Below are positions 1 to 64,000 of a stretch of DNA of 64,000 nt, in pieces. The notes below the pieces were generated by a model that saw only the letters and a program-made list of their open reading frames with translations, made no database searches and was not told the origin of the DNA. This stretch comes from a virus (taxonomy: Duplodnaviria; Heunggongvirae; Uroviricota; Caudoviricetes). Within the stretch, counting starts at the first letter, position 1. Every line of letters starts with the position of its first letter. Both the position numbers and the translations under genes were made by a program. The DNA lies in the IMG/VR virus record IMGVR_UViG_3300021387_000074; one strand, given 5' to 3'.

Positions 1-398
1 CACACTCTTATTTTTATTCTTTTATCTTTTGATATTTCTTCAAGAATATCAGAATAATTCTCTTTAAATTTTTCCAGTTCTACCGCGTTTAAAAACCCTG
101 GCTTTTCAACAACCTCGCCAGTTTCAGGATCTACTTCTGGCTCTGGTTCAGGATCGTCTGTACCGTCATACTCCGAGTCATCTTTTTCGGGTTCAGTAGT
201 TGGCTCTGGTTCTGGCTCTGGAGCTGGTTCTTCAACAATTCTATCTTCTGGAAGTTTGTCAAAGTCAAAATCATCAAACTCATAATAGCACTCATTTCCT
301 TCGTTGTCAATACAGCGAATTAGACCGTCATCTGTTTTAGACAACGGTGTCACTAGAGAACCATCTAATAAATCTGATAACTCATTATATTTAAACAT
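1..398 (-). CDS. Hypothetical acidic protein with Pro-Glu repeats (partial, runs off window start)
   Basis: Read by hand: ATG at 398 overlaps upstream TAA (TAATG); MFKYNELSDLLDGSLVTP...EPAPEPEPEPTTEPEK... open to base 1. Confidence 0.75.
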   Translation of the reverse strand, partial: MFKYNELSDLLDGSLVTPLSKTDDGLIRCIDNEGNECYYEFDDFDFDKLPEDRIVEEPAPEPEPEPTTEPEKDDSEYDGTDDPEPEPEVDPETGEVVEKPGFLNAVELEKFKENYSDILEEISKDKRIKIRV

Positions 399-1570
399 TA
401 TTTCTTTCTATAAATCCTTGCTAAAATTTGCATAGTGCGTGCCCATTCACCCTCTGTCATTATTTTTGGAATTTGATAAATTTTTCCACCAATATTCATA
501 TCAATAGGGCCATAGTTTTCGCCTTTATAACTAATCCAACCACTATTACTTCTTGATTTTCTTTCTTGTTCTCTTTCCCAGCCAGCTACATCTTTATAAC
601 CCTCTGGACAAGGTTGTTTTATATATGGTCTAATAAGGCCTTCAATATGAAGACCTCTAATAACAGCAATAGATCTTGTTTGTCCTGCTTTATCTTTAAA
701 GTTAGATTTAAAGTTTCCTGAAGTGTTTTTAACGTCAGTAATTTGGTGCAACTGTGTTCCTCCATTTCTTTCAACAGATTTGAAAGTAACAAAAGTCTTA
801 GCGCCGTTATCTGTCACAAACCAGAAATCGCTACTCTTTGAAAGTTCGTCAAGATTAAATCTTCTAGCATCTGAACGACTTACAATTTTGTTTGCTCCAT
901 CGCTAACTTCTTTATAAACATCTGGCATATTTTTTACTAAAATATTATAGTCTTTTGCAGAAACAGTTACGTAGTTTCCTTGAGCACCGTATGTGCTTCT
1001 TTCACCTGACATTTTTTCAGACTCTCTGTAACCAAGATTGTTAAAATATTCCTTTGTTCTTTTTTCAGTCATTCTTTCTTCTGTATTTTGCTGCCAAGGT
1101 TTAATAGCTAAAGACTTAATCATTATTCTCTTCCATCTTTCTGGAATTTTTGGTCCTTCGCCATTTATAGCTGCATGAAAGTTCTTTATATCAGCATTTG
1201 TAGCATTAAAATCTTTTGATATATTTTTATGCAAAAAGTTTTCAACGCTTTTTTTAAAATTTTCATCAGAGCTAGAAATTTTACTTATATTCTCACTTTC
1301 CAATTTTTTTCTTTCAGAACTTAATTCATCTTCCGTTTCTTGATGTATTAAATCCGTTTTTGTTTTATAGCGGTATAAATCTCTTTTTAAAGTTTTGGCT
1401 TTTTTTACATCTTCTTGACTTGCGTTTGCCTTTTCCCCTTTTTTAATAGCCTTTAAGTCTGCCGAATAAGCAGCTTGTCTTTCGGGATCTCTTTTAAGCA
1501 TTATTGATATGTTTGTTTTTTTAGAGTTATCTATTTCTAGTAATATTTCTTTTACTTCACCAAAGTCCAT
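398..1570 (-). CDS. Putative PD-(D/E)xK-type endonuclease next to a DNA methyltransferase
   Basis: KSSDF...VTFKSVERNGGTQLHQ resembles the D...K...GG.Q..Q core of restriction-like nucleases; adjacent MTase; own AAGTTAAT motif. Confidence 0.45.
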   Translation of the reverse strand: MDFGEVKEILLEIDNSKKTNISIMLKRDPERQAAYSADLKAIKKGEKANASQEDVKKAKTLKRDLYRYKTKTDLIHQETEDELSSERKKLESENISKISSSDENFKKSVENFLHKNISKDFNATNADIKNFHAAINGEGPKIPERWKRIMIKSLAIKPWQQNTEERMTEKRTKEYFNNLGYRESEKMSGERSTYGAQGNYVTVSAKDYNILVKNMPDVYKEVSDGANKIVSRSDARRFNLDELSKSSDFWFVTDNGAKTFVTFKSVERNGGTQLHQITDVKNTSGNFKSNFKDKAGQTRSIAVIRGLHIEGLIRPYIKQPCPEGYKDVAGWEREQERKSRSNSGWISYKGENYGPIDMNIGGKIYQIPKIMTEGEWARTMQILARIYRKK

Positions 1571-1579
1571 GAAATTAAC

Positions 1580-2554
1580 TTATTGAATTTTCAATAACTC
1601 TGTGCATATTCTATAAACATCGTCTAAAGAAATTCTTTTTCTTCCATGATCTCTATAATTAGTGAAAATCAAATCTCCATAAAAGTATCTGTTTCCATCT
1701 ATAAAATCATTAAACTCATTTACTAATTTTATTTGTTGTTCTGGGGTTAAATCCTTTTCGCATTTTAAAGTAGCAAAAATTCTATCATTCTTTTGCCCCT
1801 TATAAACATATCCTGGTTTATATTCTAAACCAAAATGTTTAGTTCGAGTATCTAAACATCTAACGTAAATGTTAGTATTTGCTGGTTCGTCGCCAATTAC
1901 GCGCGAAAATATTGGCTTAGTTCTTTTAAAAAAATCAAAAATTTCTCCACCAATCCTATAGCCATATTCTCTATTTAAGTTGATTGGTGTTTTATTGCCA
2001 TTTTTTCCATTGTTGAAAATAACTATACTGTTATCACTCTGCTCACCCTTTTTAAAATGAAAAGAGCAAACATTATAAGTAGTATTTTTAAACACTTGAT
2101 ATGTGAAATAATTTACATAGTCTACATGATATTGAGAAAAGAATTTTTCCCTTACTTCTCTTGTTGCTTCGTCTGTAAAAAAATTAAGTGGGATAATTAA
2201 AATTCCTTCTTCACAACCCATTATACTTAATATAGAAGCTTTATACAAATCATCGGTTTGATACTTATCAAAAATTTCTTTAAACTGATCTGTTTTATTT
2301 CTTGCTAAATAAGGTGGATTTGTAATTACAACCTTACCCGTATAATCAATTGGGGTTAACAAACTATCTCTGTAATTTACTCTTGGGTCTTTTATATCTA
2401 TATCATAAAGTTCCCATTTTGTATTAGGAGAATATTTTGTTAAGTCACAAGCACCCGCAAAAGGATCCACTGCCTCTTGCGGGTAAAAATCTATTCCTTG
2501 TAAAATTTCTTTATAGTTTTCTGTAAAATGTTGCGTTTTTTTTAAATCACTCAT
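1580..2554 (-). CDS. N6-adenine DNA methyltransferase
   Basis: Motif I VDPFAGACDL followed by motif IV ITNPPY. Confidence 0.88.
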   Translation of the reverse strand: MSDLKKTQHFTENYKEILQGIDFYPQEAVDPFAGACDLTKYSPNTKWELYDIDIKDPRVNYRDSLLTPIDYTGKVVITNPPYLARNKTDQFKEIFDKYQTDDLYKASILSIMGCEEGILIIPLNFFTDEATREVREKFFSQYHVDYVNYFTYQVFKNTTYNVCSFHFKKGEQSDNSIVIFNNGKNGNKTPINLNREYGYRIGGEIFDFFKRTKPIFSRVIGDEPANTNIYVRCLDTRTKHFGLEYKPGYVYKGQKNDRIFATLKCEKDLTPEQQIKLVNEFNDFIDGNRYFYGDLIFTNYRDHGRKRISLDDVYRICTELLKIQ

Positions 2555-2879
2555 CTACTGTAACTTCTTTCTTTCCAAATTTTCTATTCAAAAATGCTTG
2601 AATTGCATTCCAAGAAACCTCTGCAGGAAAATGGATTACCCATCGTTCCTGGCAAGCTTCAGAATAAGACATAATAACCCCTTGTTTATTAGTGTCAAAA
2701 CCAAGAGCATCATATTCTGGAACAATTGTAAATTCAATCCAACAGTCTTCATTATTTTCACAAACATAAGAAACTGTTTCTGTTATATAGGCTATATTTT
2801 CATCAAGTTTATAACCTGGGATTTTAAATTGTGTTAAGTCAGCAAATTCAATTGTTTCAATATCTACATTTACCATCAC
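2547..2879 (-). CDS. Hypothetical protein
   Basis: 110-aa ORF overlapping both neighbours; GGAGG RBS upstream. Confidence 0.7.
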   Translation of the reverse strand: MMVNVDIETIEFADLTQFKIPGYKLDENIAYITETVSYVCENNEDCWIEFTIVPEYDALGFDTNKQGVIMSYSEACQERWVIHFPAEVSWNAIQAFLNRKFGKKEVTVDE

Positions 2880-3400
2880 ATTGCCTCCTTGAATGATGTT
2901 ACATATTTTCCTTTTGCTTCTTTTTCTTCAAGAGAAGATCCTGGTATCTCAAACTCAGTGCCTCCATAATTGTCATCGTCGTCCTCATCATCTAAGCGTG
3001 GAACTGTAATTGTCAAACTAGGATTCCAAGCTGGAATACCTACTGGTTGACTTTGGATTACGCCTGACAACACGCCATAGAATTGCTGACAAACAGCAGG
3101 ATCAAGAAATTTTATGCTTATTTCTACATCCGTTGCACCTAGTGGGTTATATGCATCTTGTTTTACATTAGCAGCATACAACATCCAAGCCCCTGGATTA
3201 TCCATTAAAACTTGCATTGCTGCTTGATTACCTTGAGCTATCGCTGCTTTTGTGTAAGTCATGTAAGGTTGCATTGCTTGTTGCATTGATTGCCGCCATT
3301 GACTATAACCATCGTCGCTTGATGTAAATTCTACTTCATTTTTGTTTACTACTTCATTTCTATTTTTTAAAACTTCTCTAATTTTTGATGAAATCGACAC
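2876..3400 (-). CDS. Hypothetical protein, weak tail-tube-like segment
   Basis: GTG start with AGGAG RBS; YNPLG...ISIKFLDPA echoes tube protein YNPLTG...AQFDPAG. Confidence 0.6.
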   Translation of the reverse strand: MSISSKIREVLKNRNEVVNKNEVEFTSSDDGYSQWRQSMQQAMQPYMTYTKAAIAQGNQAAMQVLMDNPGAWMLYAANVKQDAYNPLGATDVEISIKFLDPAVCQQFYGVLSGVIQSQPVGIPAWNPSLTITVPRLDDEDDDDNYGGTEFEIPGSSLEEKEAKGKYVTSFKEAM

Positions 3401-4920
3401 TAATTACTCCTTGGCTGATATCTAATCAGCATTGCTCTAATGGTGTCTGGATTTGTAACCCAGTTTCTACTACCAAATAGAATTCCACCATTATCGTCAG
3501 GATAAACTTTCATAAGATAGAAACCTGTCAAAAGTTTTTCCTTTATATGTTCATAATATGACGCAAAACAAGGAATTGTCAACTCTTCTCCATTGCAGTC
3601 TTCGGCAGTTATGAAGCACATCAGTTTTCCATTCTTCTGATTATGACATCTTAAATCCTTTACATGAACAAATACATAAGCAGATGATTTATCAGCTTCG
3701 CGAATTTCATTAAAATCTCTAAGACATTTATTCAAAGAAACAAGTTTTTCAATCTTTGAAACCATATCATCTGAGAACACTCCGTGGAAGAAGCTACCAC
3801 TAAGATAGTTCTTTTCCATTTCCATATACTCTTCTGGAGTTGTCTTAGAATCAAGCTCGTGATTTTCTACTGTTTCATTCCAAATCTTTATAAGTTTTTC
3901 GGGAGTCTTAGTTGTCTTTTTGTTAATGTAAAACTCTTCAGTGATTTTAAGATATTTTCTTCTTTCACCTTCAGGTATTAAATTATCAAAAGCACCACCA
4001 CCAATTAACGCGAGAGTAATTCTTTTATTAACCTTAGTTCCAAGAGTTTTAATTATAAAATCAATAATACTCTCATAACCTCTGTGCTCTATAATATTTA
4101 GTGCTGGCTCTTCACCTACACCCTTAATCTCATTCAAACCAAATCTTATTTCTTTTTCTGAAACTGGAGTAAAATGAATGTTAGAGCTGTTAACATCAGG
4201 TGGTAAAATTTTAAACCCGTTTTTTTGCGACTCTTTAATAGAATCTTTTAAAACATCTGTTTTTGTTGCATCATAAGTCAAAGACGCTGCCCAAAAGTAT
4301 GGTTTGAAATAACGAGACATATAGAGTGTCTCACACGCAACATAAGTATAAGCCGCCGCATGAGATTTATTAAAAGAATAAGCTGACAAAGTAATCAAAT
4401 CTGCAGTAAATTCATCGATCTCTGCAGAAGTTAGTTTACTCTTCGCTTCTTCTTTAATCGTACTAACCAACTTTTCCCAGGCATCCAAATCTTCTTGCTT
4501 TTTATTTGCTTTACCGAGTTTCTTTAAAAGACCACGAGCGTAATTACCCTTAATTTTTCCGTTTGAAAGATCTTCTACGAGTTTCATAATCTCCTCTTGG
4601 AAGAGAATACAACCGTGAGAATCTTTCAAAAATTTAGATATAGGCTCTGGATACTTTGATCCTTCTGTTCCGTTTGCTACGAAGTCATCAAACGAGAAAG
4701 AAGAACCTGGTCTCGACAAAGCATTCAAACAAGTAAGTTCGTCAAAGTTTTGAGGAATTGCTCTCTGAATCATACCAGATGCAGTATTACCTGAAAACTG
4801 AAATATATTCGCTTGACTCTCATTTACTTGTTGAAATAATTGTTTATCTTCATATGACATTCCGTAATACAAGAACTCTTTTAATTCTTGCTTACTGACA
4901 TTTTCTTGTAAAATTTTCAT
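3400..4920 (-). CDS. dnaE: DNA polymerase III alpha (DnaE), C-terminal part (fingers, HhH, OB fold)
   Basis: IFQF, LNALSRPG, ILFQEEIM, YSFNKSHAAAY, LPPDVNSS, IRFGLNEIKGVG; start moved to ATG 4920 behind AGGGG RBS. Confidence 0.92.
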   Translation of the reverse strand: MKILQENVSKQELKEFLYYGMSYEDKQLFQQVNESQANIFQFSGNTASGMIQRAIPQNFDELTCLNALSRPGSSFSFDDFVANGTEGSKYPEPISKFLKDSHGCILFQEEIMKLVEDLSNGKIKGNYARGLLKKLGKANKKQEDLDAWEKLVSTIKEEAKSKLTSAEIDEFTADLITLSAYSFNKSHAAAYTYVACETLYMSRYFKPYFWAASLTYDATKTDVLKDSIKESQKNGFKILPPDVNSSNIHFTPVSEKEIRFGLNEIKGVGEEPALNIIEHRGYESIIDFIIKTLGTKVNKRITLALIGGGAFDNLIPEGERRKYLKITEEFYINKKTTKTPEKLIKIWNETVENHELDSKTTPEEYMEMEKNYLSGSFFHGVFSDDMVSKIEKLVSLNKCLRDFNEIREADKSSAYVFVHVKDLRCHNQKNGKLMCFITAEDCNGEELTIPCFASYYEHIKEKLLTGFYLMKVYPDDNGGILFGSRNWVTNPDTIRAMLIRYQPRSN

Positions 4921-4927
4921 GATTAAA

Positions 4928-7057
4928 TTATACCCCTGAAGCTTTATTTTGTAAATATGATTTTGATACAATTTTTACAATCCCATCGTCGTCTTCAATC
5001 TTTACAAGCTCTTCATTTACAGATTCTACCGCATTTGAAATTACTTCCAAAACAGTAATAGCCAAAAAGTCATACTTGATTACACCAAGTTCATCCAACT
5101 CTGTGTTTCCACCATTTTCTACAAACGCAGATGCTACTCCATCCTTTGTATGAACAACTGGAATATATTCCCAAACTGGTTTATCCATAATAAGACAACC
5201 ACCAGCGTGTTGACCTACTTGACGCACCTGTCCTATAATCTTTGGAGTGAAATCCAAATATGCTTTATTTCTCTGATAAGTTTCATAAAGTGCTGGAAAC
5301 TGTTCTGCATACATCTTCATATTCTCTTCAAAACTTAATTCATCATTAAGTTCTTTACAGAACGCATTACTTTCACCAAATGGCACATCACACTTTCTGA
5401 GAATATCTTTAATTGCGGATGCCAAGCCTACTGTTCCATAAGCCGCTACACCCATTACTCTTTCTGGACCATACTTTTCAATAAGCATTTGCTTTGCTGC
5501 TTCTTTTGCTTTTGGCTCAAAGTCTGTATCAATATCCAAGCCACCAGAACCACCACGCTTAATCTGAACAATTTCAAGCGGCTTTGTTAAATCTACTTTA
5601 TCTGTTTTACCCAAGAAGAATGGAAGAACATATCTATCATCACATTCTACTTCCATAATTTCATCATAAATAGAAACTTCTTTATCGAGCCACTTTGCTC
5701 TTCTTAATTCTTTAAGGGCACGGTCTTTATATTCTGGATATTCCTTTATTTTCTGAGCTACAATTTTCTTCAAATCGTCAAAGTTATAATTACGGTTCTT
5801 TGTTATATACCAATCACCTTTATAATACTTATAAGTATTTGATACCAATCTGTCGTCAGAAACAAACCTCTCGAACAACAACCCAAGTTTAATTGGGTCA
5901 ATTGCCCAAGAAGTAATTCCAAGACAAGCACATACCAAACTTCCACCCGCAGAACCACGGCCACTTCCAAGCATATATCTCTGTTCTTTTGCCCAATTAA
6001 TTACAGAAGACAAATTCAACAAATAACGATATGCACCTTTTTTCAAAAGTGTTTCAAGTTCCAACTCAAGTCTGTCTTTATATTCTTGTGGACAATCTTC
6101 ATAATCACAATTAAAATGTTTTGACAATCCTTCCTTTGCTAGTCTTACGAAATCGTCTTCCTCATCAAACGAGAATCTTGGCAATTTCATACCTGTTCCC
6201 AAAGGAATAACAAAATTACACTTTTCAGCAATTTTGTCTGTGTTAGCACACCACTGCTCTATCTGTTCGTCTGTATAACCATAATTCCAACCCTTGTTGA
6301 ACTGTTTGAAATCATCTACACTCTGATAGAACAACGATTTGCACTTATATGTATCATCACCTTCTGAATCTTCATCTTTTCTAAGGTTAAAAATAAATCT
6401 CTGAGTTTGCGCACCTTCTCTTGTTGCGTAATGCACGTCGCCCGTAATTACAACTGGAACATTATACTTTGCTGCAGTTTTTATAATCCAATCATTATAT
6501 TTCTTTTGATCTTCTACAAGTTCGTTTAACTGAATTTCAGCATAAAAGTTTTCGCCAAACTCATCAACAAATCTTTTAAAATAAGCTTCTGCTTTTTCTT
6601 CATTACCAGCCAAAACACACTGAGAAAATACAGAGGCCAAACAAGCAGAGCCTACAATTATTCCTTCTTTATATTGAAACAATTCTTCAAATGTATTTCT
6701 TGGTTTATAATAGAAGTGATCTTCATCAATGTTTGAGATATAATTCAAATGGCAAAGATTTTTCCAACCAGTTTCATTAGAAGCCAAAAGAATAATATGA
6801 TTATAATGAGTTCTCTTTCTTTTCTTACCTTCCATTGTTACCAATTCTTCTACAAGATATCCTTCCATTCCGAGAATTGGTTTTACACCTTTTGAAATCG
6901 CATATTGTTGAAATTTAAAAAGTCCAGACATCATTCCATGGTCTGTTAAAGCAAGTGCTTTATGCCCATTATTTACTGCTTGATCTACTAATTCTGTTAC
7001 ATCTGAAACTCCGTCATAGAAACTTCCATTTTTACTATGAACATGTAAATGAACCAT
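4928..7057 (-). CDS. dnaE: DNA polymerase III alpha (DnaE), N-terminal part (PHP and palm) with ~100-aa insertion
   Basis: HLHVHS, ALTDHG, TGDVHY (PHP metal ligands), GRGSAGGSLV, LLFERF, DIDTDF, HAGG, KYDFL. Confidence 0.95.
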   Translation of the reverse strand: MVHLHVHSKNGSFYDGVSDVTELVDQAVNNGHKALALTDHGMMSGLFKFQQYAISKGVKPILGMEGYLVEELVTMEGKKRKRTHYNHIILLASNETGWKNLCHLNYISNIDEDHFYYKPRNTFEELFQYKEGIIVGSACLASVFSQCVLAGNEEKAEAYFKRFVDEFGENFYAEIQLNELVEDQKKYNDWIIKTAAKYNVPVVITGDVHYATREGAQTQRFIFNLRKDEDSEGDDTYKCKSLFYQSVDDFKQFNKGWNYGYTDEQIEQWCANTDKIAEKCNFVIPLGTGMKLPRFSFDEEDDFVRLAKEGLSKHFNCDYEDCPQEYKDRLELELETLLKKGAYRYLLNLSSVINWAKEQRYMLGSGRGSAGGSLVCACLGITSWAIDPIKLGLLFERFVSDDRLVSNTYKYYKGDWYITKNRNYNFDDLKKIVAQKIKEYPEYKDRALKELRRAKWLDKEVSIYDEIMEVECDDRYVLPFFLGKTDKVDLTKPLEIVQIKRGGSGGLDIDTDFEPKAKEAAKQMLIEKYGPERVMGVAAYGTVGLASAIKDILRKCDVPFGESNAFCKELNDELSFEENMKMYAEQFPALYETYQRNKAYLDFTPKIIGQVRQVGQHAGGCLIMDKPVWEYIPVVHTKDGVASAFVENGGNTELDELGVIKYDFLAITVLEVISNAVESVNEELVKIEDDDGIVKIVSKSYLQNKASGV

Positions 7058-7077
7058 CTTTTCACCTCTTTTTTTTA

Positions 7078-7106
7078 ATTATACCACAAATAAAAAAAGC
7101 AGTCAA
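7078..7106 (-). promoter_or_regulatory. Sigma-70-type early promoter for the dnaE operon
   Basis: TTGACT-N17-TATAAT with extended TG on the minus strand. Confidence 0.8.
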
Positions 7107-7121
7107 GACTGACTGCTTTTT
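7092..7121 (-). terminator. Intrinsic terminator overlapping the dnaE promoter -35
   Basis: AAAAGCAGTCA-agac-TGACTGCTTTT hairpin with A/T tracts on both sides. Confidence 0.75.
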
Positions 7122-7140
7122 GAGTTCTTATGTTACGGCG

Positions 7141-7551
7141 TTATTCGTCAAGGAACGGTTTTCGCCATTTTGCTGCTGGCTTTACAGTAAACCAAGTTGG
7201 CTTTACAATTTCTATTGTTGCCTCTTTAGTGCTACTAATATTTCCCGCCATAGCTGGGGATAAATAAAGATCTATTCCATTTTCTTTAAACTTTTTTAAA
7301 GCTTCAACAAAATCATCAAGAACAGTAACATCCGCATAAAGCGAATCGCCTTCAACATGGAAATTTGTAATTGTGCCAACCAAATGTTCAATATCGGCAT
7401 CATCTTTAAAACCATCATCTGGCACATTATCAACTAATGGAACAATATAATCTCTATGTTCTTTTTCAAACTCTTTTAAAGTTTTTAAAGAATAATAATA
7501 TCCATTTGCATTTACAATATCAGCTCTTAAAAATTCAACTGTCTTTTTCAT
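7141..7551 (-). CDS. Diverged, probably inactive prohead-protease (gp21-like) paralog
   Basis: ADIVNANGYYY / IEHLVGTITNF...LYADVTVL / GIDLYLSPAMAG / KPA track the protease motifs ADKINRNLRVY / LERIAVTF...LEGKA / GFKICFSTRCSG / SPS; the GELxH His is absent. Confidence 0.6.
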   Translation of the reverse strand: MKKTVEFLRADIVNANGYYYSLKTLKEFEKEHRDYIVPLVDNVPDDGFKDDADIEHLVGTITNFHVEGDSLYADVTVLDDFVEALKKFKENGIDLYLSPAMAGNISSTKEATIEIVKPTWFTVKPAAKWRKPFLDE

Positions 7552-7700
7552 TCTATTTCTCCTTTTTCTTTAAGTCTATCTATTTCTTTTTTAAAAGAAG
7601 GTGAGTTATTATAAAAAAAATCAAATACCTCATCTTCTGGTATAGCCTCTAATTGTTTTAAACAATCATCAAGAATTTGTAAACTTTCTTCTTTAGTCAT
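7548..7700 (-). CDS. Small hypothetical protein (50 aa; not in ORF track)
   Basis: MTKEESLQILDDCLKQLEAIPEDEVFDFFYNNSPSFKKEIDRLKEKGEIE; ATGA overlap with the next gene. Confidence 0.7.
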   Translation of the reverse strand: MTKEESLQILDDCLKQLEAIPEDEVFDFFYNNSPSFKKEIDRLKEKGEIE

Positions 7701-7704
7701 TTTA

Positions 7705-7971
7705 TTACCCCGCTCTTGTCCTAATTAAACCAGGCCACACGTCTGCTATACTGTCTGGACGCTGAGCTTCTAAAAAATCGTCTTGAATTGATCCATTCTT
7801 AACCATATAATTATAAGCATTTTCAAGAGCTTGTTGAGTATTAAGTCTTATTTCAGCATCGACAATATCTCCTACTAACCATTTCCATCTTTCCTCAAGA
7901 TCTTGCTCAGGTGTTTGATCTTCTTTTTCTGCTTCTTTAAAAGTTTCTGCCAAAAAAGTTTTTACATACAT
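7705..7971 (-). CDS. Stand-alone paralog of the major capsid protein N-terminal propeptide
   Basis: 24 of 47 residues identical, ungapped, to MCP residues ~13-59 (RWxW..DI.DAE..LNTQ..LEN.Y.YM...G.I). Confidence 0.85.
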   Translation of the reverse strand: MYVKTFLAETFKEAEKEDQTPEQDLEERWKWLVGDIVDAEIRLNTQQALENAYNYMVKNGSIQDDFLEAQRPDSIADVWPGLIRTRAG

Positions 7972-7974
7972 TTT

Positions 7975-8295
7975 TTAGTCCTTAAATTTTGCAATGTCTT
8001 CTTTTGTTACGCCCATATTTACAAGGAGTAAGTTAAGATATCCCATAACGTCAACAACATCGTTTACCCTTGGTTGCTTATCTGGGCAGTTCTTAATTCT
8101 TGAAAGTTTATCATCAAGTCGCTGATAAATTCCATTAAGTGCTACTGTATCTGGCCCCATAAATCTTGCAAATAAACCAAGTGGCTGAGAACCAATATTA
8201 CCATACTGAGTATTTTTGTAAATCTGCATATCAGCCATTGCGTCATAAATATCGCTAATTTTTCTATTAACTGTTTCTAAATTATTTTCGCTCAT
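7975..8295 (-). CDS. Nucleotide-modification-associated domain 1 (DUF1599-like) protein
   Basis: KNTQYG ... RLDDKLSRI ... DVVDVMGY motif pattern. Confidence 0.7.
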   Translation of the reverse strand: MSENNLETVNRKISDIYDAMADMQIYKNTQYGNIGSQPLGLFARFMGPDTVALNGIYQRLDDKLSRIKNCPDKQPRVNDVVDVMGYLNLLLVNMGVTKEDIAKFKD

Positions 8296-8653
8296 TCACA
8301 ACTCCTATCAATGGGTATGAAACATCGTCTGAGCAGTCGCATTCCCAGTCTATTAAATAAACTCTTTCAAATTTTTCATTAAGTTTTTCAAAGACTGTCT
8401 GAATATCTTTAAAATAATTAAGCCACTCTCCACTGCCATTCCTACCCATATGACACTCAATAACCCAATACTTATTCTGATACTCATTTGGTATTTCTTC
8501 ACCAAACTCGTTTGCTACTACTTCGGCAACTGTGTCAACCCAAAACCTGTCTTCTTTGTCTACTTCATTAAAGCAATCCTTAATCTTTTTGACAAAACCT
8601 TCATCTTCAACTTTTAACCAAGTTTCATTATATTTGTTTTCTATCTTTTTCAT
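8282..8653 (-). CDS. Hypothetical protein, probably leaderless
   Basis: ATG 8653 lies 6 nt below a perfect TATAAT and has no SD. Confidence 0.7.
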   Translation of the reverse strand: MKKIENKYNETWLKVEDEGFVKKIKDCFNEVDKEDRFWVDTVAEVVANEFGEEIPNEYQNKYWVIECHMGRNGSGEWLNYFKDIQTVFEKLNEKFERVYLIDWECDCSDDVSYPLIGVVNERK

Positions 8654-8659
8654 AAGCAA

Positions 8660-8688
8660 ATTATATACAAAACTATAAAATTTGTCAA
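8660..8688 (-). promoter_or_regulatory. Consensus sigma-70 early promoter driving the 8653-7141 operon
   Basis: TTGACA-N17-TATAAT on the minus strand. Confidence 0.85.
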
Positions 8689-8726
8689 GGACAAAAATCC
8701 TTAATTTAATTTTTTAACGAAGTATC

Positions 8727-8734
8727 AAGATAAT
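8727..8734 (+). promoter_or_regulatory. Late-promoter-like motif AAGATAAT upstream of scaffold (also 9551-9558 upstream of MCP)
   Basis: Variant of the recurrent AAGTTAAT motif preceding structural genes. Confidence 0.6.
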
Positions 8735-8759
8735 TTTATAAAACGGAGGTTCTAGTTTA

Positions 8760-9557
8760 ATGGATAAAAATCAGAAACTTTCGCTTCTTAACGAAGAGCT
8801 TGATGAAGAGTCAGCTAACTACATTACTGAAGCAATTCAGTCGTGGAAGGAAGAAGTTATGGCTCAGCTTCAGGAAGAAGTTGAAAGAGCAAAAGCAGAC
8901 AAATTAGAAGAACTGGAAGAGCTTAACCTTAGATACCGTGAAGAGTTGAAAGAAGAATATTCTGACAAGCTCACAACAGCTCTTGCAGAACTTAAAGAAA
9001 GTGTTAAAGCTGATGCTACTGCTAACGTTTTAAAGAACAATCCAGAATTAAAAATTCTTGAATCTATAAAAGAATTGGTTGCACCACTTCTTAACGAAGA
9101 TTTTAGAGAGAATACTTATTCTGACACAATTGCTCAATTAGCAGAAGAAAATGAAGCTTTAAGAAGAGAACAGGAAATCATGGAAGGCGCTCAAACTCTA
9201 TCAGAACTTTTGGCTCCTTACTCTGATAAGACACAAAAGTTGGTTCTTTCTTTGATTAAAGAAGGAAGCCCAGAAGAGGTAACAGAACAGTTCTACACAA
9301 TTATGGAATCATTGCAGGATGTTTTCGGCGAAGCTGAAGACAACAATGAAGACGATGACGACACAGATGATGAAGACAAAGGTTCTAAAAAATCTGGCGA
9401 CGACGATGATGGTGATGACGAAGACGACGATGACGAAGACGAAGACGACTTAGACGAAGACTTCATTAATGAAGGATTTGACGGAGACGACGACGAAGAC
9501 GACGGAGACGTTCTTGGTTCTGTAAAAAACATTATGAAACAATATTCAATAAGATAA
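8760..9557 (+). CDS. Prohead core scaffolding protein (gp22-like)
   Basis: Coiled-coil, acidic, many (L/I)xE sites, Asp/Glu tail, directly upstream of MCP. Confidence 0.85.
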   Translation: MDKNQKLSLLNEELDEESANYITEAIQSWKEEVMAQLQEEVERAKADKLEELEELNLRYREELKEEYSDKLTTALAELKESVKADATANVLKNNPELKILESIKELVAPLLNEDFRENTYSDTIAQLAEENEALRREQEIMEGAQTLSELLAPYSDKTQKLVLSLIKEGSPEEVTEQFYTIMESLQDVFGEAEDNNEDDDDTDDEDKGSKKSGDDDDGDDEDDDDEDEDDLDEDFINEGFDGDDDEDDGDVLGSVKNIMKQYSIR

Positions 9558-9574
9558 TTTAGGAGGATTTTTGA

Positions 9575-11089
9575 ATGTTAAATACTAACTTTATCGAAAA
9601 AAATCAGTATGAAGAACAGCTTAACAATAGATGGGATTGGATTACTGAAGACATCGACGATGCAGAAACAAAACTTAACACTCAGTTAGTTCTTGAAAAC
9701 TCGTATCGTTATATGATTACTGAGGGATTAATCCCTAGATCTTGGCTCGAGAACAACGTTCTTTCAGAAGACGTTCTCGAAGAAGCTCCACAGATGAGAG
9801 GCGCAGTTGGTGATTATGTTATCCCTAAGGTAATGTTCCCAATCATCAGACGTGTTATGCCAGAACTTATCGCTAACAAATTGATTTCAGTTCAGCCAAT
9901 TCAGCAGCCAACTGGTGTAATCTACTACATCAACTATGACTACTCTACAACAAAGGGCGAAATCAAAGCTGGCGACGAATTCTCTGCTAACCCACAGCAG
10001 ACAACACCTGCTTTCGCTACTTGGTATTCAAGTGAAAAAATCGGACCATTCGTTGCAACTGTTGACAGTGCTAACGTTGGTGCAGACGCAAACGTTAAAT
10101 TTGTTGGTGGAAAGGCTATTACAGACTTCCTCGGAACAGATGTAACAAAATATAAGATTAAACGTTTCGAAGTTTACAATACAACTACTGGTAAAGCTAT
10201 TGCTACTGTTTACGGTGCAGCAGCTGGTGCAGCAGCAAATGTAACTTACGACGGAGTAAAGGGTGAATTCACTGTTAAAGTTCCAGCTTCAGCTATGGCT
10301 AGCGGAAAAGACAATGCATTCAAGGCTTTCTTGGTTTATGATCAGGAAGGATCAAGCTTCATTCCAGAGATGGAATTCCACATCGACCACATGAACGTTG
10401 AGACAACTGAACGTAAATTGAAGGTTAGATGGACAAAAGAAGCTGAACAGGATATGATGGCTTACCACAAGATCGACGTAGAACAGGAACTTGTAAAAGT
10501 TGCAGCAGTTCAGACAAACTACGAAATCGACCGTGAAGTATTGAGATTCATCGATGACCACATCATCACTGAACTTTCTCAGAGCCACAACTGGACAGAC
10601 GACGCAGCAACAACTGGAAACAATACTCAGGGTAACTACCTTGATAGACATCGTTGCTTGGCACAGAAGCTTTACGCAGCTTCTACAAAGGTTGCAACAT
10701 TCAACCACCTTGGACCATGTGATTGGGCTGTTTCTTCTCCAAAGATTGCAGCAGTTCTTCAGATGCTCCCAGATTGGAAAGCAGGAGAAATTGCTAATGG
10801 TAAGACAACTTACTACAACGCAGGTTCTCTCGGAAACGGTTCTTTGGCTATCTATGTAGATCCAAACAGAACTGGTGGACAGGAAGACGAACTTACACTT
10901 GGTTACAAGTCTAAGGATTCAACATACGGAGCTGGTGTAGTTTACTCACCATATGCTAACTGGATGTCAGGAACAGTTGTTAATCCAGACAACTTCAACA
11001 ACATCCGTGGTTTCTTCAACAGATATGCTTTGAGCATGGCACCAAGAGGACAGTACAACTACGCTCGTGTAACAATCAACAACATCTAA
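9575..11089 (+). CDS. Major capsid protein (T4 gp23-like)
   Basis: LVLEN, PIIRRVMPELIANKLISVQP..QPTG, RKLKVRWT.EAEQD, EIDRE, GVVYSPY. Confidence 0.95.
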   Translation: MLNTNFIEKNQYEEQLNNRWDWITEDIDDAETKLNTQLVLENSYRYMITEGLIPRSWLENNVLSEDVLEEAPQMRGAVGDYVIPKVMFPIIRRVMPELIANKLISVQPIQQPTGVIYYINYDYSTTKGEIKAGDEFSANPQQTTPAFATWYSSEKIGPFVATVDSANVGADANVKFVGGKAITDFLGTDVTKYKIKRFEVYNTTTGKAIATVYGAAAGAAANVTYDGVKGEFTVKVPASAMASGKDNAFKAFLVYDQEGSSFIPEMEFHIDHMNVETTERKLKVRWTKEAEQDMMAYHKIDVEQELVKVAAVQTNYEIDREVLRFIDDHIITELSQSHNWTDDAATTGNNTQGNYLDRHRCLAQKLYAASTKVATFNHLGPCDWAVSSPKIAAVLQMLPDWKAGEIANGKTTYYNAGSLGNGSLAIYVDPNRTGGQEDELTLGYKSKDSTYGAGVVYSPYANWMSGTVVNPDNFNNIRGFFNRYALSMAPRGQYNYARVTINNI

Positions 11090-11110
11090 TTTTAGAAATT
11101 AGTTGATTTA

Positions 11111-11142
11111 AACCCCGTTCGAAAGAGCGGGGTTATTTTTTT
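11111..11142 (+). terminator. Intrinsic terminator after MCP
   Basis: AACCCCGTTC-GAAA-GAGCGGGGTT followed by a T-tract. Confidence 0.85.
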
Positions 11143-11150
11143 GACAAATA

Positions 11151-11180
11151 AAAAAGGCTACCAAATTTGGTAGCCTTTTT
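11151..11180 (-). terminator. Bidirectional-type terminator downstream of flagellin
   Basis: AAAAAGGCTACCAAA...TTTGGTAGCCTTTTT; the same stem recurs at 32665-32695. Confidence 0.8.
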
Positions 11181-11225
11181 ACTTTTCTCCTTTCTATGGC
11201 GAGAACCCCTCCGAAGTCGCCGTTT

Positions 11226-12074
11226 CTATTTTAACAACGCTAATACATTTTGTGATTGTGAGTTTGCTTGACTAAGCATAGCGACAGAAGCCTGAGAAAG
11301 AACCTGCTGCTTTGTATATTCTACCATTTCAGTAGCCATATCAGCATCACGAATTCTTGATTCTGCAGCTTGTGTGTTTTCAGCTGCTACATTAATTCCT
11401 TTCTGTGCCATCTCCATTCTGTTCTGATAAGCACCAAGATCTGCTCTCTGCTTATTAACATTTTTCAAAGCTTCATCAAGTGTGGCAATTGTTGTATTTG
11501 CCTCATCAGGTGATGAAATAGAAATCTGATTGTCTTCACCCTGGATACCTTTCAGCCCAAGAGCAGAAGCAGTCATTGTTCCTATATATGCTCTGATATT
11601 CTGATCTGCGTTTGCACCAACCTGGAATTGCATTACAGTATCAGAATCTTTTGAGAATCTTCCAGTTAATAAATTCATTCCGTTAAACTGTGCTGAAGAA
11701 GCAATTCTGTCAACTTCTGCTACAAGCTGAGAAACTTCTACCTGAATCTGCATTCTATCTTCATCTGAGTATACACCATTTGAAGCCTGAACTGCAAGTT
11801 CACGAATTCTCTGAAGAACATCAGTTGTTTCTGCTAGATAACCTTCTGCTACCTGAACAAAAGAAACAGCATCTCCAATGTTTCTTGAAGCCTGATTAAG
11901 ACCACGAATTTGAGATCTCATCTTTTCAGATACAGCCAAGCCAGATGCATCATCACCTGCTTTGTTAATTCTTTCACCACTTGAAAGCTTTGCCATTGAA
12001 TTCTGTAAGTTTGCCGCATTAATTCCTTCTTGGCGACTAGCAAACAAACTTGCCATATTGTGATTTATTACCAT
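11226..12074 (-). CDS. flaB: Flagellin, spirochete periplasmic filament core FlaB type
   Basis: MVINHNM...[66 protein letters not shown]; 282 aa without a D2/D3 insert. Confidence 0.97.
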
Positions 12075-12078
12075 ATAC

Positions 12079-12094
12079 TACCCCTCCTTGGGTA
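12079..12094 (-). promoter_or_regulatory. CsrA-type hairpin over the flagellin SD
   Basis: mRNA UACCC-AAGGAG-GGGUA places GGA in a hexaloop 4 nt before ATG. Confidence 0.55.
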
Positions 12095-12101
12095 TAAAAA
12101 A

Positions 12102-12129
12102 TTATCGGCAGATTTCTCTGCCGACTTTA
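12102..12129 (-). promoter_or_regulatory. Sigma-28 (FliA) promoter for flagellin, coincident with a terminator hairpin
   Basis: TAAA-N16-GCCGATAA; spacer forms TCGGCAGA-gaaa-TCTGCCGA followed by a T-tract. Confidence 0.75.
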
Positions 12130-12130
12130 A

Positions 12131-12520
12131 TTATTCGTCCCAATCAAAATCTTCTTTGGCTTCGGACGCTCTCGAAGCTGCAGTTGCAACTCCTTTTCTT
12201 GTGCTTTCTACTGGCCCAGCAATTTCACTTGCTTTTACAATTGCGTTTTTTTGGATTCTTCTCTTGTTAGTAACAGTGTCTTTTACTAGACCTGAATCAT
12301 ATATAAAATAACCGTTATCTAATTCGATGTAGTTTCCTTTCATTAAAACAACATAATCATCGTCTGATATTTCTTGCCCAGTAGTTATTGCACCTACTTG
12401 CCTAACCTTTGCTAATCCTTTATTTCCGTTTGCGCCTTTTATGGCTTTTACAGTATAAGAATCAGCAAAAAGAAGACTTGTGAATAATGCTAAAAAAGCA
12501 ATCACAAAAAGTTTTTTCAT
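12131..12520 (-). CDS. Exported protein with Sec signal peptide
   Basis: MKK + hydrophobic core + LFA|D cleavage site; AAGTTAAT motif at 12541-12548 and GAGGAG RBS. Confidence 0.75.
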   Translation of the reverse strand: MKKLFVIAFLALFTSLLFADSYTVKAIKGANGNKGLAKVRQVGAITTGQEISDDDYVVLMKGNYIELDNGYFIYDSGLVKDTVTNKRRIQKNAIVKASEIAGPVESTRKGVATAASRASEAKEDFDWDE

Positions 12521-12550
12521 TTCGAATCTCCTCTTGTGTAATTAACTTTT

Positions 12551-13087
12551 TTAAATCAAATCCTCTCTTCCAATAAATGTCAAAGCCTTTGCACGATTTT
12601 TGTGAATTATATCATAGTTAGGATATGACAACTTGCTTGTTCCGCGGGTATGAGAATAAATCTCTGGGAAGAAATAGCATCTTGATCTAATATAGAAGAA
12701 ATTCCACAAATCTAAATCCTTGTTTTTTATGGCTCTTCCATCCTTTCCTTCTTTTCTTGCGATTGCATCCTTCAATGCCTCTGCAATACCAACGATTGGA
12801 ATATCGTCATCCTTATTTGATTTATAAACAGAACCGATGAAAACTTCTCCATTTTCACCTTTAATTGCCACCAATGTTCCGCGTGGCTTCGTTCTTTCAA
12901 GCTGAAGTCTTCCGTTTCCAACTTCCTTTCCAATGAACCCGTCGCGAATTCTCAAAGAAATGAAACCGTTGTTTCCATGTTCCTTTCTAAATTCATCAAC
13001 GAACTTCTGTGCTTCATCTCGTGCTTTATTACGAGCTTCTCTTTTCTCTGCTGCTCTCTTCTTAGCAGCTTCTTCAAATTTATTCAT
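12551..13087 (-). CDS. Hypothetical phage protein
   Basis: 178-aa ORF with AAAGGAGA RBS. Confidence 0.75.
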   Translation of the reverse strand: MNKFEEAAKKRAAEKREARNKARDEAQKFVDEFRKEHGNNGFISLRIRDGFIGKEVGNGRLQLERTKPRGTLVAIKGENGEVFIGSVYKSNKDDDIPIVGIAEALKDAIARKEGKDGRAIKNKDLDLWNFFYIRSRCYFFPEIYSHTRGTSKLSYPNYDIIHKNRAKALTFIGREDLI

Positions 13088-13100
13088 CTTTTTCTCCTTT

Positions 13101-13475
13101 CTATTTTAATGTTAAATGATTAGTCCATTCGTAAGTGCAATATACTTGTTTGGCCCACTCATACTTCTTTTCTTCTGCCATATTTTCGGGGCAGTAATGC
13201 ATTGACGTAACTTCCATAGCGGATTCAAGAGCTTTTCTTCTTACTAAAACATTATTAATATGTTTACTTTCAAAGAACTTATCAATCTTTAATGAAGTGT
13301 TTAAGGTTCTTTTACCAAGTCCATCCATATGTAAGATTGCCGAAGCAAAACTCGGATCATTATTTAGTTCTTCAACCGCAGAAATAGCATCTTTTAAAAG
13401 ACTTAAGTTATCAGCGTCCGTATAAACAATTCCGAGCCTTTTCATTTTTTCTTCAAGTTCTTTAATCTCACTCAT
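13101..13475 (-). CDS. Hypothetical protein, weak tail-sheath-C-terminal-like segment
   Basis: GKRTL...VRR...LESAMEVTSMHYCPEN. Confidence 0.6.
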   Translation of the reverse strand: MSEIKELEEKMKRLGIVYTDADNLSLLKDAISAVEELNNDPSFASAILHMDGLGKRTLNTSLKIDKFFESKHINNVLVRRKALESAMEVTSMHYCPENMAEEKKYEWAKQVYCTYEWTNHLTLK

Positions 13476-13476
13476 A

Positions 13477-14796
13477 CTAAAAATTATAAACCATTACTGC
13501 ATTTTTGTCAACACTTCCAACAGTTGATTGAAATCCTTCTTCGAATTTTTCCTCAGCATAAGATTTTCCAGATACACATGGTCTTGGCGCCCATTTAGAC
13601 TCACATCTCTTTCCTTGCCTGAAATGGTCAAATTGTTCAACCCCAAGATTTTCTGATTGACAAAGATTTTGCAGCATCAAGACTTCTCCAACTGGAGGAT
13701 TTTCGCCCCCACAGAGTTCTTCGTAGAATTTTAAAGTTTCTCTAGCTGCATCCCAAAAATTCCACTTTCTATGTTGATGGATTAATGGGTGCCTATCAAA
13801 ATCTTGAAATTCTTCGTAAAATAGCATATCAGGGCCAATCATTGAATATGCGGCTTTATCACCATTCTTATATGTTCCCATACCAAATGTTGAATAGCCT
13901 TGTTCATGTTCCCAGGCCATATCTGACAATGAATTAATATAAACATTAAAATCATCAATAATTGGTGATTTTGGCTTATAAAGCCTTGTAGCGGCAACAT
14001 TAAAATTGCCATTCAAAGTTCCTTCTGGGTTTATATAACCTGGAATATAAGTTCTTACCGCTCTGCTTATTCTTCTATAAACGTCTGCAGCATTAAAATT
14101 ATCCAAGTTGTATTTATTTTGATATAATACAGAGATAGTTATTTCATCTGGAAAGAAGCAATACTTATTTGTAAGTTTAAAAAGATCTTCCGTTAAAACA
14201 TCATCCCAACCTTGTTTAGTTGTCCAATATGTTATAAGATCTATAGCGATATTCATATCTAAATCTCTAGCGTATTGCATACACTGAAAAGCGTTTTGGT
14301 AATCGGGGATTAATCTGCCTTGTTCTATTAGAATATCATTATCAAAAGTCTGAAAACAAAATATCAATGTAGTAAAATTATGACTTTTTAATACGTTGAT
14401 AAACTCCTTAGTTATTAAAGCAGGATGAAGCTCTATTATTTTTCTAGGAGCTTTTTCTAAATATTCAGGCATAGATTTTAGGTATTTATCAAAGTCTTCT
14501 GGCGACAAATAATTAGGGGTTCCGCCGCCAAAATTAACCATTTCTATTGCCTGATTTTTTAGAATACTGTCATACTCTTTGAAGAGATGTGGCATATAGT
14601 CAAAATAGAATTTTTGAACTTCTTCTTCTGTATGATTGCTTTTTGGACAACCTTTATGCATACAGTAGCCACAATTGGCTTGTGTTTTACAGAATGGATT
14701 ATGTAGATATACGACCGTTGGTCTAACGTTTTTTTCCCACATTTTTCTATAACTAACGATGTCTACTACATTTCCACTAAATTCTAACATTGCCAC
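13477..14796 (-). CDS. HemN-like radical SAM protein with atypical CX5CX2C motif (start may be ATG 14790)
   Basis: VYLHNPFCKTQANCGYC, FGGGTPNYL, IELHP, QTFD. Confidence 0.85.
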   Translation of the reverse strand: MAMLEFSGNVVDIVSYRKMWEKNVRPTVVYLHNPFCKTQANCGYCMHKGCPKSNHTEEEVQKFYFDYMPHLFKEYDSILKNQAIEMVNFGGGTPNYLSPEDFDKYLKSMPEYLEKAPRKIIELHPALITKEFINVLKSHNFTTLIFCFQTFDNDILIEQGRLIPDYQNAFQCMQYARDLDMNIAIDLITYWTTKQGWDDVLTEDLFKLTNKYCFFPDEITISVLYQNKYNLDNFNAADVYRRISRAVRTYIPGYINPEGTLNGNFNVAATRLYKPKSPIIDDFNVYINSLSDMAWEHEQGYSTFGMGTYKNGDKAAYSMIGPDMLFYEEFQDFDRHPLIHQHRKWNFWDAARETLKFYEELCGGENPPVGEVLMLQNLCQSENLGVEQFDHFRQGKRCESKWAPRPCVSGKSYAEEKFEEGFQSTVGSVDKNAVMVYNF

Positions 14797-14996
14797 AACC
14801 CTGGTGGATTTTCCACCTCATAATCATCAATTTCGTGTTTTCTCTTTGTTTTGATATTGATAAAGTTATTTGGCAATAGCTCAACTTTGTCTATCACCAA
14901 ATCTCCATCAATTTCTACATAACTTTGTGCTTTGCCTTGATGAGCCCAATCTTGTAAAATATTACATAACTGGGCTACTGTCATATACTCACCCAT
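14784..14996 (-). CDS. Hypothetical protein
   Basis: 70-aa ORF overlapping both neighbours. Confidence 0.6.
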   Translation of the reverse strand: MGEYMTVAQLCNILQDWAHQGKAQSYVEIDGDLVIDKVELLPNNFINIKTKRKHEIDDYEVENPPGLWQC

Positions 14997-15486
14997 TAGC
15001 TGTTCCTGTGGAGGCCCCGTAGCCTTTATTACCGCGCTCTGTTTCTCTATCTTCCCAATTTGCTTCTTCGGTAAATGGAATAAGAGTAGGAATTAACTGA
15101 GCAATTTTGGAACCTTTTTTAATAACAATTTTCTTAAACATATTGTTATTTCTAATTACAACTCCAACATTTCCAGTATATTCGATATCTACAACGCCTG
15201 CTTTTGTTGAAAGCTTGAGCTTGTAAGCGTTTCCACTTGTGTCTTTTATAAGAGCATAAGCGTTCCAACCTGCTGGTGGTGTCATCTGAATAGCCAAGCC
15301 AGTCTTAATAAGCACTGTCTGATGCGCTCTAATTACCAAATCTTCATCAGAAAACAAATCAAAGCCTGCATCTGTTTCATGTGCTTTTTTTGGTATAATA
15401 GCGGTTGGTGAAAGCTTCTTCCATGCTACTTTTACTACTGTCTTTTTAGGTGTTTTTGGTTTTTTTTGATTACTTGTTTCTGCCAT
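14989..15486 (-). CDS. dut: Trimeric dUTPase
   Basis: DAGFDL, GVVDIEYTG, KIAQLI, RGNKGYGAST motifs. Confidence 0.92.
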   Translation of the reverse strand: MAETSNQKKPKTPKKTVVKVAWKKLSPTAIIPKKAHETDAGFDLFSDEDLVIRAHQTVLIKTGLAIQMTPPAGWNAYALIKDTSGNAYKLKLSTKAGVVDIEYTGNVGVVIRNNNMFKKIVIKKGSKIAQLIPTLIPFTEEANWEDRETERGNKGYGASTGTANG

Positions 15487-15677
15487 TACTCTGATGCCTC
15501 TTTAATACCTTTTTCGTTAAAAATCTTTCTAAGAGAGTCGATTGCTTCTCCCATCATTTTAGAAGCCTCGTCTACTGTTGGTGCTTCTGTTGTAACATCC
15601 ATCTGGCCAGCACCTTTTGAGGTCTGTTTAAAATTAAGTCTGGCTCTTGTATTAGGAATATTTGCTGTATCTTCCAT
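15486..15677 (-). CDS. Small hypothetical protein
   Basis: AAAGGAGA RBS; first gene after an early promoter. Confidence 0.7.
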   Translation of the reverse strand: MEDTANIPNTRARLNFKQTSKGAGQMDVTTEAPTVDEASKMMGEAIDSLRKIFNEKGIKEASE

Positions 15678-15699
15678 ACTTTTCTCCTTTCTTGACTAA

Positions 15700-15728
15700 A
15701 TTATACTAGAGCCAATAATTTATGTCAA
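15700..15728 (-). promoter_or_regulatory. Consensus sigma-70 early promoter, back-to-back with late motif AAGTTAAT (15727-15734, +)
   Basis: TTGACA-N17-TATAAT on the minus strand. Confidence 0.85.
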
Positions 15729-15750
15729 GTTAATTATATTGGAGACTTAA

Positions 15751-18567
15751 ATGAAAAGTTTTAAAGATTTTGTTTTAACCGAAGATACAAACAAGCAAAC
15801 ATTCTTAGACAAATATAAAGAAGACGCAGATAAGGCGATTAATGCCGTTAAACGCTTGCTCGCAAAAGCAAAAAAGGAAAACCTTAAAGATGTAGAAGAC
15901 GCTTGTAATAATGTTCTAAATGCTGCTTCTGTTGTAACTGAAGATGACGAAGTAGACGGAAATAACGCTCTTGATACAGATACAGATACAGATACTACAG
16001 AAGAAAAAAGCCCAGAAGCAGAAGCTATTGAAAAGAAACTAAAAGAACTAGACGCTGTTGTTGCTAAACATGGCATTGATATCAATAAAATGTTTATGGA
16101 CGCTTCTGAAATAGAGCAGGGTGATATCGCAGATCAGGTTATTACTTTTTTAAAAAAACTTGGTGCCGACAAAAATGTAATAATTGGTGCTAGTAATTCA
16201 ATGCTAAAGTTCTTAAATAACGCCGACACAAACAAAGACAGAGTTTTTTCACCAGAAGAAATAAGAGAATTTGTTTCTGCAAAAGATAAAGCAAACTTGG
16301 CTGGCTCTGGAAAAGTAGACGAAACAGTTGCTAGAGTTTTACCATTTGTTTTATTTATTTTATGGGTAAACACAACAGCGCCAGATGTATTGCAGAAAGT
16401 AAGCGAAAAAACACATGGTAGAGCACAAGGCGAAGGTGTTTCAGAAAACTTCAACTCTATAATTAAAGCTGTGTCAGACAAAAGACTGAAATTAGACATC
16501 AAAAACGAGCCATTTAAAATCTTAGGAAATAAATTTGTAAATGACATGCTTTCTGAAGACAAGTACAATGAGCTTGTAGATAAGTTGAATAACATAGCAA
16601 AAGAGATGAAAAAGCCTATCAAAAACCCTACTGAAAAGCCTACTTCACCAAGCAAGAATGAAACTAGCTCTCCAACAAACACTCAGTCTCAAGAAACTCC
16701 AAATAAGGCTAATGAAACAGAAACTCCTTCCAGTAATCAAGAAGAAACTTCTGAGACTCCTAAAACTTCTCCTGAAGGAGCTAATACCGAAGACGAAGAA
16801 GAAGTAAGAAACAGCACTAAGGATTTAATTACAAGTCTTACAAGAGATTCAAAGAAAGAAGAAGTAAACGCTGCTATAGAAAAAGTATTCGGAACCGCCA
16901 CAGATGCAAACGAAGACAGTGATGCAAACAGAGGTACTGTATTTGCAAACTTAGTAGATGCTATAGAAAAAGCAAAGAAGAATAATCAATCTCTTTATGA
17001 CGTTTCTCACACTAAAAAGAATGAAGACGAAGCTGAAGAAAAGCCAGAAGTACAAACAGAAGATTTCTTCTTTGATTGTGCAGATAACAAGCTTATAAAT
17101 GAAACACTTGTTGGAAGAAAAATTGGTGCGGCTCTTGGTAGAGTAAATATAGGCAACAACGAGAGAAATACAAACTCTTGGAATAAATGTTTAATCGACC
17201 TTAGAAAGAAACAAGTTGCAACATTAAATAAAGCAAAAACAATTATGGCTAAAATGTTTGACAATATCAACTCTGTTTCTAAGAAAGGCAATCTTTTGGT
17301 AGACCTTAAAAAACTTGACTCTAACTATAAGTCAAGCATGACAGCCATTTTTATAGATTACAGAAAAGCAAACAGTTATAATGGCATTGGTGCTATGGCA
17401 CACGACTTAAGAGTTGCTGGCTTAAAAGGTGCTAAAAAAGCAAAAGAGGCTGAAGAAAACTCAAAGTTTGGTCAAGAGTCTAAAATTATAAACCAGAACA
17501 TAGAAAACAAAATTGAAAGCATAAACGCTCAGAGTTTGGACAAATATATCCAGGAAGATCTTAGAGATGTTTTTGCGTATGCTGTTTTAAATCAAAGCAA
17601 TCCTATGGTTTTACAAGAGCCAGACGTTGACAGTGATACTGGAAAAATGACTGTTATAAAGTCAGCCTTTAATGCTGTAGCAAACAACAACGAAGTGTTT
17701 GGCGTTGGAAATGAAAGAGAACTTATGGTATTCCTTGGTAAGCTTTTGGAGAAATCTAAAGAAGATCAGGAAATTGGAAGATGGCTTGCTAACTATAAAG
17801 GTGTGTATGATAAAAAGAAGCTTATGAAACCAATCAGAAATGTAATTTTTGATCTTAACAAGGTTTCTGGTTCTATATCTAAGAAGTTATCTAATTCACC
17901 AGACCCTTATGCAGATATTTGTTCTGCTCTTGGTTTAACACAAGAAAACTTGCACGAATGTGTTAAATCATTTAAGGAATATTATTTACTTACAGAACAA
18001 TTATTTAAGAGAAACCCTAAGCCACAGCAATCAGCTACATTCACTGATGAAGAGAAAAAATCTCTTGCAACATTGTGTTTGCTTGCAGCAGTTGGAAAGC
18101 CAAATGATCAAAAACTTTCAGCTTTGAAGACACCTGCAGCATCAATTGTTTTAAGTAAAATAGGTAGGGATGAGGCAATTTCTCAACACTTAACTATAGA
18201 TGACATAATCAAATCTGCTCAAAAGTTTGTTGAAGAAAATAGCGACAAGGTAAACAAGGCTGCTCAGGGACTTATGACTCTTATCAACAAAGAGCCACAA
18301 CCACAACCACAGCCAACAGAGCAACCAACAACACAACCACAGCAACAACAGCCTGCCGCTGGTCAAAATGGACAAACTAATGTAAACGACATATCGGCTC
18401 AAAACGACGACTCTGAAACTGGCGGAACAGATTATCACTATGCTGATGGTGAATCGGTTGTTACAACTCCACAAGCAACAGTAACAACTGGCGCGGTTGG
18501 CGGATACACAATCCCAGATAGGCTGACAAAACAACTAATAAGAAGAAGAATTAAATCATTTGTATAA
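15751..18567 (+). CDS. Large candidate internal head (ejection) protein
   Basis: N-terminal MKSFKDFVLTE resembles T4 capsid-targeting sequences; late motif upstream; low-complexity linkers; C-terminal MCP-like peptide. Confidence 0.65.
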   Translation: MKSFKDFVLTEDTNKQTFLDKYKEDADKAINAVKRLLAKAKKENLKDVEDACNNVLNAASVVTEDDEVDGNNALDTDTDTDTTEEKSPEAEAIEKKLKELDAVVAKHGIDINKMFMDASEIEQGDIADQVITFLKKLGADKNVIIGASNSMLKFLNNADTNKDRVFSPEEIREFVSAKDKANLAGSGKVDETVARVLPFVLFILWVNTTAPDVLQKVSEKTHGRAQGEGVSENFNSIIKAVSDKRLKLDIKNEPFKILGNKFVNDMLSEDKYNELVDKLNNIAKEMKKPIKNPTEKPTSPSKNETSSPTNTQSQETPNKANETETPSSNQEETSETPKTSPEGANTEDEEEVRNSTKDLITSLTRDSKKEEVNAAIEKVFGTATDANEDSDANRGTVFANLVDAIEKAKKNNQSLYDVSHTKKNEDEAEEKPEVQTEDFFFDCADNKLINETLVGRKIGAALGRVNIGNNERNTNSWNKCLIDLRKKQVATLNKAKTIMAKMFDNINSVSKKGNLLVDLKKLDSNYKSSMTAIFIDYRKANSYNGIGAMAHDLRVAGLKGAKKAKEAEENSKFGQESKIINQNIENKIESINAQSLDKYIQEDLRDVFAYAVLNQSNPMVLQEPDVDSDTGKMTVIKSAFNAVANNNEVFGVGNERELMVFLGKLLEKSKEDQEIGRWLANYKGVYDKKKLMKPIRNVIFDLNKVSGSISKKLSNSPDPYADICSALGLTQENLHECVKSFKEYYLLTEQLFKRNPKPQQSATFTDEEKKSLATLCLLAAVGKPNDQKLSALKTPAASIVLSKIGRDEAISQHLTIDDIIKSAQKFVEENSDKVNKAAQGLMTLINKEPQPQPQPTEQPTTQPQQQQPAAGQNGQTNVNDISAQNDDSETGGTDYHYADGESVVTTPQATVTTGAVGGYTIPDRLTKQLIRRRIKSFV

Positions 18568-18572
18568 AAAAT

Positions 18573-18596
18573 AAGCCACCCATTTGGGTGGCTTTT
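18573..18596. terminator. Bidirectional terminator between convergent genes
   Basis: AAGCCACCCA-tt-TGGGTGGCTT. Confidence 0.8.
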
Positions 18597-18623
18597 ATTA
18601 TGCGTGGGTGATTTCATTACATC

Positions 18624-20789
18624 TTATTTCATTGTTGTAAATCCATTTTCATCTGCTTTTATTTCTATAACTTCCTGAATATTTTCCTTAACTGTTGGAT
18701 TATGGCTAACTACATAAACTCTAGCGTCTTCTGCAACATCTTCAAGAATTGATATCGCTGCTTTTATACCAAATTCATCCAAACCGTTATCAAGCAATTC
18801 ATCTACTATTAACAATCCAGACTGATTAGAGAAGAATACTCTACTCAAACCAAATAAAGCAAAAGCTGCTGCTATTTCCATTCTTGTTTTCTGTCCGCGA
18901 CTCAACGAAGCAAATGTTATCTTCTCCCCATCGCACTTTATTGTTTCTACCAAATCTTTGTCAAATTCTACTTCCATTTTTCTATCATTAAAGAAGAAAG
19001 GAAGATATTGATTAATTTTCTCGTTGAAAACTGGAATCATTTCGCCAATAAAGAACTTTTTGAAACCATTCGATTTGTTAGAACAACATTCCTTAAGATA
19101 CTCATAGTGCCTCTTTTCATATTCAATTTCTTCTAAGCTCTTTTTTGTTTCCTCTGTTTTTGACTTAAGTGCTTCGATATCTTCTTTAAGTTTTTCAACA
19201 TAATCTTTGTTGTAAACAGATTTAACACTTCCATTAACTGCAGTAATAATCAAATTGTTATCTGTTTTAATTTTTGCAAGTTCTGCCAGCTTATCGCCGA
19301 TAGAATCAATATACTCTTCTGTATACTTAGGAAGATCAAGTTTAGACTTCTTCTCTTTAAGTTCTGTAATTTCAACAAGAAGTTCAGCCTGTTTTTTACA
19401 ATTTTCTTCGTATGTTTTATCAAACTCAGCTTTGTGTTTTAAAGCATTCAAATACTTCTCGCGAACAACATCAGAGTTAGAAACAAAGTTCTTATCAAGA
19501 TTTTCTCTAATCATATTTACATCAGCAAGGAGAGTATCATAAGTATCCTTAAACTCTGTAAGGTTTACCTTTTCTTCCTCGAGCTGTTTATCAAAATCTT
19601 TAATATCTTCTTCAAGCTCTTTAATTTTCTTTTCAATAATCTCTCTTTTTCTAGCAGTTTCTTCTGCGTCCATTGGATTCCCACAGTATGGACAAATTGC
19701 CTCTTTTACTTTTGTCATATCTTCGTTCTGCTTTTTAAGTTCTTTTTCCGAAGCTTCTTTCTTAGATTTTAAGTTTCTTACTTTTTCCATTGAACTATCA
19801 AGCTGAACTTTTGATTTTTCAATTCCACTTTCTCTTATTTTGATTGTTTCAAGATCTGCTTTATACTTTTCTTCTTTCTTCTTGTTTTCATCAAAATCAA
19901 AATCACCATACTTAACCAGCAATTCTGATTCTTCTTCTGGGAAAGTATTTATAGAGTTCAGTTCGTCATGAAGCTTTTTCTTTTCTTTAATTTGTTTTTC
20001 ATACTCTTCATTCAAAGTAGTATTAGAAAGCTTTGCTTTTTCAGCAGCGACATCTATGAATTCAAGTTCTTTTTCTTCAGCTTCAGCTTCTTCTATTTTC
20101 TTCTGAGCTTCTTCTTTTTGCTGCTTTAACTCAAGCAATTTTTCTTTTGCCTGCTTATTATAATTATCAAGGTTTTCTTGAGCAGATTCTTCTTTCGCTT
20201 TGCTTTCTGTATATCTAACCCTGGCCTCTTCTTCGCCTTTTTCTAACTCTTTTATAATTTTCTTTGCTTCTTCATAGAAATAAGAAATCTCTTTCAAACT
20301 TAAAATATTTTCAAATATAGTAAGTCTATCTGTGTTATTTGCTTTAAAAAAGTCAGCATAAAATTCTGAAGAAAACACTGTAGAGTTTACAAAAGCAACA
20401 TACGGCATTCCGAAATACTCTACTATTTCTTCGTTTGTATCGGCAATGTTTTTACAAGAGATATCTTTATCGCCCTTAAACAGATAAACCTTATCTTTGT
20501 GGGTTGTGTGTGCGCGATATCTTAAAACTTTATAAACTTCGTCATCGTCGCCAACAAACTCTACAGAAACCTTACAATCTTTTCCAATCTTTCTGTTAAC
20601 AACGTCTGCTACTTTTTCCTGTCTTGTTTTACCATAAAGAGCAAACAACATTGCTTCTATAATTGTAGACTTACCAACACCATTCTTTCCAGAAATATTT
20701 GTAATCCCATTTCCAGACAAATCAATTACTGTTTCTTGAGGACCATAACTGAAAAAGTTTTTAATACTTACAGATTTTATATATTTCAT
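18624..20789 (-). CDS. sbcC: SbcC/Rad50/gp46-like recombination ATPase
   Basis: Walker A GKNGVGKS, coiled coil with CPYC zinc hook, LSRGQ signature, LIVDELLD, VVSH. Confidence 0.93.
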   Translation of the reverse strand: MKYIKSVSIKNFFSYGPQETVIDLSGNGITNISGKNGVGKSTIIEAMLFALYGKTRQEKVADVVNRKIGKDCKVSVEFVGDDDEVYKVLRYRAHTTHKDKVYLFKGDKDISCKNIADTNEEIVEYFGMPYVAFVNSTVFSSEFYADFFKANNTDRLTIFENILSLKEISYFYEEAKKIIKELEKGEEEARVRYTESKAKEESAQENLDNYNKQAKEKLLELKQQKEEAQKKIEEAEAEEKELEFIDVAAEKAKLSNTTLNEEYEKQIKEKKKLHDELNSINTFPEEESELLVKYGDFDFDENKKKEEKYKADLETIKIRESGIEKSKVQLDSSMEKVRNLKSKKEASEKELKKQNEDMTKVKEAICPYCGNPMDAEETARKREIIEKKIKELEEDIKDFDKQLEEEKVNLTEFKDTYDTLLADVNMIRENLDKNFVSNSDVVREKYLNALKHKAEFDKTYEENCKKQAELLVEITELKEKKSKLDLPKYTEEYIDSIGDKLAELAKIKTDNNLIITAVNGSVKSVYNKDYVEKLKEDIEALKSKTEETKKSLEEIEYEKRHYEYLKECCSNKSNGFKKFFIGEMIPVFNEKINQYLPFFFNDRKMEVEFDKDLVETIKCDGEKITFASLSRGQKTRMEIAAAFALFGLSRVFFSNQSGLLIVDELLDNGLDEFGIKAAISILEDVAEDARVYVVSHNPTVKENIQEVIEIKADENGFTTMK

Positions 20790-20792
20790 TTA

Positions 20793-21785
20793 TTACCCCT
20801 TCTTTACTCTCTTCAAAACTTCTTTAAAGCAACTAAGAAGTTTTTCATTATTTATATCAGACTTCTTTGTTTCTTTCAAGTATTTTACCATACTCACTGC
20901 AACACCTTCATTTGCATCAATTTTTGAACGAATGGAAGTATCTGCTGTTTCGTTTTTTACAAATTTTGCATTAACTTCTACCGCGCCTTTTGATATCATT
21001 ATATCACGAAGCTTTACAAAGTTCTCTATTTTAGAATCAATAACAACATCGACAATGTTATTATTATAATCTATCGAACTATCAGTTAAAGCGTCAGATA
21101 AACTAACTTCTAAATAATCTGGAGCATCTTTATATTCAACTAGTTCATAATCTGTTCCGTCAATAACGCAGAAATAATGTTCATGTTTTGAAGCTTCATC
21201 TCTTCTAGTTGCATACTGAGAACCAGGGAAAACAATATTTCTTTTTTCTTGCTTTTTATGTAGATGCCCACTTACAACTAAGTCATAATGATCAAAACTG
21301 TCTTCTGTAAATGTTTTATCTTCACATTTTTTCTTTGGATTAAAATAAAAACCATCTACTTCCAAGTGTGTAATCAAAACTTGTCCTTTGTTTGGTAAGT
21401 CGGCTGGGTTCTGAGTATATGATAAGAAATCATAATCCACACCACCAATATTAATTGTTTCTGATTTTTTAATAAAATGTGCAAAAGATTTGAAAGCTTC
21501 GGCTAGACAATCGTTATCATTGTTCATAGAATCGTGATTACCAACAATAATCAAAAGTTCTATACCACTTTCTTTAATTTCGAGAAGTTTATTAAAAAAC
21601 GGAATAAACATTTGGTTTTTAATACTGTTAGAAGTATCGAACAAATCCCCGCCAACTACTATATGTTTTATTTGATTTGCTAAACAGTATTTCTTTAAAT
21701 AGTCTAAGAAATTAAGACATTCTGTGAGTCTTAATAAGTCTTTGTTGATATGTAAATCACAACAAAATGCTATTTTTTCTGCCAT
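20793..21785 (-). CDS. sbcD: SbcD/Mre11/gp47-like nuclease
   Basis: DLH, GDLFD, GNHD, SGHLH metallophosphoesterase motifs; start ATG 21785 after AAAGGAGA. Confidence 0.92.
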   Translation of the reverse strand: MAEKIAFCCDLHINKDLLRLTECLNFLDYLKKYCLANQIKHIVVGGDLFDTSNSIKNQMFIPFFNKLLEIKESGIELLIIVGNHDSMNNDNDCLAEAFKSFAHFIKKSETINIGGVDYDFLSYTQNPADLPNKGQVLITHLEVDGFYFNPKKKCEDKTFTEDSFDHYDLVVSGHLHKKQEKRNIVFPGSQYATRRDEASKHEHYFCVIDGTDYELVEYKDAPDYLEVSLSDALTDSSIDYNNNIVDVVIDSKIENFVKLRDIMISKGAVEVNAKFVKNETADTSIRSKIDANEGVAVSMVKYLKETKKSDINNEKLLSCFKEVLKRVKKG

Positions 21786-21823
21786 ACTTTCTCCTTTACG
21801 AAAAAAAGCATAACTCCGAAGCA

Positions 21824-22333
21824 TTAATCTGTCAAGAAAGTTAAACTTCCTTCTGGTACAATATCCCAAAGAGAATACTGTTCTATTTCTTTCTTAGATA
21901 CTTTAGCCTTTTGTCTTTTACAGTTTATTATAAAATCTGGTTTTAAATTTTTCAATGTCCAACACTTCTTAAATTCGTTATCCCAATATTTATTAAATGT
22001 ATAACATCTTCTAGGTATATGGAAAGTAACACCCCATACTTCCCCATAGTTATCAAATGTCATACCTTCTTTGAATTCTGACTGTAAGTGATTTTTTAAG
22101 TCTTCTTTGGAAAAGCCTAGTATTTCAGACCATCTAAATGGCCCATCATATTTTAAGCAATAACGAACATTTTGTTTGATATTCTTATCTATGCTTGAGA
22201 CTTTATTCTTTTTTTTCTTTCTTGATAGGCAGGCTTTACAAATAGATTTATGTCCATCTTTTTTGCTTTTGTCTTTATGAAACTCGCTTAAATCCTTTTC
22301 CTGCCCACATCTTTTGCATCTTTTCTTTTCCAT
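21824..22333 (-). CDS. Zinc-finger plus degenerate HNH-like protein
   Basis: CKRC...CKAC finger; LKNHLQSEF.EGMTFDNYG.VW..HIP...NLKP resembles phage HNH nucleases but lacks HIDH. Confidence 0.65.
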   Translation of the reverse strand: MEKKRCKRCGQEKDLSEFHKDKSKKDGHKSICKACLSRKKKKNKVSSIDKNIKQNVRYCLKYDGPFRWSEILGFSKEDLKNHLQSEFKEGMTFDNYGEVWGVTFHIPRRCYTFNKYWDNEFKKCWTLKNLKPDFIINCKRQKAKVSKKEIEQYSLWDIVPEGSLTFLTD

Positions 22334-22334
22334 C

Positions 22335-23144
22335 TTAGCTATAATAATTAACCAATTGGTCAATTATTTCATTTGTAAATTTAGGGAACTTAATTTTAAG
22401 CTCTGCTCTAAATTTCTCCTCGTTTGTTATTACCGTTTCTTCTATTTCTTTTTTTAGATTTCTGTATTTTTGGGCGGTTAATTCTACGATTTCGTCGGCA
22501 CCTTTTTTTATTCTATTGCCATACTTTTCATCGATTTCATCAATTATGTCTTTTCTTAAATATTGGATTTTATCTTCAAAAACTAACTTTGAGAGTAAGT
22601 AGCAATTTTCACCAATTGCTTTAATTTCTGCTTCTGTTTTATCTTCAAAATGGTCAGCTCTGATTGCGCTGCAAATTTGATCTTTTAATGTTTCTTTAAC
22701 TAAATCTACTAAGAAACCATAAATAGTGATTTGATAGTTATCTTCTTGTGTTAGCTCTTCTTTTTTCTTTTTAAGAATATTACCATAGTCTAATTTTGCG
22801 ATACCTACGCCACTTTCTATTCTTGAAGTAGCATATCTGACACAGTTATTAATTACTTCGTTTGTTTTTCTTTCTATTCCTTTGGACACTTCGTTCTTCC
22901 AGCTAATAATAGAACTACTTAACAAAGCAGCATCTCTTATAATATCTGCTTCAAATTCTTCTCTGCTTTTTACTTCTTTTTTTCCAAGCTTGAGTTTTAA
23001 ACCTTCTTTTCCAGCTTCTGCTTCTACGCCATTACCGTTCTTCGCTGCTTTTATTAACAATATTATAACTGGAATCGCTATAGCTACGAATACTCCTATT
23101 ACGATAATAGCTATAATTGGATGTCCATCAAAAAAATTCCACAT
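22335..23144 (-). CDS. Single-pass membrane protein, late motif upstream
   Basis: N-terminal hydrophobic helix IIAIIVIGVFVAIAIPVIILLI; GAGG RBS; AAGTTAAT at 23161-23168. Confidence 0.7.
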   Translation of the reverse strand: MWNFFDGHPIIAIIVIGVFVAIAIPVIILLIKAAKNGNGVEAEAGKEGLKLKLGKKEVKSREEFEADIIRDAALLSSSIISWKNEVSKGIERKTNEVINNCVRYATSRIESGVGIAKLDYGNILKKKKEELTQEDNYQITIYGFLVDLVKETLKDQICSAIRADHFEDKTEAEIKAIGENCYLLSKLVFEDKIQYLRKDIIDEIDEKYGNRIKKGADEIVELTAQKYRNLKKEIEETVITNEEKFRAELKIKFPKFTNEIIDQLVNYYS

Positions 23145-23182
23145 TTTCAACCTCTACTAAATTAACTTAGTTGAAGTATAAT

Positions 23183-23206
23183 AAAAAAGGCTAGCAAACG
23201 CTAGCC
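23183..23206 (-). terminator. Intrinsic terminator after hsp20
   Basis: GGCTAGC-N4-GCTAGCC with a T-tract on the minus strand. Confidence 0.75.
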
Positions 23207-23213
23207 CTAAACT

Positions 23214-23657
23214 TTATTTAATTTCTACTTTTTTTATTTTATTTTCTAGTTTTTTTTCTCTTGCAGGAACGGATATTACAAGAATACCATCTTTGAATTC
23301 TGCATTTGCTTTTTCGAAATCGAATTTATCTTCTGGTATAAAATACTTATAAGAAAATTCTATATCTTTAAAAGTATCTACCAAAATCTTTGCTTTTGGT
23401 TTTGGTTTAAAAGCTTCTTCAGCTTCCCCTCTTTTTCTCTTACCGTAGTCTTTTGTAGTAGAAAGAATTAAACAGTCTTTTCCAAAAGAAATATCCAAGT
23501 CTTCTTTTGAATAACCTGCCAAAGCAAACTTAAAAGTAACTTTGTTGTCTCTCTTAATTACTTTTAATGGCGGGAACGAAGGTACTGAATACTTAGTACC
23601 AGTAAAGAATGAATCGTCGAACAATTTCGACATCTCATCAAACAAATCATTAAACAT
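23214..23657 (-). CDS. Small heat shock protein (Hsp20/alpha-crystallin)
   Basis: FPP...ALAGYSKEDLDI...AEFKDGILVISVP...KVEIK. Confidence 0.9.
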   Translation of the reverse strand: MFNDLFDEMSKLFDDSFFTGTKYSVPSFPPLKVIKRDNKVTFKFALAGYSKEDLDISFGKDCLILSTTKDYGKRKRGEAEEAFKPKPKAKILVDTFKDIEFSYKYFIPEDKFDFEKANAEFKDGILVISVPAREKKLENKIKKVEIK

Positions 23658-23694
23658 ATATATCTCCTTGCCTAATCCCTGACTTTACAGGCAA

Positions 23695-24411
23695 TCAGGA
23701 CTTAAATTTCAGAAACATCCCTACTGTTTTATCAAAATTAACTTTCTTTTTCCAGCTTTCATCTTTAGACATAACACTTATGGCACCCGCTATTGTTGCT
23801 ATATAAACTGGTTTAACTCCGACATAAACAGTATTATTTATTTTACTATATTTATATTCAAACATAGAAACAGAATCCATTTTTAAGTGTTTTCTTGATA
23901 CATCTTCAACTATCCCGAAAATATTCTTTCTGAGTTCTGGATACTGCTTTAGTTTTCTTCTAAACCTTTCAGCGATATACTTACCATACTCAAACTCATT
24001 GCCATAAACAAGCATCATATATGGTAATTGCCTACCAAGTTTGTAAGTTTTTGACATTCCAAGGGTAGCAAAAGTTGTATAATTTTTCAACCCATCTTCT
24101 AGCCAGCTATCTATATCAAACACAAACTTTGAAATCTGGTTGTTAAAATCAACAAGTTTTATATACTTTCTATCCTGCGGTTTTATCCAGGCGTTTAACT
24201 TCTGTTTTAACACATTCTGGTCTACTTTTAAATCACCAGTATGTGGCAAATTATTAAAACACATATTGTTAAAAGTAAAGATGTAAGTATCGCTCTGAAT
24301 TCTTGAGCTAACAATTAGAGGATTTATAGAAAAATCTGTAACTGGCTTACTCGAAACACCATCTAGCCTTCCTTGTAAGCCTTTAAGTGGATACAAGTTA
24401 TCAGGAATCAT
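23695..24411 (-). CDS. Hypothetical protein
   Basis: 238-aa ORF translationally coupled to upstream gene (TAATG). Confidence 0.75.
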   Translation of the reverse strand: MIPDNLYPLKGLQGRLDGVSSKPVTDFSINPLIVSSRIQSDTYIFTFNNMCFNNLPHTGDLKVDQNVLKQKLNAWIKPQDRKYIKLVDFNNQISKFVFDIDSWLEDGLKNYTTFATLGMSKTYKLGRQLPYMMLVYGNEFEYGKYIAERFRRKLKQYPELRKNIFGIVEDVSRKHLKMDSVSMFEYKYSKINNTVYVGVKPVYIATIAGAISVMSKDESWKKKVNFDKTVGMFLKFKS

Positions 24412-26234
24412 TATTTACCCTCCAAAAAGGCCGCCAATTTTCCCTTTGCTCTGTTAATACTTGCTTCAAACTGTTTCAACTCTTCTTCACCATTTACTTC
24501 TCTAAAATCGCTTATTGTATCTTCTAACTCCTTTTGGTCATCAAGAGCTTGTGTTTTACCAGTATAAGTAGTATTGTTTATTTTTTCTATCACATTGTTG
24601 ATTTTGTTTCTGTCAACTTTAGTAATTTTAGAACTACCCTTTGGATTAATTCTTCCCTCAAGCTGTTTCAATAATTCCTTTTCTTCTCCAGAAAGTTTCT
24701 TTCCTTTTGCGTCCTTTTTGATTTTATCTCTTTCTATTTCAAGATCTCTTATTGAGTTATAATCTTTTGACAAAGCCTCTTTTAGTCTTTCTCCAAAATC
24801 TTCAGAAGAGTCATTAGAACTTTGTCCTTTTGATATTTCACCAACACCTTTGAACATTGCTCCAGGATTTCTTAGCTCTTTAACTGTTAAGAAATTATTA
24901 AACAGTCTGTACTTTCTGCACAGAGCAATATCTTCTTCTGACATGACGCTTTTAAGCTTTCTTTCAAGCTGCTTAAGCAATCTATCCATTTCTTTTTCAG
25001 CTTGTATAATTTTCTCAGACTTAGCAAAATACTTTGTTTCTCCGAAATCTTCTGGTTTAATTTTTAAATACCAGTCGTCTATATTTCCAGAATATTCTTT
25101 TCCAGTTGATTTTCTTCCCCAAATCTTCTTTTCGAAGCTGTTTAGTTCAACGCTTCCTTTTAAAGAGATGAAGTTATTATACTTTTCTTCGTAAATTTTT
25201 TTAGCTGCTGCTATCGCATCGCCAAGAACTTTATCGTAAAATTTAATATAATCCTTATTTAAAGAACTACCTCTAATCTTCTTTATTTCTTCGCGTCTTA
25301 AAGCGTATAAAGCAAAAGCATCTTTGAATGAGCCGTGGTGATTACTATCTTCTGTCTTTTCACCTTTTGCGTAGCTATAACCTCTTTCTTGAAGATTTTT
25401 CAAATATAACTCAAGGTGTGCTCTTGAAAGATGTCCTGCTTTATAAGAATTCTTTCTACCAGTAACTCTGACTGCGTCTCCTTCAGCACGGTTTTCATCC
25501 TTTAAAAGATTAAGAGTTTTTTCTATTTCTGTAGAAGTTTTTTCAAGTTCTACGTCTGTCCAACCGCCAAGGTTCTTTCTTCCAAGACCAGCTTCGTCTA
25601 ATATTTTTTCTATATTAGCGGCACTTAAATCTATAAGTTTTCCATTTTTAAAATTATTGTATTTTTCTTCAGCGTCTTCCAAAGCTTCTCTGGCTTCTAT
25701 TTGCTTTTTATTAAGATCGTCATGATCTTTAAAATATGAACCTTTCTTTTCAATCTTTTTTCTTCCAGACTCTCTATATTTGAAGTAATCTTCTTTTGTC
25801 ATTCCAAGAACTTCTTTGTTAGAAAGCATTCTATTTTTAGACACACTTCTCTTAATTATAGAATATGGAACCATTACATTCTGTCTGAATTTAGAAATTT
25901 CATTCACCATTTCAGCACCATATTTTCTATAAATTTGTGCCATTATCTTCTTTTGCTCTTTTGTTAAAGCATAAACTGTATCGTCGTCTTTATTTCCAGA
26001 ACGGCCAATCGTTTTTGCCTTGATTTTTTCAGCGGCGGCCGATATATTACCAACGGCAGAACTGACTGGGTGAGAAATTTTTTCCATTTTAGTGCTTAAT
26101 TTATCTACTACATTATCCTTAAAAGCAAGGGCGGCAACTACTGGGCTAACACTAAAAATACCCTCTTCTATAACAACAATGTCGTCTATCTCTGCTTCAT
26201 AAAGATTTTTATTGATTATATCTTCTAACTTCAT
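24411..26234 (-). CDS. Hypothetical Lys-rich helical protein, candidate internal head protein
   Basis: AAGTTAAT 3 nt before ATG; N-terminal LYE/IEE sites. Confidence 0.7.
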   Translation of the reverse strand: MKLEDIINKNLYEAEIDDIVVIEEGIFSVSPVVAALAFKDNVVDKLSTKMEKISHPVSSAVGNISAAAEKIKAKTIGRSGNKDDDTVYALTKEQKKIMAQIYRKYGAEMVNEISKFRQNVMVPYSIIKRSVSKNRMLSNKEVLGMTKEDYFKYRESGRKKIEKKGSYFKDHDDLNKKQIEAREALEDAEEKYNNFKNGKLIDLSAANIEKILDEAGLGRKNLGGWTDVELEKTSTEIEKTLNLLKDENRAEGDAVRVTGRKNSYKAGHLSRAHLELYLKNLQERGYSYAKGEKTEDSNHHGSFKDAFALYALRREEIKKIRGSSLNKDYIKFYDKVLGDAIAAAKKIYEEKYNNFISLKGSVELNSFEKKIWGRKSTGKEYSGNIDDWYLKIKPEDFGETKYFAKSEKIIQAEKEMDRLLKQLERKLKSVMSEEDIALCRKYRLFNNFLTVKELRNPGAMFKGVGEISKGQSSNDSSEDFGERLKEALSKDYNSIRDLEIERDKIKKDAKGKKLSGEEKELLKQLEGRINPKGSSKITKVDRNKINNVIEKINNTTYTGKTQALDDQKELEDTISDFREVNGEEELKQFEASINRAKGKLAAFLEGK

Positions 26235-26252
26235 ACTATTAACTTTCTAAAT

Positions 26253-26278
26253 AAAAAACCGCTTAGTTTCCTAAGCGG
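26253..26278 (-). terminator. Intrinsic terminator
   Basis: CCGCTTAG-GAAA-CTAAGCGG plus T-tract on the minus strand; a second hairpin lies at ~26343-26368. Confidence 0.7.
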
Positions 26279-26374
26279 CCAGAAAGAAAGAAAAGATGAA
26301 AAGTTGTGCATTGCGCACATATATATCTTTCTTATAAAAAATAAACCCCTCTATTTAAGAGAGGTTTTAAGTCA

Positions 26375-28249
26375 TTATTTACTTTTATGATCGAAATCTT
26401 CATCAGAAGTTTGAAGTGCTTTTAAATCTTCTGGCGATACTGGGTAAAGTTTGTTTGTCCAATAAACAGCAGAATTCATTGCTTTCTTCATTGTGTTCTT
26501 TCTGATTTCTTCGTACTTCTCAAGCTCTGGAGCTTTGTCGTTTAATACTTTGTTAACAATTTCAGAGTTAGAGCCTTTCTTCTCTTTAAGTTTTTTTGCT
26601 AACCAGTATTTGTCATCTGTTACTTTAGAAGGCGGAGTAATTTTGTTAAATCCTTGGAACGACCAAATACCACCACTATGTCCACCATTCTTCTCTTTCA
26701 TTTCGTCAATAACAATCTTGATTTTCATATCATTAACGCCCTGAGATTTTAGGTATGTAGCAACATCTTGTAAAACATGTTCGTTAACTTCTGCAAAATT
26801 AACCTTACCTTTGTAAAGTGTAGATTTAGCAATCTGGAAGAATGTTCCCCAGTATCTCATAGAGAAAGGCATTCTTTGTCCATTTTCAGAGAACAAAGTT
26901 GTAGCATATCTAGTATACTGAGTTTTAGGATCTTTACCGTTGAAAATAGCAAAGTTGTTATGAGCAATTACTTTACCTTTCTTGTCTTTAATTTCATCTC
27001 TAATGGCTTTAGCTTCTGCAGAACGTTTGCCCTTAATTTCTTCAAGTCTCTTTTCGTCTGCTTCTGTCTTATAACCAGATTTCATATTTTCAACATCTTT
27101 TGCGTTCTTTTTTCTCCAATCATCCAAACTCATAATTGGCGATGTTGGATTTCCACGTCTATCATATCTTTTATTAAGTTCTCCTGGGATTTCTGAAAGC
27201 AATTGTTTTGCTTTTTCTACTTCACCATTCTTTAAAGCAGAAACGTACTGCAACCTTTTGCCATTATAATTTGCTGCTTTTAAAGTATTTGTGTATAAAG
27301 AAACTAAACTTGGCTGCGAATTTTTAATAATCCAAGCTGCTGCATTTCTGTCTTTTTTACAAAGGTTATCATAGATACAAGCAACAATAGTTGCAAGATT
27401 CTTTTGTCTGTCTGGGCCAGTAAAATGTTTCTCCAAGAATACTGTATTCTTTAATTGAGCTTCTGTATAACCAGCGGAGTCAACCATTGAAATTGCTTTT
27501 AAGTCTGCCTGAGACCAAAGACCAGGCGTGTATTTATTAGCAAAAAATTCTGCTTCTGATTTTGCTCCAGTTGCAATTTCTCCAGTTTTTCCACCAGACA
27601 AAGCGCCCTGCTCATTTGAGTGGTGATCTGATAAGAACTGTGGATTTACAATTGGGAAAGAAAGCTCTTGTATGTTCTGCATTGTTGCTGGAGTAAAACC
27701 AGTAAAGTTCTTGTTTTTTGCAGCATATGCTTTTAATTCATTATAAGCTTTAAAAGCATCCAATAATTTCTTCAGGCTTCCGCTTGTAAATTTTCCAACT
27801 GGAACCTTGTAAGTGTCTATAATTTCTTTATCGAACTTTTCCTGAGAGTATGCTGTCCAATCACGCTGTAATAAATTTAACAACGCACGCGAATCACCCT
27901 TGAAATTAAACAAGGTATTCCAAACCTTAAATGGCTTTATTTTTGGCAATTTAGCAAAGTCGGTAACACCAACATACTGTCCTGGCTTACTCTGTCTAAA
28001 TTTCTCAGTATGCAAATCTTTCTCTTTATCATCATCTCCATACTGTGCGAATTCAACTGTAATTCTTTCTTTTGGTATACCCTGCTTAATAAGCTGCTGA
28101 ACCATAGAAATTCCAGAAGTTACACCATCAAGGTCAACGTGGCAAACTACCTTTGCAGAAGTTGTTCCATGTGGAAGGTGCAAGCTTTCACTAATTATTT
28201 TATTACTAAAAATGTGATCAAAATTATTCAATAAATTTTCTGTTAGCAT
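26375..28249 (-). CDS. DHH/DHHA1-family phosphoesterase
   Basis: HVDLDG, VTDF, SDHH, VDS, GGHSGG; start reassigned to ATG 28249, 3 nt below AAGTTAAT. Confidence 0.8.
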   Translation of the reverse strand: MLTENLLNNFDHIFSNKIISESLHLPHGTTSAKVVCHVDLDGVTSGISMVQQLIKQGIPKERITVEFAQYGDDDKEKDLHTEKFRQSKPGQYVGVTDFAKLPKIKPFKVWNTLFNFKGDSRALLNLLQRDWTAYSQEKFDKEIIDTYKVPVGKFTSGSLKKLLDAFKAYNELKAYAAKNKNFTGFTPATMQNIQELSFPIVNPQFLSDHHSNEQGALSGGKTGEIATGAKSEAEFFANKYTPGLWSQADLKAISMVDSAGYTEAQLKNTVFLEKHFTGPDRQKNLATIVACIYDNLCKKDRNAAAWIIKNSQPSLVSLYTNTLKAANYNGKRLQYVSALKNGEVEKAKQLLSEIPGELNKRYDRRGNPTSPIMSLDDWRKKNAKDVENMKSGYKTEADEKRLEEIKGKRSAEAKAIRDEIKDKKGKVIAHNNFAIFNGKDPKTQYTRYATTLFSENGQRMPFSMRYWGTFFQIAKSTLYKGKVNFAEVNEHVLQDVATYLKSQGVNDMKIKIVIDEMKEKNGGHSGGIWSFQGFNKITPPSKVTDDKYWLAKKLKEKKGSNSEIVNKVLNDKAPELEKYEEIRKNTMKKAMNSAVYWTNKLYPVSPEDLKALQTSDEDFDHKSK

Positions 28250-28278
28250 ATAATTAACTTTTACTTTTAATAACTTCA

Positions 28279-28427
28279 ACCGAGTGGACATTCTTGTCCA
28301 CTCGGTAAAAATAAGAAAAATCTTATGAATATTTATGCAATAAAGTATATTAATTATTGCATATTTATACAACTTTTTGCATACCGAGTGGACAAATTTG
28401 TCGTGAGTCACGACACAGATGTCCACT
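28279..28427. repeat. Nested inverted/direct repeats flanking an AT-rich core (candidate replication origin)
   Basis: ACCGAGTGGACA-ttct-TGTCCACTCGGT (28279-28306), third copy 28383-28394, palindrome TGTCGTGA-G-TCACGACA (28399-28415), TGTCCACT 28420-28427. Confidence 0.8.
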
Positions 28428-28487
28428 ATGCATAATACTAAGTAACAAGTAGGAAATTAAAAAAGACTGCAAAAGCAGTCTTATAAT

Positions 28488-28808
28488 TTATTTATAGAAA
28501 AACTTATCAATTATTTCAAGAACTTCTTTCAAATCAGTAGTTATTGTAGTATGATTTTCTATCCTTACGTAGTAAGTATTTCCGAAACAATAAACGATTG
28601 GATAAAAAGAAGAAAAACGATGTCCAACAAGAATCATTGGAGTATCCAACTGACTAAGAGACATACAAACTTTTAATTTATAACATTTGTCAATCGTATC
28701 TATGAAATTATTATAAGAATTTTGAGTATCGTTGTTTTTTAAAATTGCAGAAATTTTTCCTTTTTTAAGGTTTATTTCTACAATCTTTTTTACTGTTATT
28801 CTGTCCAT
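28488..28808 (-). CDS. Hypothetical protein
   Basis: 106-aa ORF; AAGATAAA 4 nt upstream; terminator hairpin at 28463-28482. Confidence 0.6.
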   Translation of the reverse strand: MDRITVKKIVEINLKKGKISAILKNNDTQNSYNNFIDTIDKCYKLKVCMSLSQLDTPMILVGHRFSSFYPIVYCFGNTYYVRIENHTTITTDLKEVLEIIDKFFYK

Positions 28809-28876
28809 ATAATTTATCTTAAGTTAGTCATAAAATTGATAAAATTCAAAATGAAGCAACTTTAAAGCAAATAAGA

Positions 28877-28904
28877 TTGACAAAAAAAGTCACGGTGGTA
28901 ATAT
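28877..28904 (+). promoter_or_regulatory. Sigma-70 promoter for nrdDG
   Basis: TTGACA-N16-TAATAT with extended TG. Confidence 0.65.
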
Positions 28905-28962
28905 ACACTATATCTAGTGTTTTATTATTTTAGATAAGTTAATATTCCACTAGATAGAGGTT
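28905..28962 (+). promoter_or_regulatory. Tandem NrdR boxes
   Basis: ACACTATATCTAGTGT (28905-28920) matches acaCwAtATaTwGtgt; degenerate CCACTAGATAGAGGTT starts 42 bp later over the RBS. Confidence 0.7.
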
Positions 28963-28964
28963 AT

Positions 28965-31499
28965 ATGAAAGTAATTAAAAGAGATGACAGAAGAGAAGAG
29001 TTTGATGAAGCAACCATCTTCAAAGCAATCAAAAAAGCAAACAACAGTAAAGAATATCCTGTTGAAAAAGAGAAAAGGATTACGGACGACCAGATAATGG
29101 AAGTCGTAAAATGGGTAGTAAAAAAGATGCCAAAAGCTGTTGATGAAATTTCTGTAGAAGAAATTCAAGACTTGGTAGAAGACGGCTTGGTTCACAAAAA
29201 TCACACAGAAGTGGTTCGTTCTTTCATTAAATACCGTGAAGAAAGAGCAAAGAAAAGATTCAAAAAATTTGCTGTAATTCAAGCAATGGAAGACAAATAT
29301 TCTGGAAAGACTTGGGATAAGCAGAATGCAAACATTGATGGTTTGAGTTATGACGGTAAGGCTGGTGAAGCACACGGATTGCTTGACAAAGAGCTTGCAC
29401 TTGACTATATGATCACCGAAAAATTTGCAAAAAATCACAGAGATATGCTTGTTTATATCCACGATTTGGATAATTATAAAAAGGGAAAACCAAATTGTTT
29501 AAGCTTTCCAGCTGATGATTATCGAGACCACGGAATGACAATTAAGATTCCAAAAGATATTCGTAGAGCAGGTTCTGTATCAACTGAATCTCAGTTATCA
29601 CTTGTTGAACTTCAGTCGCAGTCAATGCCACAGTTCGGCGGTGTATCTTTAACACACTGGGATTTCACACTTGCTCCACTTGCAAATAAAGACTATTATA
29701 AATTCTATAAAAAGAACTATGAAAGACTCACAGAAAAAGAATTGGATTATTCTTTCCAACCTTATTTATCTATAGATGATCCAGACTATGCAGCTTGCAA
29801 TGCGAAAGCAGCTAAGTATGCAATGGAAGATTTGGAACAAGAAGTGCATCAAGCAATGGAAGGATTCTTGCACAATGCAAATACACTTCAGTCTAGAAGT
29901 GGAAATCAGCTTCCGTTTACTTCTGTAAATTATGGAACTGATACTTCTGCAGCAGGAAGACTTGTAACAACACAGTTGTTAAAGGCTTGGGAAGAAGGAA
30001 TTGGAGAACTTGGTTTGTCTCCTATATTTCCTTGTGGTATTTTCCAATATAAGAAAGGAATTAATGATAAGCCTGGAACACCAAACTATGATCTTAAACA
30101 GAAAGCAATCTCTGTTCTTCCAAAGAGAGATTATCCAAACTTTGCAAACTGTGATTGGTCAGTTCAGAGAAAAGCATTTGAAAAATCTCAGGCAATCAAA
30201 GAGAAAGTTCTTTTAAGCCTTGACGAAAAAGATTTATACGAGTTGACAGGACTTGGCTCTGCAGTAACAAAGCAGCTCGGTTTCGTAGTTGATTTTGATG
30301 AAGGTGATTCTTACAAAATTACAATGAATGATACAGAACAGCCTTATGAAATGATGTCAACTATGGGTTGTAGAACTTATAATGGTTTTGATATAAACTT
30401 CACAGAAGACTACTTCAGAGAAGTAATCAGAAGAACTATCAACGACAAAACACCTCCAAGAGATATGCTTTGGTCAGGAATTCAGAAAGACGGACGTGGA
30501 AACATTGCCCCAGCTACTGTAATTCTTCCAATGATTGCAATGAAAGCAAAACAGAAGGCTAAGGATAAGCCAGAGTATATAGTAGATTACTTCTTGGATT
30601 TACTTGAAAAGTATATCGGTGATGCAAAAGATGAATTAATAGAAAGATTTAATTGGATTGCAGCACAGGGCCCTGAGTCTTCAACATTTGTATATGGAAA
30701 CTGCACAATGAAAGGTTATGTTCCAGAAGAAGGAATTGTTTCCGCTTTGAAGCATGGAACACTTGCTATTGGACAGCTTGGTTTGGCTGAAACTCTTGAA
30801 ATCCTTGTTGGATGTGATCAGTGTGATCCTAAAGGAATGGAAGTAGCAAAGAGAATCGAACAAAAATTCGTTGATAAATGTAATGAGTATAAAGAGCATT
30901 ATAAGTTGAACTTTGGTGTTTACTACACACCAGCAGAGAATCTTTGTTTTACTGCTTTCAAAGCTTTCAAGAAGAAGTATGGTGATGTTGAAAATGTTAC
31001 TTACTTTATAAATGATAATGGTGAAAGAGTAGAAAAGTTGTTCTTTACAAACTCTATTCATGTTCCAGTATACAAGAAGATTTCACCTTTTGATAAGATT
31101 GATATCGAAAGTCAGCTGACTGGTTATTCTTCAGCAGGTTGTATTACTTATGTTGAAATTGGTGACGATGTAAAGCACAACCTTAAAGCAATTGAACAGA
31201 TTATCGACTATGCTATGAGTAAGGATATTCCTTACTTTGCATTAAACTTCCAGATTAACGAATGTACAAACTGTGGTAATACAGATAACCTTTCAGAAGA
31301 TGTTGGCGTATGTCCAATTTGTGGAAGTCGCGATATAAACTGGCTTAGAAGAATCACTGGTTATTTAAACGGAAACTATCATACAAGTTTCAACGAAGGT
31401 AAACAGAGAGAAGTTGAGCTTAGACAAATACACACTAAATTTAAGAATATTAAGTTTGGTTGCAACTCTAACGTTGAATTGGAGAAATACGGAGTATAA
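28965..31499 (+). CDS. nrdD: Anaerobic (class III) ribonucleoside-triphosphate reductase
   Basis: N-terminal ATP cone (VIKRD), SPIFP, MGCRT, YYTPAENL, CxxC...CPxCG, RRITGYL glycyl-radical motif. Confidence 0.96.
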   Translation: MKVIKRDDRREEFDEATIFKAIKKANNSKEYPVEKEKRITDDQIMEVVKWVVKKMPKAVDEISVEEIQDLVEDGLVHKNHTEVVRSFIKYREERAKKRFKKFAVIQAMEDKYSGKTWDKQNANIDGLSYDGKAGEAHGLLDKELALDYMITEKFAKNHRDMLVYIHDLDNYKKGKPNCLSFPADDYRDHGMTIKIPKDIRRAGSVSTESQLSLVELQSQSMPQFGGVSLTHWDFTLAPLANKDYYKFYKKNYERLTEKELDYSFQPYLSIDDPDYAACNAKAAKYAMEDLEQEVHQAMEGFLHNANTLQSRSGNQLPFTSVNYGTDTSAAGRLVTTQLLKAWEEGIGELGLSPIFPCGIFQYKKGINDKPGTPNYDLKQKAISVLPKRDYPNFANCDWSVQRKAFEKSQAIKEKVLLSLDEKDLYELTGLGSAVTKQLGFVVDFDEGDSYKITMNDTEQPYEMMSTMGCRTYNGFDINFTEDYFREVIRRTINDKTPPRDMLWSGIQKDGRGNIAPATVILPMIAMKAKQKAKDKPEYIVDYFLDLLEKYIGDAKDELIERFNWIAAQGPESSTFVYGNCTMKGYVPEEGIVSALKHGTLAIGQLGLAETLEILVGCDQCDPKGMEVAKRIEQKFVDKCNEYKEHYKLNFGVYYTPAENLCFTAFKAFKKKYGDVENVTYFINDNGERVEKLFFTNSIHVPVYKKISPFDKIDIESQLTGYSSAGCITYVEIGDDVKHNLKAIEQIIDYAMSKDIPYFALNFQINECTNCGNTDNLSEDVGVCPICGSRDINWLRRITGYLNGNYHTSFNEGKQREVELRQIHTKFKNIKFGCNSNVELEKYGV

Positions 31500-31502
31500 A
31501 GA

Positions 31503-32006
31503 ATGAGAATTGCTGGAATTATAGATGATGATATAGTAGACAGCGATGATGGCGTAGCAGTGAGCTTGTGGACAGTTGGCTGTCCACATCACTGTAAAGG
31601 CTGTCATAATCAAAATCTTTGGGATTATGATGCTGGACAAGATATACCAATTAAAATGGTTATAGATGAATTAAAAGAAAAGATTAACAAGAATGGAGTT
31701 ATGAGAAATCTTTCTATTCTTGGTGGTGAACCTTTGGATCCACAGAATGTAAAAGACGTGGATAAAGTTCTTAAAGAAATTAGAGCGACTTATCCAAATA
31801 TAAAGATATATCTTTGGACTGGCTATACATTCGAAGAACTTGAAAAAAGAGAAGATGTACGCGGCGCTTTAAGAAATGTAGATGTTTTAATAGAAGGAAG
31901 GTTTGTTGAAGAACTTAGGCAAGATTTACCATTGCGTGGCTCTTCAAATCAGAGAGTCTATGTTCGTGGAAAAGATTTAAAATTTTATACAGCCAGCAAC
32001 GGCTAA
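31503..32006 (+). CDS. nrdG: Class III RNR activase
   Basis: GCPHHCKGCHN, LGGEPL, WTGY, RGSSNQR. Confidence 0.96.
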   Translation: MRIAGIIDDDIVDSDDGVAVSLWTVGCPHHCKGCHNQNLWDYDAGQDIPIKMVIDELKEKINKNGVMRNLSILGGEPLDPQNVKDVDKVLKEIRATYPNIKIYLWTGYTFEELEKREDVRGALRNVDVLIEGRFVEELRQDLPLRGSSNQRVYVRGKDLKFYTASNG

Positions 32007-32029
32007 AAAACCTTGGTTAAAATAGCCAA

Positions 32030-32068
32030 CTAATAGTTACATTAAAGATAATTTAGTGTAACTATTAG
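32030..32068 (+). promoter_or_regulatory. RBS-adjacent 17-bp hairpin with late motif AAGATAAT at its loop
   Basis: CTAATAGTTACATTAAA-GATAA-TTTAGTGTAACTATTAG runs into AGGAGG. Confidence 0.7.
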
Positions 32069-32077
32069 GAGGAAAAT

Positions 32078-32644
32078 ATGGGATTAAAAATTTCAGATAG
32101 CAGATCTTTTAAATTGGAACCAATGAGAAAGAATCGTTTCTTATTCCAATTCTCTTCTGTTCCTGGAAATCAAACAGGTTTGGAAGAAGGACTTGCTTTC
32201 GTTGCTAAATCCGCTTCAGTTCCTACAATAAGCTTTGAAAAGACAACTACTAAACGTATTCATGAAGGTTTTAATACAGCTGGTATGGTTTCTTGGAACG
32301 ACCTTAATGTAGTATTCAATGATTTTATCAGAAATGAAAGTCAGTCAAGTAACGAAGTAGCAGCAGGCGATGCAATGTATAACTGGTGTTCTATGATTTA
32401 CAATCCATTAACTGGACAGATGGGTTATAAAACACAGTATGCAACATCTGCAACAGAAGCTCAGTTTGACCCAGCAGGAAATATCATCCGCGCTTGGAAC
32501 ATTTTTGGTATTTTCCCTACTTCTGTAGACTTTGGTGGAACTCTTTCTTATGATGATGCTGGAGCAACAGAAATCACTTGTACTTACGCTTATGATCTTG
32601 CTATTAAAGTAGAAGATTCTAAGACAGCTAGTGAATCAGCTTAA
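32078..32644 (+). CDS. Tail tube protein (T4 gp19-like)
   Basis: EP.RKNRF, AG..SWNDL.V.F.D, W...YNPLTG, GIFPTSVDFG.LSYD, YD.A. Confidence 0.85.
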   Translation: MGLKISDSRSFKLEPMRKNRFLFQFSSVPGNQTGLEEGLAFVAKSASVPTISFEKTTTKRIHEGFNTAGMVSWNDLNVVFNDFIRNESQSSNEVAAGDAMYNWCSMIYNPLTGQMGYKTQYATSATEAQFDPAGNIIRAWNIFGIFPTSVDFGGTLSYDDAGATEITCTYAYDLAIKVEDSKTASESA

Positions 32645-32664
32645 TGGTTTAAAAAACTATTGTC

Positions 32665-32695
32665 AAAAGGCTACCTATAATGGTAGCCTTTTTTT
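32665..32695 (+). terminator. Intrinsic terminator after tail tube
   Basis: AAAAGGCTACC-tataat-GGTAGCCTTTTTTT. Confidence 0.85.
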
Positions 32696-32723
32696 ATTTA
32701 AGTTAATATAAAAGGTAGATTAG

Positions 32724-35700
32724 ATGGCAGAAAAAAGCTTAGCAGATACAATCATAGATAATTACACATACACAGATGATTGGAAAAATGAAAATAGCAA
32801 TTATATAGGTAATGGCGATTGGACAATTCCAGCCAGACCAAAAACATTTACCACTCAGTTTATAGATATAGATAGATACTATAACCATTATAACGTAGTT
32901 TCTCCAAGAGTTGAAGTAGAATTTAGAACTGGCGATAGTGATGAGAGCTGGACTAATTTAAAACAATTGGTCTCAGACGGTGGATTTGTTTGTGAAGCCG
33001 TTTTGGAGAATGGTGTAAAGAAAGAAGTTATACAAAAAAATGACGTTTACACAATAGATGGCAAAGAAGTAAAAGTCGGAGACACTGTATCTGGCAGCAA
33101 GATAGTTTCAATAAATAAGGTTTCATCAAACACTAACAACAACAATAACTATTTTGTTTCAGCAACTATAGAAGACACTGGTTATAGAACTTTGCAGCTC
33201 GAACTTTTTGATAGAACATTTACAACAATACAGGCAATGTTATTTGAAGCAATAAAGCATGCCTCTGGTCAGCAAATAGAAGGCGCTGAAAAAACAAGCA
33301 ATTCGAAAACAAGCTTTGATTTAGAGTTTGTAAAGATGCCAGCCTTAACAAGAAACAATATAAGAATAAGATATGGATATAACGATTCAGTTAATACTGT
33401 AGTTGATAAAAGTTACTGGAGTGCTGCAGGACTTGACCACATTGGTTTCTATCAGGAAGATGGAAAGTATAGATGGATAAGTAGAGAGTTCAATGATAAA
33501 GACAAAAGACAAGGACAGACTAACGGAAATGATAAAGAAATAGAATTGGACGATAAAGGAAACGCAACTTCTGTAGCACAGCAAAACATATCAACAGATA
33601 ATGCTCTTTTCTATCTAAATAATCAGTCTACAATACTTGGCGGTTTTGAAGAATTTTATATAACAAATGTTCAATCTACACTCACAAACACTGGTATAAA
33701 ATATAGTATCACAGCCGTTGGATCAGATGCTTTGAAATTAAACGGTTATAAATTTGTACAGAAATACGCTAACATCATAGATAAGCCAAAGAATGTTTTA
33801 GCTTCATTGATGAGATGTTTTAATTTCTCTGGAAACGGTTCAAGTGCGAAGGCAAAAGACACAAACCAAACAATGATAAAACTTGTTTGGAACGACGACA
33901 AACCTCTCGCAGCCGCAAAGAAAATATTACCAACAAAAGACGGCTATAAAGCTTACAGCGCTGACGAGCAAAAGGAAGAATTAGATAAAGACAAATTAGT
34001 TTTAGCTGGTTATAAACAAAAGCTCACAGTTGCTCAAAGACTTCTTGGATGTTTAACATCCGAACAAGGTGATGATTATGTAGCTGGTAGTATAATAGAA
34101 CAAAAAAAGTTGTATCCAGATTGGAAACTAACAGAAAGAATGGCAACAACTTCAAAAAGTTACAACTCAGATTTGTTTAACATTTCTAAAAAAAGTCCAT
34201 TGTGGTTCAACTGTTATGCCCAAGTAAGAGGTGTTATTCAAAATAGCTGGGACATTGCAAAAGAAGCATTTTTTGCTTACTATCTAAAAAACTATGGCTC
34301 ATCAAGAATATCAATAAAATTGGATGATGGTTATGATGCCACAACTGGAGTAAGAAAAGCGGTATATAACTGTGATGACACTGACGTTTCATTAGATGGT
34401 TATACATATCCTTGCACTACTAACTCAAACTTCTTTTACTCTAGAATTGCGAGAGCAGTTTTGGCAGACACAATAGCAGACAATGTTTATAATTTTGAAG
34501 GCGCTTCGATAGTTGAAACAATAAATCAACACTATTTGGTAAAGAGCCAACAATTAAACAAAATAGAAGCAGTTAAAGAAATATTTAAAACTCTTCAAAG
34601 TTATGTAAAAACAAACTTAGTCAAAGCAAAAGGTGGAAAACAATATTATATTAAGCTTCCAATCAGTTTTATTAATGCTTTAAATACAGACGCGGCTAAA
34701 AAAATGGCGAGAATTTGTTTCCAGCAAAAAAGTGGTGGTGCTAGACTTGGAAACATTAATGGTGATGGATGGACATTTTTTAGACCAGCTGATGATATGT
34801 TTAATAACTTGCCAGACGCTGCTGGAAATGGCGATAGATATAGCAAAGATAGAGAAAGCTGGGCTAATAAACTTTTCTATAATTTAAAAGAAAAAGAAAT
34901 AAAAGACGAAGATATTGAAAAGGCTATCGAAAAAATAGATAAAACAGGTTCACCAGAGCCACAAGCAGAATATTCAAATATGGATGTGGCTTCGGTAGCA
35001 AACCTTGCCGTTGTTTTTTCATACGCAATTGGCGTTGCAGGAATGACTGGAAACGCTTCTGATACTAATAACACAAATGTATCAATAGATACTGGAGCTA
35101 AGCTAACTATAAAACTTTCAGATGATGGAAATACAGAACAAAGTAAATATGGTTATGTTTGCTTTGACTTTACTCGTGCAGATGAAACATACAACGTTTC
35201 TGGTAAATATAAAGGTGGTGGAGAAATAAAATTCATACCGAACGATGAAGATGAAAGTATTTTAGTTAGAAAATATCTTGATGATATAACAAAAAATGAA
35301 AATTGTGACAGGTTTATGATAAACCTTAACAGATGTTCTCAAAGCTTTAAGAACGCTTATGTTCTTGAGGAACAAGCAATAGAACAAGATACTAACTGGG
35401 CAGTTCTTAGCACAGAAGAACAATTAAATAAAATAAAAGCAGAAATAGATAAATTTGATTTCTCTTCTTACAAGGTTGAATTAAAGAACAAGTCTCAAAT
35501 GGATAGTTCTTTTAGAGAAATTGACAGCTTTAATGGTGTTAGAAGTGGAAAAACAATATCTAAAGAATTATATGACAGAATTACAGAATACGCTCCAGCT
35601 GGATACGATAAAGACAACAGTAGACGAGAACTTAAATTTGAAAAAGATGACTTTGTTAATTTAGCGAAAGATATAACTTCAGCCATAAGTAAAGTAAATG

Positions 35701-36659
35701 ACAAATATAATGAACTCGACAAAAAAACAAGAGATAACGAATCCGCTCTGTCTAATGATGAAATAACACTAAGTCTTGGTGGACCAGAGTCAGCAGTTGA
35801 TAATACTAAATTCTACAAATCTATTTCTTCATTGCTTAATGAGTTCTGCAATGCTTGCCCACCATATCACGATTACGAACAAGAAGCAGAAAGAAAAACT
35901 GCTTACGCAAAGGGTAAAAAACAAGAAGACGTTGCAGAATATGTGGACGCTGACGGTAATAAACAAACACTTGATTTAAAAGGAGAAGCTCCTACTTATA
36001 ATCTCACTTGGGATATTATTGGAAAATATAAAGATGGTAAGGGAGAAATCCCAGTTGTCGGACTTCACTACAGAACCCCAATAAAACCAAAGATGATGAG
36101 AGTTTATAAATGGGGTACTGGTAATCCAAATATGCACGCCGTAAAGAGTGTTAATATAACAACAAGCTCTGAGTTTGCTTTATTGAGTTCCGCAGCCAAT
36201 TCAACACTTGAACTTGGGATAGGTGGAAAGAAAGTTGCAATCAAAGGTGTTAACAGAATGTCAAACACTACTGGTGCAAATGAAGGAGAGATACAGGCAG
36301 AGTATGACAACTATAAATCTAATGAGGAGCCAGCTTATTTCAAGAATATAGTAAGTGAAAACGATAAATACAGTATAACAGATGCTGCGTTCCAGTCTAT
36401 TAATAAAGGTACAATAACTTTATTGGGCGATCCTTCTTTAAGGTTTGGAGGATATATCAACCCAATGACTTATCCAATTTACTTAGATATAGATTTACAG
36501 AACGAAGGTGTTACTTGGAAAGAGAACAGAGCAACAAAGAGCACATTGTCTGGCGTTTATGTTGTTTCTAAAATTACTCATTCTATAAATACCCAAGGAT
36601 ATGTAACAACTTTGGAAGTTATTAGATACCCTGGAGTGAATGAAGTTATTTCAGTCTAA
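32724..36659 (+). CDS. Baseplate hub-like protein (gp27/gpD-like ends) with large insertion
   Basis: C-terminal ITLLGDPSL...LSGVYVVSKITHSI...YVTTLEVIR; N-terminal LELFD...IRIRYGY; AAGTTAAT at 32700. Confidence 0.7.
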   Translation: MAEKSLADTIIDNYTYTDDWKNENSNYIGNGDWTIPARPKTFTTQFIDIDRYYNHYNVVSPRVEVEFRTGDSDESWTNLKQLVSDGGFVCEAVLENGVKKEVIQKNDVYTIDGKEVKVGDTVSGSKIVSINKVSSNTNNNNNYFVSATIEDTGYRTLQLELFDRTFTTIQAMLFEAIKHASGQQIEGAEKTSNSKTSFDLEFVKMPALTRNNIRIRYGYNDSVNTVVDKSYWSAAGLDHIGFYQEDGKYRWISREFNDKDKRQGQTNGNDKEIELDDKGNATSVAQQNISTDNALFYLNNQSTILGGFEEFYITNVQSTLTNTGIKYSITAVGSDALKLNGYKFVQKYANIIDKPKNVLASLMRCFNFSGNGSSAKAKDTNQTMIKLVWNDDKPLAAAKKILPTKDGYKAYSADEQKEELDKDKLVLAGYKQKLTVAQRLLGCLTSEQGDDYVAGSIIEQKKLYPDWKLTERMATTSKSYNSDLFNISKKSPLWFNCYAQVRGVIQNSWDIAKEAFFAYYLKNYGSSRISIKLDDGYDATTGVRKAVYNCDDTDVSLDGYTYPCTTNSNFFYSRIARAVLADTIADNVYNFEGASIVETINQHYLVKSQQLNKIEAVKEIFKTLQSYVKTNLVKAKGGKQYYIKLPISFINALNTDAAKKMARICFQQKSGGARLGNINGDGWTFFRPADDMFNNLPDAAGNGDRYSKDRESWANKLFYNLKEKEIKDEDIEKAIEKIDKTGSPEPQAEYSNMDVASVANLAVVFSYAIGVAGMTGNASDTNNTNVSIDTGAKLTIKLSDDGNTEQSKYGYVCFDFTRADETYNVSGKYKGGGEIKFIPNDEDESILVRKYLDDITKNENCDRFMINLNRCSQSFKNAYVLEEQAIEQDTNWAVLSTEEQLNKIKAEIDKFDFSSYKVELKNKSQMDSSFREIDSFNGVRSGKTISKELYDRITEYAPAGYDKDNSRRELKFEKDDFVNLAKDITSAISKVNDKYNELDKKTRDNESALSNDEITLSLGGPESAVDNTKFYKSISSLLNEFCNACPPYHDYEQEAERKTAYAKGKKQEDVAEYVDADGNKQTLDLKGEAPTYNLTWDIIGKYKDGKGEIPVVGLHYRTPIKPKMMRVYKWGTGNPNMHAVKSVNITTSSEFALLSSAANSTLELGIGGKKVAIKGVNRMSNTTGANEGEIQAEYDNYKSNEEPAYFKNIVSENDKYSITDAAFQSINKGTITLLGDPSLRFGGYINPMTYPIYLDIDLQNEGVTWKENRATKSTLSGVYVVSKITHSINTQGYVTTLEVIRYPGVNEVISV

Positions 36660-36677
36660 GTTAATTATAGGTAAAAT

Positions 36678-39600
36678 ATGGCAGATTTAACTCAGGAAGA
36701 TATATCTAATCTAACATCCTCAATGAAAGAAATGACAAAAGTAATTGAGAACAATAACAAATTACTTTTAAAGTCTGGGGATATTTATAACAATACAAAG
36801 AATACTCAAAAAGAAATCTCAAAGAACCTTGAGAAGCAAGGAAAGCTCTATAAGGATAATACTGCCGAAATAAAAAAGCAAAACGCATTAATACAAAATA
36901 CAAAAGAATTAGCTGGAGATATTTTAAGCAGCTTTACAAAACTTAGTATAATCTTCACTTCTGGCGGAATTGTTGGTGCGGTAGGTAAAATAGTAAAAGA
37001 CGCTATAAGTCTTGATAACGTAACTACCGCCTTAGCTGCAAGAATGGGTAAGATGGTTCAGAAAGCTGAGCTTAAAGGAGCTGTAAACAGCTTGCAAGCC
37101 GACCTCGGAGCAACATATAACGCAGCTGTCGGAATAGTTAGCACATTATCAAGTAAAAGATATGTAGATAATATAACTGAAGCCGCTAAGGGAGCAAACC
37201 TATTTAGCCGTGCAACTGGTATGGGCTATGTAGAAGTAGCAAACCTTATGACAGAACTCAATAAAGGTGCTCACTTATCAACAAGTTCAATCAATGCAAT
37301 GTTGACTGGAATTGTTAAGGTTCAGCAGAATATTGGTTTGTCTGAAGAGGGTATGGTTGCCGCAACAGAAAGCATTAAGAAAGCAGCCGTTAATATGTCT
37401 GCATTTGGCAAATCTTCAACTGATATACAGAAGATGGCAAACTATACAACTGCTTTGGTTGGTGCTATGGAAAAAGTTGGTATAGCGGCAGGCGATGCAG
37501 CACAGTTGGTAGATAGATTAACAGACCCAGATAGAATAGAAGACAATATTTTACTTTATAGCCAGCTTGGTGTTTCTATTGAAGACGCCCTTTCTGGAAA
37601 CTTTGACTTGTCTAATATGGATGGACAGTTGAAAGAAATGGCTCAGAGAATTGTAGATATGGGTCCAATCGCTGGTTCTCAGTTTGCTAAGTCTATGGGT
37701 ATGAGCTATAAGCAAGCAACCCAAATGGCAAAAATGGAAGGCAATGAAGTTGCACAAGTAGGCGAAGCAGCTCAGACTGCAGAAGATGGCGCACTTGATA
37801 CAATGCAGCAACTTGAAAAACAAACAGAAGGTTTTGGTAAATCTATGGAAACTGCCTTCAATAAACTTGAAGGTAAGATAAGAGGTTTGCCTAAGATTGC
37901 CCTAGTTGCTGGTGGCTTGTTAATTGCAACAATACTATCACAAGCAAAAAAGAAATTAATGGAGTTCTCACAAGACGTAACTTCGCCTAAACAAATGTCT
38001 GTACTTACAGAAGGTATAGGCTCTGCAATTGCTCTTGGATTTAATAAAGGATTAAGTAAAGCAGGACAAGCATTACTAGAAACTGGAAAGGTGGCTAAGA
38101 GAGGATTAGAACAGTGGTTCGATTCTACAAAGGTTGGTGGCTTCTTTGATGGTACAGAAAAGAGAATTGATGCTTTGATGGCAAAAGCCAATCATAAAAC
38201 ATTCTCAGATGTATACCTTGAGTCTGCAAGAAAAAACAGAGTGGATATGCTTAATGAGCATAAAAACCTTCTCGAAGATCAGAAGCAGGCAGAATTAAAT
38301 AAACTCGAAGAATTATTAGACGCAAAACAGAAAAAGATCCTCAGAGACAATAAAGATAAGGGCGCTGCTTTAAGTGTTATTAGCGGAATGGTAGCAAACG
38401 AAGAAGGTGGTGCAACTGGGGCACAAGCCGCTAGATTAAAAGCAATTCAAGAAATTGTCAAGGCTTATCAGTCTGAAGAAAATCAGCAAAAGAGAATAAA
38501 TACTGCTATTAGTAAAAGAGAAGCTGTTAGCAAAGAAGTTGCTAAACAGCAAGAGCAGGTAGCACAGGCTGCAGATAATTTAAGCAAAAAAGAAGAAGAG
38601 CTTGCAAACTTGCAAGAGGAAATTTCTAAAAACACAGAAAGAGAAGCAACTGCTAAAGCCGAAATGGAAAGGCTTGATAAGCTCATAGCTGAAGCCTCAA
38701 ATCAGAAAACAACAGCTGGAAACGCATTGGCTAAAAAACTAAAAGAGCAAAAAGCAGAGCAAGAAGCAATCTTAAATGTTGCCGTAAAAGAAAAAGCAGA
38801 AAAGAAAGCATCATTAGATAGCGCTAACACAGCTATAAAATTAGCCCAAAGACATTTAGATATTGAAGAAGACAAACTAAGAAAAGCAAAAGATAACGAA
38901 AAAGTTCAAAGCAAAATCTTTAAGCTAGCAATAGGTATTAAAGATAATATGCTTGCCGCCGCAGGTGCAAAATTCAATGCCTCTACTTTCGGAAAAGCAT
39001 TTAATGCAGCAAAAGGCGCTGGTGCCTCAGGGTTTAAAGCAGCAGGAGCAGGAATTGGAGCACTCGCTAAGAAAGGAGCTGCAGGAGCTGGTAAAGCAAT
39101 AGCTAGCGGAATTGGTGGAATCATGAAATCTCTCGGCCCTATGGCAATTGTTATGGCTATAGTTGGTAAATTTATAGATAAATTTAAACAGCCATTAGAG
39201 AACCTTATAGATAATCTCGTTGAGTTCTTGACACCAGTTGCAGAATTATTGATTGATACTCTTGGGCCAGCTATTACTAAGATAGTAAAAGCGCTATTCC
39301 CACCGTTGTTGAGAATATCTGCTCATATATTAAGCTTCTTAGGAGTAATCCTTACACCTATTAAACTCATACTAAAAGCATTGTCTCATTTGCCTGGAAT
39401 TGGTAAAGCCTTTGAAGGTGTTAATGATGTAATAGAAACACTTACGGGGCCAGAACTAACCCAAGGTTTGTTAGATGCTGCAGACAAAATAGAAAACAGT
39501 GGAGACGACTTAACAAAAGCAGCTAAGAAACAAGAAGAAGTAGCCGACGGACAGCAAGAGGCAGCTAAGATTTCTGCGTCTGGAGGTGATTTAACACTTG

Positions 39601-39872
39601 TTGAATCTGCAAAAGTAAATAACGCAAACTCTCAAGCTTCTTCTACTACACAGACAACTTCAGAATCTTCCGCAGATGCACAGCTAAAAGATCTTGAGAA
39701 CAAGAAAAAGCAGAAGAAAGAAGACAATTTCAGAGAATCTGTTGAAGCTAAGTTTGATAAAGTATGTAAAACTCTAGAGTCTCTTATAAATCTACTTGCA
39801 AGCCAGAACCAGAAAGAGTTCGTAGTTGGCCCAGGTGTACAGCAAATAAGTTTGGACACTGGAAATGAATAA
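36678..39872 (+). CDS. Tail tape measure protein
   Basis: 1064 aa, Ala/Gly-rich helical and coiled-coil, with hydrophobic segments; tail module context. Confidence 0.85.
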   Translation: MADLTQEDISNLTSSMKEMTKVIENNNKLLLKSGDIYNNTKNTQKEISKNLEKQGKLYKDNTAEIKKQNALIQNTKELAGDILSSFTKLSIIFTSGGIVGAVGKIVKDAISLDNVTTALAARMGKMVQKAELKGAVNSLQADLGATYNAAVGIVSTLSSKRYVDNITEAAKGANLFSRATGMGYVEVANLMTELNKGAHLSTSSINAMLTGIVKVQQNIGLSEEGMVAATESIKKAAVNMSAFGKSSTDIQKMANYTTALVGAMEKVGIAAGDAAQLVDRLTDPDRIEDNILLYSQLGVSIEDALSGNFDLSNMDGQLKEMAQRIVDMGPIAGSQFAKSMGMSYKQATQMAKMEGNEVAQVGEAAQTAEDGALDTMQQLEKQTEGFGKSMETAFNKLEGKIRGLPKIALVAGGLLIATILSQAKKKLMEFSQDVTSPKQMSVLTEGIGSAIALGFNKGLSKAGQALLETGKVAKRGLEQWFDSTKVGGFFDGTEKRIDALMAKANHKTFSDVYLESARKNRVDMLNEHKNLLEDQKQAELNKLEELLDAKQKKILRDNKDKGAALSVISGMVANEEGGATGAQAARLKAIQEIVKAYQSEENQQKRINTAISKREAVSKEVAKQQEQVAQAADNLSKKEEELANLQEEISKNTEREATAKAEMERLDKLIAEASNQKTTAGNALAKKLKEQKAEQEAILNVAVKEKAEKKASLDSANTAIKLAQRHLDIEEDKLRKAKDNEKVQSKIFKLAIGIKDNMLAAAGAKFNASTFGKAFNAAKGAGASGFKAAGAGIGALAKKGAAGAGKAIASGIGGIMKSLGPMAIVMAIVGKFIDKFKQPLENLIDNLVEFLTPVAELLIDTLGPAITKIVKALFPPLLRISAHILSFLGVILTPIKLILKALSHLPGIGKAFEGVNDVIETLTGPELTQGLLDAADKIENSGDDLTKAAKKQEEVADGQQEAAKISASGGDLTLVESAKVNNANSQASSTTQTTSESSADAQLKDLENKKKQKKEDNFRESVEAKFDKVCKTLESLINLLASQNQKEFVVGPGVQQISLDTGNE

Positions 39873-39891
39873 TTAGCGTAAAGTTAATTAT

Positions 39892-42800
39892 ATGAAAATT
39901 AAGCCAGCAAGTTCAATAATAGATAATAAAACTAACGATGTGCTAGAAATGGAAGCAGGAAGCACAGATATTCCAAGATATGCTCAAGTAAATAATACTT
40001 TAAAGCCTTCAGTAATCAATGGAAAAAAAGTAACATATTATAAAAGCTTAGAAAATAGCGATACTACATTCGAAGAACAAGCAGAAAAGGTCTCTAACAA
40101 AACAGCTTATACAAAAGTAACAAACAGTATAAGTAGTCAAGCTGGTCTAGACGTAAAAGAAAACAAGGTTTACAACGGCGATGAAACTGAATATGTTAAC
40201 CGCTTAAAGAATAAAAGAAATTTTGTTAATAGTGGCAAAAGAGATGATAAAGATGAAAACCTCGAAATAAATAAAACTCTTGGTTTAAAAGATGACGCTA
40301 GCATCACTGCTTATGTTGATAGCAAAACACAGAAGCTAGGAGAAGGTTATTCATCTGATATTAAGTCAAGATTGGTAGGAATCTCAAAAAAGCCAAACGA
40401 AACACTTATCGTAAAACAAACAGACGAATCAATTGAAGACGCCCCAGAACAAAAAGATTCACTAGAGTGGAATATTAAAAGCCAAAATTCAGATTTTGCA
40501 AAAGATGAAACAAAATTCTCTTTAGGCGGAAAAGAACTTGAAACTTTCTCAACAGAATATATCAACACAACTGAAGACGTTTTCAATACTTCTAAAAGAT
40601 TCAAGCCAATAACTTCTAAAATAGATGGCGGCGGATTGGTAAATAGTGATTACTACGGTTCTCAGGATAATGAACCTTCAAGCGATTTATGGACCAATAC
40701 TAAAACAGCACTCGCTAAATCTACTTTAGGACTTGGTGTAAGTAAAGATCTTATCAATAAAGTAGCAGACCCAATAATGGGATTCTTTGGTATTGAAGGA
40801 AACGAAGAAGTTAACGCTTTATCTTTAAGCATGACTTCTCTAGAACACTGGAAAGGTGAAAGAGCTAAGACATTCCATACAAAAGACTGGAAACCAAAAA
40901 ATACTTTAAACACTGATGCAAACGCGGCTGGTTCTATGGCAAGCGACCTTAGAGGTGAACTTGGAAGAACAACTGGTGGCTTAGGTGGTATTGCAGCAAA
41001 ATCTGGAAACTCTTGGCTAACAGCTGGTGGTCAATTAGTTGATATGACTGTTGGTGCGGGACTTACAAATACTATTACCGACATAACTGGCAGTTTTGCT
41101 AAAGGCGTTGGCGACGGTGAGTGGCAGCCAGAAGCAGATGAACTTGCAAACTTAAATACAGTAACAAAAGACACAATATATACCTCAAAACCTGGAATAC
41201 GTTTCAAAGCAAAAAACGGAATGGTTCAGAATGTAACAAGCAATCAAGATAGTGTTGCCATATTCGGAAAATCTGGATACACAAAGAACGGCGATTCTCT
41301 TAGAAACACTTATGGAACTTCCTTAGATTTGTTAAGAGGTAATCAGTTAAACGCTACAAGAACTTCTAAAATCAGAAGAATGATTCTCAATGAAGATAAT
41401 GAGTTCAAGAAAAAGAGAATGGTTTATAACTTGAAAGAAGAAATAAACTCAGGCGGTTCTCTTTATAATTACCAAGAAGATTCAAATGGTTTCTTCTATT
41501 GGGAAAAGTCAGATGACTTGTACACAAACTTCAATTTATCAAGCGAAGAAGCACAATTAATAACATTAATAAAGAATAGAAATACATACAATAAGACACT
41601 TGGATATATTTATATTAGACCTTATTATAATTATGTTGACGACAAAACAAAACAAGATCCAGGAAATGGCTTAGGTCTTTTTGATATTCCATTTGAGTTT
41701 ACACCTAATATTCAGGAAAGTGCTACTCAGGCTAATTATCAGCAAGAAACTCTCCTTGGAAGACTTGGACAATTCCAAATCTTTACAGGAACAAACTTGC
41801 CAACAGTTTCAATAGAACTACAATATATGGCTTTAGCTCCAGACAGCTTAGATGAACATGAAAGACAAGGAATGAACAAAGAATGGGGTACAGACGCTTG
41901 GCAATACTATTGGACAAATAATAGAATTGAAGCAATCGAAATGAAACTTAGAAGCTTAGTATTTGCTGACTATGTTTCTGGTGATTATTTAATAAAGCCA
42001 CCACTCGTAGAAATTCACTTAGAGAACGCTAGGGGACAAAACGCAGAGACAGTTGGAGATTTATACAAATACCCAATTGGTTCTAACGATCCTTCTACTG
42101 TAGGTGAAAGATATTTGCAATACTCTACATCTATACACGGTTCTGCTAGAAATAGATATAAGAAATATATAGTAACTTCTGTTCAAATAGACAAAATTAG
42201 CGACTCAGATATAATCTACCCTTCTTTGTATGGAAGAGTTTATGATTCTAGTGTAAGTTCTAGTAATCCAATGTGGCATGTTAAGAATGCTGTAAATGGT
42301 GAAGAATCGGTCGAAGAAAGTGGAATATATGGTTATTCTGGTTATGCAAGAAAGAAAGGTTTCAAAGCAACCCTTTCTCTTACAGAAGTAACAGAAAACT
42401 TCTTGGATTTGGTTCCAGACTTTAAAGCTTATTATGATGCTTGGACTCTAAAAGATAGCGCCGCAGACATTGTTTCTCAATATGCTGAAGCTACTATAGG
42501 TAATAATAGTATGACACAAAGCGTTCAGTCAGCTTTACAAGACGCTTTGAGTATAGCTAAGAACACATTGATTAGCTCGGAAGAAAGACTCGACGCAATG
42601 TTTGAAGAGTATGAAAAACTAGCAAAACTTTACGCTAAATCTTTCACAACAAAAACAAAAGGCGGAAATGCTTATTGGAAAATAGGTATGTTTAATGATA
42701 GAGATGGTGGAGATGTTGAAAAAAATAAATTCAACTTTATTTCAACTGGAAATCCAGACGTTAATATCAATAATAAAAACAAGTCAGAAGAAGAAGTAGA

Positions 42801-44808
42801 ATTAACAATGAACGCTTTGCTAAACAATTTATCTGATGGCGGAGTTAAAGCAAATATTAGTAATTTCTATAGATTCTATACAGACATAAATTATGATAAA
42901 ACTGTAAAAGATCCTATTAATTATCAAGAAGATTTAAAAGAAGCTGGAATAGAGTTCTATGACAAATCAGACATTAATAATAATCTTTACAGATTTGGTG
43001 AACAGTCATTATTGAATGGTGAAAATCCTATACCAGCGGCAAAACCTGCAGGTGTTTATGATTTCTTACAGATAGGAAATGGCAATAAATACGCTTGGAT
43101 GGTAGACAAAAATGGTTATGACGACTATCAAACAAAATATGGACACATTGACTCAGCCGCTTCTTTCGTTATAGCTGGAGATATAATTGCAGAAATAAAA
43201 AAATTATCTGGAAAAATTACAGAGTTGGTAGAAACTGACAAATCTCCAACACAGGTAACAATAAAAGGGCAAACAGTTGAAGAGTATGTAGATAGTGAAA
43301 TATCTATAGTTGAATCTAAACTCAGCGCTAGAAAACAAATGCTAGAAGAAGTTTTGGACAAAACGAGAGAAATAACTCTTTATGGTAAGTCTGTAGAAGA
43401 TGCTATAAATTCTGTTGGTGAAAAAGATAAAAAATTTGTAGAGCTCGCAAACAACTTTATTTCCTCAAATGAACCTACAGAAGAAAACGTAAAAAATTTA
43501 TACAATCTTTGCGGACATCTACAAAATAACAAAAACAAATTGTCTAAAATAATTACTGAAAGTCCAGAAGTAAACCCAGATGATTGTACTGCGGGAACTT
43601 ATTCTTTGTTTGGAGATAATTCAATAATGAAGCTTATAGAAGGTAAAAACTTCAGTGGTTTTATTAATGAAACAAACAGATACGATATAACTTCAACAGA
43701 AGCTATTATAGAGAGTTCTGGTTTTAAAGATAAAGAAGTAAAAAGGTTAAACACATATCTCGAAAAGTTTGATACAAGAAAATCTTTTATCAAAGCAGAA
43801 AAGAGATGTATATTTAAAAACATTCTTACTTTGATTGGTGTATTTAGCGACTCTAAAATAAAAGGTATAAAAGCTTCTAAGCAATCAATAATAAAAGAGA
43901 AAGGTATAGTTAGCGGCGGAGACGTTTTCTCAGAACTTACCAAAGAAGATTTAATCATTTGGGCAGATAGTGGAGAGGTAATAGAAAACCCACTGACATT
44001 TAGTACATTCTCAACAAAGTATTCTGTTATAAGTTTAAAGAAGATATTAGAAGCAATCGTTGAAGGATATAACACTTGTAGAAATTTATTGTTAGAGCTT
44101 GTAGACGAAAACAAAGATTTAGTTGGTGGTATCCCAACTGACGGAATTGAAGCAATAGATATCAAAGGTGAGCTTAAGAAAGCATTACTGTCTTTCAGCA
44201 ACGAAGTAACTGGACACGGCACAACAGTAAATTCAGACGGAACTCACCAAGACGCCGACGAATCTAAAGCAGCTTCTACCGCAAACGAAGATAAAAGCAT
44301 AGAACCACAGATAAAAGATCTTTTTGAAACAATAAAAGAAAAGATTGTTACTGGCTTTACAAAAATGGAAAAGTTGGTATTTATATGTGAAAATATCTTC
44401 AGTAGAAACTCGATAGAGCAAAGAATGAACGAGCTTTATAATGAAGAGAATGACAAGAAAAACGGAAACGTTAAAAAGGAAAACATAAGCGGTGGCGCAA
44501 CTAACGCAAGTGGCGCAAAATACTTTAGCTATGGTATAGATAATGAAGCCGAAAGAGGAGCAAAAAAAGACAATGGAACATCGGCATACCTACCTTGTTA
44601 TAAAACAAACAAAGGAACAAGCTTGTTAAAAGAAGTAGAGTTTAACGGTAGAGACGAAGAATTCGCAAAAGAGGGCTTAAGTAAAGATGGACACGGAACC
44701 ATTTATTGTGCTTATGTAGACCAACAGCAAAGTAGAACACTTGCAGCCAAGCTTGATACAGCTAACGGAACATTTGCTTACGAAACTTACAACAAGTTAT
44801 CTGGCTAG
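39892..44808 (+). CDS. Large tail/baseplate protein with tube-initiator-like domain
   Basis: IPFEFTPNIQES..ANYQQETLLGR..FQIFTGT..VSIELQY and PPLVEI motifs; between tape measure and gp53-like gene. Confidence 0.6.
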   Translation: MKIKPASSIIDNKTNDVLEMEAGSTDIPRYAQVNNTLKPSVINGKKVTYYKSLENSDTTFEEQAEKVSNKTAYTKVTNSISSQAGLDVKENKVYNGDETEYVNRLKNKRNFVNSGKRDDKDENLEINKTLGLKDDASITAYVDSKTQKLGEGYSSDIKSRLVGISKKPNETLIVKQTDESIEDAPEQKDSLEWNIKSQNSDFAKDETKFSLGGKELETFSTEYINTTEDVFNTSKRFKPITSKIDGGGLVNSDYYGSQDNEPSSDLWTNTKTALAKSTLGLGVSKDLINKVADPIMGFFGIEGNEEVNALSLSMTSLEHWKGERAKTFHTKDWKPKNTLNTDANAAGSMASDLRGELGRTTGGLGGIAAKSGNSWLTAGGQLVDMTVGAGLTNTITDITGSFAKGVGDGEWQPEADELANLNTVTKDTIYTSKPGIRFKAKNGMVQNVTSNQDSVAIFGKSGYTKNGDSLRNTYGTSLDLLRGNQLNATRTSKIRRMILNEDNEFKKKRMVYNLKEEINSGGSLYNYQEDSNGFFYWEKSDDLYTNFNLSSEEAQLITLIKNRNTYNKTLGYIYIRPYYNYVDDKTKQDPGNGLGLFDIPFEFTPNIQESATQANYQQETLLGRLGQFQIFTGTNLPTVSIELQYMALAPDSLDEHERQGMNKEWGTDAWQYYWTNNRIEAIEMKLRSLVFADYVSGDYLIKPPLVEIHLENARGQNAETVGDLYKYPIGSNDPSTVGERYLQYSTSIHGSARNRYKKYIVTSVQIDKISDSDIIYPSLYGRVYDSSVSSSNPMWHVKNAVNGEESVEESGIYGYSGYARKKGFKATLSLTEVTENFLDLVPDFKAYYDAWTLKDSAADIVSQYAEATIGNNSMTQSVQSALQDALSIAKNTLISSEERLDAMFEEYEKLAKLYAKSFTTKTKGGNAYWKIGMFNDRDGGDVEKNKFNFISTGNPDVNINNKNKSEEEVELTMNALLNNLSDGGVKANISNFYRFYTDINYDKTVKDPINYQEDLKEAGIEFYDKSDINNNLYRFGEQSLLNGENPIPAAKPAGVYDFLQIGNGNKYAWMVDKNGYDDYQTKYGHIDSAASFVIAGDIIAEIKKLSGKITELVETDKSPTQVTIKGQTVEEYVDSEISIVESKLSARKQMLEEVLDKTREITLYGKSVEDAINSVGEKDKKFVELANNFISSNEPTEENVKNLYNLCGHLQNNKNKLSKIITESPEVNPDDCTAGTYSLFGDNSIMKLIEGKNFSGFINETNRYDITSTEAIIESSGFKDKEVKRLNTYLEKFDTRKSFIKAEKRCIFKNILTLIGVFSDSKIKGIKASKQSIIKEKGIVSGGDVFSELTKEDLIIWADSGEVIENPLTFSTFSTKYSVISLKKILEAIVEGYNTCRNLLLELVDENKDLVGGIPTDGIEAIDIKGELKKALLSFSNEVTGHGTTVNSDGTHQDADESKAASTANEDKSIEPQIKDLFETIKEKIVTGFTKMEKLVFICENIFSRNSIEQRMNELYNEENDKKNGNVKKENISGGATNASGAKYFSYGIDNEAERGAKKDNGTSAYLPCYKTNKGTSLLKEVEFNGRDEEFAKEGLSKDGHGTIYCAYVDQQQSRTLAAKLDTANGTFAYETYNKLSG

Positions 44809-44816
44809 GAGGAAAG

Positions 44817-45110
44817 ATGTTAAAGAATACATTTGTAGATAATATTTACTGCAATGAGCTTGATACAGATATTAAAGGTTTTCTAAGGGCAGACCAGCTA
44901 AAAATACTGAGAGAACATAGCACAGTTGGGTATGTTCTTCAAGGTATGGAATTCAGACCAGATAAAGTAGCAGCTTACTACTTGGGTGATGAAAGACTTG
45001 GCTGGGCTATATCTGCAGCCAGTGGATTTATCAACGGAATTAAAGATTACAGAGAAGGAAGAAAGATATCAATACCAACTAATGAAGCGTTTATATTATT
45101 AGGAGAATAA
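44817..45110 (+). CDS. Baseplate wedge LysM-like/gp53-like protein
   Basis: RPDKVAAYYLGDERLGWAI...G.KISIP. Confidence 0.75.
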   Translation: MLKNTFVDNIYCNELDTDIKGFLRADQLKILREHSTVGYVLQGMEFRPDKVAAYYLGDERLGWAISAASGFINGIKDYREGRKISIPTNEAFILLGE

Positions 45111-45112
45111 AG

Positions 45113-46327
45113 ATGGAAAGAAGCGGAGCAGTTTTTGAATGTGTTGTTGTAGACAACACTTGCTTTTGGAAAACTGGAAGAATAAAAATAAGAATTTGTA
45201 AGTCAACTTCCGTGTCAGAAGGCGCGGAAGATTTCTCTATAAACCCACAATACTCAAGAAACTATAACAAAGAGAATTTTGGTGGGAATGAAGACGAGAA
45301 CTTAGAAGGTGACGGAGTTATTGACCACGACGACTATGCAGAGTTGTCTACTTGTATGGGCGGCGCTTATGACGCGGGAATGTTTTACTTACCTCAGCCA
45401 AACACTCACGGATTAGTAACAAATATTTACTGCGCAGGAATGAACAAACCAAGATATGTATGGTTAGGCGCCTTAATGACAACAAACCCAGCATACAATG
45501 TTGTATTAAATCCAGTAGATGAAGCGGATTACATATCAGATATAAATATGCCTTCTGACAACCTAGATACGCATAACGGTTTAAATTCTTCTCAATTAAA
45601 TCTAGAGAAGCCAGAAAATAGAAATCATGCAATAATCTTTAAGCAGAAAGAAACTTATTGGTCTAAAGACGACAAAGGAATGGCTTCGGATAGAATACAA
45701 AATAATGACGATTCCAAGGAAAGTCTTAACTGGGGAAAAGTTCCAACCCTTAATATGGCTGTTATAGATAAGAGCAGAACATTTATAACCCACAATATGT
45801 ACGACAAGGACAACAACTATTTAGGTGTTGCAAAAATAGACATAGATAACGAAAATGGAGTATCTATAAACTTCAATAAGACACAAGACGATGAATACTT
45901 TGAAGCAAGTATGGAAATTCTTACAAACGGTACGGCTAAACTTACAAGTAATTATAATAATAAAATAATGAATAAGTTTGAAGCCACACCTGAAGACTTA
46001 ACAATTCTCCATAAGGAAGACGACGCAGAAGGTAGCATAGTTCTCACAAAAGGATTAAACCCAGATGACGGACATATATTAACATTGTCATTAAAGAATG
46101 CGGGCGATAAAACAGAAACTATAGAATTAAAGAAAGGAATGATAAATATTATTTCTTCTAAGGATATAACATTAAACCCAGGCCCTGGTAGTGGTAATAT
46201 TATAATTGGTGGTGGTTCTGGAACTAACTATTTATTGGCTTATCCAAGTAATGGTATTGGTGGTTCTGGAGCTATCTCGAACTTCGAAGCGGGTTCGGTA
46301 GTAGCTTGTACAAAGATTAGGGTATAA
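45113..46327 (+). CDS. Baseplate central spike (gp5/VgrG-like OB fold plus beta-rich C-terminus)
   Basis: VVDN...GRIKIRI, GMFYLPQ, YVWLG; beta-strand repeats at the C-terminus. Confidence 0.7.
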   Translation: MERSGAVFECVVVDNTCFWKTGRIKIRICKSTSVSEGAEDFSINPQYSRNYNKENFGGNEDENLEGDGVIDHDDYAELSTCMGGAYDAGMFYLPQPNTHGLVTNIYCAGMNKPRYVWLGALMTTNPAYNVVLNPVDEADYISDINMPSDNLDTHNGLNSSQLNLEKPENRNHAIIFKQKETYWSKDDKGMASDRIQNNDDSKESLNWGKVPTLNMAVIDKSRTFITHNMYDKDNNYLGVAKIDIDNENGVSINFNKTQDDEYFEASMEILTNGTAKLTSNYNNKIMNKFEATPEDLTILHKEDDAEGSIVLTKGLNPDDGHILTLSLKNAGDKTETIELKKGMINIISSKDITLNPGPGSGNIIIGGGSGTNYLLAYPSNGIGGSGAISNFEAGSVVACTKIRV

Positions 46328-46331
46328 AATT

Positions 46332-46358
46332 AAAGCCGTGGAAAACCACGGCTTTTTT
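46332..46358. terminator. Bidirectional terminator
   Basis: AAAGCCGTGG-aaaa-CCACGGCTTT between convergent genes. Confidence 0.8.
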
Positions 46359-46359
46359 A

Positions 46360-46998
46360 TTAGAACGACTCTTCAATAATTGATTTTAGCGTTCTTGATT
46401 TTGAGTTAACGTCTTCACTCAACATTTCCGATTCGTATACTGTATCTGAGACTGCTGCTTGGCAAGATGGTGAACCTACAACGTCAATAGAAATAATTTT
46501 AAGTCCTGGACAAACTTCAACAATAGGTCTACCTTTAGATCTTGCTCTAACATCTTCTGTAAGAAGTGGACCATTGTAAGGTTTTACTTTACCAGAACAT
46601 CTAGTAGAGAAGCAAATTTTGAAACCAGATTTTGCAAGTCCTTCAACTGTCTTACCAGCTTCTGTAAGAGTAGGAATTGCTTTTCCTTCAAGTCTTCCAG
46701 CTTCTTCATTCCAGTTAAGTTCTGGGAATGTAACAGCAATTCTTTCAAGGTGAACCTTTGGATCGCTAGCATGTTCAAGCTCTCCAAATACTGGCTGTCC
46801 AGAAGTTTTAGCAGCTTCAATAGCAGCAAGACAAGCCTCTCTAAGAACTTGCTTTGGATAAACTCTAAGGTTTCTATTTATTTTGTCTGCTTCAGAAAGG
46901 ACTCCTCTAAAGCAAATTTGCTTTTTACCATCTCTTATTTCTTCTTCGGCTAATATACTAAACTCATCGGTAAACTCTTCATTAATTAAGTCTTCCAT
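46360..46998 (-). CDS. Prohead core protease (T4 gp21-like)
   Basis: ADKINRNLRVYP, FGELEH, TEAGK, FSTRCSG, DVVGSPS; AAGTTAAT at 47013-47020. Confidence 0.9.
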   Translation of the reverse strand: MEDLINEEFTDEFSILAEEEIRDGKKQICFRGVLSEADKINRNLRVYPKQVLREACLAAIEAAKTSGQPVFGELEHASDPKVHLERIAVTFPELNWNEEAGRLEGKAIPTLTEAGKTVEGLAKSGFKICFSTRCSGKVKPYNGPLLTEDVRARSKGRPIVEVCPGLKIISIDVVGSPSCQAAVSDTVYESEMLSEDVNSKSRTLKSIIEESF

Positions 46999-47111
46999 TT
47001 TATACCTCTTTAATTAACTTAGTGCACAACTTCCAAAAATTGACTATGTTTTTTAAAAGGACCTTCTTCGATTAAAAAGTCATAAGTTAATATGTAAATG
47101 GAGAATATATA

Positions 47112-47603
47112 ATGGCAACATTACAAGACATTTTCAATACAGTTAGATATGGAGAAGAATACTGCAAATTCCAGCAGGTTAAAAAAGCAATAGAAGAGAA
47201 CTACGATGAAGATACTAAAATTTTTAGTGCTTCTGGAAGAATCAAAAACTTGTGTGGTTGTATGACTTTGAATGAAGAATATGAAAGAATCGTTAATCAT
47301 ATCTGCAACAAATGTGAGTCAGTAGAAAAACGTCTTTATAACGAAGACGTTATGAGCCCACAGTATAAAAAGATTCAGGCTGTATCTATTCTTGAAGACT
47401 GTAACAAAATCACAGCAAAAGCAAACAAGAGAGGAACTTACGAAACACTTCCTTCTAAGAAAGAGTTTGCTAAAATTGTAGCAACTGCAAAATACTTTGT
47501 AGAAAACTACCTTGACGATAGCGCAGTTCTTAAAGAAAGCAGCAATGCAGAATTCAACAGATTTATCAAAGAGGAAAGCAACTACATTTCACAGGTACTA
47601 TAA
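47112..47603 (+). CDS. Candidate prohead core protein
   Basis: Late motif at 47084; repeated (L/I)xE sites (LNEE, ILED, LKES, IKEES); divergent from the protease gene. Confidence 0.55.
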   Translation: MATLQDIFNTVRYGEEYCKFQQVKKAIEENYDEDTKIFSASGRIKNLCGCMTLNEEYERIVNHICNKCESVEKRLYNEDVMSPQYKKIQAVSILEDCNKITAKANKRGTYETLPSKKEFAKIVATAKYFVENYLDDSAVLKESSNAEFNRFIKEESNYISQVL

Positions 47604-48328
47604 TGGATAAGGTAATCCTAGAAAGCAAGGAAACTGAAAAATTTATAATTGATAATGCATATAAGCACTTCTCTAAAGAAAAGAAAAACCCTCTTACTAT
47701 TAAAGAAAACACAGAAGTAATAGAAGAGGGTATTAAGTATTTTAAAACTTCACCACGTCTATACAAACTAGCATTAAAACTCGAAAAGAAATCACAAAAA
47801 TTTAATGAAGAAACTAAAGAGTTTAAAACAATGAATGAATTAGTTATGAAGATTAATGCCCTTGCTAACAATCTTGAACTCCTAGAGGATAAATACTATT
47901 TAGGAGATAAAAAGCAGAAACTAATGGTGAAAGCAGAATATCAGGCTACATTAAAGCAGTACAGTTCAATAATCAAAATGATGAAAAAGAGCGAAGTTGT
48001 AGACGTCCTTAAAGTAACTGGCAGCTTGGCTTGCACAGTAGCTTCAATGGCTTTACCTTATATAGCAATGAGCAAGTTCTTACCTAACCTAATGAGTGTA
48101 AACGCTATAGGAGAGGAAGCAGATACTATGAAAAAGGCTTGGCTTTACTGTAAGAGAGCAGGAGCTTTTACCTTATTTGGTTTACCTATTAAAATTACGA
48201 GAGCAGGTATAAATGCCTTAACAGGCGACGCCGAAACAAAGATACTAGCAAGAACGGATAGTCTACTAAAGACTTCTAATATAGACACAAAAGGATATGA
48301 CGAAGACGAGCTTCATCAATTAAGTTAA
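47603..48328 (+). CDS. Hypothetical virion-associated protein
   Basis: Coupled to upstream gene; N-terminal ILES/IEEG; two hydrophobic segments. Confidence 0.6.
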   Translation: MDKVILESKETEKFIIDNAYKHFSKEKKNPLTIKENTEVIEEGIKYFKTSPRLYKLALKLEKKSQKFNEETKEFKTMNELVMKINALANNLELLEDKYYLGDKKQKLMVKAEYQATLKQYSSIIKMMKKSEVVDVLKVTGSLACTVASMALPYIAMSKFLPNLMSVNAIGEEADTMKKAWLYCKRAGAFTLFGLPIKITRAGINALTGDAETKILARTDSLLKTSNIDTKGYDEDELHQLS

Positions 48329-48349
48329 AATATGAAAGGAGAAAGAAAG

Positions 48350-49225
48350 ATGACAGAACAAGAAGAATTCGAAAAAGAAGCAAAGAAAATGCCAAAGATC
48401 GACATGACTAAAATAGCAAACGTTGAGGCTTTGGATTCAGGTACAAGAAAAGCAATCACAGCAGCAGCAGAATCTTCTAGAAGAAAAAATAAGAAAAAGT
48501 TCAACTTCCAGGAAGCAATGGCATTCCCACTACCATCTGGTGGAAAGTTCTACCAGGATGCAGAAGACGAGGATTTGAGAAACGGTATTATTAAACTATA
48601 TCCATTCTCTATTGCAGACGAGGAAATCATTACAAACAAAACATATTTAAAGAATGGCACAATGTTTAGAGTATTGTTTGATACTTGTATGGCTTCAAAC
48701 TATGATGCAAAAAAGCTCTTGCAGTTTGACGCTCTTTATATTATGTACGTTCTTAGACAAATCTCTTACGGCGACGACTATAACTTTAGTGTTAAGTGCG
48801 AGCAGTGTGAAGAGGAGTTCGACTGGTCTATGAATATTTCAGATATTGAATGGGCAGAGCTTCCAGAAGACACAGTAGACGAAAGAGAGATTGAACTTCC
48901 AGTAAGCCACTATACAGTTACTATGTCCCTTATGAGATTAGGGCTGGAAGAGCAGCAGGAAGTTATCAAGAAGAAATACCAGTGTTCTGAAAAAGTAGCA
49001 ATTCTTATCTCTAACACTACTTCTATCAAGGACGAGAATGGAGAGGAACTTAATCCAGCAGACTGGGCTGACTTCTATGCAGAACTTCCTACAAAGGATA
49101 GAAACGTAATCAATAAGTCTTTTGAAGGAACTAAACAGGAGCCAAAGATTACTATTAATTGTCCTAACTGCGGTTCTGAAATCACATTCAACGTTCCTAT
49201 CTCTGAAGACTTTTTTCGTATATAA
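48350..49225 (+). CDS. Baseplate hub assembly / tail assembly chaperone (T4 gp26-like)
   Basis: LPSGGKFY, DEEII, LRQISYG, CEQC, ELPVS, CPNCG, terminal DFFR; AAAGGAGA RBS. Confidence 0.8.
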   Translation: MTEQEEFEKEAKKMPKIDMTKIANVEALDSGTRKAITAAAESSRRKNKKKFNFQEAMAFPLPSGGKFYQDAEDEDLRNGIIKLYPFSIADEEIITNKTYLKNGTMFRVLFDTCMASNYDAKKLLQFDALYIMYVLRQISYGDDYNFSVKCEQCEEEFDWSMNISDIEWAELPEDTVDEREIELPVSHYTVTMSLMRLGLEEQQEVIKKKYQCSEKVAILISNTTSIKDENGEELNPADWADFYAELPTKDRNVINKSFEGTKQEPKITINCPNCGSEITFNVPISEDFFRI

Positions 49226-49454
49226 AAATCCCCCACTAGAAGTCATAAGACACAATACTATGTCATTAGTACATTATGGCTTCTCTAGAGAGGAAGTAAT
49301 GTGGATGCCAGTAACGGAAGCGCAAGACTACATACTTCTTATTAACCAGCAGATAGAACGGGAGAATGGAGAGATAGAGTCCCCAGAACACCAGCAAACA
49401 GATACACCAACTGTTAATGATGTATTCAAGGGAAGCTTTAAACCACATATTTAA
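49212..49454 (+). CDS. Chaperone C-terminal extension, probably reached by +1 frameshift
   Basis: LVHYGFSREEVMWMPVTEAQDYILLINQQIEREN typical of the ORF following gp26; no SD; overlaps TTT TTT CGT. Confidence 0.65.
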   Translation, partial: FFVYKNPPLEVIRHNTMSLVHYGFSREEVMWMPVTEAQDYILLINQQIERENGEIESPEHQQTDTPTVNDVFKGSFKPHI

Positions 49455-49460
49455 AACAGC

Positions 49461-49488
49461 AGCGGGTTCGGAATGGACCCGCTTTTTT
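49461..49488 (+). terminator. Intrinsic terminator
   Basis: AGCGGGTTC-ggaat-GGACCCGCT plus T-tract, followed by AAGTTAAT at 49493. Confidence 0.8.
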
Positions 49489-49504
49489 ATTAAAGTTAAT
49501 AAGT

Positions 49505-51292
49505 ATGAGATGGGCTTTAAAAACAGAAACAAAAGATATAACAAGTGCAGAAGATTCTAGTCTTCAGTCTACACAAGTAAGACGTAAAACAATAACCACT
49601 AAAACTCAGTATATCACAGTAGGAGATATCGTAGGAGCAGCTTCTTCTATGGCAGGAGCTGTAAAGAACGTTGTAAGAAAAATACCGAGCTATATAAATA
49701 TATTTAAGAATAACGGCGATTTAGCATCAGCAAATCTTGCCCAAGTAGCACTTAATATAGCAACGCCTTTAGCAGGCATTATCCAAGGCGCAGAGATTTA
49801 CAAAAAATTAATGAATGTTGTAAATGTATTAACTCCTATTATGAAACTTATAGCAAGAGGAACAGGAGTTTGGTGTTCGCCAGGAAATGCAGCAGATATA
49901 GCAAACATTATCCTTGGTACAGTACAGCAAATCTTAGTAGCAGTAGTTACTCAAATCATTATAGCGCTTAAAGACTGGGTATGGAATTTCGAGTTTAAGC
50001 TTAGAGATATAACAACAGAGAGTTCTATAGTTATCACTAAGAACCTTAAAGGAACAGCAACTAGAATAAACAAGAAAGTATATACTTCATTAAATTACTC
50101 TACGCTTAATCAAGGACTGGACGTACAATCCCTAGCAGGAGGTTCTGGAACAGGAGGTTTTACTTCTTCACAGACACAGTTAAGCCAATTAATAGACCAA
50201 CTAAATGAGCAAGCAAAGGTATCTGCTTCACTTGCGGGGCAAGCAGAACAAATCAAGAAATTAATGGCTGCAGGACTTCATCCAGCATTTGGCGACTCTT
50301 GGATTACAGAATACCAGTTAGATAATGAACATCTTAGAGAGTTTAAAGGAAGCACTAATAACAATGGTATACAGTATTCCACTATTGAGAACGGCAAGGT
50401 AGTCTGGAAGCAAAGCGATAAAACAGATGGCTCATTCTGCTGCTTTGGTAAGATAGGAACAGGAGCTAATGTTATATATCTAGCAGGTTCAGCCCCTTGG
50501 ATTTACAAGACTGATTTAAAACTTAACGAAGATGAGGAATGGCATAAAGACTCTCATGCTATGTATGATAAGGATTATTATATATACGACAGCGTAAAAG
50601 ATGCAGAGAGAAAAAATGCTAACTTTCATAAGGCTAGCAAATACCTTAAGGATAGTATAGATATACAAACTCAAACAACCAAGAAAGCAGTTCGCTGTTA
50701 TACAGTAGATAACCCAACAGAAAACCCTATAGGAATTTGGTATAGTATAGATAATGGAGAGCACTGGATGCAGTCTAATATAACAAGTGCTTATATTGGC
50801 TCATTCTTTGAGTATACCGAGAAACCAGGTTATCCAACTACCGCAGTAGCAGCAGATTATAACTACGGCGGATTACTGTATAGTACTGACGGCAATAACT
50901 GGACACCATCTAAGACAGCAGGAAATGACTTAAACTATGGGCGCTTTATAGACCTTAAGGATTTAAAGAGTGAGAAATTTAGAACTAATTCAGTAGATAT
51001 AACAGCAACCGCTACTATAACAGCAAAGGTATATGTTCTCTCTCACGCTAAGGCAGCAGGAGGAGTAGAGGTATCAATTAACCCAGTAGATATTACTACT
51101 AATAATAGCGAAGTACTTGATAGGATTAGAGAGATACTTGATTACATACACCATAATTATAATAACTACAATAATGACCCTTACTACCTAAGAAAGTTTG
51201 ACGATGCTTTCTGGAGCCAACTTATTTCAGATATAAAGGCAAACACTTATAAAATGGAAAACGCCATTAGAGGAGATAGAATAATTGAATAA
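49505..51292 (+). CDS. Structural protein with Asp-box/BNR repeats
   Basis: YSIDNGEHW, YSTDGNNW; baseplate module. Confidence 0.65.
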   Translation: MRWALKTETKDITSAEDSSLQSTQVRRKTITTKTQYITVGDIVGAASSMAGAVKNVVRKIPSYINIFKNNGDLASANLAQVALNIATPLAGIIQGAEIYKKLMNVVNVLTPIMKLIARGTGVWCSPGNAADIANIILGTVQQILVAVVTQIIIALKDWVWNFEFKLRDITTESSIVITKNLKGTATRINKKVYTSLNYSTLNQGLDVQSLAGGSGTGGFTSSQTQLSQLIDQLNEQAKVSASLAGQAEQIKKLMAAGLHPAFGDSWITEYQLDNEHLREFKGSTNNNGIQYSTIENGKVVWKQSDKTDGSFCCFGKIGTGANVIYLAGSAPWIYKTDLKLNEDEEWHKDSHAMYDKDYYIYDSVKDAERKNANFHKASKYLKDSIDIQTQTTKKAVRCYTVDNPTENPIGIWYSIDNGEHWMQSNITSAYIGSFFEYTEKPGYPTTAVAADYNYGGLLYSTDGNNWTPSKTAGNDLNYGRFIDLKDLKSEKFRTNSVDITATATITAKVYVLSHAKAAGGVEVSINPVDITTNNSEVLDRIREILDYIHHNYNNYNNDPYYLRKFDDAFWSQLISDIKANTYKMENAIRGDRIIE

Positions 51293-53360
51293 CGAAAACT
51301 ATAAAGGACAAGCCAATAATGAATATGCAATATACCAGACACTTGATAATGGTAGAACCTGGACACCACTTGATATTGAAGTAGGTAAAAGCCTTACTTT
51401 ATCAGACAGAATTATATACGGTTCTACAAGCAATCAAGGACTTAGATACTCAGACGATGAAGGAGTTACAATAGTTCCATCTGACCATCCAAGTGGAAAC
51501 TATGACGGCATTACTTATGTAGATGAAACCCCTAAGAAAGTATACGCTCATAATATAGATACTGGAATGTTACTAGTATCTACCGAAGAAGGAAAGGACG
51601 GTATAGGTTCTGAGTGGGCAGAAGTTTGCAACATCCCAGAAGGAGATATAGATAATATAAAGGTTGTAGACGGTAAGGTTTATATAAAGACTAGTGACGG
51701 TTTAACAACTATTGAAAATAGTAATGTAGAAACTTTCCCAACTGCTAAACTGGAAAACGGAGAAATAGTAAGTGATAATTTAGACTCTTCTGATTATCCA
51801 GGAATTCTCGTTTATATTCTTAACTGTATTCTTCTCCCAAAACTAACAGTCAACCTAACTGGTATAAAAGACCCAAATGAAATGTCTCAGTTCTTAGACG
51901 GTATAACATATGGAAACTTAAGCTATAACTCTTTCTTCTCTAATAACCAATTATTTAATGGCGCTTCAACTTCTAAAGACTGGACAGAAGATGATTATAG
52001 ATCTTTACTAGGAATGTTTCCTATAGAACTTAAGACAGAAAGCTTCTTAAATTCAGATTATATCGACCCAGATACTCCTATTCTTTTAGGTAATAATAAA
52101 ATTGATAACTACCCAACTCTTAAAAGCACATTAGATATAATTGATAAGATACTAACAATTAAAAGAGAAAACGCTATTAAGAATATGGCTAAGAGTATAG
52201 CAGAAGTCGGCCTAGAGGAACCAGAAGTTCAAGCACTTGAAGATTTAGATTTGAGCCCAGAAGAATATGAGAACGCAGTTTATATGCAGAAATTATTCTT
52301 AGATGTTCAGAAGAGTTCCATAGTTTCTATTATGAGCACAGCTTTAAACTCTATTTATACTTTCGATACTGGTAGAAAAGTTGCATTGCTTAGAGCCGCT
52401 ATCTATGAAACAGTAAACAGAAGCGCTGGTGCGGTTCAGTATCAATTAAAGAATATAGAGAAGAAATTGGATAACCCAGATTTCACAATTACAGATAATG
52501 ACTTATCTCTAAACTATGATTTCTCTACTGGGCTAGAAACCGCTTTATCTAATTACTTTAATATAATCTTTAATAACATAGGTAAATATTTTGACGAGTC
52601 TACTTCAGGTAATAAAGAGGCCGCAGCAGTTTGGTATAAAAATGATTTTAGAGAAGACGCCCTAAGCGATTTACGCTCTACAGTTAAGACAATTAGTTTT
52701 AAATTTGAAGACGTTTTGCCAGAAGGTTTTAAAGAGTCAATCGAATCGGGTTTGAGAGAGGCCATTGAATACAATAAAACACGCAATGCCTTTATCTCTG
52801 AAATAGAAAGTATACTTACTGATGAAAGTGTTAATAGTATAGACACAAGTGTAATCGTAAATAAAGATTTTGCGGACGGTGTTAATGCTATACAAAATCT
52901 AACTAAAAGAGAAGAAATAATAGACGCTCTAAACAATATAAAATACAAGTCTTATGAATATACAAACGTAGAGAATATAAAATCTCTTACAAAACAATAT
53001 ATAGAGAACGTTTATAATTACTTAGTAGATAGAATTAAAGCCATTTTAGATGAAATAAAGTATGAAGAATATAATACAAATGAAGATGAAGATAGTAATA
53101 AAGACAGAGAAGCTTTAGAGATAGCCCTTATAGAAAAGTTTAAGAGTAGAGCCTTAGAGTTATTAGAAGTAATTTTTAATAAACATTTAGACAATATAGA
53201 GAGTGGCTATGACTATTACTATGAAATGATAGATAGAAAAATAAAAGAAAGTCTTAATGGTGGTAGTATAGATAATTTAGATAAATACCTTAAAGATATT
53301 GGTAGTAATAATTTTATATTACTAAAGAGTGCTTGGCTCAGTATGTGCGGGAGAATATAA
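51285..53360 (+). CDS. Structural protein with N-terminal Asp-box/BNR repeats
   Basis: TLDNGRTW, YSDDEGVT; TTG start after GAGGAG. Confidence 0.65.
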   Translation: MNNENYKGQANNEYAIYQTLDNGRTWTPLDIEVGKSLTLSDRIIYGSTSNQGLRYSDDEGVTIVPSDHPSGNYDGITYVDETPKKVYAHNIDTGMLLVSTEEGKDGIGSEWAEVCNIPEGDIDNIKVVDGKVYIKTSDGLTTIENSNVETFPTAKLENGEIVSDNLDSSDYPGILVYILNCILLPKLTVNLTGIKDPNEMSQFLDGITYGNLSYNSFFSNNQLFNGASTSKDWTEDDYRSLLGMFPIELKTESFLNSDYIDPDTPILLGNNKIDNYPTLKSTLDIIDKILTIKRENAIKNMAKSIAEVGLEEPEVQALEDLDLSPEEYENAVYMQKLFLDVQKSSIVSIMSTALNSIYTFDTGRKVALLRAAIYETVNRSAGAVQYQLKNIEKKLDNPDFTITDNDLSLNYDFSTGLETALSNYFNIIFNNIGKYFDESTSGNKEAAAVWYKNDFREDALSDLRSTVKTISFKFEDVLPEGFKESIESGLREAIEYNKTRNAFISEIESILTDESVNSIDTSVIVNKDFADGVNAIQNLTKREEIIDALNNIKYKSYEYTNVENIKSLTKQYIENVYNYLVDRIKAILDEIKYEEYNTNEDEDSNKDREALEIALIEKFKSRALELLEVIFNKHLDNIESGYDYYYEMIDRKIKESLNGGSIDNLDKYLKDIGSNNFILLKSAWLSMCGRI

Positions 53361-55280
53361 ATGGGAAGAACTTATAATAGTGAATCGGCTAGAAGAATTG
53401 GTTCTGCTGATAAGTTGAAATTTATAAAAGATTATTATGATGAGAGAGAGAATATACGGGTTCGTGGAAGTTCTACTCTTAGTAATTTATATGATGAGAA
53501 CTATGATGACACAGTGCTTAGAAATGTATGTTTAGAGTGTGCCTCGCAAATCAGAGATGCTTATTATGAAGGTGCTGAGTTGGTTGGTATGACTATGGAT
53601 ACTGGTAATCCTGGGTATACTTGGGTAGAGGCTAGTAGTTATTATCTAACTGGTTATGCGCCTGGTGTTAGTGAAGTTAGGGGGCTAGACAATACTCTTT
53701 ATAATTATCCGCTTAAAGACTTATGTGGAATATGGGATATGTTTAAGAAATATTCTTCTAATAGAAATGAAGAGATGACTTCTTGGGCGGCTTTAAAAGT
53801 ATTTGATGATCACTTTGCTCGTGTAAGACAAATAACAAAATACACACAGAAATATGAAACCGTTATGAAAGATGCGAATCTTAGTGGTGGATTACTAAGG
53901 GGATATAGTTTAAGTAAGAAGTACGAAGTTGTAGTAAAAGATACAGAGTTCAAACAATGGGATACAGATCCTAAGCCTATACTTCCTAGTATCTCAGACT
54001 TTAGGGGCTTAGTAAGTATGAATGGTAATTCTAAATCTGTTGTAAGCCTTTGCGATTCGCTAACTTATATGATTGCTAACATTAGTAGTTCTGAACCTAG
54101 TTGGGGAAACAAATTACTTATAAGTTCTTATACTGGTTCTAATAGTTATGCTGATGCTATTGCGGAGAATCTTACAGAGGCTGAGGCTGATACATTAATA
54201 GCTGAACTCCCAGAGTATTTAACATTTGAAGACGGGTATTTATTTATTAATGGAAAGAAAATAAGTGTAAAGAAAGAAGTACAGACTCCTGGAGATATAA
54301 AGAATCCATACGCTAATAATTTTAACACTGCTAGTCCAGATATAAAGAAAGAGATTTATAATTATTACCCAGAGATATATAGGGATAATATCTATAAAGT
54401 AACTGTTAGGGTATTTGTAGAACAAAAGACTAATTATGTTGATGAGCCAAACAGTGCGAGAATTCCTTATAAGAGAAGAATTAGTGATGCGGGAATACAG
54501 AGTTCTTGTAAAGATTTACAGCGGGCCCTAGAGAATGCTTACTCGGTTTATCTAAGTGCTGAACCAAATACAAGATGTGAGACTGGTGAGCCAACTATTT
54601 TCTACGAAGACAAGATTAACAGAATAAAAAGTGTAGTTAAAAACTCTGGCGCTTCTGCGGAAATACTTCAGAGAGTTAAGGCGTTATGCGGAGAGATAAA
54701 AGCTTGGGCTAAGACTAGAGGAAAAGACTTATATAAACAAACAATAGATGACAATAATGCTGGTGAATATATAGAGGCTCTTAGAAAAAGACTTGATAAG
54801 AATACTGGTACTATAATGAGATGGTATCAATCTTTAATAAGTATAGATGAAGAGTACAGAAAAGTACAAAAGAGTTCTGATATGACTAACTATGCTATTA
54901 GAGATATGCTTGTAACTAAAGCCGTAAATACTGACGACCCGAACTTATTCTTAAATCAGAATTGTCCTAGATACATAGACGTAGAGATGCCAGACTCATT
55001 GTATAATACTCTTGGTTATACTTTTAACAAAGGCGATACTATTTACATTGTAGATGACATTCATTCTGAAGTTGTTTCTAAGGTTGTAAATATAGAAATA
55101 ATTTCTGTAAGTTCTACTGATTATAGTAATGTAAATCTTGAAGATTATAATGGTGGAAAGATGAATGGAGCTATGACTAAATATAAAAACGCATACAGAA
55201 TAACTCTAGATAAAAACTTGCCAAACTATTACAGTAATGGTAATGACGTATCGACTTTAAGGGTTATGAAAATAATATAA
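53361..55280 (+). CDS. Hypothetical structural protein
   Basis: 639-aa ORF abutting upstream stop, in baseplate operon. Confidence 0.7.
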   Translation: MGRTYNSESARRIGSADKLKFIKDYYDERENIRVRGSSTLSNLYDENYDDTVLRNVCLECASQIRDAYYEGAELVGMTMDTGNPGYTWVEASSYYLTGYAPGVSEVRGLDNTLYNYPLKDLCGIWDMFKKYSSNRNEEMTSWAALKVFDDHFARVRQITKYTQKYETVMKDANLSGGLLRGYSLSKKYEVVVKDTEFKQWDTDPKPILPSISDFRGLVSMNGNSKSVVSLCDSLTYMIANISSSEPSWGNKLLISSYTGSNSYADAIAENLTEAEADTLIAELPEYLTFEDGYLFINGKKISVKKEVQTPGDIKNPYANNFNTASPDIKKEIYNYYPEIYRDNIYKVTVRVFVEQKTNYVDEPNSARIPYKRRISDAGIQSSCKDLQRALENAYSVYLSAEPNTRCETGEPTIFYEDKINRIKSVVKNSGASAEILQRVKALCGEIKAWAKTRGKDLYKQTIDDNNAGEYIEALRKRLDKNTGTIMRWYQSLISIDEEYRKVQKSSDMTNYAIRDMLVTKAVNTDDPNLFLNQNCPRYIDVEMPDSLYNTLGYTFNKGDTIYIVDDIHSEVVSKVVNIEIISVSSTDYSNVNLEDYNGGKMNGAMTKYKNAYRITLDKNLPNYYSNGNDVSTLRVMKII

Positions 55281-55290
55281 AGTTAACTGT

Positions 55291-55641
55291 ATGAGTTCAG
55301 ACAATATTGGTTTAGGCTTTTATGATGAAAACGGAATAACTTTTCAGACAGAAGGAAAGCATATAATAGAAAACGTTAAAAGAATTCTCACTACACGTCG
55401 CGGAGAAAGAATAGGCAACTTATCTTTCGGAAGTGATGTTTCAAAATATTTATTTATGCCTGACTTAACAATAGATGATTTAATAGCTGAAATCGTTAAC
55501 AGTATTAAGAGATGTGAGCCAAGAGTAACTGTTGAAGAGTGTTCTCTATATTCTAGAAAAGACTTTGATACAGTAGTAATAGATTTGAAGCTAAGGCTTA
55601 AATCTTCTGGTGAAATACTAGAAACAAGTGTAGAGTTATAG
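55291..55641 (+). CDS. Baseplate wedge subunit (gp25-like)
   Basis: ILTTRRGER...FGSD..YLF...EPRV. Confidence 0.9.
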   Translation: MSSDNIGLGFYDENGITFQTEGKHIIENVKRILTTRRGERIGNLSFGSDVSKYLFMPDLTIDDLIAEIVNSIKRCEPRVTVEECSLYSRKDFDTVVIDLKLRLKSSGEILETSVEL

Positions 55642-55649
55642 GAGTAAAG

Positions 55650-58600
55650 ATGTCAACACAAGTATTAACAGAGTTACCAAGAATACAACAGGCTGGTATG
55701 GACTTTGATACAGTAATATCAGAAATCAAAGACATACTTGCAAATAATCCAAACTGGGCAGAGAACTGGCCAGAGTTTTATGATTCAGAAGCAGGAACTA
55801 TGCTTATCCAGCTTATGGCATGGGTTATGGATAATATGTCAACAAAGCAAGATGTTCTTGTAAATGAGATGTTCTTATCTACAGCGCAAGACGACAAGAA
55901 TAAGTTGAAACTTTTAAAACAGATTGCGTATAATCCTAGACTTGCAAGCTCTTCAAAGGTTGCGGTAAGAATAGATTTCTCAGAAATGCCTACTACATTC
56001 ACTTACGTTACTCCTCCAAGAACTATTATATCTAATAGGGTTAATGAGATTTTAAGATTTAATTCTAAAGATATAAATGGTGCTTCTATACCTTGGGAGA
56101 TACTTTCAATCTCTGATGGCAAACCAGACTATCTTGACTCTGTTATAGTAAAGCCAGGACAGATTACATATGAGACAGATAAAAACAACAACACCATTTA
56201 TGCTTTGCAAGGTGAAACAAAATATAAAGAGTTTACAACAGAAACAAGCGACGGTGCTTTCTTTGATTTACAAGATTCAAATATAGCTGCGGACTCTATT
56301 CAGGTTTATATTACAAAAACAATGAAGCAACTCATTGAGGTTTCTTCTTTTGTAAATAAAGATGCTTTGGATAAATCTTTACCATATCCATATGTTATAG
56401 AAACAAATGAAGACAGAACTCTTAGATTGAGATTTGGAAACAAGAGTATTTTAAATGAATCAAGACTTCTTCCAGCTGGAACTACTATTTCTGTTTTCTA
56501 CAGAACAACAAAGGGTAGTGTAGGAAACATAAGCCCAGGGTTTATGAATGCGGCTGTTTCTTTAAAGGATGATGAGGGTAATTATTGGGGAGCAACAATT
56601 ACTAATGATTTGCTTGCTAATGGTGGAACAGATGAAGAGACAATAGAAGACGCAGTACTTAACGGACCACTTTCTTTGAGAACTATGGACCGCGCCGTAA
56701 CACCACAAGACTATAATATTATCCTTGATAGAAACCCTAATGTATTTAAGTCTAAGACTTATACATCTACAAACCAGCCAGATGGTTTCTTGAATTATTA
56801 TGGTAGATACATTAACCCACAAGAGGCTTTCTCTTTAGTTCTTTTAAATAAGAACTACAAAGACGTTCCATCTTCTGAGTATAACAACTTCCCTTGGATT
56901 ACTTTAACAAAAGAGCCAAGACTTAATGAGAAGTATGTTTTTGATAGTGGTGATTATGATAGTAATTGTTCATACTCAACTACCTACTACAATATGTCAA
57001 TCGTTCAGAGAGATGCTTCGATTAAATCATTTAAAAATGCAACAATTGTTAGTTTGAGTGATGACTTTAATAATGCTTTGTATAATGCAAATGGCTCGGA
57101 GAATGCTTTACTTAAACTTAAACTTTCTACAGAGAAGATTGCTTCTAACTTCTTTGATGATATAGAATTCAGTCTTGTTTATCCTAACAACTATTCTGGT
57201 GCTAGAAATTCTGTACTAACAATGGCTAATAACTATTTAGCTGCAGATGATAATGCCAAGTTTGTAACTGCATCTGCTTATGATGCAGCAACACCAATAG
57301 ACGTAAATAAAGGTAGATACATAACAGTTTCTTTTGATAATAAAAAAGCAATAACAATTGACCTTTGGGTAGATAGAGGAACTGATGAGTTTGGCGCTTA
57401 CAACGATTCAGAATATTATTTGTTGTGGACAAACACTGGAGATTTAAACGCAAAAGAAGTATGGGGAACAAATAAGACAAAGGTTGCAGCTTCTCACAGA
57501 AATGGTATTGTTGAAATCATTAACCAGTCTTTAGCACAACTTGAGATTGGAGAGGGGCAGGAGTTTGAAGAATATACAAGCGATACTTCTTATCAGTATT
57601 TCAACTTAAATATGGTAAGTGAATATGCCCCACTTCCAGCATTGCAGAGTGATGCTTACGAGTTTACTCTTTCAGTTAACGGCAAAGATTATAAGTTTAA
57701 AATGTCTAATGCTTTGTGGGTAAATGCTTGGAACGCAATGAACGCAGGTGTTTTAATACCAACAGAGTATAACTGGAAAAGTACAAAAGGTATGGCAATA
57801 ATGCTTAACTGGATTTTCCAAGAGAATGGTGGTGAACTTAAAGTATATGACACAACACAAGCCAACTGGGTTGAGCCAGAAGGTTTCCCACTTGCGGGGC
57901 TACACGCTGAAAGTCTTCAGACTTTAATCTTTGATACAGACTCAGACAATGACGACGATACAAACTTTAATAGCGTTTATAATGCTTACGACTTGGCAAT
58001 CAGAACAGTTGACCCAAGAATGCTTGTAAATAAAATTTATACAGATAATAATGGTGTTACTCATAACCTAAAAAATGTTTTATGGTTAGACGATAGTTAT
58101 TATGTTGGCTTTAATATGTTTGGACACACAATTAAAGGAAACGCTAACCAAGCAACTTCCTTGAGAGAGCTTATCCAAGAACCAACACAGGGTGCTAACT
58201 ATAACAACCTTGCTTCTTTTGAACTTATCTCAGACGATAGTTCGCTTGGATGGTTTAAACTTACTTCGCCAATTAAAGGAAACTCTTCAAGTATTAGTTT
58301 TAGATTTAATAATTCTAATGGCGGAGATTTTATGAAAGGAGTATTAAACTTATATTTCAATAATAGTGGATACTCTTACAAAGCATATGGTGTTAAGAAA
58401 GCATACTTGGTTAAGAATGACGCCTTGAGAGTTTATATCACACAAGATGGAAATGAAGCGACAATAGAGCAGAGAGTAGATGCTGGTAATGTAATCTTTG
58501 AAAACTCTTGTATTTATAATACTTATGACTTCACACAAATCTTTGCAAACTTTAAAGTTTCAGAAAGTGATAGTATAGTTCTTGGAAGTGTTTATGACAA

Positions 58601-59912
58601 CTTCTACTACAGCGGTAATGAAGCAATAGATTCATTACTTAAGAAAGAAATTGCTGGTATTGTTGGACAGTATATGGGATATACAATACTTGCAAACGGT
58701 GTTAAATCTTATTATATAGACGAGAACAAAACAGACCTTGATGTAAGATTTACTTCAAAGCCACAAGACACTAACTCTTTGTACGCTATCAGCTCTGATC
58801 TTGATGTTGTAAAGAGTGATAGAGTAAAACTCCTTACTGCTTGTATCACTGCTCCAATTAACGGAACAATTGTTATGCAGATTGATGACAATGAACCAAT
58901 AATTGCAGACTTATCTACTTGCAAAAACGGTACAGAGATAACTGATTTACTCTTGAAACTTTTAAAGAACACAGAAGCTACTTCTGATTTAAACACAAAT
59001 AGAAATACAATTGTAAGAAATTCTTACACTTGCTTGAATCAAATACAGATACAGAACCTTAACAGAAATAATGGTAGTATCAAGTTCTCTTATTTGAATG
59101 GCACAGAAGAGTCTACTAATGATTTAGCATATAGACAATTCCTTGGAACAAACAAGACAAACACAGAGCTATATAACCTTTATCCTATTGAGTCTGTAGA
59201 TAGTGATTGTGTTAAATACATAGACGAAGAGGAATATTACTTCTGCCCTACAAGAGATAAAGACTTAGTATTCAGATACAGAAAGCTTATGGAAGAAATA
59301 AATTCTGAAACTGGTGAGTCAACTATTGTTAGCCGCCCCGCAGACTTCTACATAACAATAGAAGGTGCTTCAAATGGCGACCAGAATTCTTATAGATTTG
59401 TTTTGCATAAAACAGAGAACTCTAGATTCCCAGATACTTATTTCTATGTACACTTTATCAACGACAAATCTTATGACTTTGATAGTAATGGTAAAATAAA
59501 AGAAACAGACGAAACAATATTACAGTCTTATATGGATAAATATAAAATCTCTGGAACTGATATAACATTTATTTCACCTTACTTTAGAACATATGATGTT
59601 GCGGCTACAATTAAATACAACGCTAACTTCTCAGAAGCTGAAGTTGTACAGGCTGTAAACAAAGCAGTTGATGATATCTGTAATATAAAATACTCAGAGA
59701 TTGCTGGTTCTATGTCAAGAGCGAAAATCTTAAAAGCCATTATGAACTGTGATGGTGTAGAAGATTGTAAGATTACTTACTTTGGCTATGACTACGATGG
59801 TGGTTCTCCTTCTACAGATACATTAACCGCAGACTTCTATGAAATTCTTTGCTTGAATGATTCTGACGGCTCTTCTTCTGGAAAGATTTTTACATTTGAA
59901 ATGGTTGGATAA
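55650..59912 (+). CDS. Baseplate wedge subunit (gp6/baseplate J-like) with large internal insertion
   Basis: DFD.V, SEAG.MLI, NEMFLSTAQ, LRFGN, GG.DEET, DRAVTPQDY; C-terminal DGVEDC. Confidence 0.88.
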   Translation: MSTQVLTELPRIQQAGMDFDTVISEIKDILANNPNWAENWPEFYDSEAGTMLIQLMAWVMDNMSTKQDVLVNEMFLSTAQDDKNKLKLLKQIAYNPRLASSSKVAVRIDFSEMPTTFTYVTPPRTIISNRVNEILRFNSKDINGASIPWEILSISDGKPDYLDSVIVKPGQITYETDKNNNTIYALQGETKYKEFTTETSDGAFFDLQDSNIAADSIQVYITKTMKQLIEVSSFVNKDALDKSLPYPYVIETNEDRTLRLRFGNKSILNESRLLPAGTTISVFYRTTKGSVGNISPGFMNAAVSLKDDEGNYWGATITNDLLANGGTDEETIEDAVLNGPLSLRTMDRAVTPQDYNIILDRNPNVFKSKTYTSTNQPDGFLNYYGRYINPQEAFSLVLLNKNYKDVPSSEYNNFPWITLTKEPRLNEKYVFDSGDYDSNCSYSTTYYNMSIVQRDASIKSFKNATIVSLSDDFNNALYNANGSENALLKLKLSTEKIASNFFDDIEFSLVYPNNYSGARNSVLTMANNYLAADDNAKFVTASAYDAATPIDVNKGRYITVSFDNKKAITIDLWVDRGTDEFGAYNDSEYYLLWTNTGDLNAKEVWGTNKTKVAASHRNGIVEIINQSLAQLEIGEGQEFEEYTSDTSYQYFNLNMVSEYAPLPALQSDAYEFTLSVNGKDYKFKMSNALWVNAWNAMNAGVLIPTEYNWKSTKGMAIMLNWIFQENGGELKVYDTTQANWVEPEGFPLAGLHAESLQTLIFDTDSDNDDDTNFNSVYNAYDLAIRTVDPRMLVNKIYTDNNGVTHNLKNVLWLDDSYYVGFNMFGHTIKGNANQATSLRELIQEPTQGANYNNLASFELISDDSSLGWFKLTSPIKGNSSSISFRFNNSNGGDFMKGVLNLYFNNSGYSYKAYGVKKAYLVKNDALRVYITQDGNEATIEQRVDAGNVIFENSCIYNTYDFTQIFANFKVSESDSIVLGSVYDNFYYSGNEAIDSLLKKEIAGIVGQYMGYTILANGVKSYYIDENKTDLDVRFTSKPQDTNSLYAISSDLDVVKSDRVKLLTACITAPINGTIVMQIDDNEPIIADLSTCKNGTEITDLLLKLLKNTEATSDLNTNRNTIVRNSYTCLNQIQIQNLNRNNGSIKFSYLNGTEESTNDLAYRQFLGTNKTNTELYNLYPIESVDSDCVKYIDEEEYYFCPTRDKDLVFRYRKLMEEINSETGESTIVSRPADFYITIEGASNGDQNSYRFVLHKTENSRFPDTYFYVHFINDKSYDFDSNGKIKETDETILQSYMDKYKISGTDITFISPYFRTYDVAATIKYNANFSEAEVVQAVNKAVDDICNIKYSEIAGSMSRAKILKAIMNCDGVEDCKITYFGYDYDGGSPSTDTLTADFYEILCLNDSDGSSSGKIFTFEMVG

Positions 59913-59919
59913 TATAGTT

Positions 59920-59961
59920 CTTTGCTCCTAAAAGTTAATTATAAGATTTTTAGGAGCAAAG
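59920..59961 (+). promoter_or_regulatory. 14-bp hairpin sequestering the SD, with late motif AAGTTAAT in the loop
   Basis: CTTTGCTCCTAAAA ... TTTTAGGAGCAAAG-ATG. Confidence 0.75.
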
Positions 59962-62900
59962 ATGACATTTATAGAGCCTTCTCTAGAAAAGGTATTTCAA
60001 ACATTAGTAGACAACAACGAATTAATAAATCATTTAAAAAGCCAAGATTACTTAGTTACTAAAAGTTCTTTGTATGATACATATACAAGAGAACAAGTAC
60101 AAGACATGGAAGTTGCTATTTACACCAACAATGTAAACACTCTTTATGAATTGGCTCAGGTTCTATTAAACTTTTCTGACGAAATAAAAAATAATCAAAT
60201 ATGGTATCTCTTAAGCCACAAGATTGCTTGGCAAGAAATTAGTGCTTGTATTGGTATAGAACCAAAATATTTAAATCCAGAAACTTATAAACTCATAATG
60301 TATACTTACAAGTACTGCGTTGTTTCTTCATTCTTCCAGAACAATAAAGATAGATTCATTCCAGAAGCTGACTTCCTTGAAATGGAGAAGAATAGTGTTG
60401 GCAGTGCTTTCTATGATGCTATGGCTAAAGAGTTTGATAAACTCGATGAAGTAATTAATAAGTGTCTTGAATACAGAGATTATGATACTATTCCTTACGA
60501 CTTAATAAACTATCTCACACAGCTTCTTGGTTTTGAGAAGAAAGACATAAATGCCGATACAGAAACAGAACAAAGTTTTAGAGAGCTTGCTAAAAACATA
60601 TTAGACATATATAGAATAAAAGGTACAAACTATTCATTTGAATTATTCTTTAATTTCTTAGGTTTCAATATTAAAATAAGTGAATACTATTTTGATAGAC
60701 GTTTGTATTACACAACAAGTAATGCTGGTAACGAAGAAACAGAAACTTCTAACAATGCTGAGTTTGAATACTATTTGACAACTGTAAATCCAGCTGACAA
60801 CAAATTGCCAAACATTGGTATTAGTGAGATTGTTTCTCCTAGCGATATAACACCTCAGTATTCCCTTCTTGAGTTTAATAAACTCTGCCAAGAATACGGC
60901 CCAGCCGCTGTTCTTGGTTATTCTCCAATTTACCCAGTTTATAACAGTAATGGTGATTTAATAGAATACAAGAAATACGAAGGCAAAGTTTATAAATACT
61001 TTAAGACTAATGTTATATACTACACAGTTGGTGTAGATATGAGCAATCCTACAGAGAAACAATTAACTGCCGTAACTAAATATTTGGAGTTCTTAACACC
61101 TTCATACGTTATGAGAACTATCAAGGTAAATACTTATAGTGAGAAATCAGAAGAGCCTATAGGATTTGACGGCGATGGTAATGAAACTCCAGATGCTTAT
61201 GGAAACTATAATGCATTCCAAATGCTTGATAGTGAAGACTGGTCACAGCATTTTAAAGATGAATATACGTCTAGTTCAACTAGCGGTTTGCTAAAAGTAA
61301 CAGACGAAAACAATTACGACGGAAAAGAAGAAACTTATAAGACTTACACAAACTCTGTTGGAACAAATAAATTCAGATTGCCACTCGGAAGAAAAACAAT
61401 ATCTAAATCTGTTAGTAGATATTTGCATGGCGGCGATGGTGTTAATAAGCCAGGTGCTAGAAGATTGAAGTTCTATATCCTACATACACTTGATGGTGTA
61501 GAAACTGACGACTGGGGCGCACAAAATGTTATCATAGCACCTTATTATACAGTTCCACCATTCGTTGGCGCTGAGAACTATACAACTATCAAAAATGCTT
61601 GGGATAAACCAACTAAGAAAATAAACTTAACTGGTGGTGATGGTGAAGGTGGAGAAGAATGTTTAAAGACTCAAATCAGAGATGCTGATTTGAGAACTGC
61701 CGTTAATTATGTTACAGATAAAACAATTGATGATTTCATACAAGAGGCAGAGTTTAATGAACTTAAATATGGTAAAACATTCGCTAAGAAACTTGTAAAG
61801 GTTAGAACTATTGCTTATGGAACTGGTAAATATAAAAGCGCTTATGATGCTTACTTATGGGAATTTAACCAGAACAATACTCACATTTGTAATATAAGTT
61901 GCCCATTCGGAACATTTAATAAAGAAATACTTCATAAAGATGAAACTGCTTCTAACAAATCAACATTTGACACAGAACTATATGAAGATTCTTTAATATC
62001 TAATTATAGCAAGAATGATATCCTTAAGAACCTAAATTTCGGTGACTATGTTTTAGGATACTCTGGTGATTTAAATAGTGGTAAATTAAATCTTTACAGA
62101 TATGGATATACTCCTTACCCAATCGCTGGTGATAGCAATCAGTATGCCGCTACTTATCTAAATTACTTGAATAGTTTTGAGTATGAAGTAAAGAAAGATT
62201 ATAATGGAACACTTAGCAATGTTGAAAGTGTTAATCTTCCGACTAGTTATATAACAAAGCAAACTGTTTTGGAAGCACAGCAGTATGTTGATCAACTTAG
62301 AGAAGGAATGATAGAGGCGGCAAATAGCAAGCCACAAAGTGACTGGCTGCCTTTAGATTATATAACAAGCAAGTTGTTCTACATTGCTGCAGATGGTGAA
62401 TACTACAGAGCTGTTAAGGTTCCAGCTTATAATGGTATTTCTAATAACACATACCCAAGTGGAAAAAATCACAACTTCTCAACATTGAATGAAGCTCTTA
62501 CATACTTCAATAACAATCCAGATGAGAAAGTAAATAATGCAGAATTCTATGTTAGTTCTACAACAGATAAAGGTTTATATACATTTAAGTATAAGAACAG
62601 AATTAACGGTTGCTTGATATACTCTACTGCAGATGAGAAACTTTATTATGTAACTGGTTCTTCAAGACAAGATATTAAAGAGATTAAGAATTGGTTCGGA
62701 AACCTTTCTATCAACTCTTATGTAGAAGACTCTGATGGAGAATATTATGAAGACTCTAATGGTCTTATGAATAAATATGTTAATGGAGTAACAGCTAGTA
62801 AACGCTATTCTCTTTCTGCAAATGGTAATATCGTAAAAGCAGAAATAAATAAATATGATTACTATTGGAAAGGTTATGACGAAGCAGCCGACGAAGAAGA

Positions 62901-64000
62901 TTTTATCTTCTACAATTCAGAACATAAGATTACTTGGCCAGAACTTAATTTAAAGAATGAAGTAATCTCAAGACCTATAAAAAGAGAAACAGACTTAGAT
63001 TTTGATGAAGACGCTGAGAAATATAATATTACTTACGACAGCTTAGTTTCTGGTTCTCGTCTTATTGGTGATGATATAAAGAATAAATTCAAAATTGTTT
63101 CTGGTGTACCAACATATTATAACACTTTTGGACAGAGAATTATTGACGAAATTTCTTTGAGAACAATAGATAACTTTACTCCAAATGAGCACGTTGATTG
63201 GTATAAGGAAGACTTGGATGGCCACGTTAGAGGTTTGTTGTCTATCATAGAAAACGCAATGAAGGAATTAACAAATTCTCCATTTACAAGAGAGTTTGTA
63301 TTCTACTCTAAAGCCTCTGACTTCTTCCAAGATTATTATAGAATTGTTATTCTAGGAAACTATTCTAAAGAATCTATTCCAAGAGAGATACTTGAAAGAT
63401 TAACAAACAAATCTTACAACTTAATAGAAGATGCTGATATAACACAGGTGTTGAAAGATAGAATAACAACTTACTATAACCAAGCCGTTAATCAGTGTGC
63501 TGATAGACTTGACTCTATCTCAAAAGATAGAGTTTATTACTCTTTCATTGAGAACTGGCGTGATACTATAAAAATTAAACTTCCAGATTGGAGAGAGAAA
63601 GGAACTTTAGTTCTTGACGATAATGGCGAAATTGATGGTGAAGCTATGTTCAAAGACCCATTAAGTTTGAAAAATAACTATGGTGCTAACAACTCAAAAC
63701 AGATAGCTGGCAAGTTCTATTTCGATGAAAGAACAGCATTTATTGCAAAAATAAATGCAAAGATAACTGACTTAAAGAATAAGTATGGTGATAACATAAA
63801 CTTTGATTTCACTACAGAAGATAGAACTGCTCTTCTTGGTAAAGATGCTTACTCTTTGACAGTTAATGGTTCTCCAAAATTCTTTGAAGTTTCAAATTTT
63901 GCTTATAATTATAAAACATATAAGGATGTTAAAACTCTAAGAATAGAAGATGAAATTACATTATCATATGATTCTATCTACAACTTCTATATACCTTACT
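59962..64000 (+). CDS. Baseplate wedge/tail protein (gp7/P2 gpI-like N-terminus), partial; not in ORF track
   Basis: ATG 59962 after AGGAG; open to window end; LINYLTQLLG...RELAKNILDIYRIKGTNYSFELFFNFLG. Confidence 0.8.
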   Translation, partial: MTFIEPSLEKVFQTLVDNNELINHLKSQDYLVTKSSLYDTYTREQVQDMEVAIYTNNVNTLYELAQVLLNFSDEIKNNQIWYLLSHKIAWQEISACIGIEPKYLNPETYKLIMYTYKYCVVSSFFQNNKDRFIPEADFLEMEKNSVGSAFYDAMAKEFDKLDEVINKCLEYRDYDTIPYDLINYLTQLLGFEKKDINADTETEQSFRELAKNILDIYRIKGTNYSFELFFNFLGFNIKISEYYFDRRLYYTTSNAGNEETETSNNAEFEYYLTTVNPADNKLPNIGISEIVSPSDITPQYSLLEFNKLCQEYGPAAVLGYSPIYPVYNSNGDLIEYKKYEGKVYKYFKTNVIYYTVGVDMSNPTEKQLTAVTKYLEFLTPSYVMRTIKVNTYSEKSEEPIGFDGDGNETPDAYGNYNAFQMLDSEDWSQHFKDEYTSSSTSGLLKVTDENNYDGKEETYKTYTNSVGTNKFRLPLGRKTISKSVSRYLHGGDGVNKPGARRLKFYILHTLDGVETDDWGAQNVIIAPYYTVPPFVGAENYTTIKNAWDKPTKKINLTGGDGEGGEECLKTQIRDADLRTAVNYVTDKTIDDFIQEAEFNELKYGKTFAKKLVKVRTIAYGTGKYKSAYDAYLWEFNQNNTHICNISCPFGTFNKEILHKDETASNKSTFDTELYEDSLISNYSKNDILKNLNFGDYVLGYSGDLNSGKLNLYRYGYTPYPIAGDSNQYAATYLNYLNSFEYEVKKDYNGTLSNVESVNLPTSYITKQTVLEAQQYVDQLREGMIEAANSKPQSDWLPLDYITSKLFYIAADGEYYRAVKVPAYNGISNNTYPSGKNHNFSTLNEALTYFNNNPDEKVNNAEFYVSSTTDKGLYTFKYKNRINGCLIYSTADEKLYYVTGSSRQDIKEIKNWFGNLSINSYVEDSDGEYYEDSNGLMNKYVNGVTASKRYSLSANGNIVKAEINKYDYYWKGYDEAADEEDFIFYNSEHKITWPELNLKNEVISRPIKRETDLDFDEDAEKYNITYDSLVSGSRLIGDDIKNKFKIVSGVPTYYNTFGQRIIDEISLRTIDNFTPNEHVDWYKEDLDGHVRGLLSIIENAMKELTNSPFTREFVFYSKASDFFQDYYRIVILGNYSKESIPREILERLTNKSYNLIEDADITQVLKDRITTYYNQAVNQCADRLDSISKDRVYYSFIENWRDTIKIKLPDWREKGTLVLDDNGEIDGEAMFKDPLSLKNNYGANNSKQIAGKFYFDERTAFIAKINAKITDLKNKYGDNINFDFTTEDRTALLGKDAYSLTVNGSPKFFEVSNFAYNYKTYKDVKTLRIEDEITLSYDSIYNFYIPY

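Follow-up and report, generated by a model that had tools for sequence, protein, structure and literature searches.

Among the five genes of a single operon in a T4-like phage we find two homologues of head proteins. ORF136 is predicted to be a catalytically dead protease with the assemblin-like fold of the T4 gp21 prohead protease, and ORF88 is, by its sequence, a copy of the phage's own capsid propeptide. Since their age, selection and distribution differ, we read them as separate accessories, and we tentatively favor a role for each as a non-activating decoy of host defences that sense head assembly. The operon lies on the minus strand of the window (the whole stretch of DNA analysed, 64,000 nucleotides), where its parts are, in order of transcription:

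8660..8688, minus strand: sigma-70 consensus promoter TTGACA-N17-TATAAT, 12/12, with a likely leaderless transcript from the ATG at 8653
8282..8653, minus strand: ORF123, first gene of the operon, no family; replaced or missing in relatives L002 and L003
7975..8295, minus strand: ORF106, phrog_1485 (function unknown; E 1.4e-9), strongly conserved (omega 0.03-0.26)
7705..7971, minus strand: ORF88, stand-alone copy of a gp23-type major capsid protein (MCP) propeptide (type I mini-capsid), a swappable cassette
7548..7700, minus strand: ORF50, small acidic ORF, no family; omega 0.08 against L002
7141..7551, minus strand: ORF136, putative minimal pseudo-protease of the gp21/S77 fold
7094..7121, minus strand: hairpin-T terminator closing the operon, overlapping the promoter from which the DNA polymerase gene is read (7106-7078, 11/12)

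A preliminary description of this DNA placed a perfect promoter at 8660-8688, and the site stands as described. It matches the consensus at all 12 positions, is one of three perfect TTGACA-N17-TATAAT sites in positions 1-16000, and heads five tightly packed ORFs of 123, 106, 88, 50 and 136 aa (gaps of -13, 3, 4 and -3). The first ATG (8653) is only 7 nt past the -10 box, and both the spacing and the promoter are kept in all three relatives compared (L001, L002 and L003), suggesting that the operon message is leaderless.

The window is a portion of a T4-like phage, with the gp23 capsid protein, a gp21-like protease and the tube all encoded in it. The structural genes to which the operon is compared are:

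8760..9557, plus strand: scaffold, provisionally named as gp22-like from position and composition; late motif at 8727-8734
9575..11089, plus strand: true MCP (gp23; PF07068, E 2e-55), residues 1 to ~70 being the probable propeptide by alignment with T4 gp23; late motif at 9551-9558
32078-32644: tail tube gene
46360..46998, minus strand: true prohead protease, with His, Ser and Asp intact; late motif at 47013-47020

As previously proposed, the true MCP and protease thus lie outside the operon and behind a late motif. This motif, AAG[T/A]TAAT, is common to the structural genes, where it precedes the scaffold, MCP, protease and tube, and no copy lies on the operon strand. Of its 22 copies, 17 stand no more than 50 nt ahead of an ORF start (background 4%); it is enriched by this position alone and not by count (22 versus 17.1 +/- 4.4). 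Given the sigma-70 promoter and the absence of the late motif from the operon strand, it is reasonable to infer that the operon genes are expressed early, before the head genes. Contigs from RNA libraries overlap part of ORF136 in three of four runs, one run possibly sharing the source of the window; such contigs carry no timing or level information, and among the pieces listed none spans ORF88.

Relatives of the region are found on contigs of up to 234 kb. Among the runs carrying the region that are listed and labelled, all are gut metagenomes, several of them from sheep or cattle. The phage encodes a flagellin, for which the 80 best of 627 genome matches are 72-77% identical and mostly labelled Treponema, so the host is probably a gut treponeme.

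Pairwise BLASTP does not detect a relationship between ORF136 and the protease of the window (E 0.11). Profile comparison gives a much stronger signal: by hhalign, a 37-row ORF136 alignment (A2) matches 12 true proteases at 95.9% (E 5e-9), and a deeper alignment reaches 98.8% (E 7e-17) over 130 columns. The deeper alignment has 16 rows, with a 143-aa paralogue and six distant relatives, the last taken from 14 representative matches after exclusion of one close relative, five partial matches and two long proteins. When the protease profile was run over 2763 ORFs, the only matches at E < 0.01 were the true proteases, the ORF136 orthologues and the 143-aa paralogue, and none of 400 shuffles reached the score of ORF136. 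No significant family was found for ORF136 or ORF88 in Pfam, PHROGs or NCBIfam, a PDB sequence search with A2 returned only noise, and tblastn of ORF136 against 50,697 GenBank phages gave no match at E 1.

The predicted structure of ORF136 points the same way. A first model, from 37 near-identical rows, reached a pLDDT of only 41 and was not used for structure search. The model used (pLDDT 91, pTM 0.84) was made from an alignment without any His-bearing protease; one row of it (P0154) is nearer the true proteases, so the model is not wholly independent of them. In a PDB structure search the top three rows were all T4 gp21 (5JBL; E 3e-4, TM 0.61), followed by herpesvirus assemblins, and 166 viral models matched at E <= 0.001. 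Matches in the Atlas included S77, S80, YonD_N and DUF2213 clusters at 0.93-0.94; 21 of the 30 were unnamed clusters, the best three of these being 128-137 aa long. The earlier suggestion of a 136-aa prohead-protease-like protein lacking the catalytic His is therefore borne out by the fold match and by the residues at its active site.

A catalytic-loop His was found in none of 120 close relatives of ORF136, and the column opposite it holds F/L or V, depending on the alignment. The third triad residue is also lost: the Asp, which we take to be residue 168 of T4 gp21, is invariant in all 12 proteases and unmatched in 37/37 ORF136 rows, and an Asp anywhere in the last-strand segment occurs in just 3 of the 120 relatives. 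The catalytic Ser column is occupied by Ser in 114, Cys in five and Thr in one (n = 120). The invariant protease Arg after the Ser is replaced by Ala or Ser in all 37 rows. In T4 gp21, where H85 and S140 are the catalytic residues, the H85A/S140A enzyme is described as inactive (bioRxiv 10.64898/2026.03.04.709575). On these residues, ORF136 is predicted to be catalytically dead. Furthermore, ORF136 has neither the N-terminal leader nor the C-terminal tail seen in the true protease, so it is probably excluded from the virion.

ORF136 is under purifying selection, with omega at 0.12-0.48 in all six pairs and p-values of 2e-5 and 3e-7 in two of the three pairs tested. Its family comprises 133 clusters, with 71-99% identity among the 120 listed, and appears near-core in a clade that was itself ascertained by the ORF136 search. 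The preliminary description regarded both small proteins as copies of the phage's own. For ORF136 this is not the case: a tree in which its family groups with the phage's own protease was rejected (p-AU 0.008; branches are long), which rules out a recent paralogue, and we therefore consider it an old family. G006 encodes, behind a sigma-70 site and between helicase and ligase genes, a further dead protease that looks unrelated, the 143-aa paralogue included in the deeper alignment. No dead protease was found in G001, G005, G007 or G008, among which fragments cannot show absence.

A dead, truncated class of prohead protease is already known. SPN3US gp117 and its 136-145-aa counterparts PhiPA3 gp143 and 201phi2-1 gp206 are described as truncated, presumably inactive "cryptic" proteases (PMC5694885). 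As far as the published description of gp117 allows comparison, ORF136 resembles it in being short, diverged and truncated, in occurring beside an intact protease gene (here at 46360-46998), in a catalytic His that does not align, in a catalytic Ser that is retained and in its presumed inactivity; at 136 aa it also falls within the ~135-145-aa size of the class. The two differ in that ORF136 belongs to a T4-like phage with gp23, whereas gp117 belongs to a phiKZ-like one, and in the Asp, lost in ORF136 and, by that same description, kept in gp117. The 2017 description took cryptic proteases to be probable remnants (PMC5694885). What is new here, beyond the record for gp117 as described, is an intact cryptic-type family of more than 100 sequence clusters, dead by prediction, under purifying selection and behind a host-type promoter. 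With T4 gp21 (PF03420 Peptidase_S77; 5JBL) ORF136 shares the predicted fold and an N-terminal motif of the D-x-x-N-x-N-x-x-x-Y type; unlike gp21, it has lost the His, Asp, conserved Arg, leader and tail, lies outside the head module and has no late motif.

For ORF88, the proposed origin as an 88-aa copy of the MCP propeptide is upheld. It is identical to residues 13-59 of the phage's own MCP at 24 of 47 positions (51%, E 2e-13), and none of 400 shuffles reaches its profile score. The match lies inside the segment aligned to the T4 propeptide, and ORF88 stops short of the Gol-equivalent stretch. In T4 gp23, the propeptide consists of 65 residues removed by gp21 (PMC9546572); the segment of the clade's MCP equivalent to the propeptide described there is copied in ORF88 and in a second set of small proteins, the type II mini-capsids. 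Unlike the T4 propeptide, ORF88 is a separate small gene with a host-type promoter and its own acidic additions beside the propeptide segment.

Ten small homologues of type I were found (10/10 candidates), two of which end at 57-60 aa. Type II mini-capsids (135-156 aa; 11 homologues from 24 candidates) occupy another locus, after DNA polymerase genes, as in L001 and L029. Besides the propeptide part they have an acidic middle section and, next to the Gol-equivalent region, some of the mature N-arm, with IYY[IV]K in 10 of 11; they are 51-68% identical to the query save for the near-identical P0131; two members are without most of the propeptide part. At these two loci the window carries type I only and L001 type II only. 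Shared variant sites led us to consider gene conversion from the cognate MCP, which we do not claim, the mini-capsids grouping by type and not with their own MCP in a weakly supported tree of 52 columns. L028 and L030, whose matches fell by chance on the antisense strand of unrelated genes, were dropped. The more distant relative G001 (208 kb, 88% complete) gave no mini-capsid, nor did G002-G005, G007, G009 and G010, which are fragments and cannot show absence, and the Atlas yielded no usable match for a 156-aa mini-capsid.

ORF88 is a swappable cassette under weak selection, with some broken alleles. It is present in runs X4, X5 and X9 and in L002; in X9 a single contig carries a one-base insertion near its start. 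A contig from run X7 skips exactly 7704-7971 and has ~340 other bases instead, the slot holds a 115-aa gene in L001, and ORF88 is absent from the slot in L003. The one testable pair gives an omega of 0.66 for the whole gene (p 0.14) and 0.91 for its core (p 0.60), both compatible with neutrality, versus 0.16 for the MCP's own propeptide. The dN/dS check suggested in the preliminary description shows constraint on ORF136 and, in that single pair, nothing distinguishable from neutrality for ORF88. The same description treated the two genes as a single system, which the distribution does not support: ORF136 is found without ORF88 in L001, L003 and run X7, and since the two do not travel together they are not one system.

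Two real head-protein homologues behind a host-type promoter and away from the late motif fit either decoys or interferers of head assembly. As decoys, ORF136 and ORF88 would be made before the head genes. ORF136 would retain its peptide-binding groove. It would engage, but not cleave, the protease-sensitive loop of a host sensor (a CBASS CD-NTase, for example) and thereby protect that sensor when the genuine protease appears. For ORF88 the target would be a sensor that recognises the capsid N-terminus, and the gene would be gained and lost as hosts carrying such a sensor come and go. On our best reading, protease-sensing CBASS is the clearest candidate target. Prohead proteases are reported to start CBASS by cutting the CD-NTase loop, and H85A/S140A gp21 fails to activate it; the account of this mutant does not show inhibition (bioRxiv 10.64898/2026.03.04.709575). 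Other defence systems are also described as triggered by capsids and proteases (PMC13728456, PMC12409349), and Lit senses the Gol stretch of gp23 (PMC3014915).

Of the two genes, ORF136 makes the better case for a decoy. A shield for such a tripwire could be expected to look like it: a protease fold that is dead, untargeted, probably made early and kept by purifying selection. Dead proteases and capsid leaders have also been recruited repeatedly into operons that vary and have host promoters, which would fit a conflict with the host. Several observations count against it. SMODS nucleotidyltransferases do exist in the likely host genus but are rare there (5 of the 151 genomes sampled, 3%), a low frequency set against a near-core ORF136. 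ORF88 ends before the equivalent of the stretch sensed by Lit, and its near-neutral omega, the short homologues and the X9 insertion likewise speak against a decoy. According to PMC9546572, the N-terminus of gp23 is probably turned toward the scaffold core, and this points instead toward partners in assembly. The Lit family itself gave no match in 151 Treponema genomes, in a search whose control was also silent.

Ocr (PMC12409349) offers a comparable logic, in which a non-activating look-alike occupies a sensor; this activity is described as proven for Ocr, and the role of ORF136 and ORF88 is a proposal. A literature search that took in few subscription journals found no paper on structural-gene decoys or on stand-alone gp23-propeptide genes. 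DSAD1, likewise of proven activity, reportedly follows the same look-alike logic, competing with the tail tube on DSR2. To our knowledge, neither Ocr nor DSAD1 is derived from a head gene of its own phage.

We consider it nearly as likely that ORF136 and ORF88 are independent leftovers, a possibility we rank just behind decoys. ORF136 would then be an old fold repurposed as a peptide- or nucleic-acid-binding accessory unlinked to heads or immunity, and ORF88 a partial duplication under weak selection that may be decaying. This would account for two genes that do not co-occur and differ in age, and for the near-neutral omega and broken alleles of ORF88. The ORF136 family has an invariant C-terminal motif of its own, KWRKxFLDE (114/120), missing from the true proteases, and short protease-fold proteins of 114-144 aa are frequent in unrelated phages in both the Atlas and the viral models. 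Paralogues and remnants are also described as abundant in giant phages (PMC5694885). Against leftovers, seven propeptide residues (W, W, I, T, E, Y and M) recur in both of the separate mini-capsid families and are invariant in 20/20 mini-capsids compared, type II is mostly intact over its 11 homologues, and one genome, G006, holds two dead proteases.

Interference with head assembly is somewhat more doubtful, if still nearly as likely as decoys. Here ORF88 would titrate scaffold or protease through its propeptide surface, and ORF136 would trap substrates or join protease oligomers, either delaying the phage's own head or spoiling that of co-infecting relatives. In PMC9546572 the N-terminal part of gp23 is described as a probable contact of the scaffold core that affects capsid geometry. 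The mini-capsids retain the same residues that MCP propeptides conserve, matching at 85% and 81% of the 16 MCP-conserved columns versus 38% and 27% of the 36 others, a contrast that descent by itself would produce in part. ORF88 is no closer to its own MCP than to those of other clade members (50-52% identity), a site resembling the gp21 cleavage motif, [F/W]-L-E-[A/T], is kept in eight of ten type I homologues, and T4 has an annotated protease inhibitor, Inh. However, ORF136 lacks the terminal extensions, and the C-terminus of the SPN3US protease is inferred to be prohead-targeting (PMC5694885). Nor does ORF136 group with the clade's own protease, an early inhibitor of the phage's own head would be costly, and ORF88 is dispensable in close relatives.

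It is quite improbable that the two are ordinary minor internal head proteins, packaged in the prohead core and processed or ejected like T4 internal proteins (some of which are made early): the first 16 residues of ORF88 do contain two [ILF]xE motifs, and N-terminal pairs of this motif occur in 7/9 late-motif genes versus 2/9 other sigma-70 genes checked, but the motif is a short one, frequent in acidic proteins, ORF136 has none and no such leader, the late motif is absent and ORF88 is dispensable.

Returning to decoys, reports that prohead protease activity triggers CBASS (bioRxiv 10.64898/2026.03.04.709575) mean that ORF136 offers a testable new mode of anti-defence, in which a sensor would be blocked by a dead copy of its trigger. 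Free propeptide genes are likewise a natural reagent for finding what the cleaved gp23 leader binds. A broader generalisation, which we think unlikely, is that large phages repeatedly make decoys from head genes, with cryptic 115-145-aa prohead proteases forming a general anti-defence class that shields CBASS-type protease tripwires and free propeptide genes neutralising an undescribed sensor of the gp23 leader.

Four miniature paralogues of virion proteins had been proposed in all. ORF136 and ORF88 are the two that proved to be head-protein homologues; the others, in different parts of the window, are:

13101..13475, minus strand: ORF124, proposed sheath-like copy, rejected; a sporadic gene
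2876..3400, minus strand: ORF174, proposed tube-like copy, rejected

Both were examined by sequence and by shallow profiles (2-3 rows for ORF174), which could miss very remote kinship, and neither proposal gained support. ORF124 shows no significant similarity to T4 gp18 (E 0.18) or, in a window without a sheath gene of its own, to the sheath of the related phage G001 (E 1.6), and 33 of 400 shuffles score as high. It has no relatives among 2763 ORFs in 638 kb of related DNA and is missing from its slot in L027. The tube-like assignment of ORF174 fared no better (BLASTP E 0.37, hhalign 0.06%, 189 of 400 shuffles scoring equally). ORF174 does have relatives in L001 and L029, and its sole family trace is a sub-threshold match to the tail-assembly-chaperone family PF10963 (E 5e-4, 20.5 bits versus a cut-off of 25.7).

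In type II mini-capsids, the capsid propeptide is accompanied by an acidic repeat, which is conserved, and by part of the mature N-arm. Two of the 11 homologues lack most of the propeptide part and retain the acidic part. The ORF174 family, named for a window ORF rejected as a tube-like copy, has a weak match to a tail-assembly chaperone (PF10963, under the cut-off; phrog_1214). A 56–58-aa ORF 3' of the type II mini-capsid carries a short motif that, judged by eye, resembles that of the ORF174 family. Locations, including those in DNA pieces of related phages (L-numbers), are as follows:

L001 9209–9679 and L029 3873–4280: type II mini-capsid
Window 2876–3400; L001 8782–9222 and 9676–9852: ORF174 family and neighbour ORF

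A second prohead-protease-like ORF, predicted from its residues to be catalytically dead, lies in the related record G006 between genes for DnaB helicase and DNA ligase, with a sigma-70 site about 300 nt upstream. P0144, a protein of 260 aa, fuses an N-terminal domain of unknown type to a dead protease domain (residues 122–250 of P0144) like that of ORF136, the window's pseudo-protease. In the more distant relatives L018 and L019, the true prohead protease is broken up near the catalytic His; the large insert in L018 is possibly an intein.

L048 1474–1905 (G006 about 24970–25400): 143-aa protease-like ORF
L018 4386–6041: true prohead protease, 551-aa form with large insert
L019 4715–6369: true prohead protease, as two ORFs

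Several perfect sigma-70 promoters place the -10 box 7 nt from the ATG and are followed by no ribosome-binding site, an arrangement pointing to leaderless messages.

Window 8660–8653 and 13483–13475; also L001, L002 and L003: 7-nt spacing from -10 box to ATG

The candidate late promoter motif AAG[T/A]TAAT has 22 sites in the window and is found upstream of structural genes and of the anaerobic ribonucleotide reductase gene.

Two further window loci were annotated:

11226–12074, minus strand: full-length phage-encoded flagellin, directly after the major capsid gene
3400–7057, minus strand: DNA polymerase III alpha, two separate ORFs

Among the best 80 of 627 genome matches, gut Treponema flagellins are 72–77% identical to the phage flagellin. 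Upstream of the gene (12104–12125), TAAA...GCCGATAA overlaps a hairpin and resembles a sigma-28 promoter. The relative L027 likewise encodes flagellin. In L001 and L029, homing-endonuclease-like genes lie within or beside the DNA polymerase III alpha pieces.

Follow-up and report, generated by a model that had tools for sequence, protein, structure and literature searches.

The DNA analysed here, called the window below, is a 64,000-nt stretch of the viral record IMGVR_UViG_3300021387_000074. Its genes, which include a gp23-type major capsid protein (MCP), a gp21 protease, baseplate and tube proteins, Pol III alpha and NrdDG, place the molecule in a large uncultured T4-like gut myovirus, and sheep and cattle gut sequencing runs contain DNA near-identical to it. 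On the minus strand, at 7705..7971, lies o88, an 88-residue open reading frame with an ATG start and its own TAA stop. Residues 22–68 of its product (7768..7908, minus strand) align without gaps to residues 13–59 of the MCP, which is encoded on the plus strand. An earlier note, made by reading the letters, had counted 24 identities over these 47 positions and had described a free-standing frame closed by its own stop on the strand opposite to the MCP; the count is exact (BLASTP E 2e-13), and stop and orientation are as described. The Smith-Waterman score of the pair is 130, against 31.8 ± 4.9 and a maximum of 60 over 2000 shuffles, and a six-frame scan identified o88 as the sole second copy of the propeptide in the window. 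Pfam and PHROG contain no match for o88, and the MCP profile match to it is restricted to positions 6–56. Having no HK97-fold body, o88 is by its sequence neither a gp23-type MCP nor a vertex protein. We describe it as a stand-alone mimic of the MCP propeptide and refer to this form as type A.

The parent MCP gene (9575..11089, plus strand) was assigned from PF07068 (E 2e-55) and from matches to T4 gp23 structures (E 1e-16). T4 gp21 cuts 65 residues off gp23 (PMC9958956). In the window, we place the propeptide at MCP residues 1–70 (9575..9784, plus strand), since E70-A71-P72 is nearly invariant among 26 related MCPs and [ILF]-x-E motifs are twelvefold enriched before E70, with 6.3 per 100 residues (109/1717) as against 0.53 after it (61/11527). 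It is thus a well-supported inference that the copied segment belongs to a propeptide removed by a cut at E70/A71. A search with the propeptide profile matched no solved structure. The earlier claim that o88 covers the removed part is accurate for 47 of about 70 propeptide residues, given this inferred cut; the other 41 residues of the frame are not propeptide. Homology stops at MCP residue 59, and the L-x-E-A-P maturation junction is absent from o88. The protein contains four [ILF]xE sites, and its F-L-E-A (66–69) pairs with W-L-E of the MCP and not with the junction. The C-terminal tail (residues 69–88; 7708..7767, minus strand) is missing from type A members of 57 and 60 residues. For six of seven type A tails the best placement is MCP ~91–104, with p 0.19–0.88 against shuffles; a possible remnant of MCP 91–102 would therefore be in the right register, at a level that is not significant.

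Upstream of the MCP, a likely scaffold protein (8760..9557, plus strand) precedes the capsid gene in most loci, carries 21 [ILF]xE motifs and has a putative late motif at 8727; no family match names the protein. The active prohead protease is gp21 of family S77 (46360..46998, minus strand; PF03420 E 6e-12, phrog_207), with His76, Ser131 and Asp172 invariant. It lies 37 kb from the scaffold-MCP pair in the window and within a few kb of it in the distant relatives L018–L023 and L050–L066. The gp21 of L015, L016 and L048 is interrupted by an insert of 300–340 residues, intein-like by size.

At the DNA level, o88 and the MCP share 90 of 141 positions (32, 33 and 25 of 47 at the three codon positions), and 10 of the 24 identical residues are encoded by different codons. 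Three other origins were considered and rejected: a contig-end artefact, given the gene's own stop and intact flanks; a recent duplication, given the diverged DNA and the separate clade described below; and an inverted relic of a protease-scaffold-capsid cluster, as the gene order does not fit and a scaffold remnant is absent.

The gene is the third of five (o125-o106-o88-o50-o136) between a sigma70-type promoter, TTGACA-17-TATAAT with 12/12 matches (8660..8688, minus strand), and a hairpin resembling an intrinsic terminator (7094..7121, minus strand). The same hairpin occurs in L024 and L026; L026 has the same sigma70 site and L024 an 11/12 site before o106. Its neighbours are o106 (phrog_1485; 7975..8295, minus strand; dN/dS 0.05), which forms the upstream flank of a variable slot, and o50 (7548..7700, minus strand; dN/dS 0.08), a conserved small frame between o88 and o136. 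The ribosome-binding site of o88 is weak. A putative late motif, AAGWTAAT, precedes scaffold, MCP, tail tube and protease. Its total in the window is not above chance (22 versus 17 ± 4.4), and its position alone is: 16 of the 22 copies have a start no more than 50 nt downstream, against a positional expectation of 2%. The o125-o136 unit contains no exact copy. Because o88 sits in a sigma70-terminator unit without this motif, its expression is likely early. Four metatranscriptome contig sets contain scaffold and MCP in 4/4 and o136 in 3/4; for o88 they show only a trace, in a single bin of one run at depth 1.46, and such contigs cannot show level or strand.

Several other features of the window deserve mention. 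The 22 AAG(T/A)TAAT sites (e.g. 8727, 9551, 32045, 47013) also precede NrdD and several unknown ORFs. Perfect sigma70 promoters at 8660-8653 and 13483-13475 (minus strand) end 7–8 nt before the ATG of o125 and o124, respectively, which suggests leaderless early mRNAs for both genes. The terminator hairpin, taken at 7078-7121 (minus strand), shares positions with the polymerase promoter's -35 box, an arrangement kept in L024 and L026. Pol III alpha itself (3400-7057, minus strand) is split into two ORFs, the N-terminal one with an internal stretch of ~100 residues between Pfam matches; L001, L004 and L025 have more breaks or endonuclease-like inserts. Convergent on the MCP lies a flagellin gene of 282 residues (11226-12074, minus strand; PF00669 and PF00700) with a strong ribosome-binding site. 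It seems to be phage-owned, since L002 and L003 also carry it at 62% identity, and it may be a clue to the host, or to some interference with motility or with adsorption to flagella. The window further encodes an Hsp20 chaperone (23214-23657, minus strand), a frame of at least 1346 residues that runs off the window end with a late motif upstream (59962-64000, plus strand), and o938 (15751-18567, plus strand; 938 residues), which also has a late motif. The N-terminus of o938 resembles what we take to be the capsid-targeting pattern, making it a candidate internal head protein.

Gene content varies at the slot that follows o106. Six IMG/VR relatives cover it, and type A is absent from five of them and present in L024. 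L001 has an unrelated 115-residue ORF at this place, L004 an unrelated 213-residue ORF and L031 nothing, and L002 and L003 have an endonuclease-like ORF, judged by eye (L002 was read; L003 has matching flanks and no o88). Among four DNA runs, three carry o88. In the fourth (X4), 340 other letters stand in place of 7704-7971 in a strain whose flanks are near-identical. As this near-identical strain has another gene in the slot, o88 is an optional, dispensable gene. One contig of a further run (X8) has an extra A in the homopolymer at 7951, giving a +1 frameshift with a predicted stop at codon 12; this may be an assembly error.

The search for stand-alone homologs proposed in the earlier note was productive. 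All ten candidate clusters for type A proved homologous, giving 22 proteins of 57–95 residues at 67–95% identity, some on contigs of up to 234 kb; their DNA context was taken from the window and L024. An alignment of 11 sequences has 32 invariant columns, and two clusters are shortened to 57–60 residues. A close relative, L001 (MCP 82% identical), has no type A and carries instead another stand-alone copy, type B, after its polymerase gene. Type B comprises 11 homologous clusters out of 24 candidates (85–154 residues), is also present in L025 and L029, and is absent from the 64-kb window. Its layout is hairpin, acidic spacer and MCP ~96–127, followed by a stop. The match of its tail to MCP 96–127 reaches p ≤ 0.027 in 8/8 tails, with one placed at 81–99. 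The hairpin is lost or degraded in 3 of the 11 homologs (P0029, P0032, P0033). In a tree of 40 core columns, types A and B group together to the exclusion of 22 MCPs (UFBoot 74; 93 for A and 96 for B), which gives modest support to a single old origin. The o88 core shows a likeness of 0.53 to its own MCP and of at most 0.57 to other MCPs.

Among 41 IMG/VR loci with propeptide patterns, short closed frames occur solely in the close group. Of 19 whole records, three (G001, G018, G019) have stand-alone copies; a further set of 16 more distant records has none. All these records are less than 90% complete, and G017 (207 kb, 88% complete) has no copy. A second match in G020 (E 0.0017) was dismissed because it lies inside a 676-residue frame, and one in L032 is spurious, in the opposite frame. 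No match to o88 was found in 50,697 GenBank phage records, GTDB contigs or the ESM Atlas.

The earlier note had seen selection rather than a fresh accident in the conserved residues. A fresh accident can be set aside, given the ten clusters, type B and the kept columns: o88 retains 13 of 16 MCP-conserved columns compared with 10 of 24 others (p 0.014), and retention is similar in L024 (p 0.029), P0023 (p 0.016) and L025 (p 0.002). Column entropy of the copies correlates with that of the MCPs (rho 0.58). Type B is under purifying selection (dN/dS 0.21, 0.11–0.39), and comparisons of A with B cores give 0.27–0.31 with intervals below 1. Judged from these sequences, the stand-alone lineage is constrained in the long term. 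Selection on the type A form itself is unproven. In the only testable pair, window and L024, dN/dS is 0.66 for the whole gene (CI 0.36–1.28), 0.14 for codons 1–21 (CI 0–0.67; just 21 codons) and 1.27 for the core (CI 0.44–5.85, this one pair), compared with 0.03–0.19 in neighbouring genes and 0.30 in the MCP propeptide. Core dN is 0.24, against a whole-gene dN of 0.02–0.04 in the neighbours. Between the two type A alleles there are 14 differences, which show no significant avoidance of conserved columns (p 0.23), and both o88 differences among the DNA-run rows listed change an amino acid. Since the core interval includes 1, relaxed selection explains the fast change equally well. A protein search returns intact calls only, so broken type A alleles are undercounted. 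The pattern that the earlier note had named as refuting, absence or frameshift in relatives combined with dN/dS near 1, is thus found in part: type A is absent from 5/6 slots, replaced in 1/4 runs and frameshifted once, and the dN/dS intervals of the single pair span 1.

Ahead of the propeptide-derived part, o88 carries a short N-terminal tag (residues 2–14; 7930..7971, minus strand), YVKTF followed by an imperfect LAETF copy. Every one of the 22 type A proteins begins with YV(E/K)TF, and in most of them a second, imperfect copy follows. In type B, two YVEDF-like copies are the most invariant columns and are kept even in members without the hairpin. The general form YV(E/K)(D/T/S)F is N-terminal in type A, internal in type B and near the C-terminus in four other families. 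With the letters of A and B, further matches were found in 3 of 23 genes in L025, 2 of 33 in L026 and 1 of 7 in L029, all at most 16 residues from the C-terminus, where 0.03–0.04 would be expected per locus; seven more distant loci gave one non-terminal match, and L002, L004 and L031 none. The tag patterns were partly drawn after seeing matches, and stand-alone copies were removed by hand from these counts. The carriers form three families that are unrelated outside the motif and have no useful family match. Allowing Ser, a post hoc choice, adds a fourth: the 115-residue ORF that replaces o88. Two unrelated genes thus take turns in the slot, with nothing but the tag in common. The tag probably docks its carriers on one common partner. 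It may also be what selection keeps, as it is invariant in type B while the hairpin is lost or degraded in some members. Small proteins ending in the tag are encoded at 2876-3400 (minus strand) in the window, at 3418-3870, 4277-4444 and 13093-13419 in L025, and at 3157-3501 and 17255-17587 in L026.

Downstream in the same unit, o136 (7141..7551, minus strand; 136 residues) is weakly assigned as a likely protein of the prohead-protease fold without the catalytic His and Asp. The earlier note had overlooked both this neighbour and the tag. Its ESM Atlas neighbours are S77, S80, YonD_N and DUF2213 clusters (0.93–0.94). Aligned with gp21 by hhalign, it shows 95–100 colinear columns (probability 42–43%, E 3e-4). 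The pairwise comparison is not significant, the fold call is weak at 4.3 bits for o136 where the family median is 7.0 and the shuffled maximum 5.8, and the AF2 model (pLDDT 39) is unusable. In the o136 family, the nucleophile position holds Ser or Cys, with Ser in 115 of 121 sequences; the His region has Asp, Asn or Val and the Asp region Phe or Thr, positions placed from a weak alignment. S77 gp21 and o136 are hence alike in a colinear profile of ~100 columns, a weak similarity, and differ in that o136 lacks His and Asp. It is probably protease-like and catalytically inactive, on weak sequence grounds. A match of o136 to o938 looks compositional. As o136 is much commoner (133 clusters versus 10 for o88) and occurs at the slot without o88 in L001 and L031, a fixed partnership of the two is unlikely.

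The AF2 model of o88 contains helices at residues 21–33 and 39–58 (pLDDT 87–90 at 31–60 and 74 at 21–30, both ends of low confidence), which makes the helical hairpin of the propeptide its predicted fold. Foldseek returned 0 matches at E ≤ 0.001 when this model was compared with viral structures. In a complex prediction of the kind that the earlier note had proposed, MCP 71–504 with scaffold and o88 passed at 0.48, whereas the best of three controls scored 0.00, as did the complex once the MCP chain was replaced and the scaffold kept. The runs share at least 50% of contacts, with a partner pLDDT of 57–60. Of 157 solved pairs, 116 reach the mark, as do 2 of 215 mismatched ones; the band up to 0.60 holds just 18 of the 157 and both of these mismatches. 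The models thus weakly suggest that o88 may dock on the capsid body. Pairs that resemble a split gene, such as o88 and the MCP, can pass by likeness; the pass would mean that o88 is still propeptide-like enough to fit the capsid body, and not that the two bind in the cell. Scaffold received no support as a partner from this prediction, which is not evidence against binding.

What might such a gene do? We tentatively favour the possibility that o88 is an early decoy of the nascent capsid protein, while holding it short of probable. The gene is optional and derives from the front end of the parent MCP gene; its product, likely made early and predicted to be a hairpin behind a short common tag, would in soluble form occupy a host factor that recognises the N-terminal part of newly made capsid protein. 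This putative partner could itself be the sensor of a defence system, or else a factor in translation or chaperoning that such a sensor monitors. An assembly gene is expected to be late and conserved, whereas o88 looks early, optional, swapped and fast-changing with its fold kept, and the early-type promoter context favours a decoy over a role in capsid size. The preferential retention of MCP-conserved columns, the conflict-like pattern of an accessory, precisely swapped slot with fast amino-acid change, and the long persistence of the A and B clade under purifying dN/dS point in the same direction. Early by its motifs, accessory and variable, o88 has this much in common with phage anti-defence decoys. 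There are precedents: EF-Tu binding and the triggering of Lit both map to the first quarter of T4 gp23 (PMC3014915), an MCP activates CapRel (PMC13728456), and Thoeris is reportedly another MCP-sensing defence. Counting against a decoy, no significant match links type A to the Gol-equivalent region, the core interval includes 1, a frameshift allele and two clusters cut at 57–60 residues exist, the tag outlasts the hairpin in some type B members, the ribosome-binding site is weak, and the complex prediction, itself a weak pass, suggests the capsid body as a possible partner.

That last point leads to a rather unlikely alternative, in which o88 binds the MCP in trans at the native propeptide site, where it would slow or chaperone early capsid protein, or poison the head assembly of a co-infecting relative. 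The score of 0.48 and its loss on replacing the MCP agree with this, and the N-terminal region of T4 gp23 is thought to affect assembly and head length (PMC9546572). The pass is weak, however, and of the kind that a split-gene-like pair obtains by likeness; a covalent propeptide should, we reason, outcompete a free copy; the promoter is early-type and the late motif absent; the core has no real preference for any MCP; and relatives without type A at the slot carry the same head genes. Type A could also be a decaying or near-neutral relic of an old partial duplication, with only type B or only the tag maintained, which we consider unlikely. Intervals that include 1 for both whole gene and core, the frameshift allele, the shortened clusters, the absence from 5/6 slot records and the two amino-acid-changing differences would all follow from decay; yet 22 proteins in ten clusters keep an open frame with the same core residues, MCP-conserved columns are kept above others, and dN/dS is low at the N-terminus.

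Two further readings concern the prohead. We regard it as quite improbable that o88 is a core passenger like the T4 internal proteins, targeted by tag or hairpin and trimmed by the protease. The diverse internal proteins of T-even phages have just a short targeting sequence in common (PMC3012670), much as unrelated small proteins here have just the tag in common, and in o88 the tag is followed by [ILF]xE sites, of which the protein has four; but the T4 targeting sequence is N-terminal (PMC9958956), while the tag sits at the C-terminus of four families and inside the type B proteins. Trimming would, moreover, leave no cargo domain. The targeting-like pattern, as we presume it to read, matches o938 and not o88. 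Very improbable, in our estimate, is a role against the prohead protease itself, in which o88, as its decoy substrate or its inhibitor, would work in a pair with inactive o136 to silence the protease until assembly and to avoid protease-sensing immunity. The two genes do share a transcription unit, o136 is colinear with gp21 and lacks His and Asp, and prohead protease activity is reported to activate CBASS (bioRxiv 10.64898/2026.03.04.709575). Against it stand the 133 o136 clusters to ten of o88, the relatives that have o136 without o88, a weak fold call, and the missing L-x-E-A-P cut region in o88. A broader version of the decoy reading, which we think distinctly unlikely, is a modular early counter-defence kit: tagged, unrelated small proteins in interchangeable slots, some of them harmless copies of the phage's own immune triggers (the propeptide, the adjoining dead protease), made in advance to saturate sensors. 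Such a kit would amount to self-mimicry of the phage's own triggers.

In the mostly open-access literature covered, we did not find stand-alone capsid-propeptide genes described. We conclude that o88 represents a kind of gene that is real and, as far as this literature goes, undescribed, with its function unproven, and that this form may be decaying. Late structural proteins, which phages cannot easily alter, set off a number of bacterial immune systems; if the decoy reading is true, a pre-made copy of the capsid front would be a new way round that limit, and o88 a ready bait for the sensor or host factor. If o88 instead acts on assembly, it would be a natural soluble gp23 propeptide. The common tag, for its part, provides a way into a group of early proteins that lack annotation.

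A close known counterpart of o88 is the T4 gp23 propeptide (PDB 6UZC, 7VS5, 5VF3). The parent MCP is homologous to gp23, and o88 duplicates the greater part of the corresponding region of that MCP, though as a separate gene on the other strand, with a sigma70-type promoter and a tag and without a capsid body. In the Gol/Lit-EF-Tu and CapRel SJ46 systems, the front quarter of gp23 or the MCP is the host-sensed trigger, like the segment copied here; those triggers lie inside the MCP, whereas here the segment is a separate gene. The type B tail (96–127) significantly reaches the second half of the Gol-equivalent region, MCP ~85–114, and the type A tail is in the right register without reaching significance. 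The Gol region is presumably placed correctly on this MCP by the structure match to T4 gp23. T4 IPI, IPII and IPIII are small, dispensable and diverse and have just a short peptide in common, like the tagged proteins here; the tag differs in sequence and position, and the body of o88 is capsid-derived. Capsid paralogs and redirectors of satellites (Ccm, CpmB, Sid) and the stand-alone protease-propeptide inhibitors I9 and I29 are, together with T4 gp24, duplicates or mimics that act as competitors in assembly or proteolysis, and o88 resembles them in this respect. It differs from gp24 and Ccm, which have the full HK97 fold, from the satellite proteins, which target a helper and not their own genome, and from I9 and I29, which copy the protease's own propeptide and not that of its substrate.

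Follow-up and report, generated by a model that had tools for sequence, protein, structure and literature searches.

What is a flagellin gene doing beside the major capsid gene of a tailed phage, and does it serve the phage or is it a stray piece of host DNA? The question is raised by a 64,000-nt stretch of the virus record IMGVR_UViG_3300021387_000074, hereafter the window, in which a minus-strand open reading frame (ORF) had been described in a first-pass annotation as an intact spirochete flagellin. The window probably represents 64 of ~233 kb of the genome of a T4-like phage, this size being suggested by an identical copy of the upstream neighbour's protein on a 233,198-bp contig and by the completeness estimates of relatives, which imply a genome of ~230 kb. 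The genes at the locus are the following.

8760..9557, plus strand: acidic coiled-coil gene, likely scaffold by its position ahead of the capsid gene, conserved there in 23 of 23 capsid loci
9575..11089, plus strand: T4-like major capsid protein Gp23, convergent with the flagellin gene (PF07068, E = 2.4e-55; phrog_138)
11226..12074, minus strand: flagellin, assigned to the FlaB3-type spirochete core by Pfam N- and C-terminal domains, PDB matches, loop length and tree
12131..12520, minus strand: 129-aa protein with a likely signal peptide, a small beta domain and a conserved C-terminal tail, an optional flagellin neighbour
12551..13087, minus strand: 178-aa phage gene upstream of the flagellin cassette, 97.8% identical in L002, L003 and L159

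The flagellin ORF begins with ATG, encodes 282 aa and is free of internal stops, and its product matched both Flagellin_N (PF00669, E = 5.8e-43, residues 3–139) and Flagellin_C (PF00700, E = 9e-26, residues 197–281) above the Pfam cut-offs. It aligned end to end with spirochete core flagellins, is without the outer D2/D3 domains and has D0, spoke and D1 all conserved (0.85–0.98), in agreement with the earlier description of a full-length spirochete-type protein with complete D0/D1. The same annotation had noted no further flagellar genes, and none was found by Pfam among 47 window ORFs, these being the likely genes among the 89 listed, with the open-ended last ORF left out. Other Pfam-matched genes in the window are those for DNA polymerase III alpha, dUTPase, a gp46/47-like nuclease, NrdD/G, prohead protease and baseplate, and a tail tube gene is also present; the acidic coiled-coil gene had no family match. 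The polymerase gene (3400–7057) is split over two ORFs, and in L001 and L004 its N-terminal gene is interrupted further by ~1 kb, possibly an intron or homing element. A HemN-like radical SAM gene (13477–14796) shows 47–65% among relatives compared with 85–98% for the adjoining genes.

Both junctions of the flagellin region belong to a natural locus. Contigs of four DNA runs were compared with window positions 9000–14000, and the junctions were crossed by contigs of three further studies and two further assemblies. A single 11,094-nt contig from another sample (X2) spans 9000–13834, two contigs from another study (X3) cover 10572–11342 with 0 differences and 11341–12809, a contig of X4 crosses the upstream junction, and a 27,677-nt contig from another study (X5) passes through both junctions. 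The same capsid–flagellin order occurs in L157, at 98.2% identity over 2,566 nt, and is repeated on the 165-kb contig of L159, and GC content is continuous along the flagellin region. These contigs and loci, together with the Pfam-matched phage neighbours and with the phage-context metagenome loci and phage-only clade described below, bear out the earlier claim that the gene is phage-encoded and not a host join, and speak against the assembly chimera that was named with it as a refutation. The X5 contig is without the 129-aa gene and has 800 letters in place of window 11234–11268, which may be another homing-endonuclease case. The sequence of a record labelled provirus (G001/L001) extends no further than the capsid stop codon; over 3,858 nt it shows 100% identity to L159, whose 165-kb contig runs on past the end of G001 into the flagellin; trimming at a host-like gene may be the cause of the provirus label.

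The protein is a FlaB3-type Treponema core flagellin, an identity that the first-pass annotation had omitted. Among PDB entries it matched 9PIL and 10PP best, at 386 bits, ahead of 10PL at 375 and 9PIM at 368, which by class gives 386 bits for FlaB3 compared with 375 for FlaB1 and 368 for FlaB2; 9PIL and 10PP come from the thin filament without a sheath that T. denticola builds of FlaB3, according to the accessible text of the structural reports (PMC13439194; bioRxiv 10.64898/2026.02.04.703737). The H3–S1 loop has 12 residues in the window flagellin and in 120 of 120 close relatives, 9–13 in all 27 phage loci and 11–14 in the host downstream (flaB3) class (80 of 80), compared with 17 in the host upstream (flaB1; 71 of 71) and stand-alone (flaB2; 4 of 4) classes, the rumen class labels being taken from gene order and loop length. 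The stretch absent from the short loop holds N147 (a FlaA sheath contact) and S152 (a glycosite) of FlaB1; D157, equivalent to the FlaB1 contact D162, is retained in 116 of the 120 relatives. The H4–H5 loop, for which the FlaB3 criterion is three residues more than in FlaB1/2, has 18 residues compared with 17 in FlaB1/2, matching rumen host flaB3 (79 of 80) and shorter than in T. denticola FlaB3. S115, S126, T137 and T166 are predicted to be the four FlaB3 O-glycosylation sites (S115, S126, T137 and T167 in T. denticola) and are retained in 119–120 of 120 relatives. E232–N233 is invariant in all 27 phage loci and all 120 relatives, and equally so in all host copies; the stretch Q88–Q96, which we take to be the TLR5-contact motif, is intact in the window flagellin and as invariant in host copies. 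Eight positions are almost fixedly different from host FlaB3, four of them in or near the N-terminal D0. The chromosomal arrangement of a flaB1–flaB3 pair was not found in the window, the flagellin being a lone gene in a phage context.

Comparison with host and environmental sequences suggests that the gene is a long-resident phage copy in a phage-only clade sister to host FlaB3. The closest copies in host genomes were 72–77% identical and nearly all titled Treponema (the 80 best-scoring of 627 hits, from a scan of 38 of 64 parts), which supports the earlier use of the gene as a pointer to the host genus. In the protein database at least 120 sequences, the top-ranked of 8000 given a score, were 86–99% identical, and several of these lie on contigs of 180–392 kb. 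Among metagenome loci (best 80 of 587, 30 of 64 parts), all 13 that were at least 80% identical had phage neighbours and host-context copies reached 78% at most. A phylogeny against Treponema FlaB classes had been proposed as a check. Our first tree, with 27 phage, 20 flaB3, 12 flaB1 and 4 flaB2 rows and with host rows picked as best matches to the query, separated the phage and host FlaB3 rows from FlaB1/2 with a branch support of 100, while monophyly of the 27 phage rows was supported at only 70; without five long-branch phage rows, the 22 remaining formed one clade (98/92) and the 20 host FlaB3 rows another (99/95). Grouping with the FlaB1 or FlaB2 class was not rejected by AU tests (p 0.078 each; lnL 42 lower). 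GC3 of the flagellin is 0.234, compared with 0.238 for the phage polymerase III gene and a median of 0.38 (range 0.22–0.67) for host flaB3.

Carriers of the phage flagellin include complete records of 301, 329 and 386 kb. No capsid matching the Gp23 of the window was found among large carrier records (0 of 12 and 0 of 5), the 386-kb record having a weak Pfam Gp23 match and yet a flagellin 87% identical to that of the window; from unmatched capsids with such similar flagellins we infer that the gene spread to unrelated jumbo lineages by phage-to-phage transfer. The INPHARED phage database, a check also suggested beforehand, gave 12 flagellin matches, all below 60% identity and none spirochete-type. 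A complete 142-kb phage record (G026/L034) encodes an unrelated non-spirochete flagellin of 270 aa at 48% identity; its leader has a textbook CsrA hairpin, and it represents a separate capture.

The gene appears to be kept intact by purifying selection, with dN/dS of 0.056–0.121 against the four closest flagellin alleles and 0.023–0.283 for 12 other flagellin pairs, compared with 0.21 for the neighbouring capsid gene and 0.027 for the 178-aa gene. It is nevertheless optional for the phage: among 13 capsid loci that extend 1.2 kb or more downstream, 2 have it at the window-type site. At one empty site (L004:7300–7345), which was compared with window 11190–11200 and 12105–12132, the -35 half of the promoter is joined via a shared 5-bp AGAAA to the 3' flank, which is likely a deletion scar left by loss of the flagellin cassette. 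In the 386-kb record (G019; L027:6001–6848) the flagellin is frameshifted near codons 45–59, either by decay or by assembly error, and L161 and L164 of the same lineage are intact.

T4-like phages carry free-standing, intron-less HNH homing endonucleases beside or within conserved genes, and these bring a replacement gene end. Similar events have affected the flagellin in relatives, where an HNH family is found at the gene in four phage groups (L002:4733–5575, L031:5119–5979, L164:3442–4380 and L268 upstream of 5001). HNH homing endonucleases (phrog_655, E 1e-39) separate the promoter from a 63% allele in L002/L003; in L031–33 one precedes a flagellin with ~80 replaced 5' codons; in L164 one is inside the 3' part, with a new 3' end completing the flagellin and the old end trailing the nuclease; and in L268 one lies before the flagellin gene. 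Each event leaves a full-length flagellin, with a replaced 5' or 3' end or allele. The likeness to T4-type intron-less homing thus lies in free-standing HNH genes with replaced gene ends; the differences are that the target in the relatives is a host-derived flagellin gene and that the locus of the window itself is without a homing endonuclease.

Several companion genes occur at phage flagellins. The 129-aa family is found beside the flagellin in the window, L157, L035, L162, L167, L163 and L166, and also at the empty site of L004; it spans three phage groups, is present in 0 of 80 host loci and is absent from L159 and X5, while a member in G020 lies far from the flagellin. The 129-aa protein gave no PDB sequence match at E ≤ 1, no Pfam, PHROG or NCBIfam family and no hit in 5 host genomes; its structural model (pLDDT 73) had no Foldseek match, and in the Atlas it falls into unnamed clusters with a weak FecR neighbour at 0.77. 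Of 30 virus records, 8 carried FlaA-like sheath genes, and the Gp23 group was not represented among these 8; Pfam FlaA was matched in 3 of 5. In other jumbo lineages the FlaA-like genes lie either close to the flagellin or away from it (L031:6961–7773, L035:8705–9538, L026, L036 and L163). These FlaA companions in relatives indicate the filament as the site of action. No TnpB family member was found among the 47 window ORFs, Rfam and tRNA scans of the window gave no matches, and TnpB was present in 4 of 21 virus records, adjoining the flagellin only in L266. There (L266:6160–7524) an IS200/605-type TnpB directly follows a phage flagellin, resembling a precursor of fliCP–tldR; it was considered as a TldR and set aside, the protein being nuclease-intact with D-E-D kept. 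A tyrosine integrase was found neither in the 5 large relatives nor among the 47 ORFs of this 64 kb of the genome, and two records are labelled provirus, one being G001.

The signals around the gene include a promoter-like box and an RNA hairpin, neither of which had been recorded in the first-pass annotation.

12102..12129, minus strand: predicted sigma28 (FliA)-like box, TAAA-N16-GCCGATAA, 27 nt before the ATG
12104..12125, minus strand: hairpin and T-run over the promoter, where transcription of the upstream genes likely ends (fold, z -4.4)
12079..12094, minus strand: hairpin TACCC-AAGGAG-GGGTA with the Shine–Dalgarno GGA in its loop, predicted CsrA site (fold; covariation)
11151..11180, both strands: bidirectional intrinsic terminator, same stem as 32665–32692
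11111..11134, plus strand: capsid-gene terminator

The sigma28-like box is the sole match in the window, with 0 mismatches, yet 38 of 100 shuffled sequences also matched at ≤1 mismatch. Similar boxes precede 9 of 23 phage flagellins (near-copies included), while the other 14 leaders have none within 160 nt, and the complete 301-kb record G020 has a single match, just before its flagellin. The window box resembles the mapped T. denticola flaB2 promoter, reported with -35 TTAA and -10 CCGATAA (PMC9481697, available text). The GGA hairpin is not unusual by energy alone, given its folding z of -0.46; in L158 and L160, however, both stem arms are altered around an invariant AAGGAG loop, a covariation pattern. 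The GGA loop is present in 13 of 23 phage leaders and absent from 10. Host flaB3-class genes have the sigma28-like box in 0 of 78 cases and the GGA loop in 3 of 78, compared with 53 of 68 and 68 of 68 for flaB1-class genes, and the phage therefore joins a FlaB3 coding sequence to major-flagellin control signals. The window leader has one GGA hairpin, whereas host flaB1 leaders have a hairpin plus a Shine–Dalgarno GGA. In the rumen flaB1-class genes (upstream copies of L037–L116) the box lies ~130–200 nt upstream, as compared with T. denticola flaB1, which is reported to be sigma70-driven.

Within the window there are exactly two copies of the terminator stem AAAAGGCTACC..GGTAGCCTTTT, at 11152 and 32665, with 0 expected from 100 shuffles, as the earlier observation of a stem shared by these two sites implied. 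Hosts carry fliW–csrA, with FliW in 2 of 2 host genomes; FliW was found in 0 of 15 virus records and CsrA in 0 of 5. Three further candidates were discarded: a sigma28-like match at 48210, obtained with a loose pattern, is intragenic and does not satisfy the strict one, a GGA-rich stretch at 49226–49504 considered as a CsrA sponge is a small ORF, and a phage-encoded FliA was sought among sigma-like genes, which occur in 2 of 15 records, that of G019 being nearer RpoD/RpoS than FliA by NCBIfam. Neither of these sigma70-like factors, in G019 (L240:1426–2163) and G013 (L241:1342–2070), was ranked as FliA-like with NCBIfam.

Contigs with phage-type flaB are present in rumen metatranscriptomes; they derive from related strains and possibly from DNA. 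Four RNA runs were compared, and X17 is apparently a second deposit of the X16 data. In X18 the capsid operon is represented, and one contig of ~93% identity spans 11244–13079; in X16 the flagellin region is represented by contigs at 11206–11450 (~96%) and 11698–12587 (~93%), and a capsid contig stops at the terminator, at 11138. The contigs are taken as phage-type because host flaB DNA reaches only 72% to the window over the gene and 76% in its 3' part. Such contigs are not proof of transcription, strand or level, and their depth does not allow expression to be ranked. The sigma28 start remains a predicted one, since the X18 contig extends across the promoter hairpin. No RNA piece bridging the convergent terminators was among those listed. 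In RNA run X9 the capsid and upstream genes are covered by identical contigs, and no flaB piece is among those listed.

We propose that the phage flagellin most likely co-assembles into the periplasmic filaments of the host, a reading drawn from sequence comparison that best fits the conserved D0/D1 and glycosites, the flagellar-type promoter and the FlaA companions of relatives. Host sigma28 would switch the gene on while the cell builds flagella, the host CsrA–FliW loop would restrain synthesis of the phage flagellin, and the product would leave the cytoplasm by the flagellar type III apparatus of the host, receive its glycans and join the tips of the filaments, giving more unsheathed core; promoter use, CsrA binding, export and co-assembly are all predicted steps. 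With an extra core subunit supplied during flagellum building, filaments would shift to unsheathed segments and the infected cell would stay motile, and the shift is expected because T. denticola FlaB3, a minor subunit there, builds a thin unsheathed filament. The benefit to the phage, at a guess, may be dispersal in a long infection or carrier state. In T. denticola, flaB3 under the sigma28 flaB2 promoter is reported still to support near-normal swimming (PMC9481697, available text), and the nearly normal result of this swap favours a working subunit over a poison. Points that count against this proposal include the dispensability of the gene, the phage leaders without the box or the GGA loop, the AU tests and a dN/dS of the flagellin that is not below that of its 178-aa phage neighbour. 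No integrase was found in 5 large relatives, and if lysis follows soon after infection, new filament could hardly be built in time.

Filament incorporation was one of four roles offered in the first-pass annotation and is the best fit of the four; titration of FliW is possible as a side effect, and a block to superinfection and modulation of TLR5 signalling are without specific support. As a regulatory decoy, the protein would bind FliW in the cytoplasm, and freed CsrA would repress host flagellin and other mRNAs without any TldR. A C-terminal Asn of flagellin is reported to be needed for FliW binding (PMC5466977, available text), and the invariance of E232–N233, the distribution of fliW–csrA between hosts and virus records and the single GGA hairpin of the window leader compared with the hairpin plus GGA of host flaB1 are all compatible with this role. 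That Asn is equally invariant in host copies, however, and does not discriminate, while D0, the spoke, the four surface glycosites and the FlaA companions of relatives would be needless for a pure decoy and the predicted CsrA site on its own mRNA would limit it; a decoy as the main role is unlikely. A dominant-negative subunit, quite unlikely in our view, would form a core incompatible with the sheath and slow infected cells, holding them in dense host patches. It would account for the short loop without the FlaA contact in all 27 phage copies and for the eight near-fixed differences from host FlaB3, four of them in or near N-terminal D0, and the available text of the T. denticola papers ties both loss of core–sheath contacts (PMC13439194) and higher FlaB3, which is also linked to protruding flagella (bioRxiv 2026.02.04.703737), to reduced motility. 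Against such sheath-shedding stand the FlaA-like genes of related phages, the retention of D157 in 116 of 120 relatives and the replacement of flaB2 by flaB3, for which the text available reports no obvious swim-plate effect (PMC9481697).

A role outside the filament, as a virion component, a decoy for flagellum-binding phages or a modulator of TLR5 on lysis, would fit the position next to the capsid gene and the intact Q88–Q96 stretch, but the gene is on the strand opposite the capsid gene, behind terminators, with a flagellar-type promoter, and lies in unrelated contexts in other lineages; the filament is periplasmic, D2/D3 are absent and the TLR5-contact motif is as invariant in hosts. In the study of the Enterobacter prophage FRphi, likewise, its authors found no support for phage resistance from a phage flagellin (bioRxiv 10.1101/2023.11.30.569447; PMC13418256), and we consider such roles very unlikely. 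That the gene has no function for the phage, being recently and passively acquired host DNA or the product of a chimeric assembly, is a reading favoured by its patchy presence and the one frameshifted copy; this reading is already largely refuted by the junction-crossing contigs of other studies, the phage-only clade, the phage-like GC3, dN/dS of about 0.1 and homing events that preserve the whole gene; its probability is now minimal. FliW titration and a sheath-shedding brake could act alongside incorporation. A tentative joint reading, which we think rather doubtful as a whole, is that several unrelated virulent jumbo phage lineages of gut Treponema share one transferred FlaB3 clade, some with a sheath protein as well, and that the gene, driven by sigma28, might switch filaments to the unsheathed form and lower host flagellins via FliW–CsrA instead of TldR, being itself targeted by homing and restored.

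Phage-borne flagellins are already known, although the first-pass annotation had omitted those of Enterobacter prophages. FRphi is reported to encode the flagellin FliCP together with TldR, to replace the host filament subunit and to alter motility (bioRxiv 10.1101/2023.11.30.569447; PMC13418256, available text). Both systems have an intact phage flagellin behind a host sigma28-type promoter, which here is a sequence match only. FRphi is a temperate siphovirus with att sites, an adjacent nuclease-dead TnpB silencing host fliC, and an external filament in which the effect lies in D2/D3; the phage studied here is T4-like with a genome of ~233 kb and no TnpB/TldR or integrase among 47 window ORFs, and its flagellin is a FlaB3 isoform with D0/D1 only, a CsrA-type leader and a periplasmic filament as the presumed destination. 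It is like Treponema FlaB3 (T. denticola TDE1475; 9PIL, 10PP) in its top bit score, short H3–S1 loop and four glycosylation sites, and differs from host flaB3, which follows flaB1 in an operon and is without its own sigma28 box or CsrA hairpin, in standing alone with both signals, in reaching 72–78% at best to host copies and in forming a separate clade. As in the Hag–FliW–CsrA system of Bacillus subtilis, in which the Asn for FliW binding is presumably Hag N255, a GGA hairpin is predicted over the ribosome-binding site and the C-terminal Asn is conserved; here only the flagellin and RNA site are on the phage, and FliW and CsrA would be those of the host. No paper on a spirochete-phage flagellin was found in a search of the literature outside supplements and most subscription papers, where virome gene tables could list such genes, and "phage-encoded flagellin" matched only TldR/FRphi papers; the spirochete, TldR-free form was thus not found in print.

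The 'host' flagellin gene may lead pipelines to trim phage genomes as proviruses, and metatranscriptomic flagellin counts can contain phage copies. The gene also provides a host assignment for a large group of rumen jumbo phages. Phage control of flagella would no longer be confined to temperate prophages of enterobacteria but would include large phages that apparently do not integrate, with a target organelle that is periplasmic and also sets spirochete shape, making immune or receptor masking an unlikely reason. The role of the FlaB3 isoform in thin as opposed to sheathed filaments is an open question in the 2026 structural papers, and the phage flagellins represent natural FlaB3 variants with which it could be approached in T. 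denticola.
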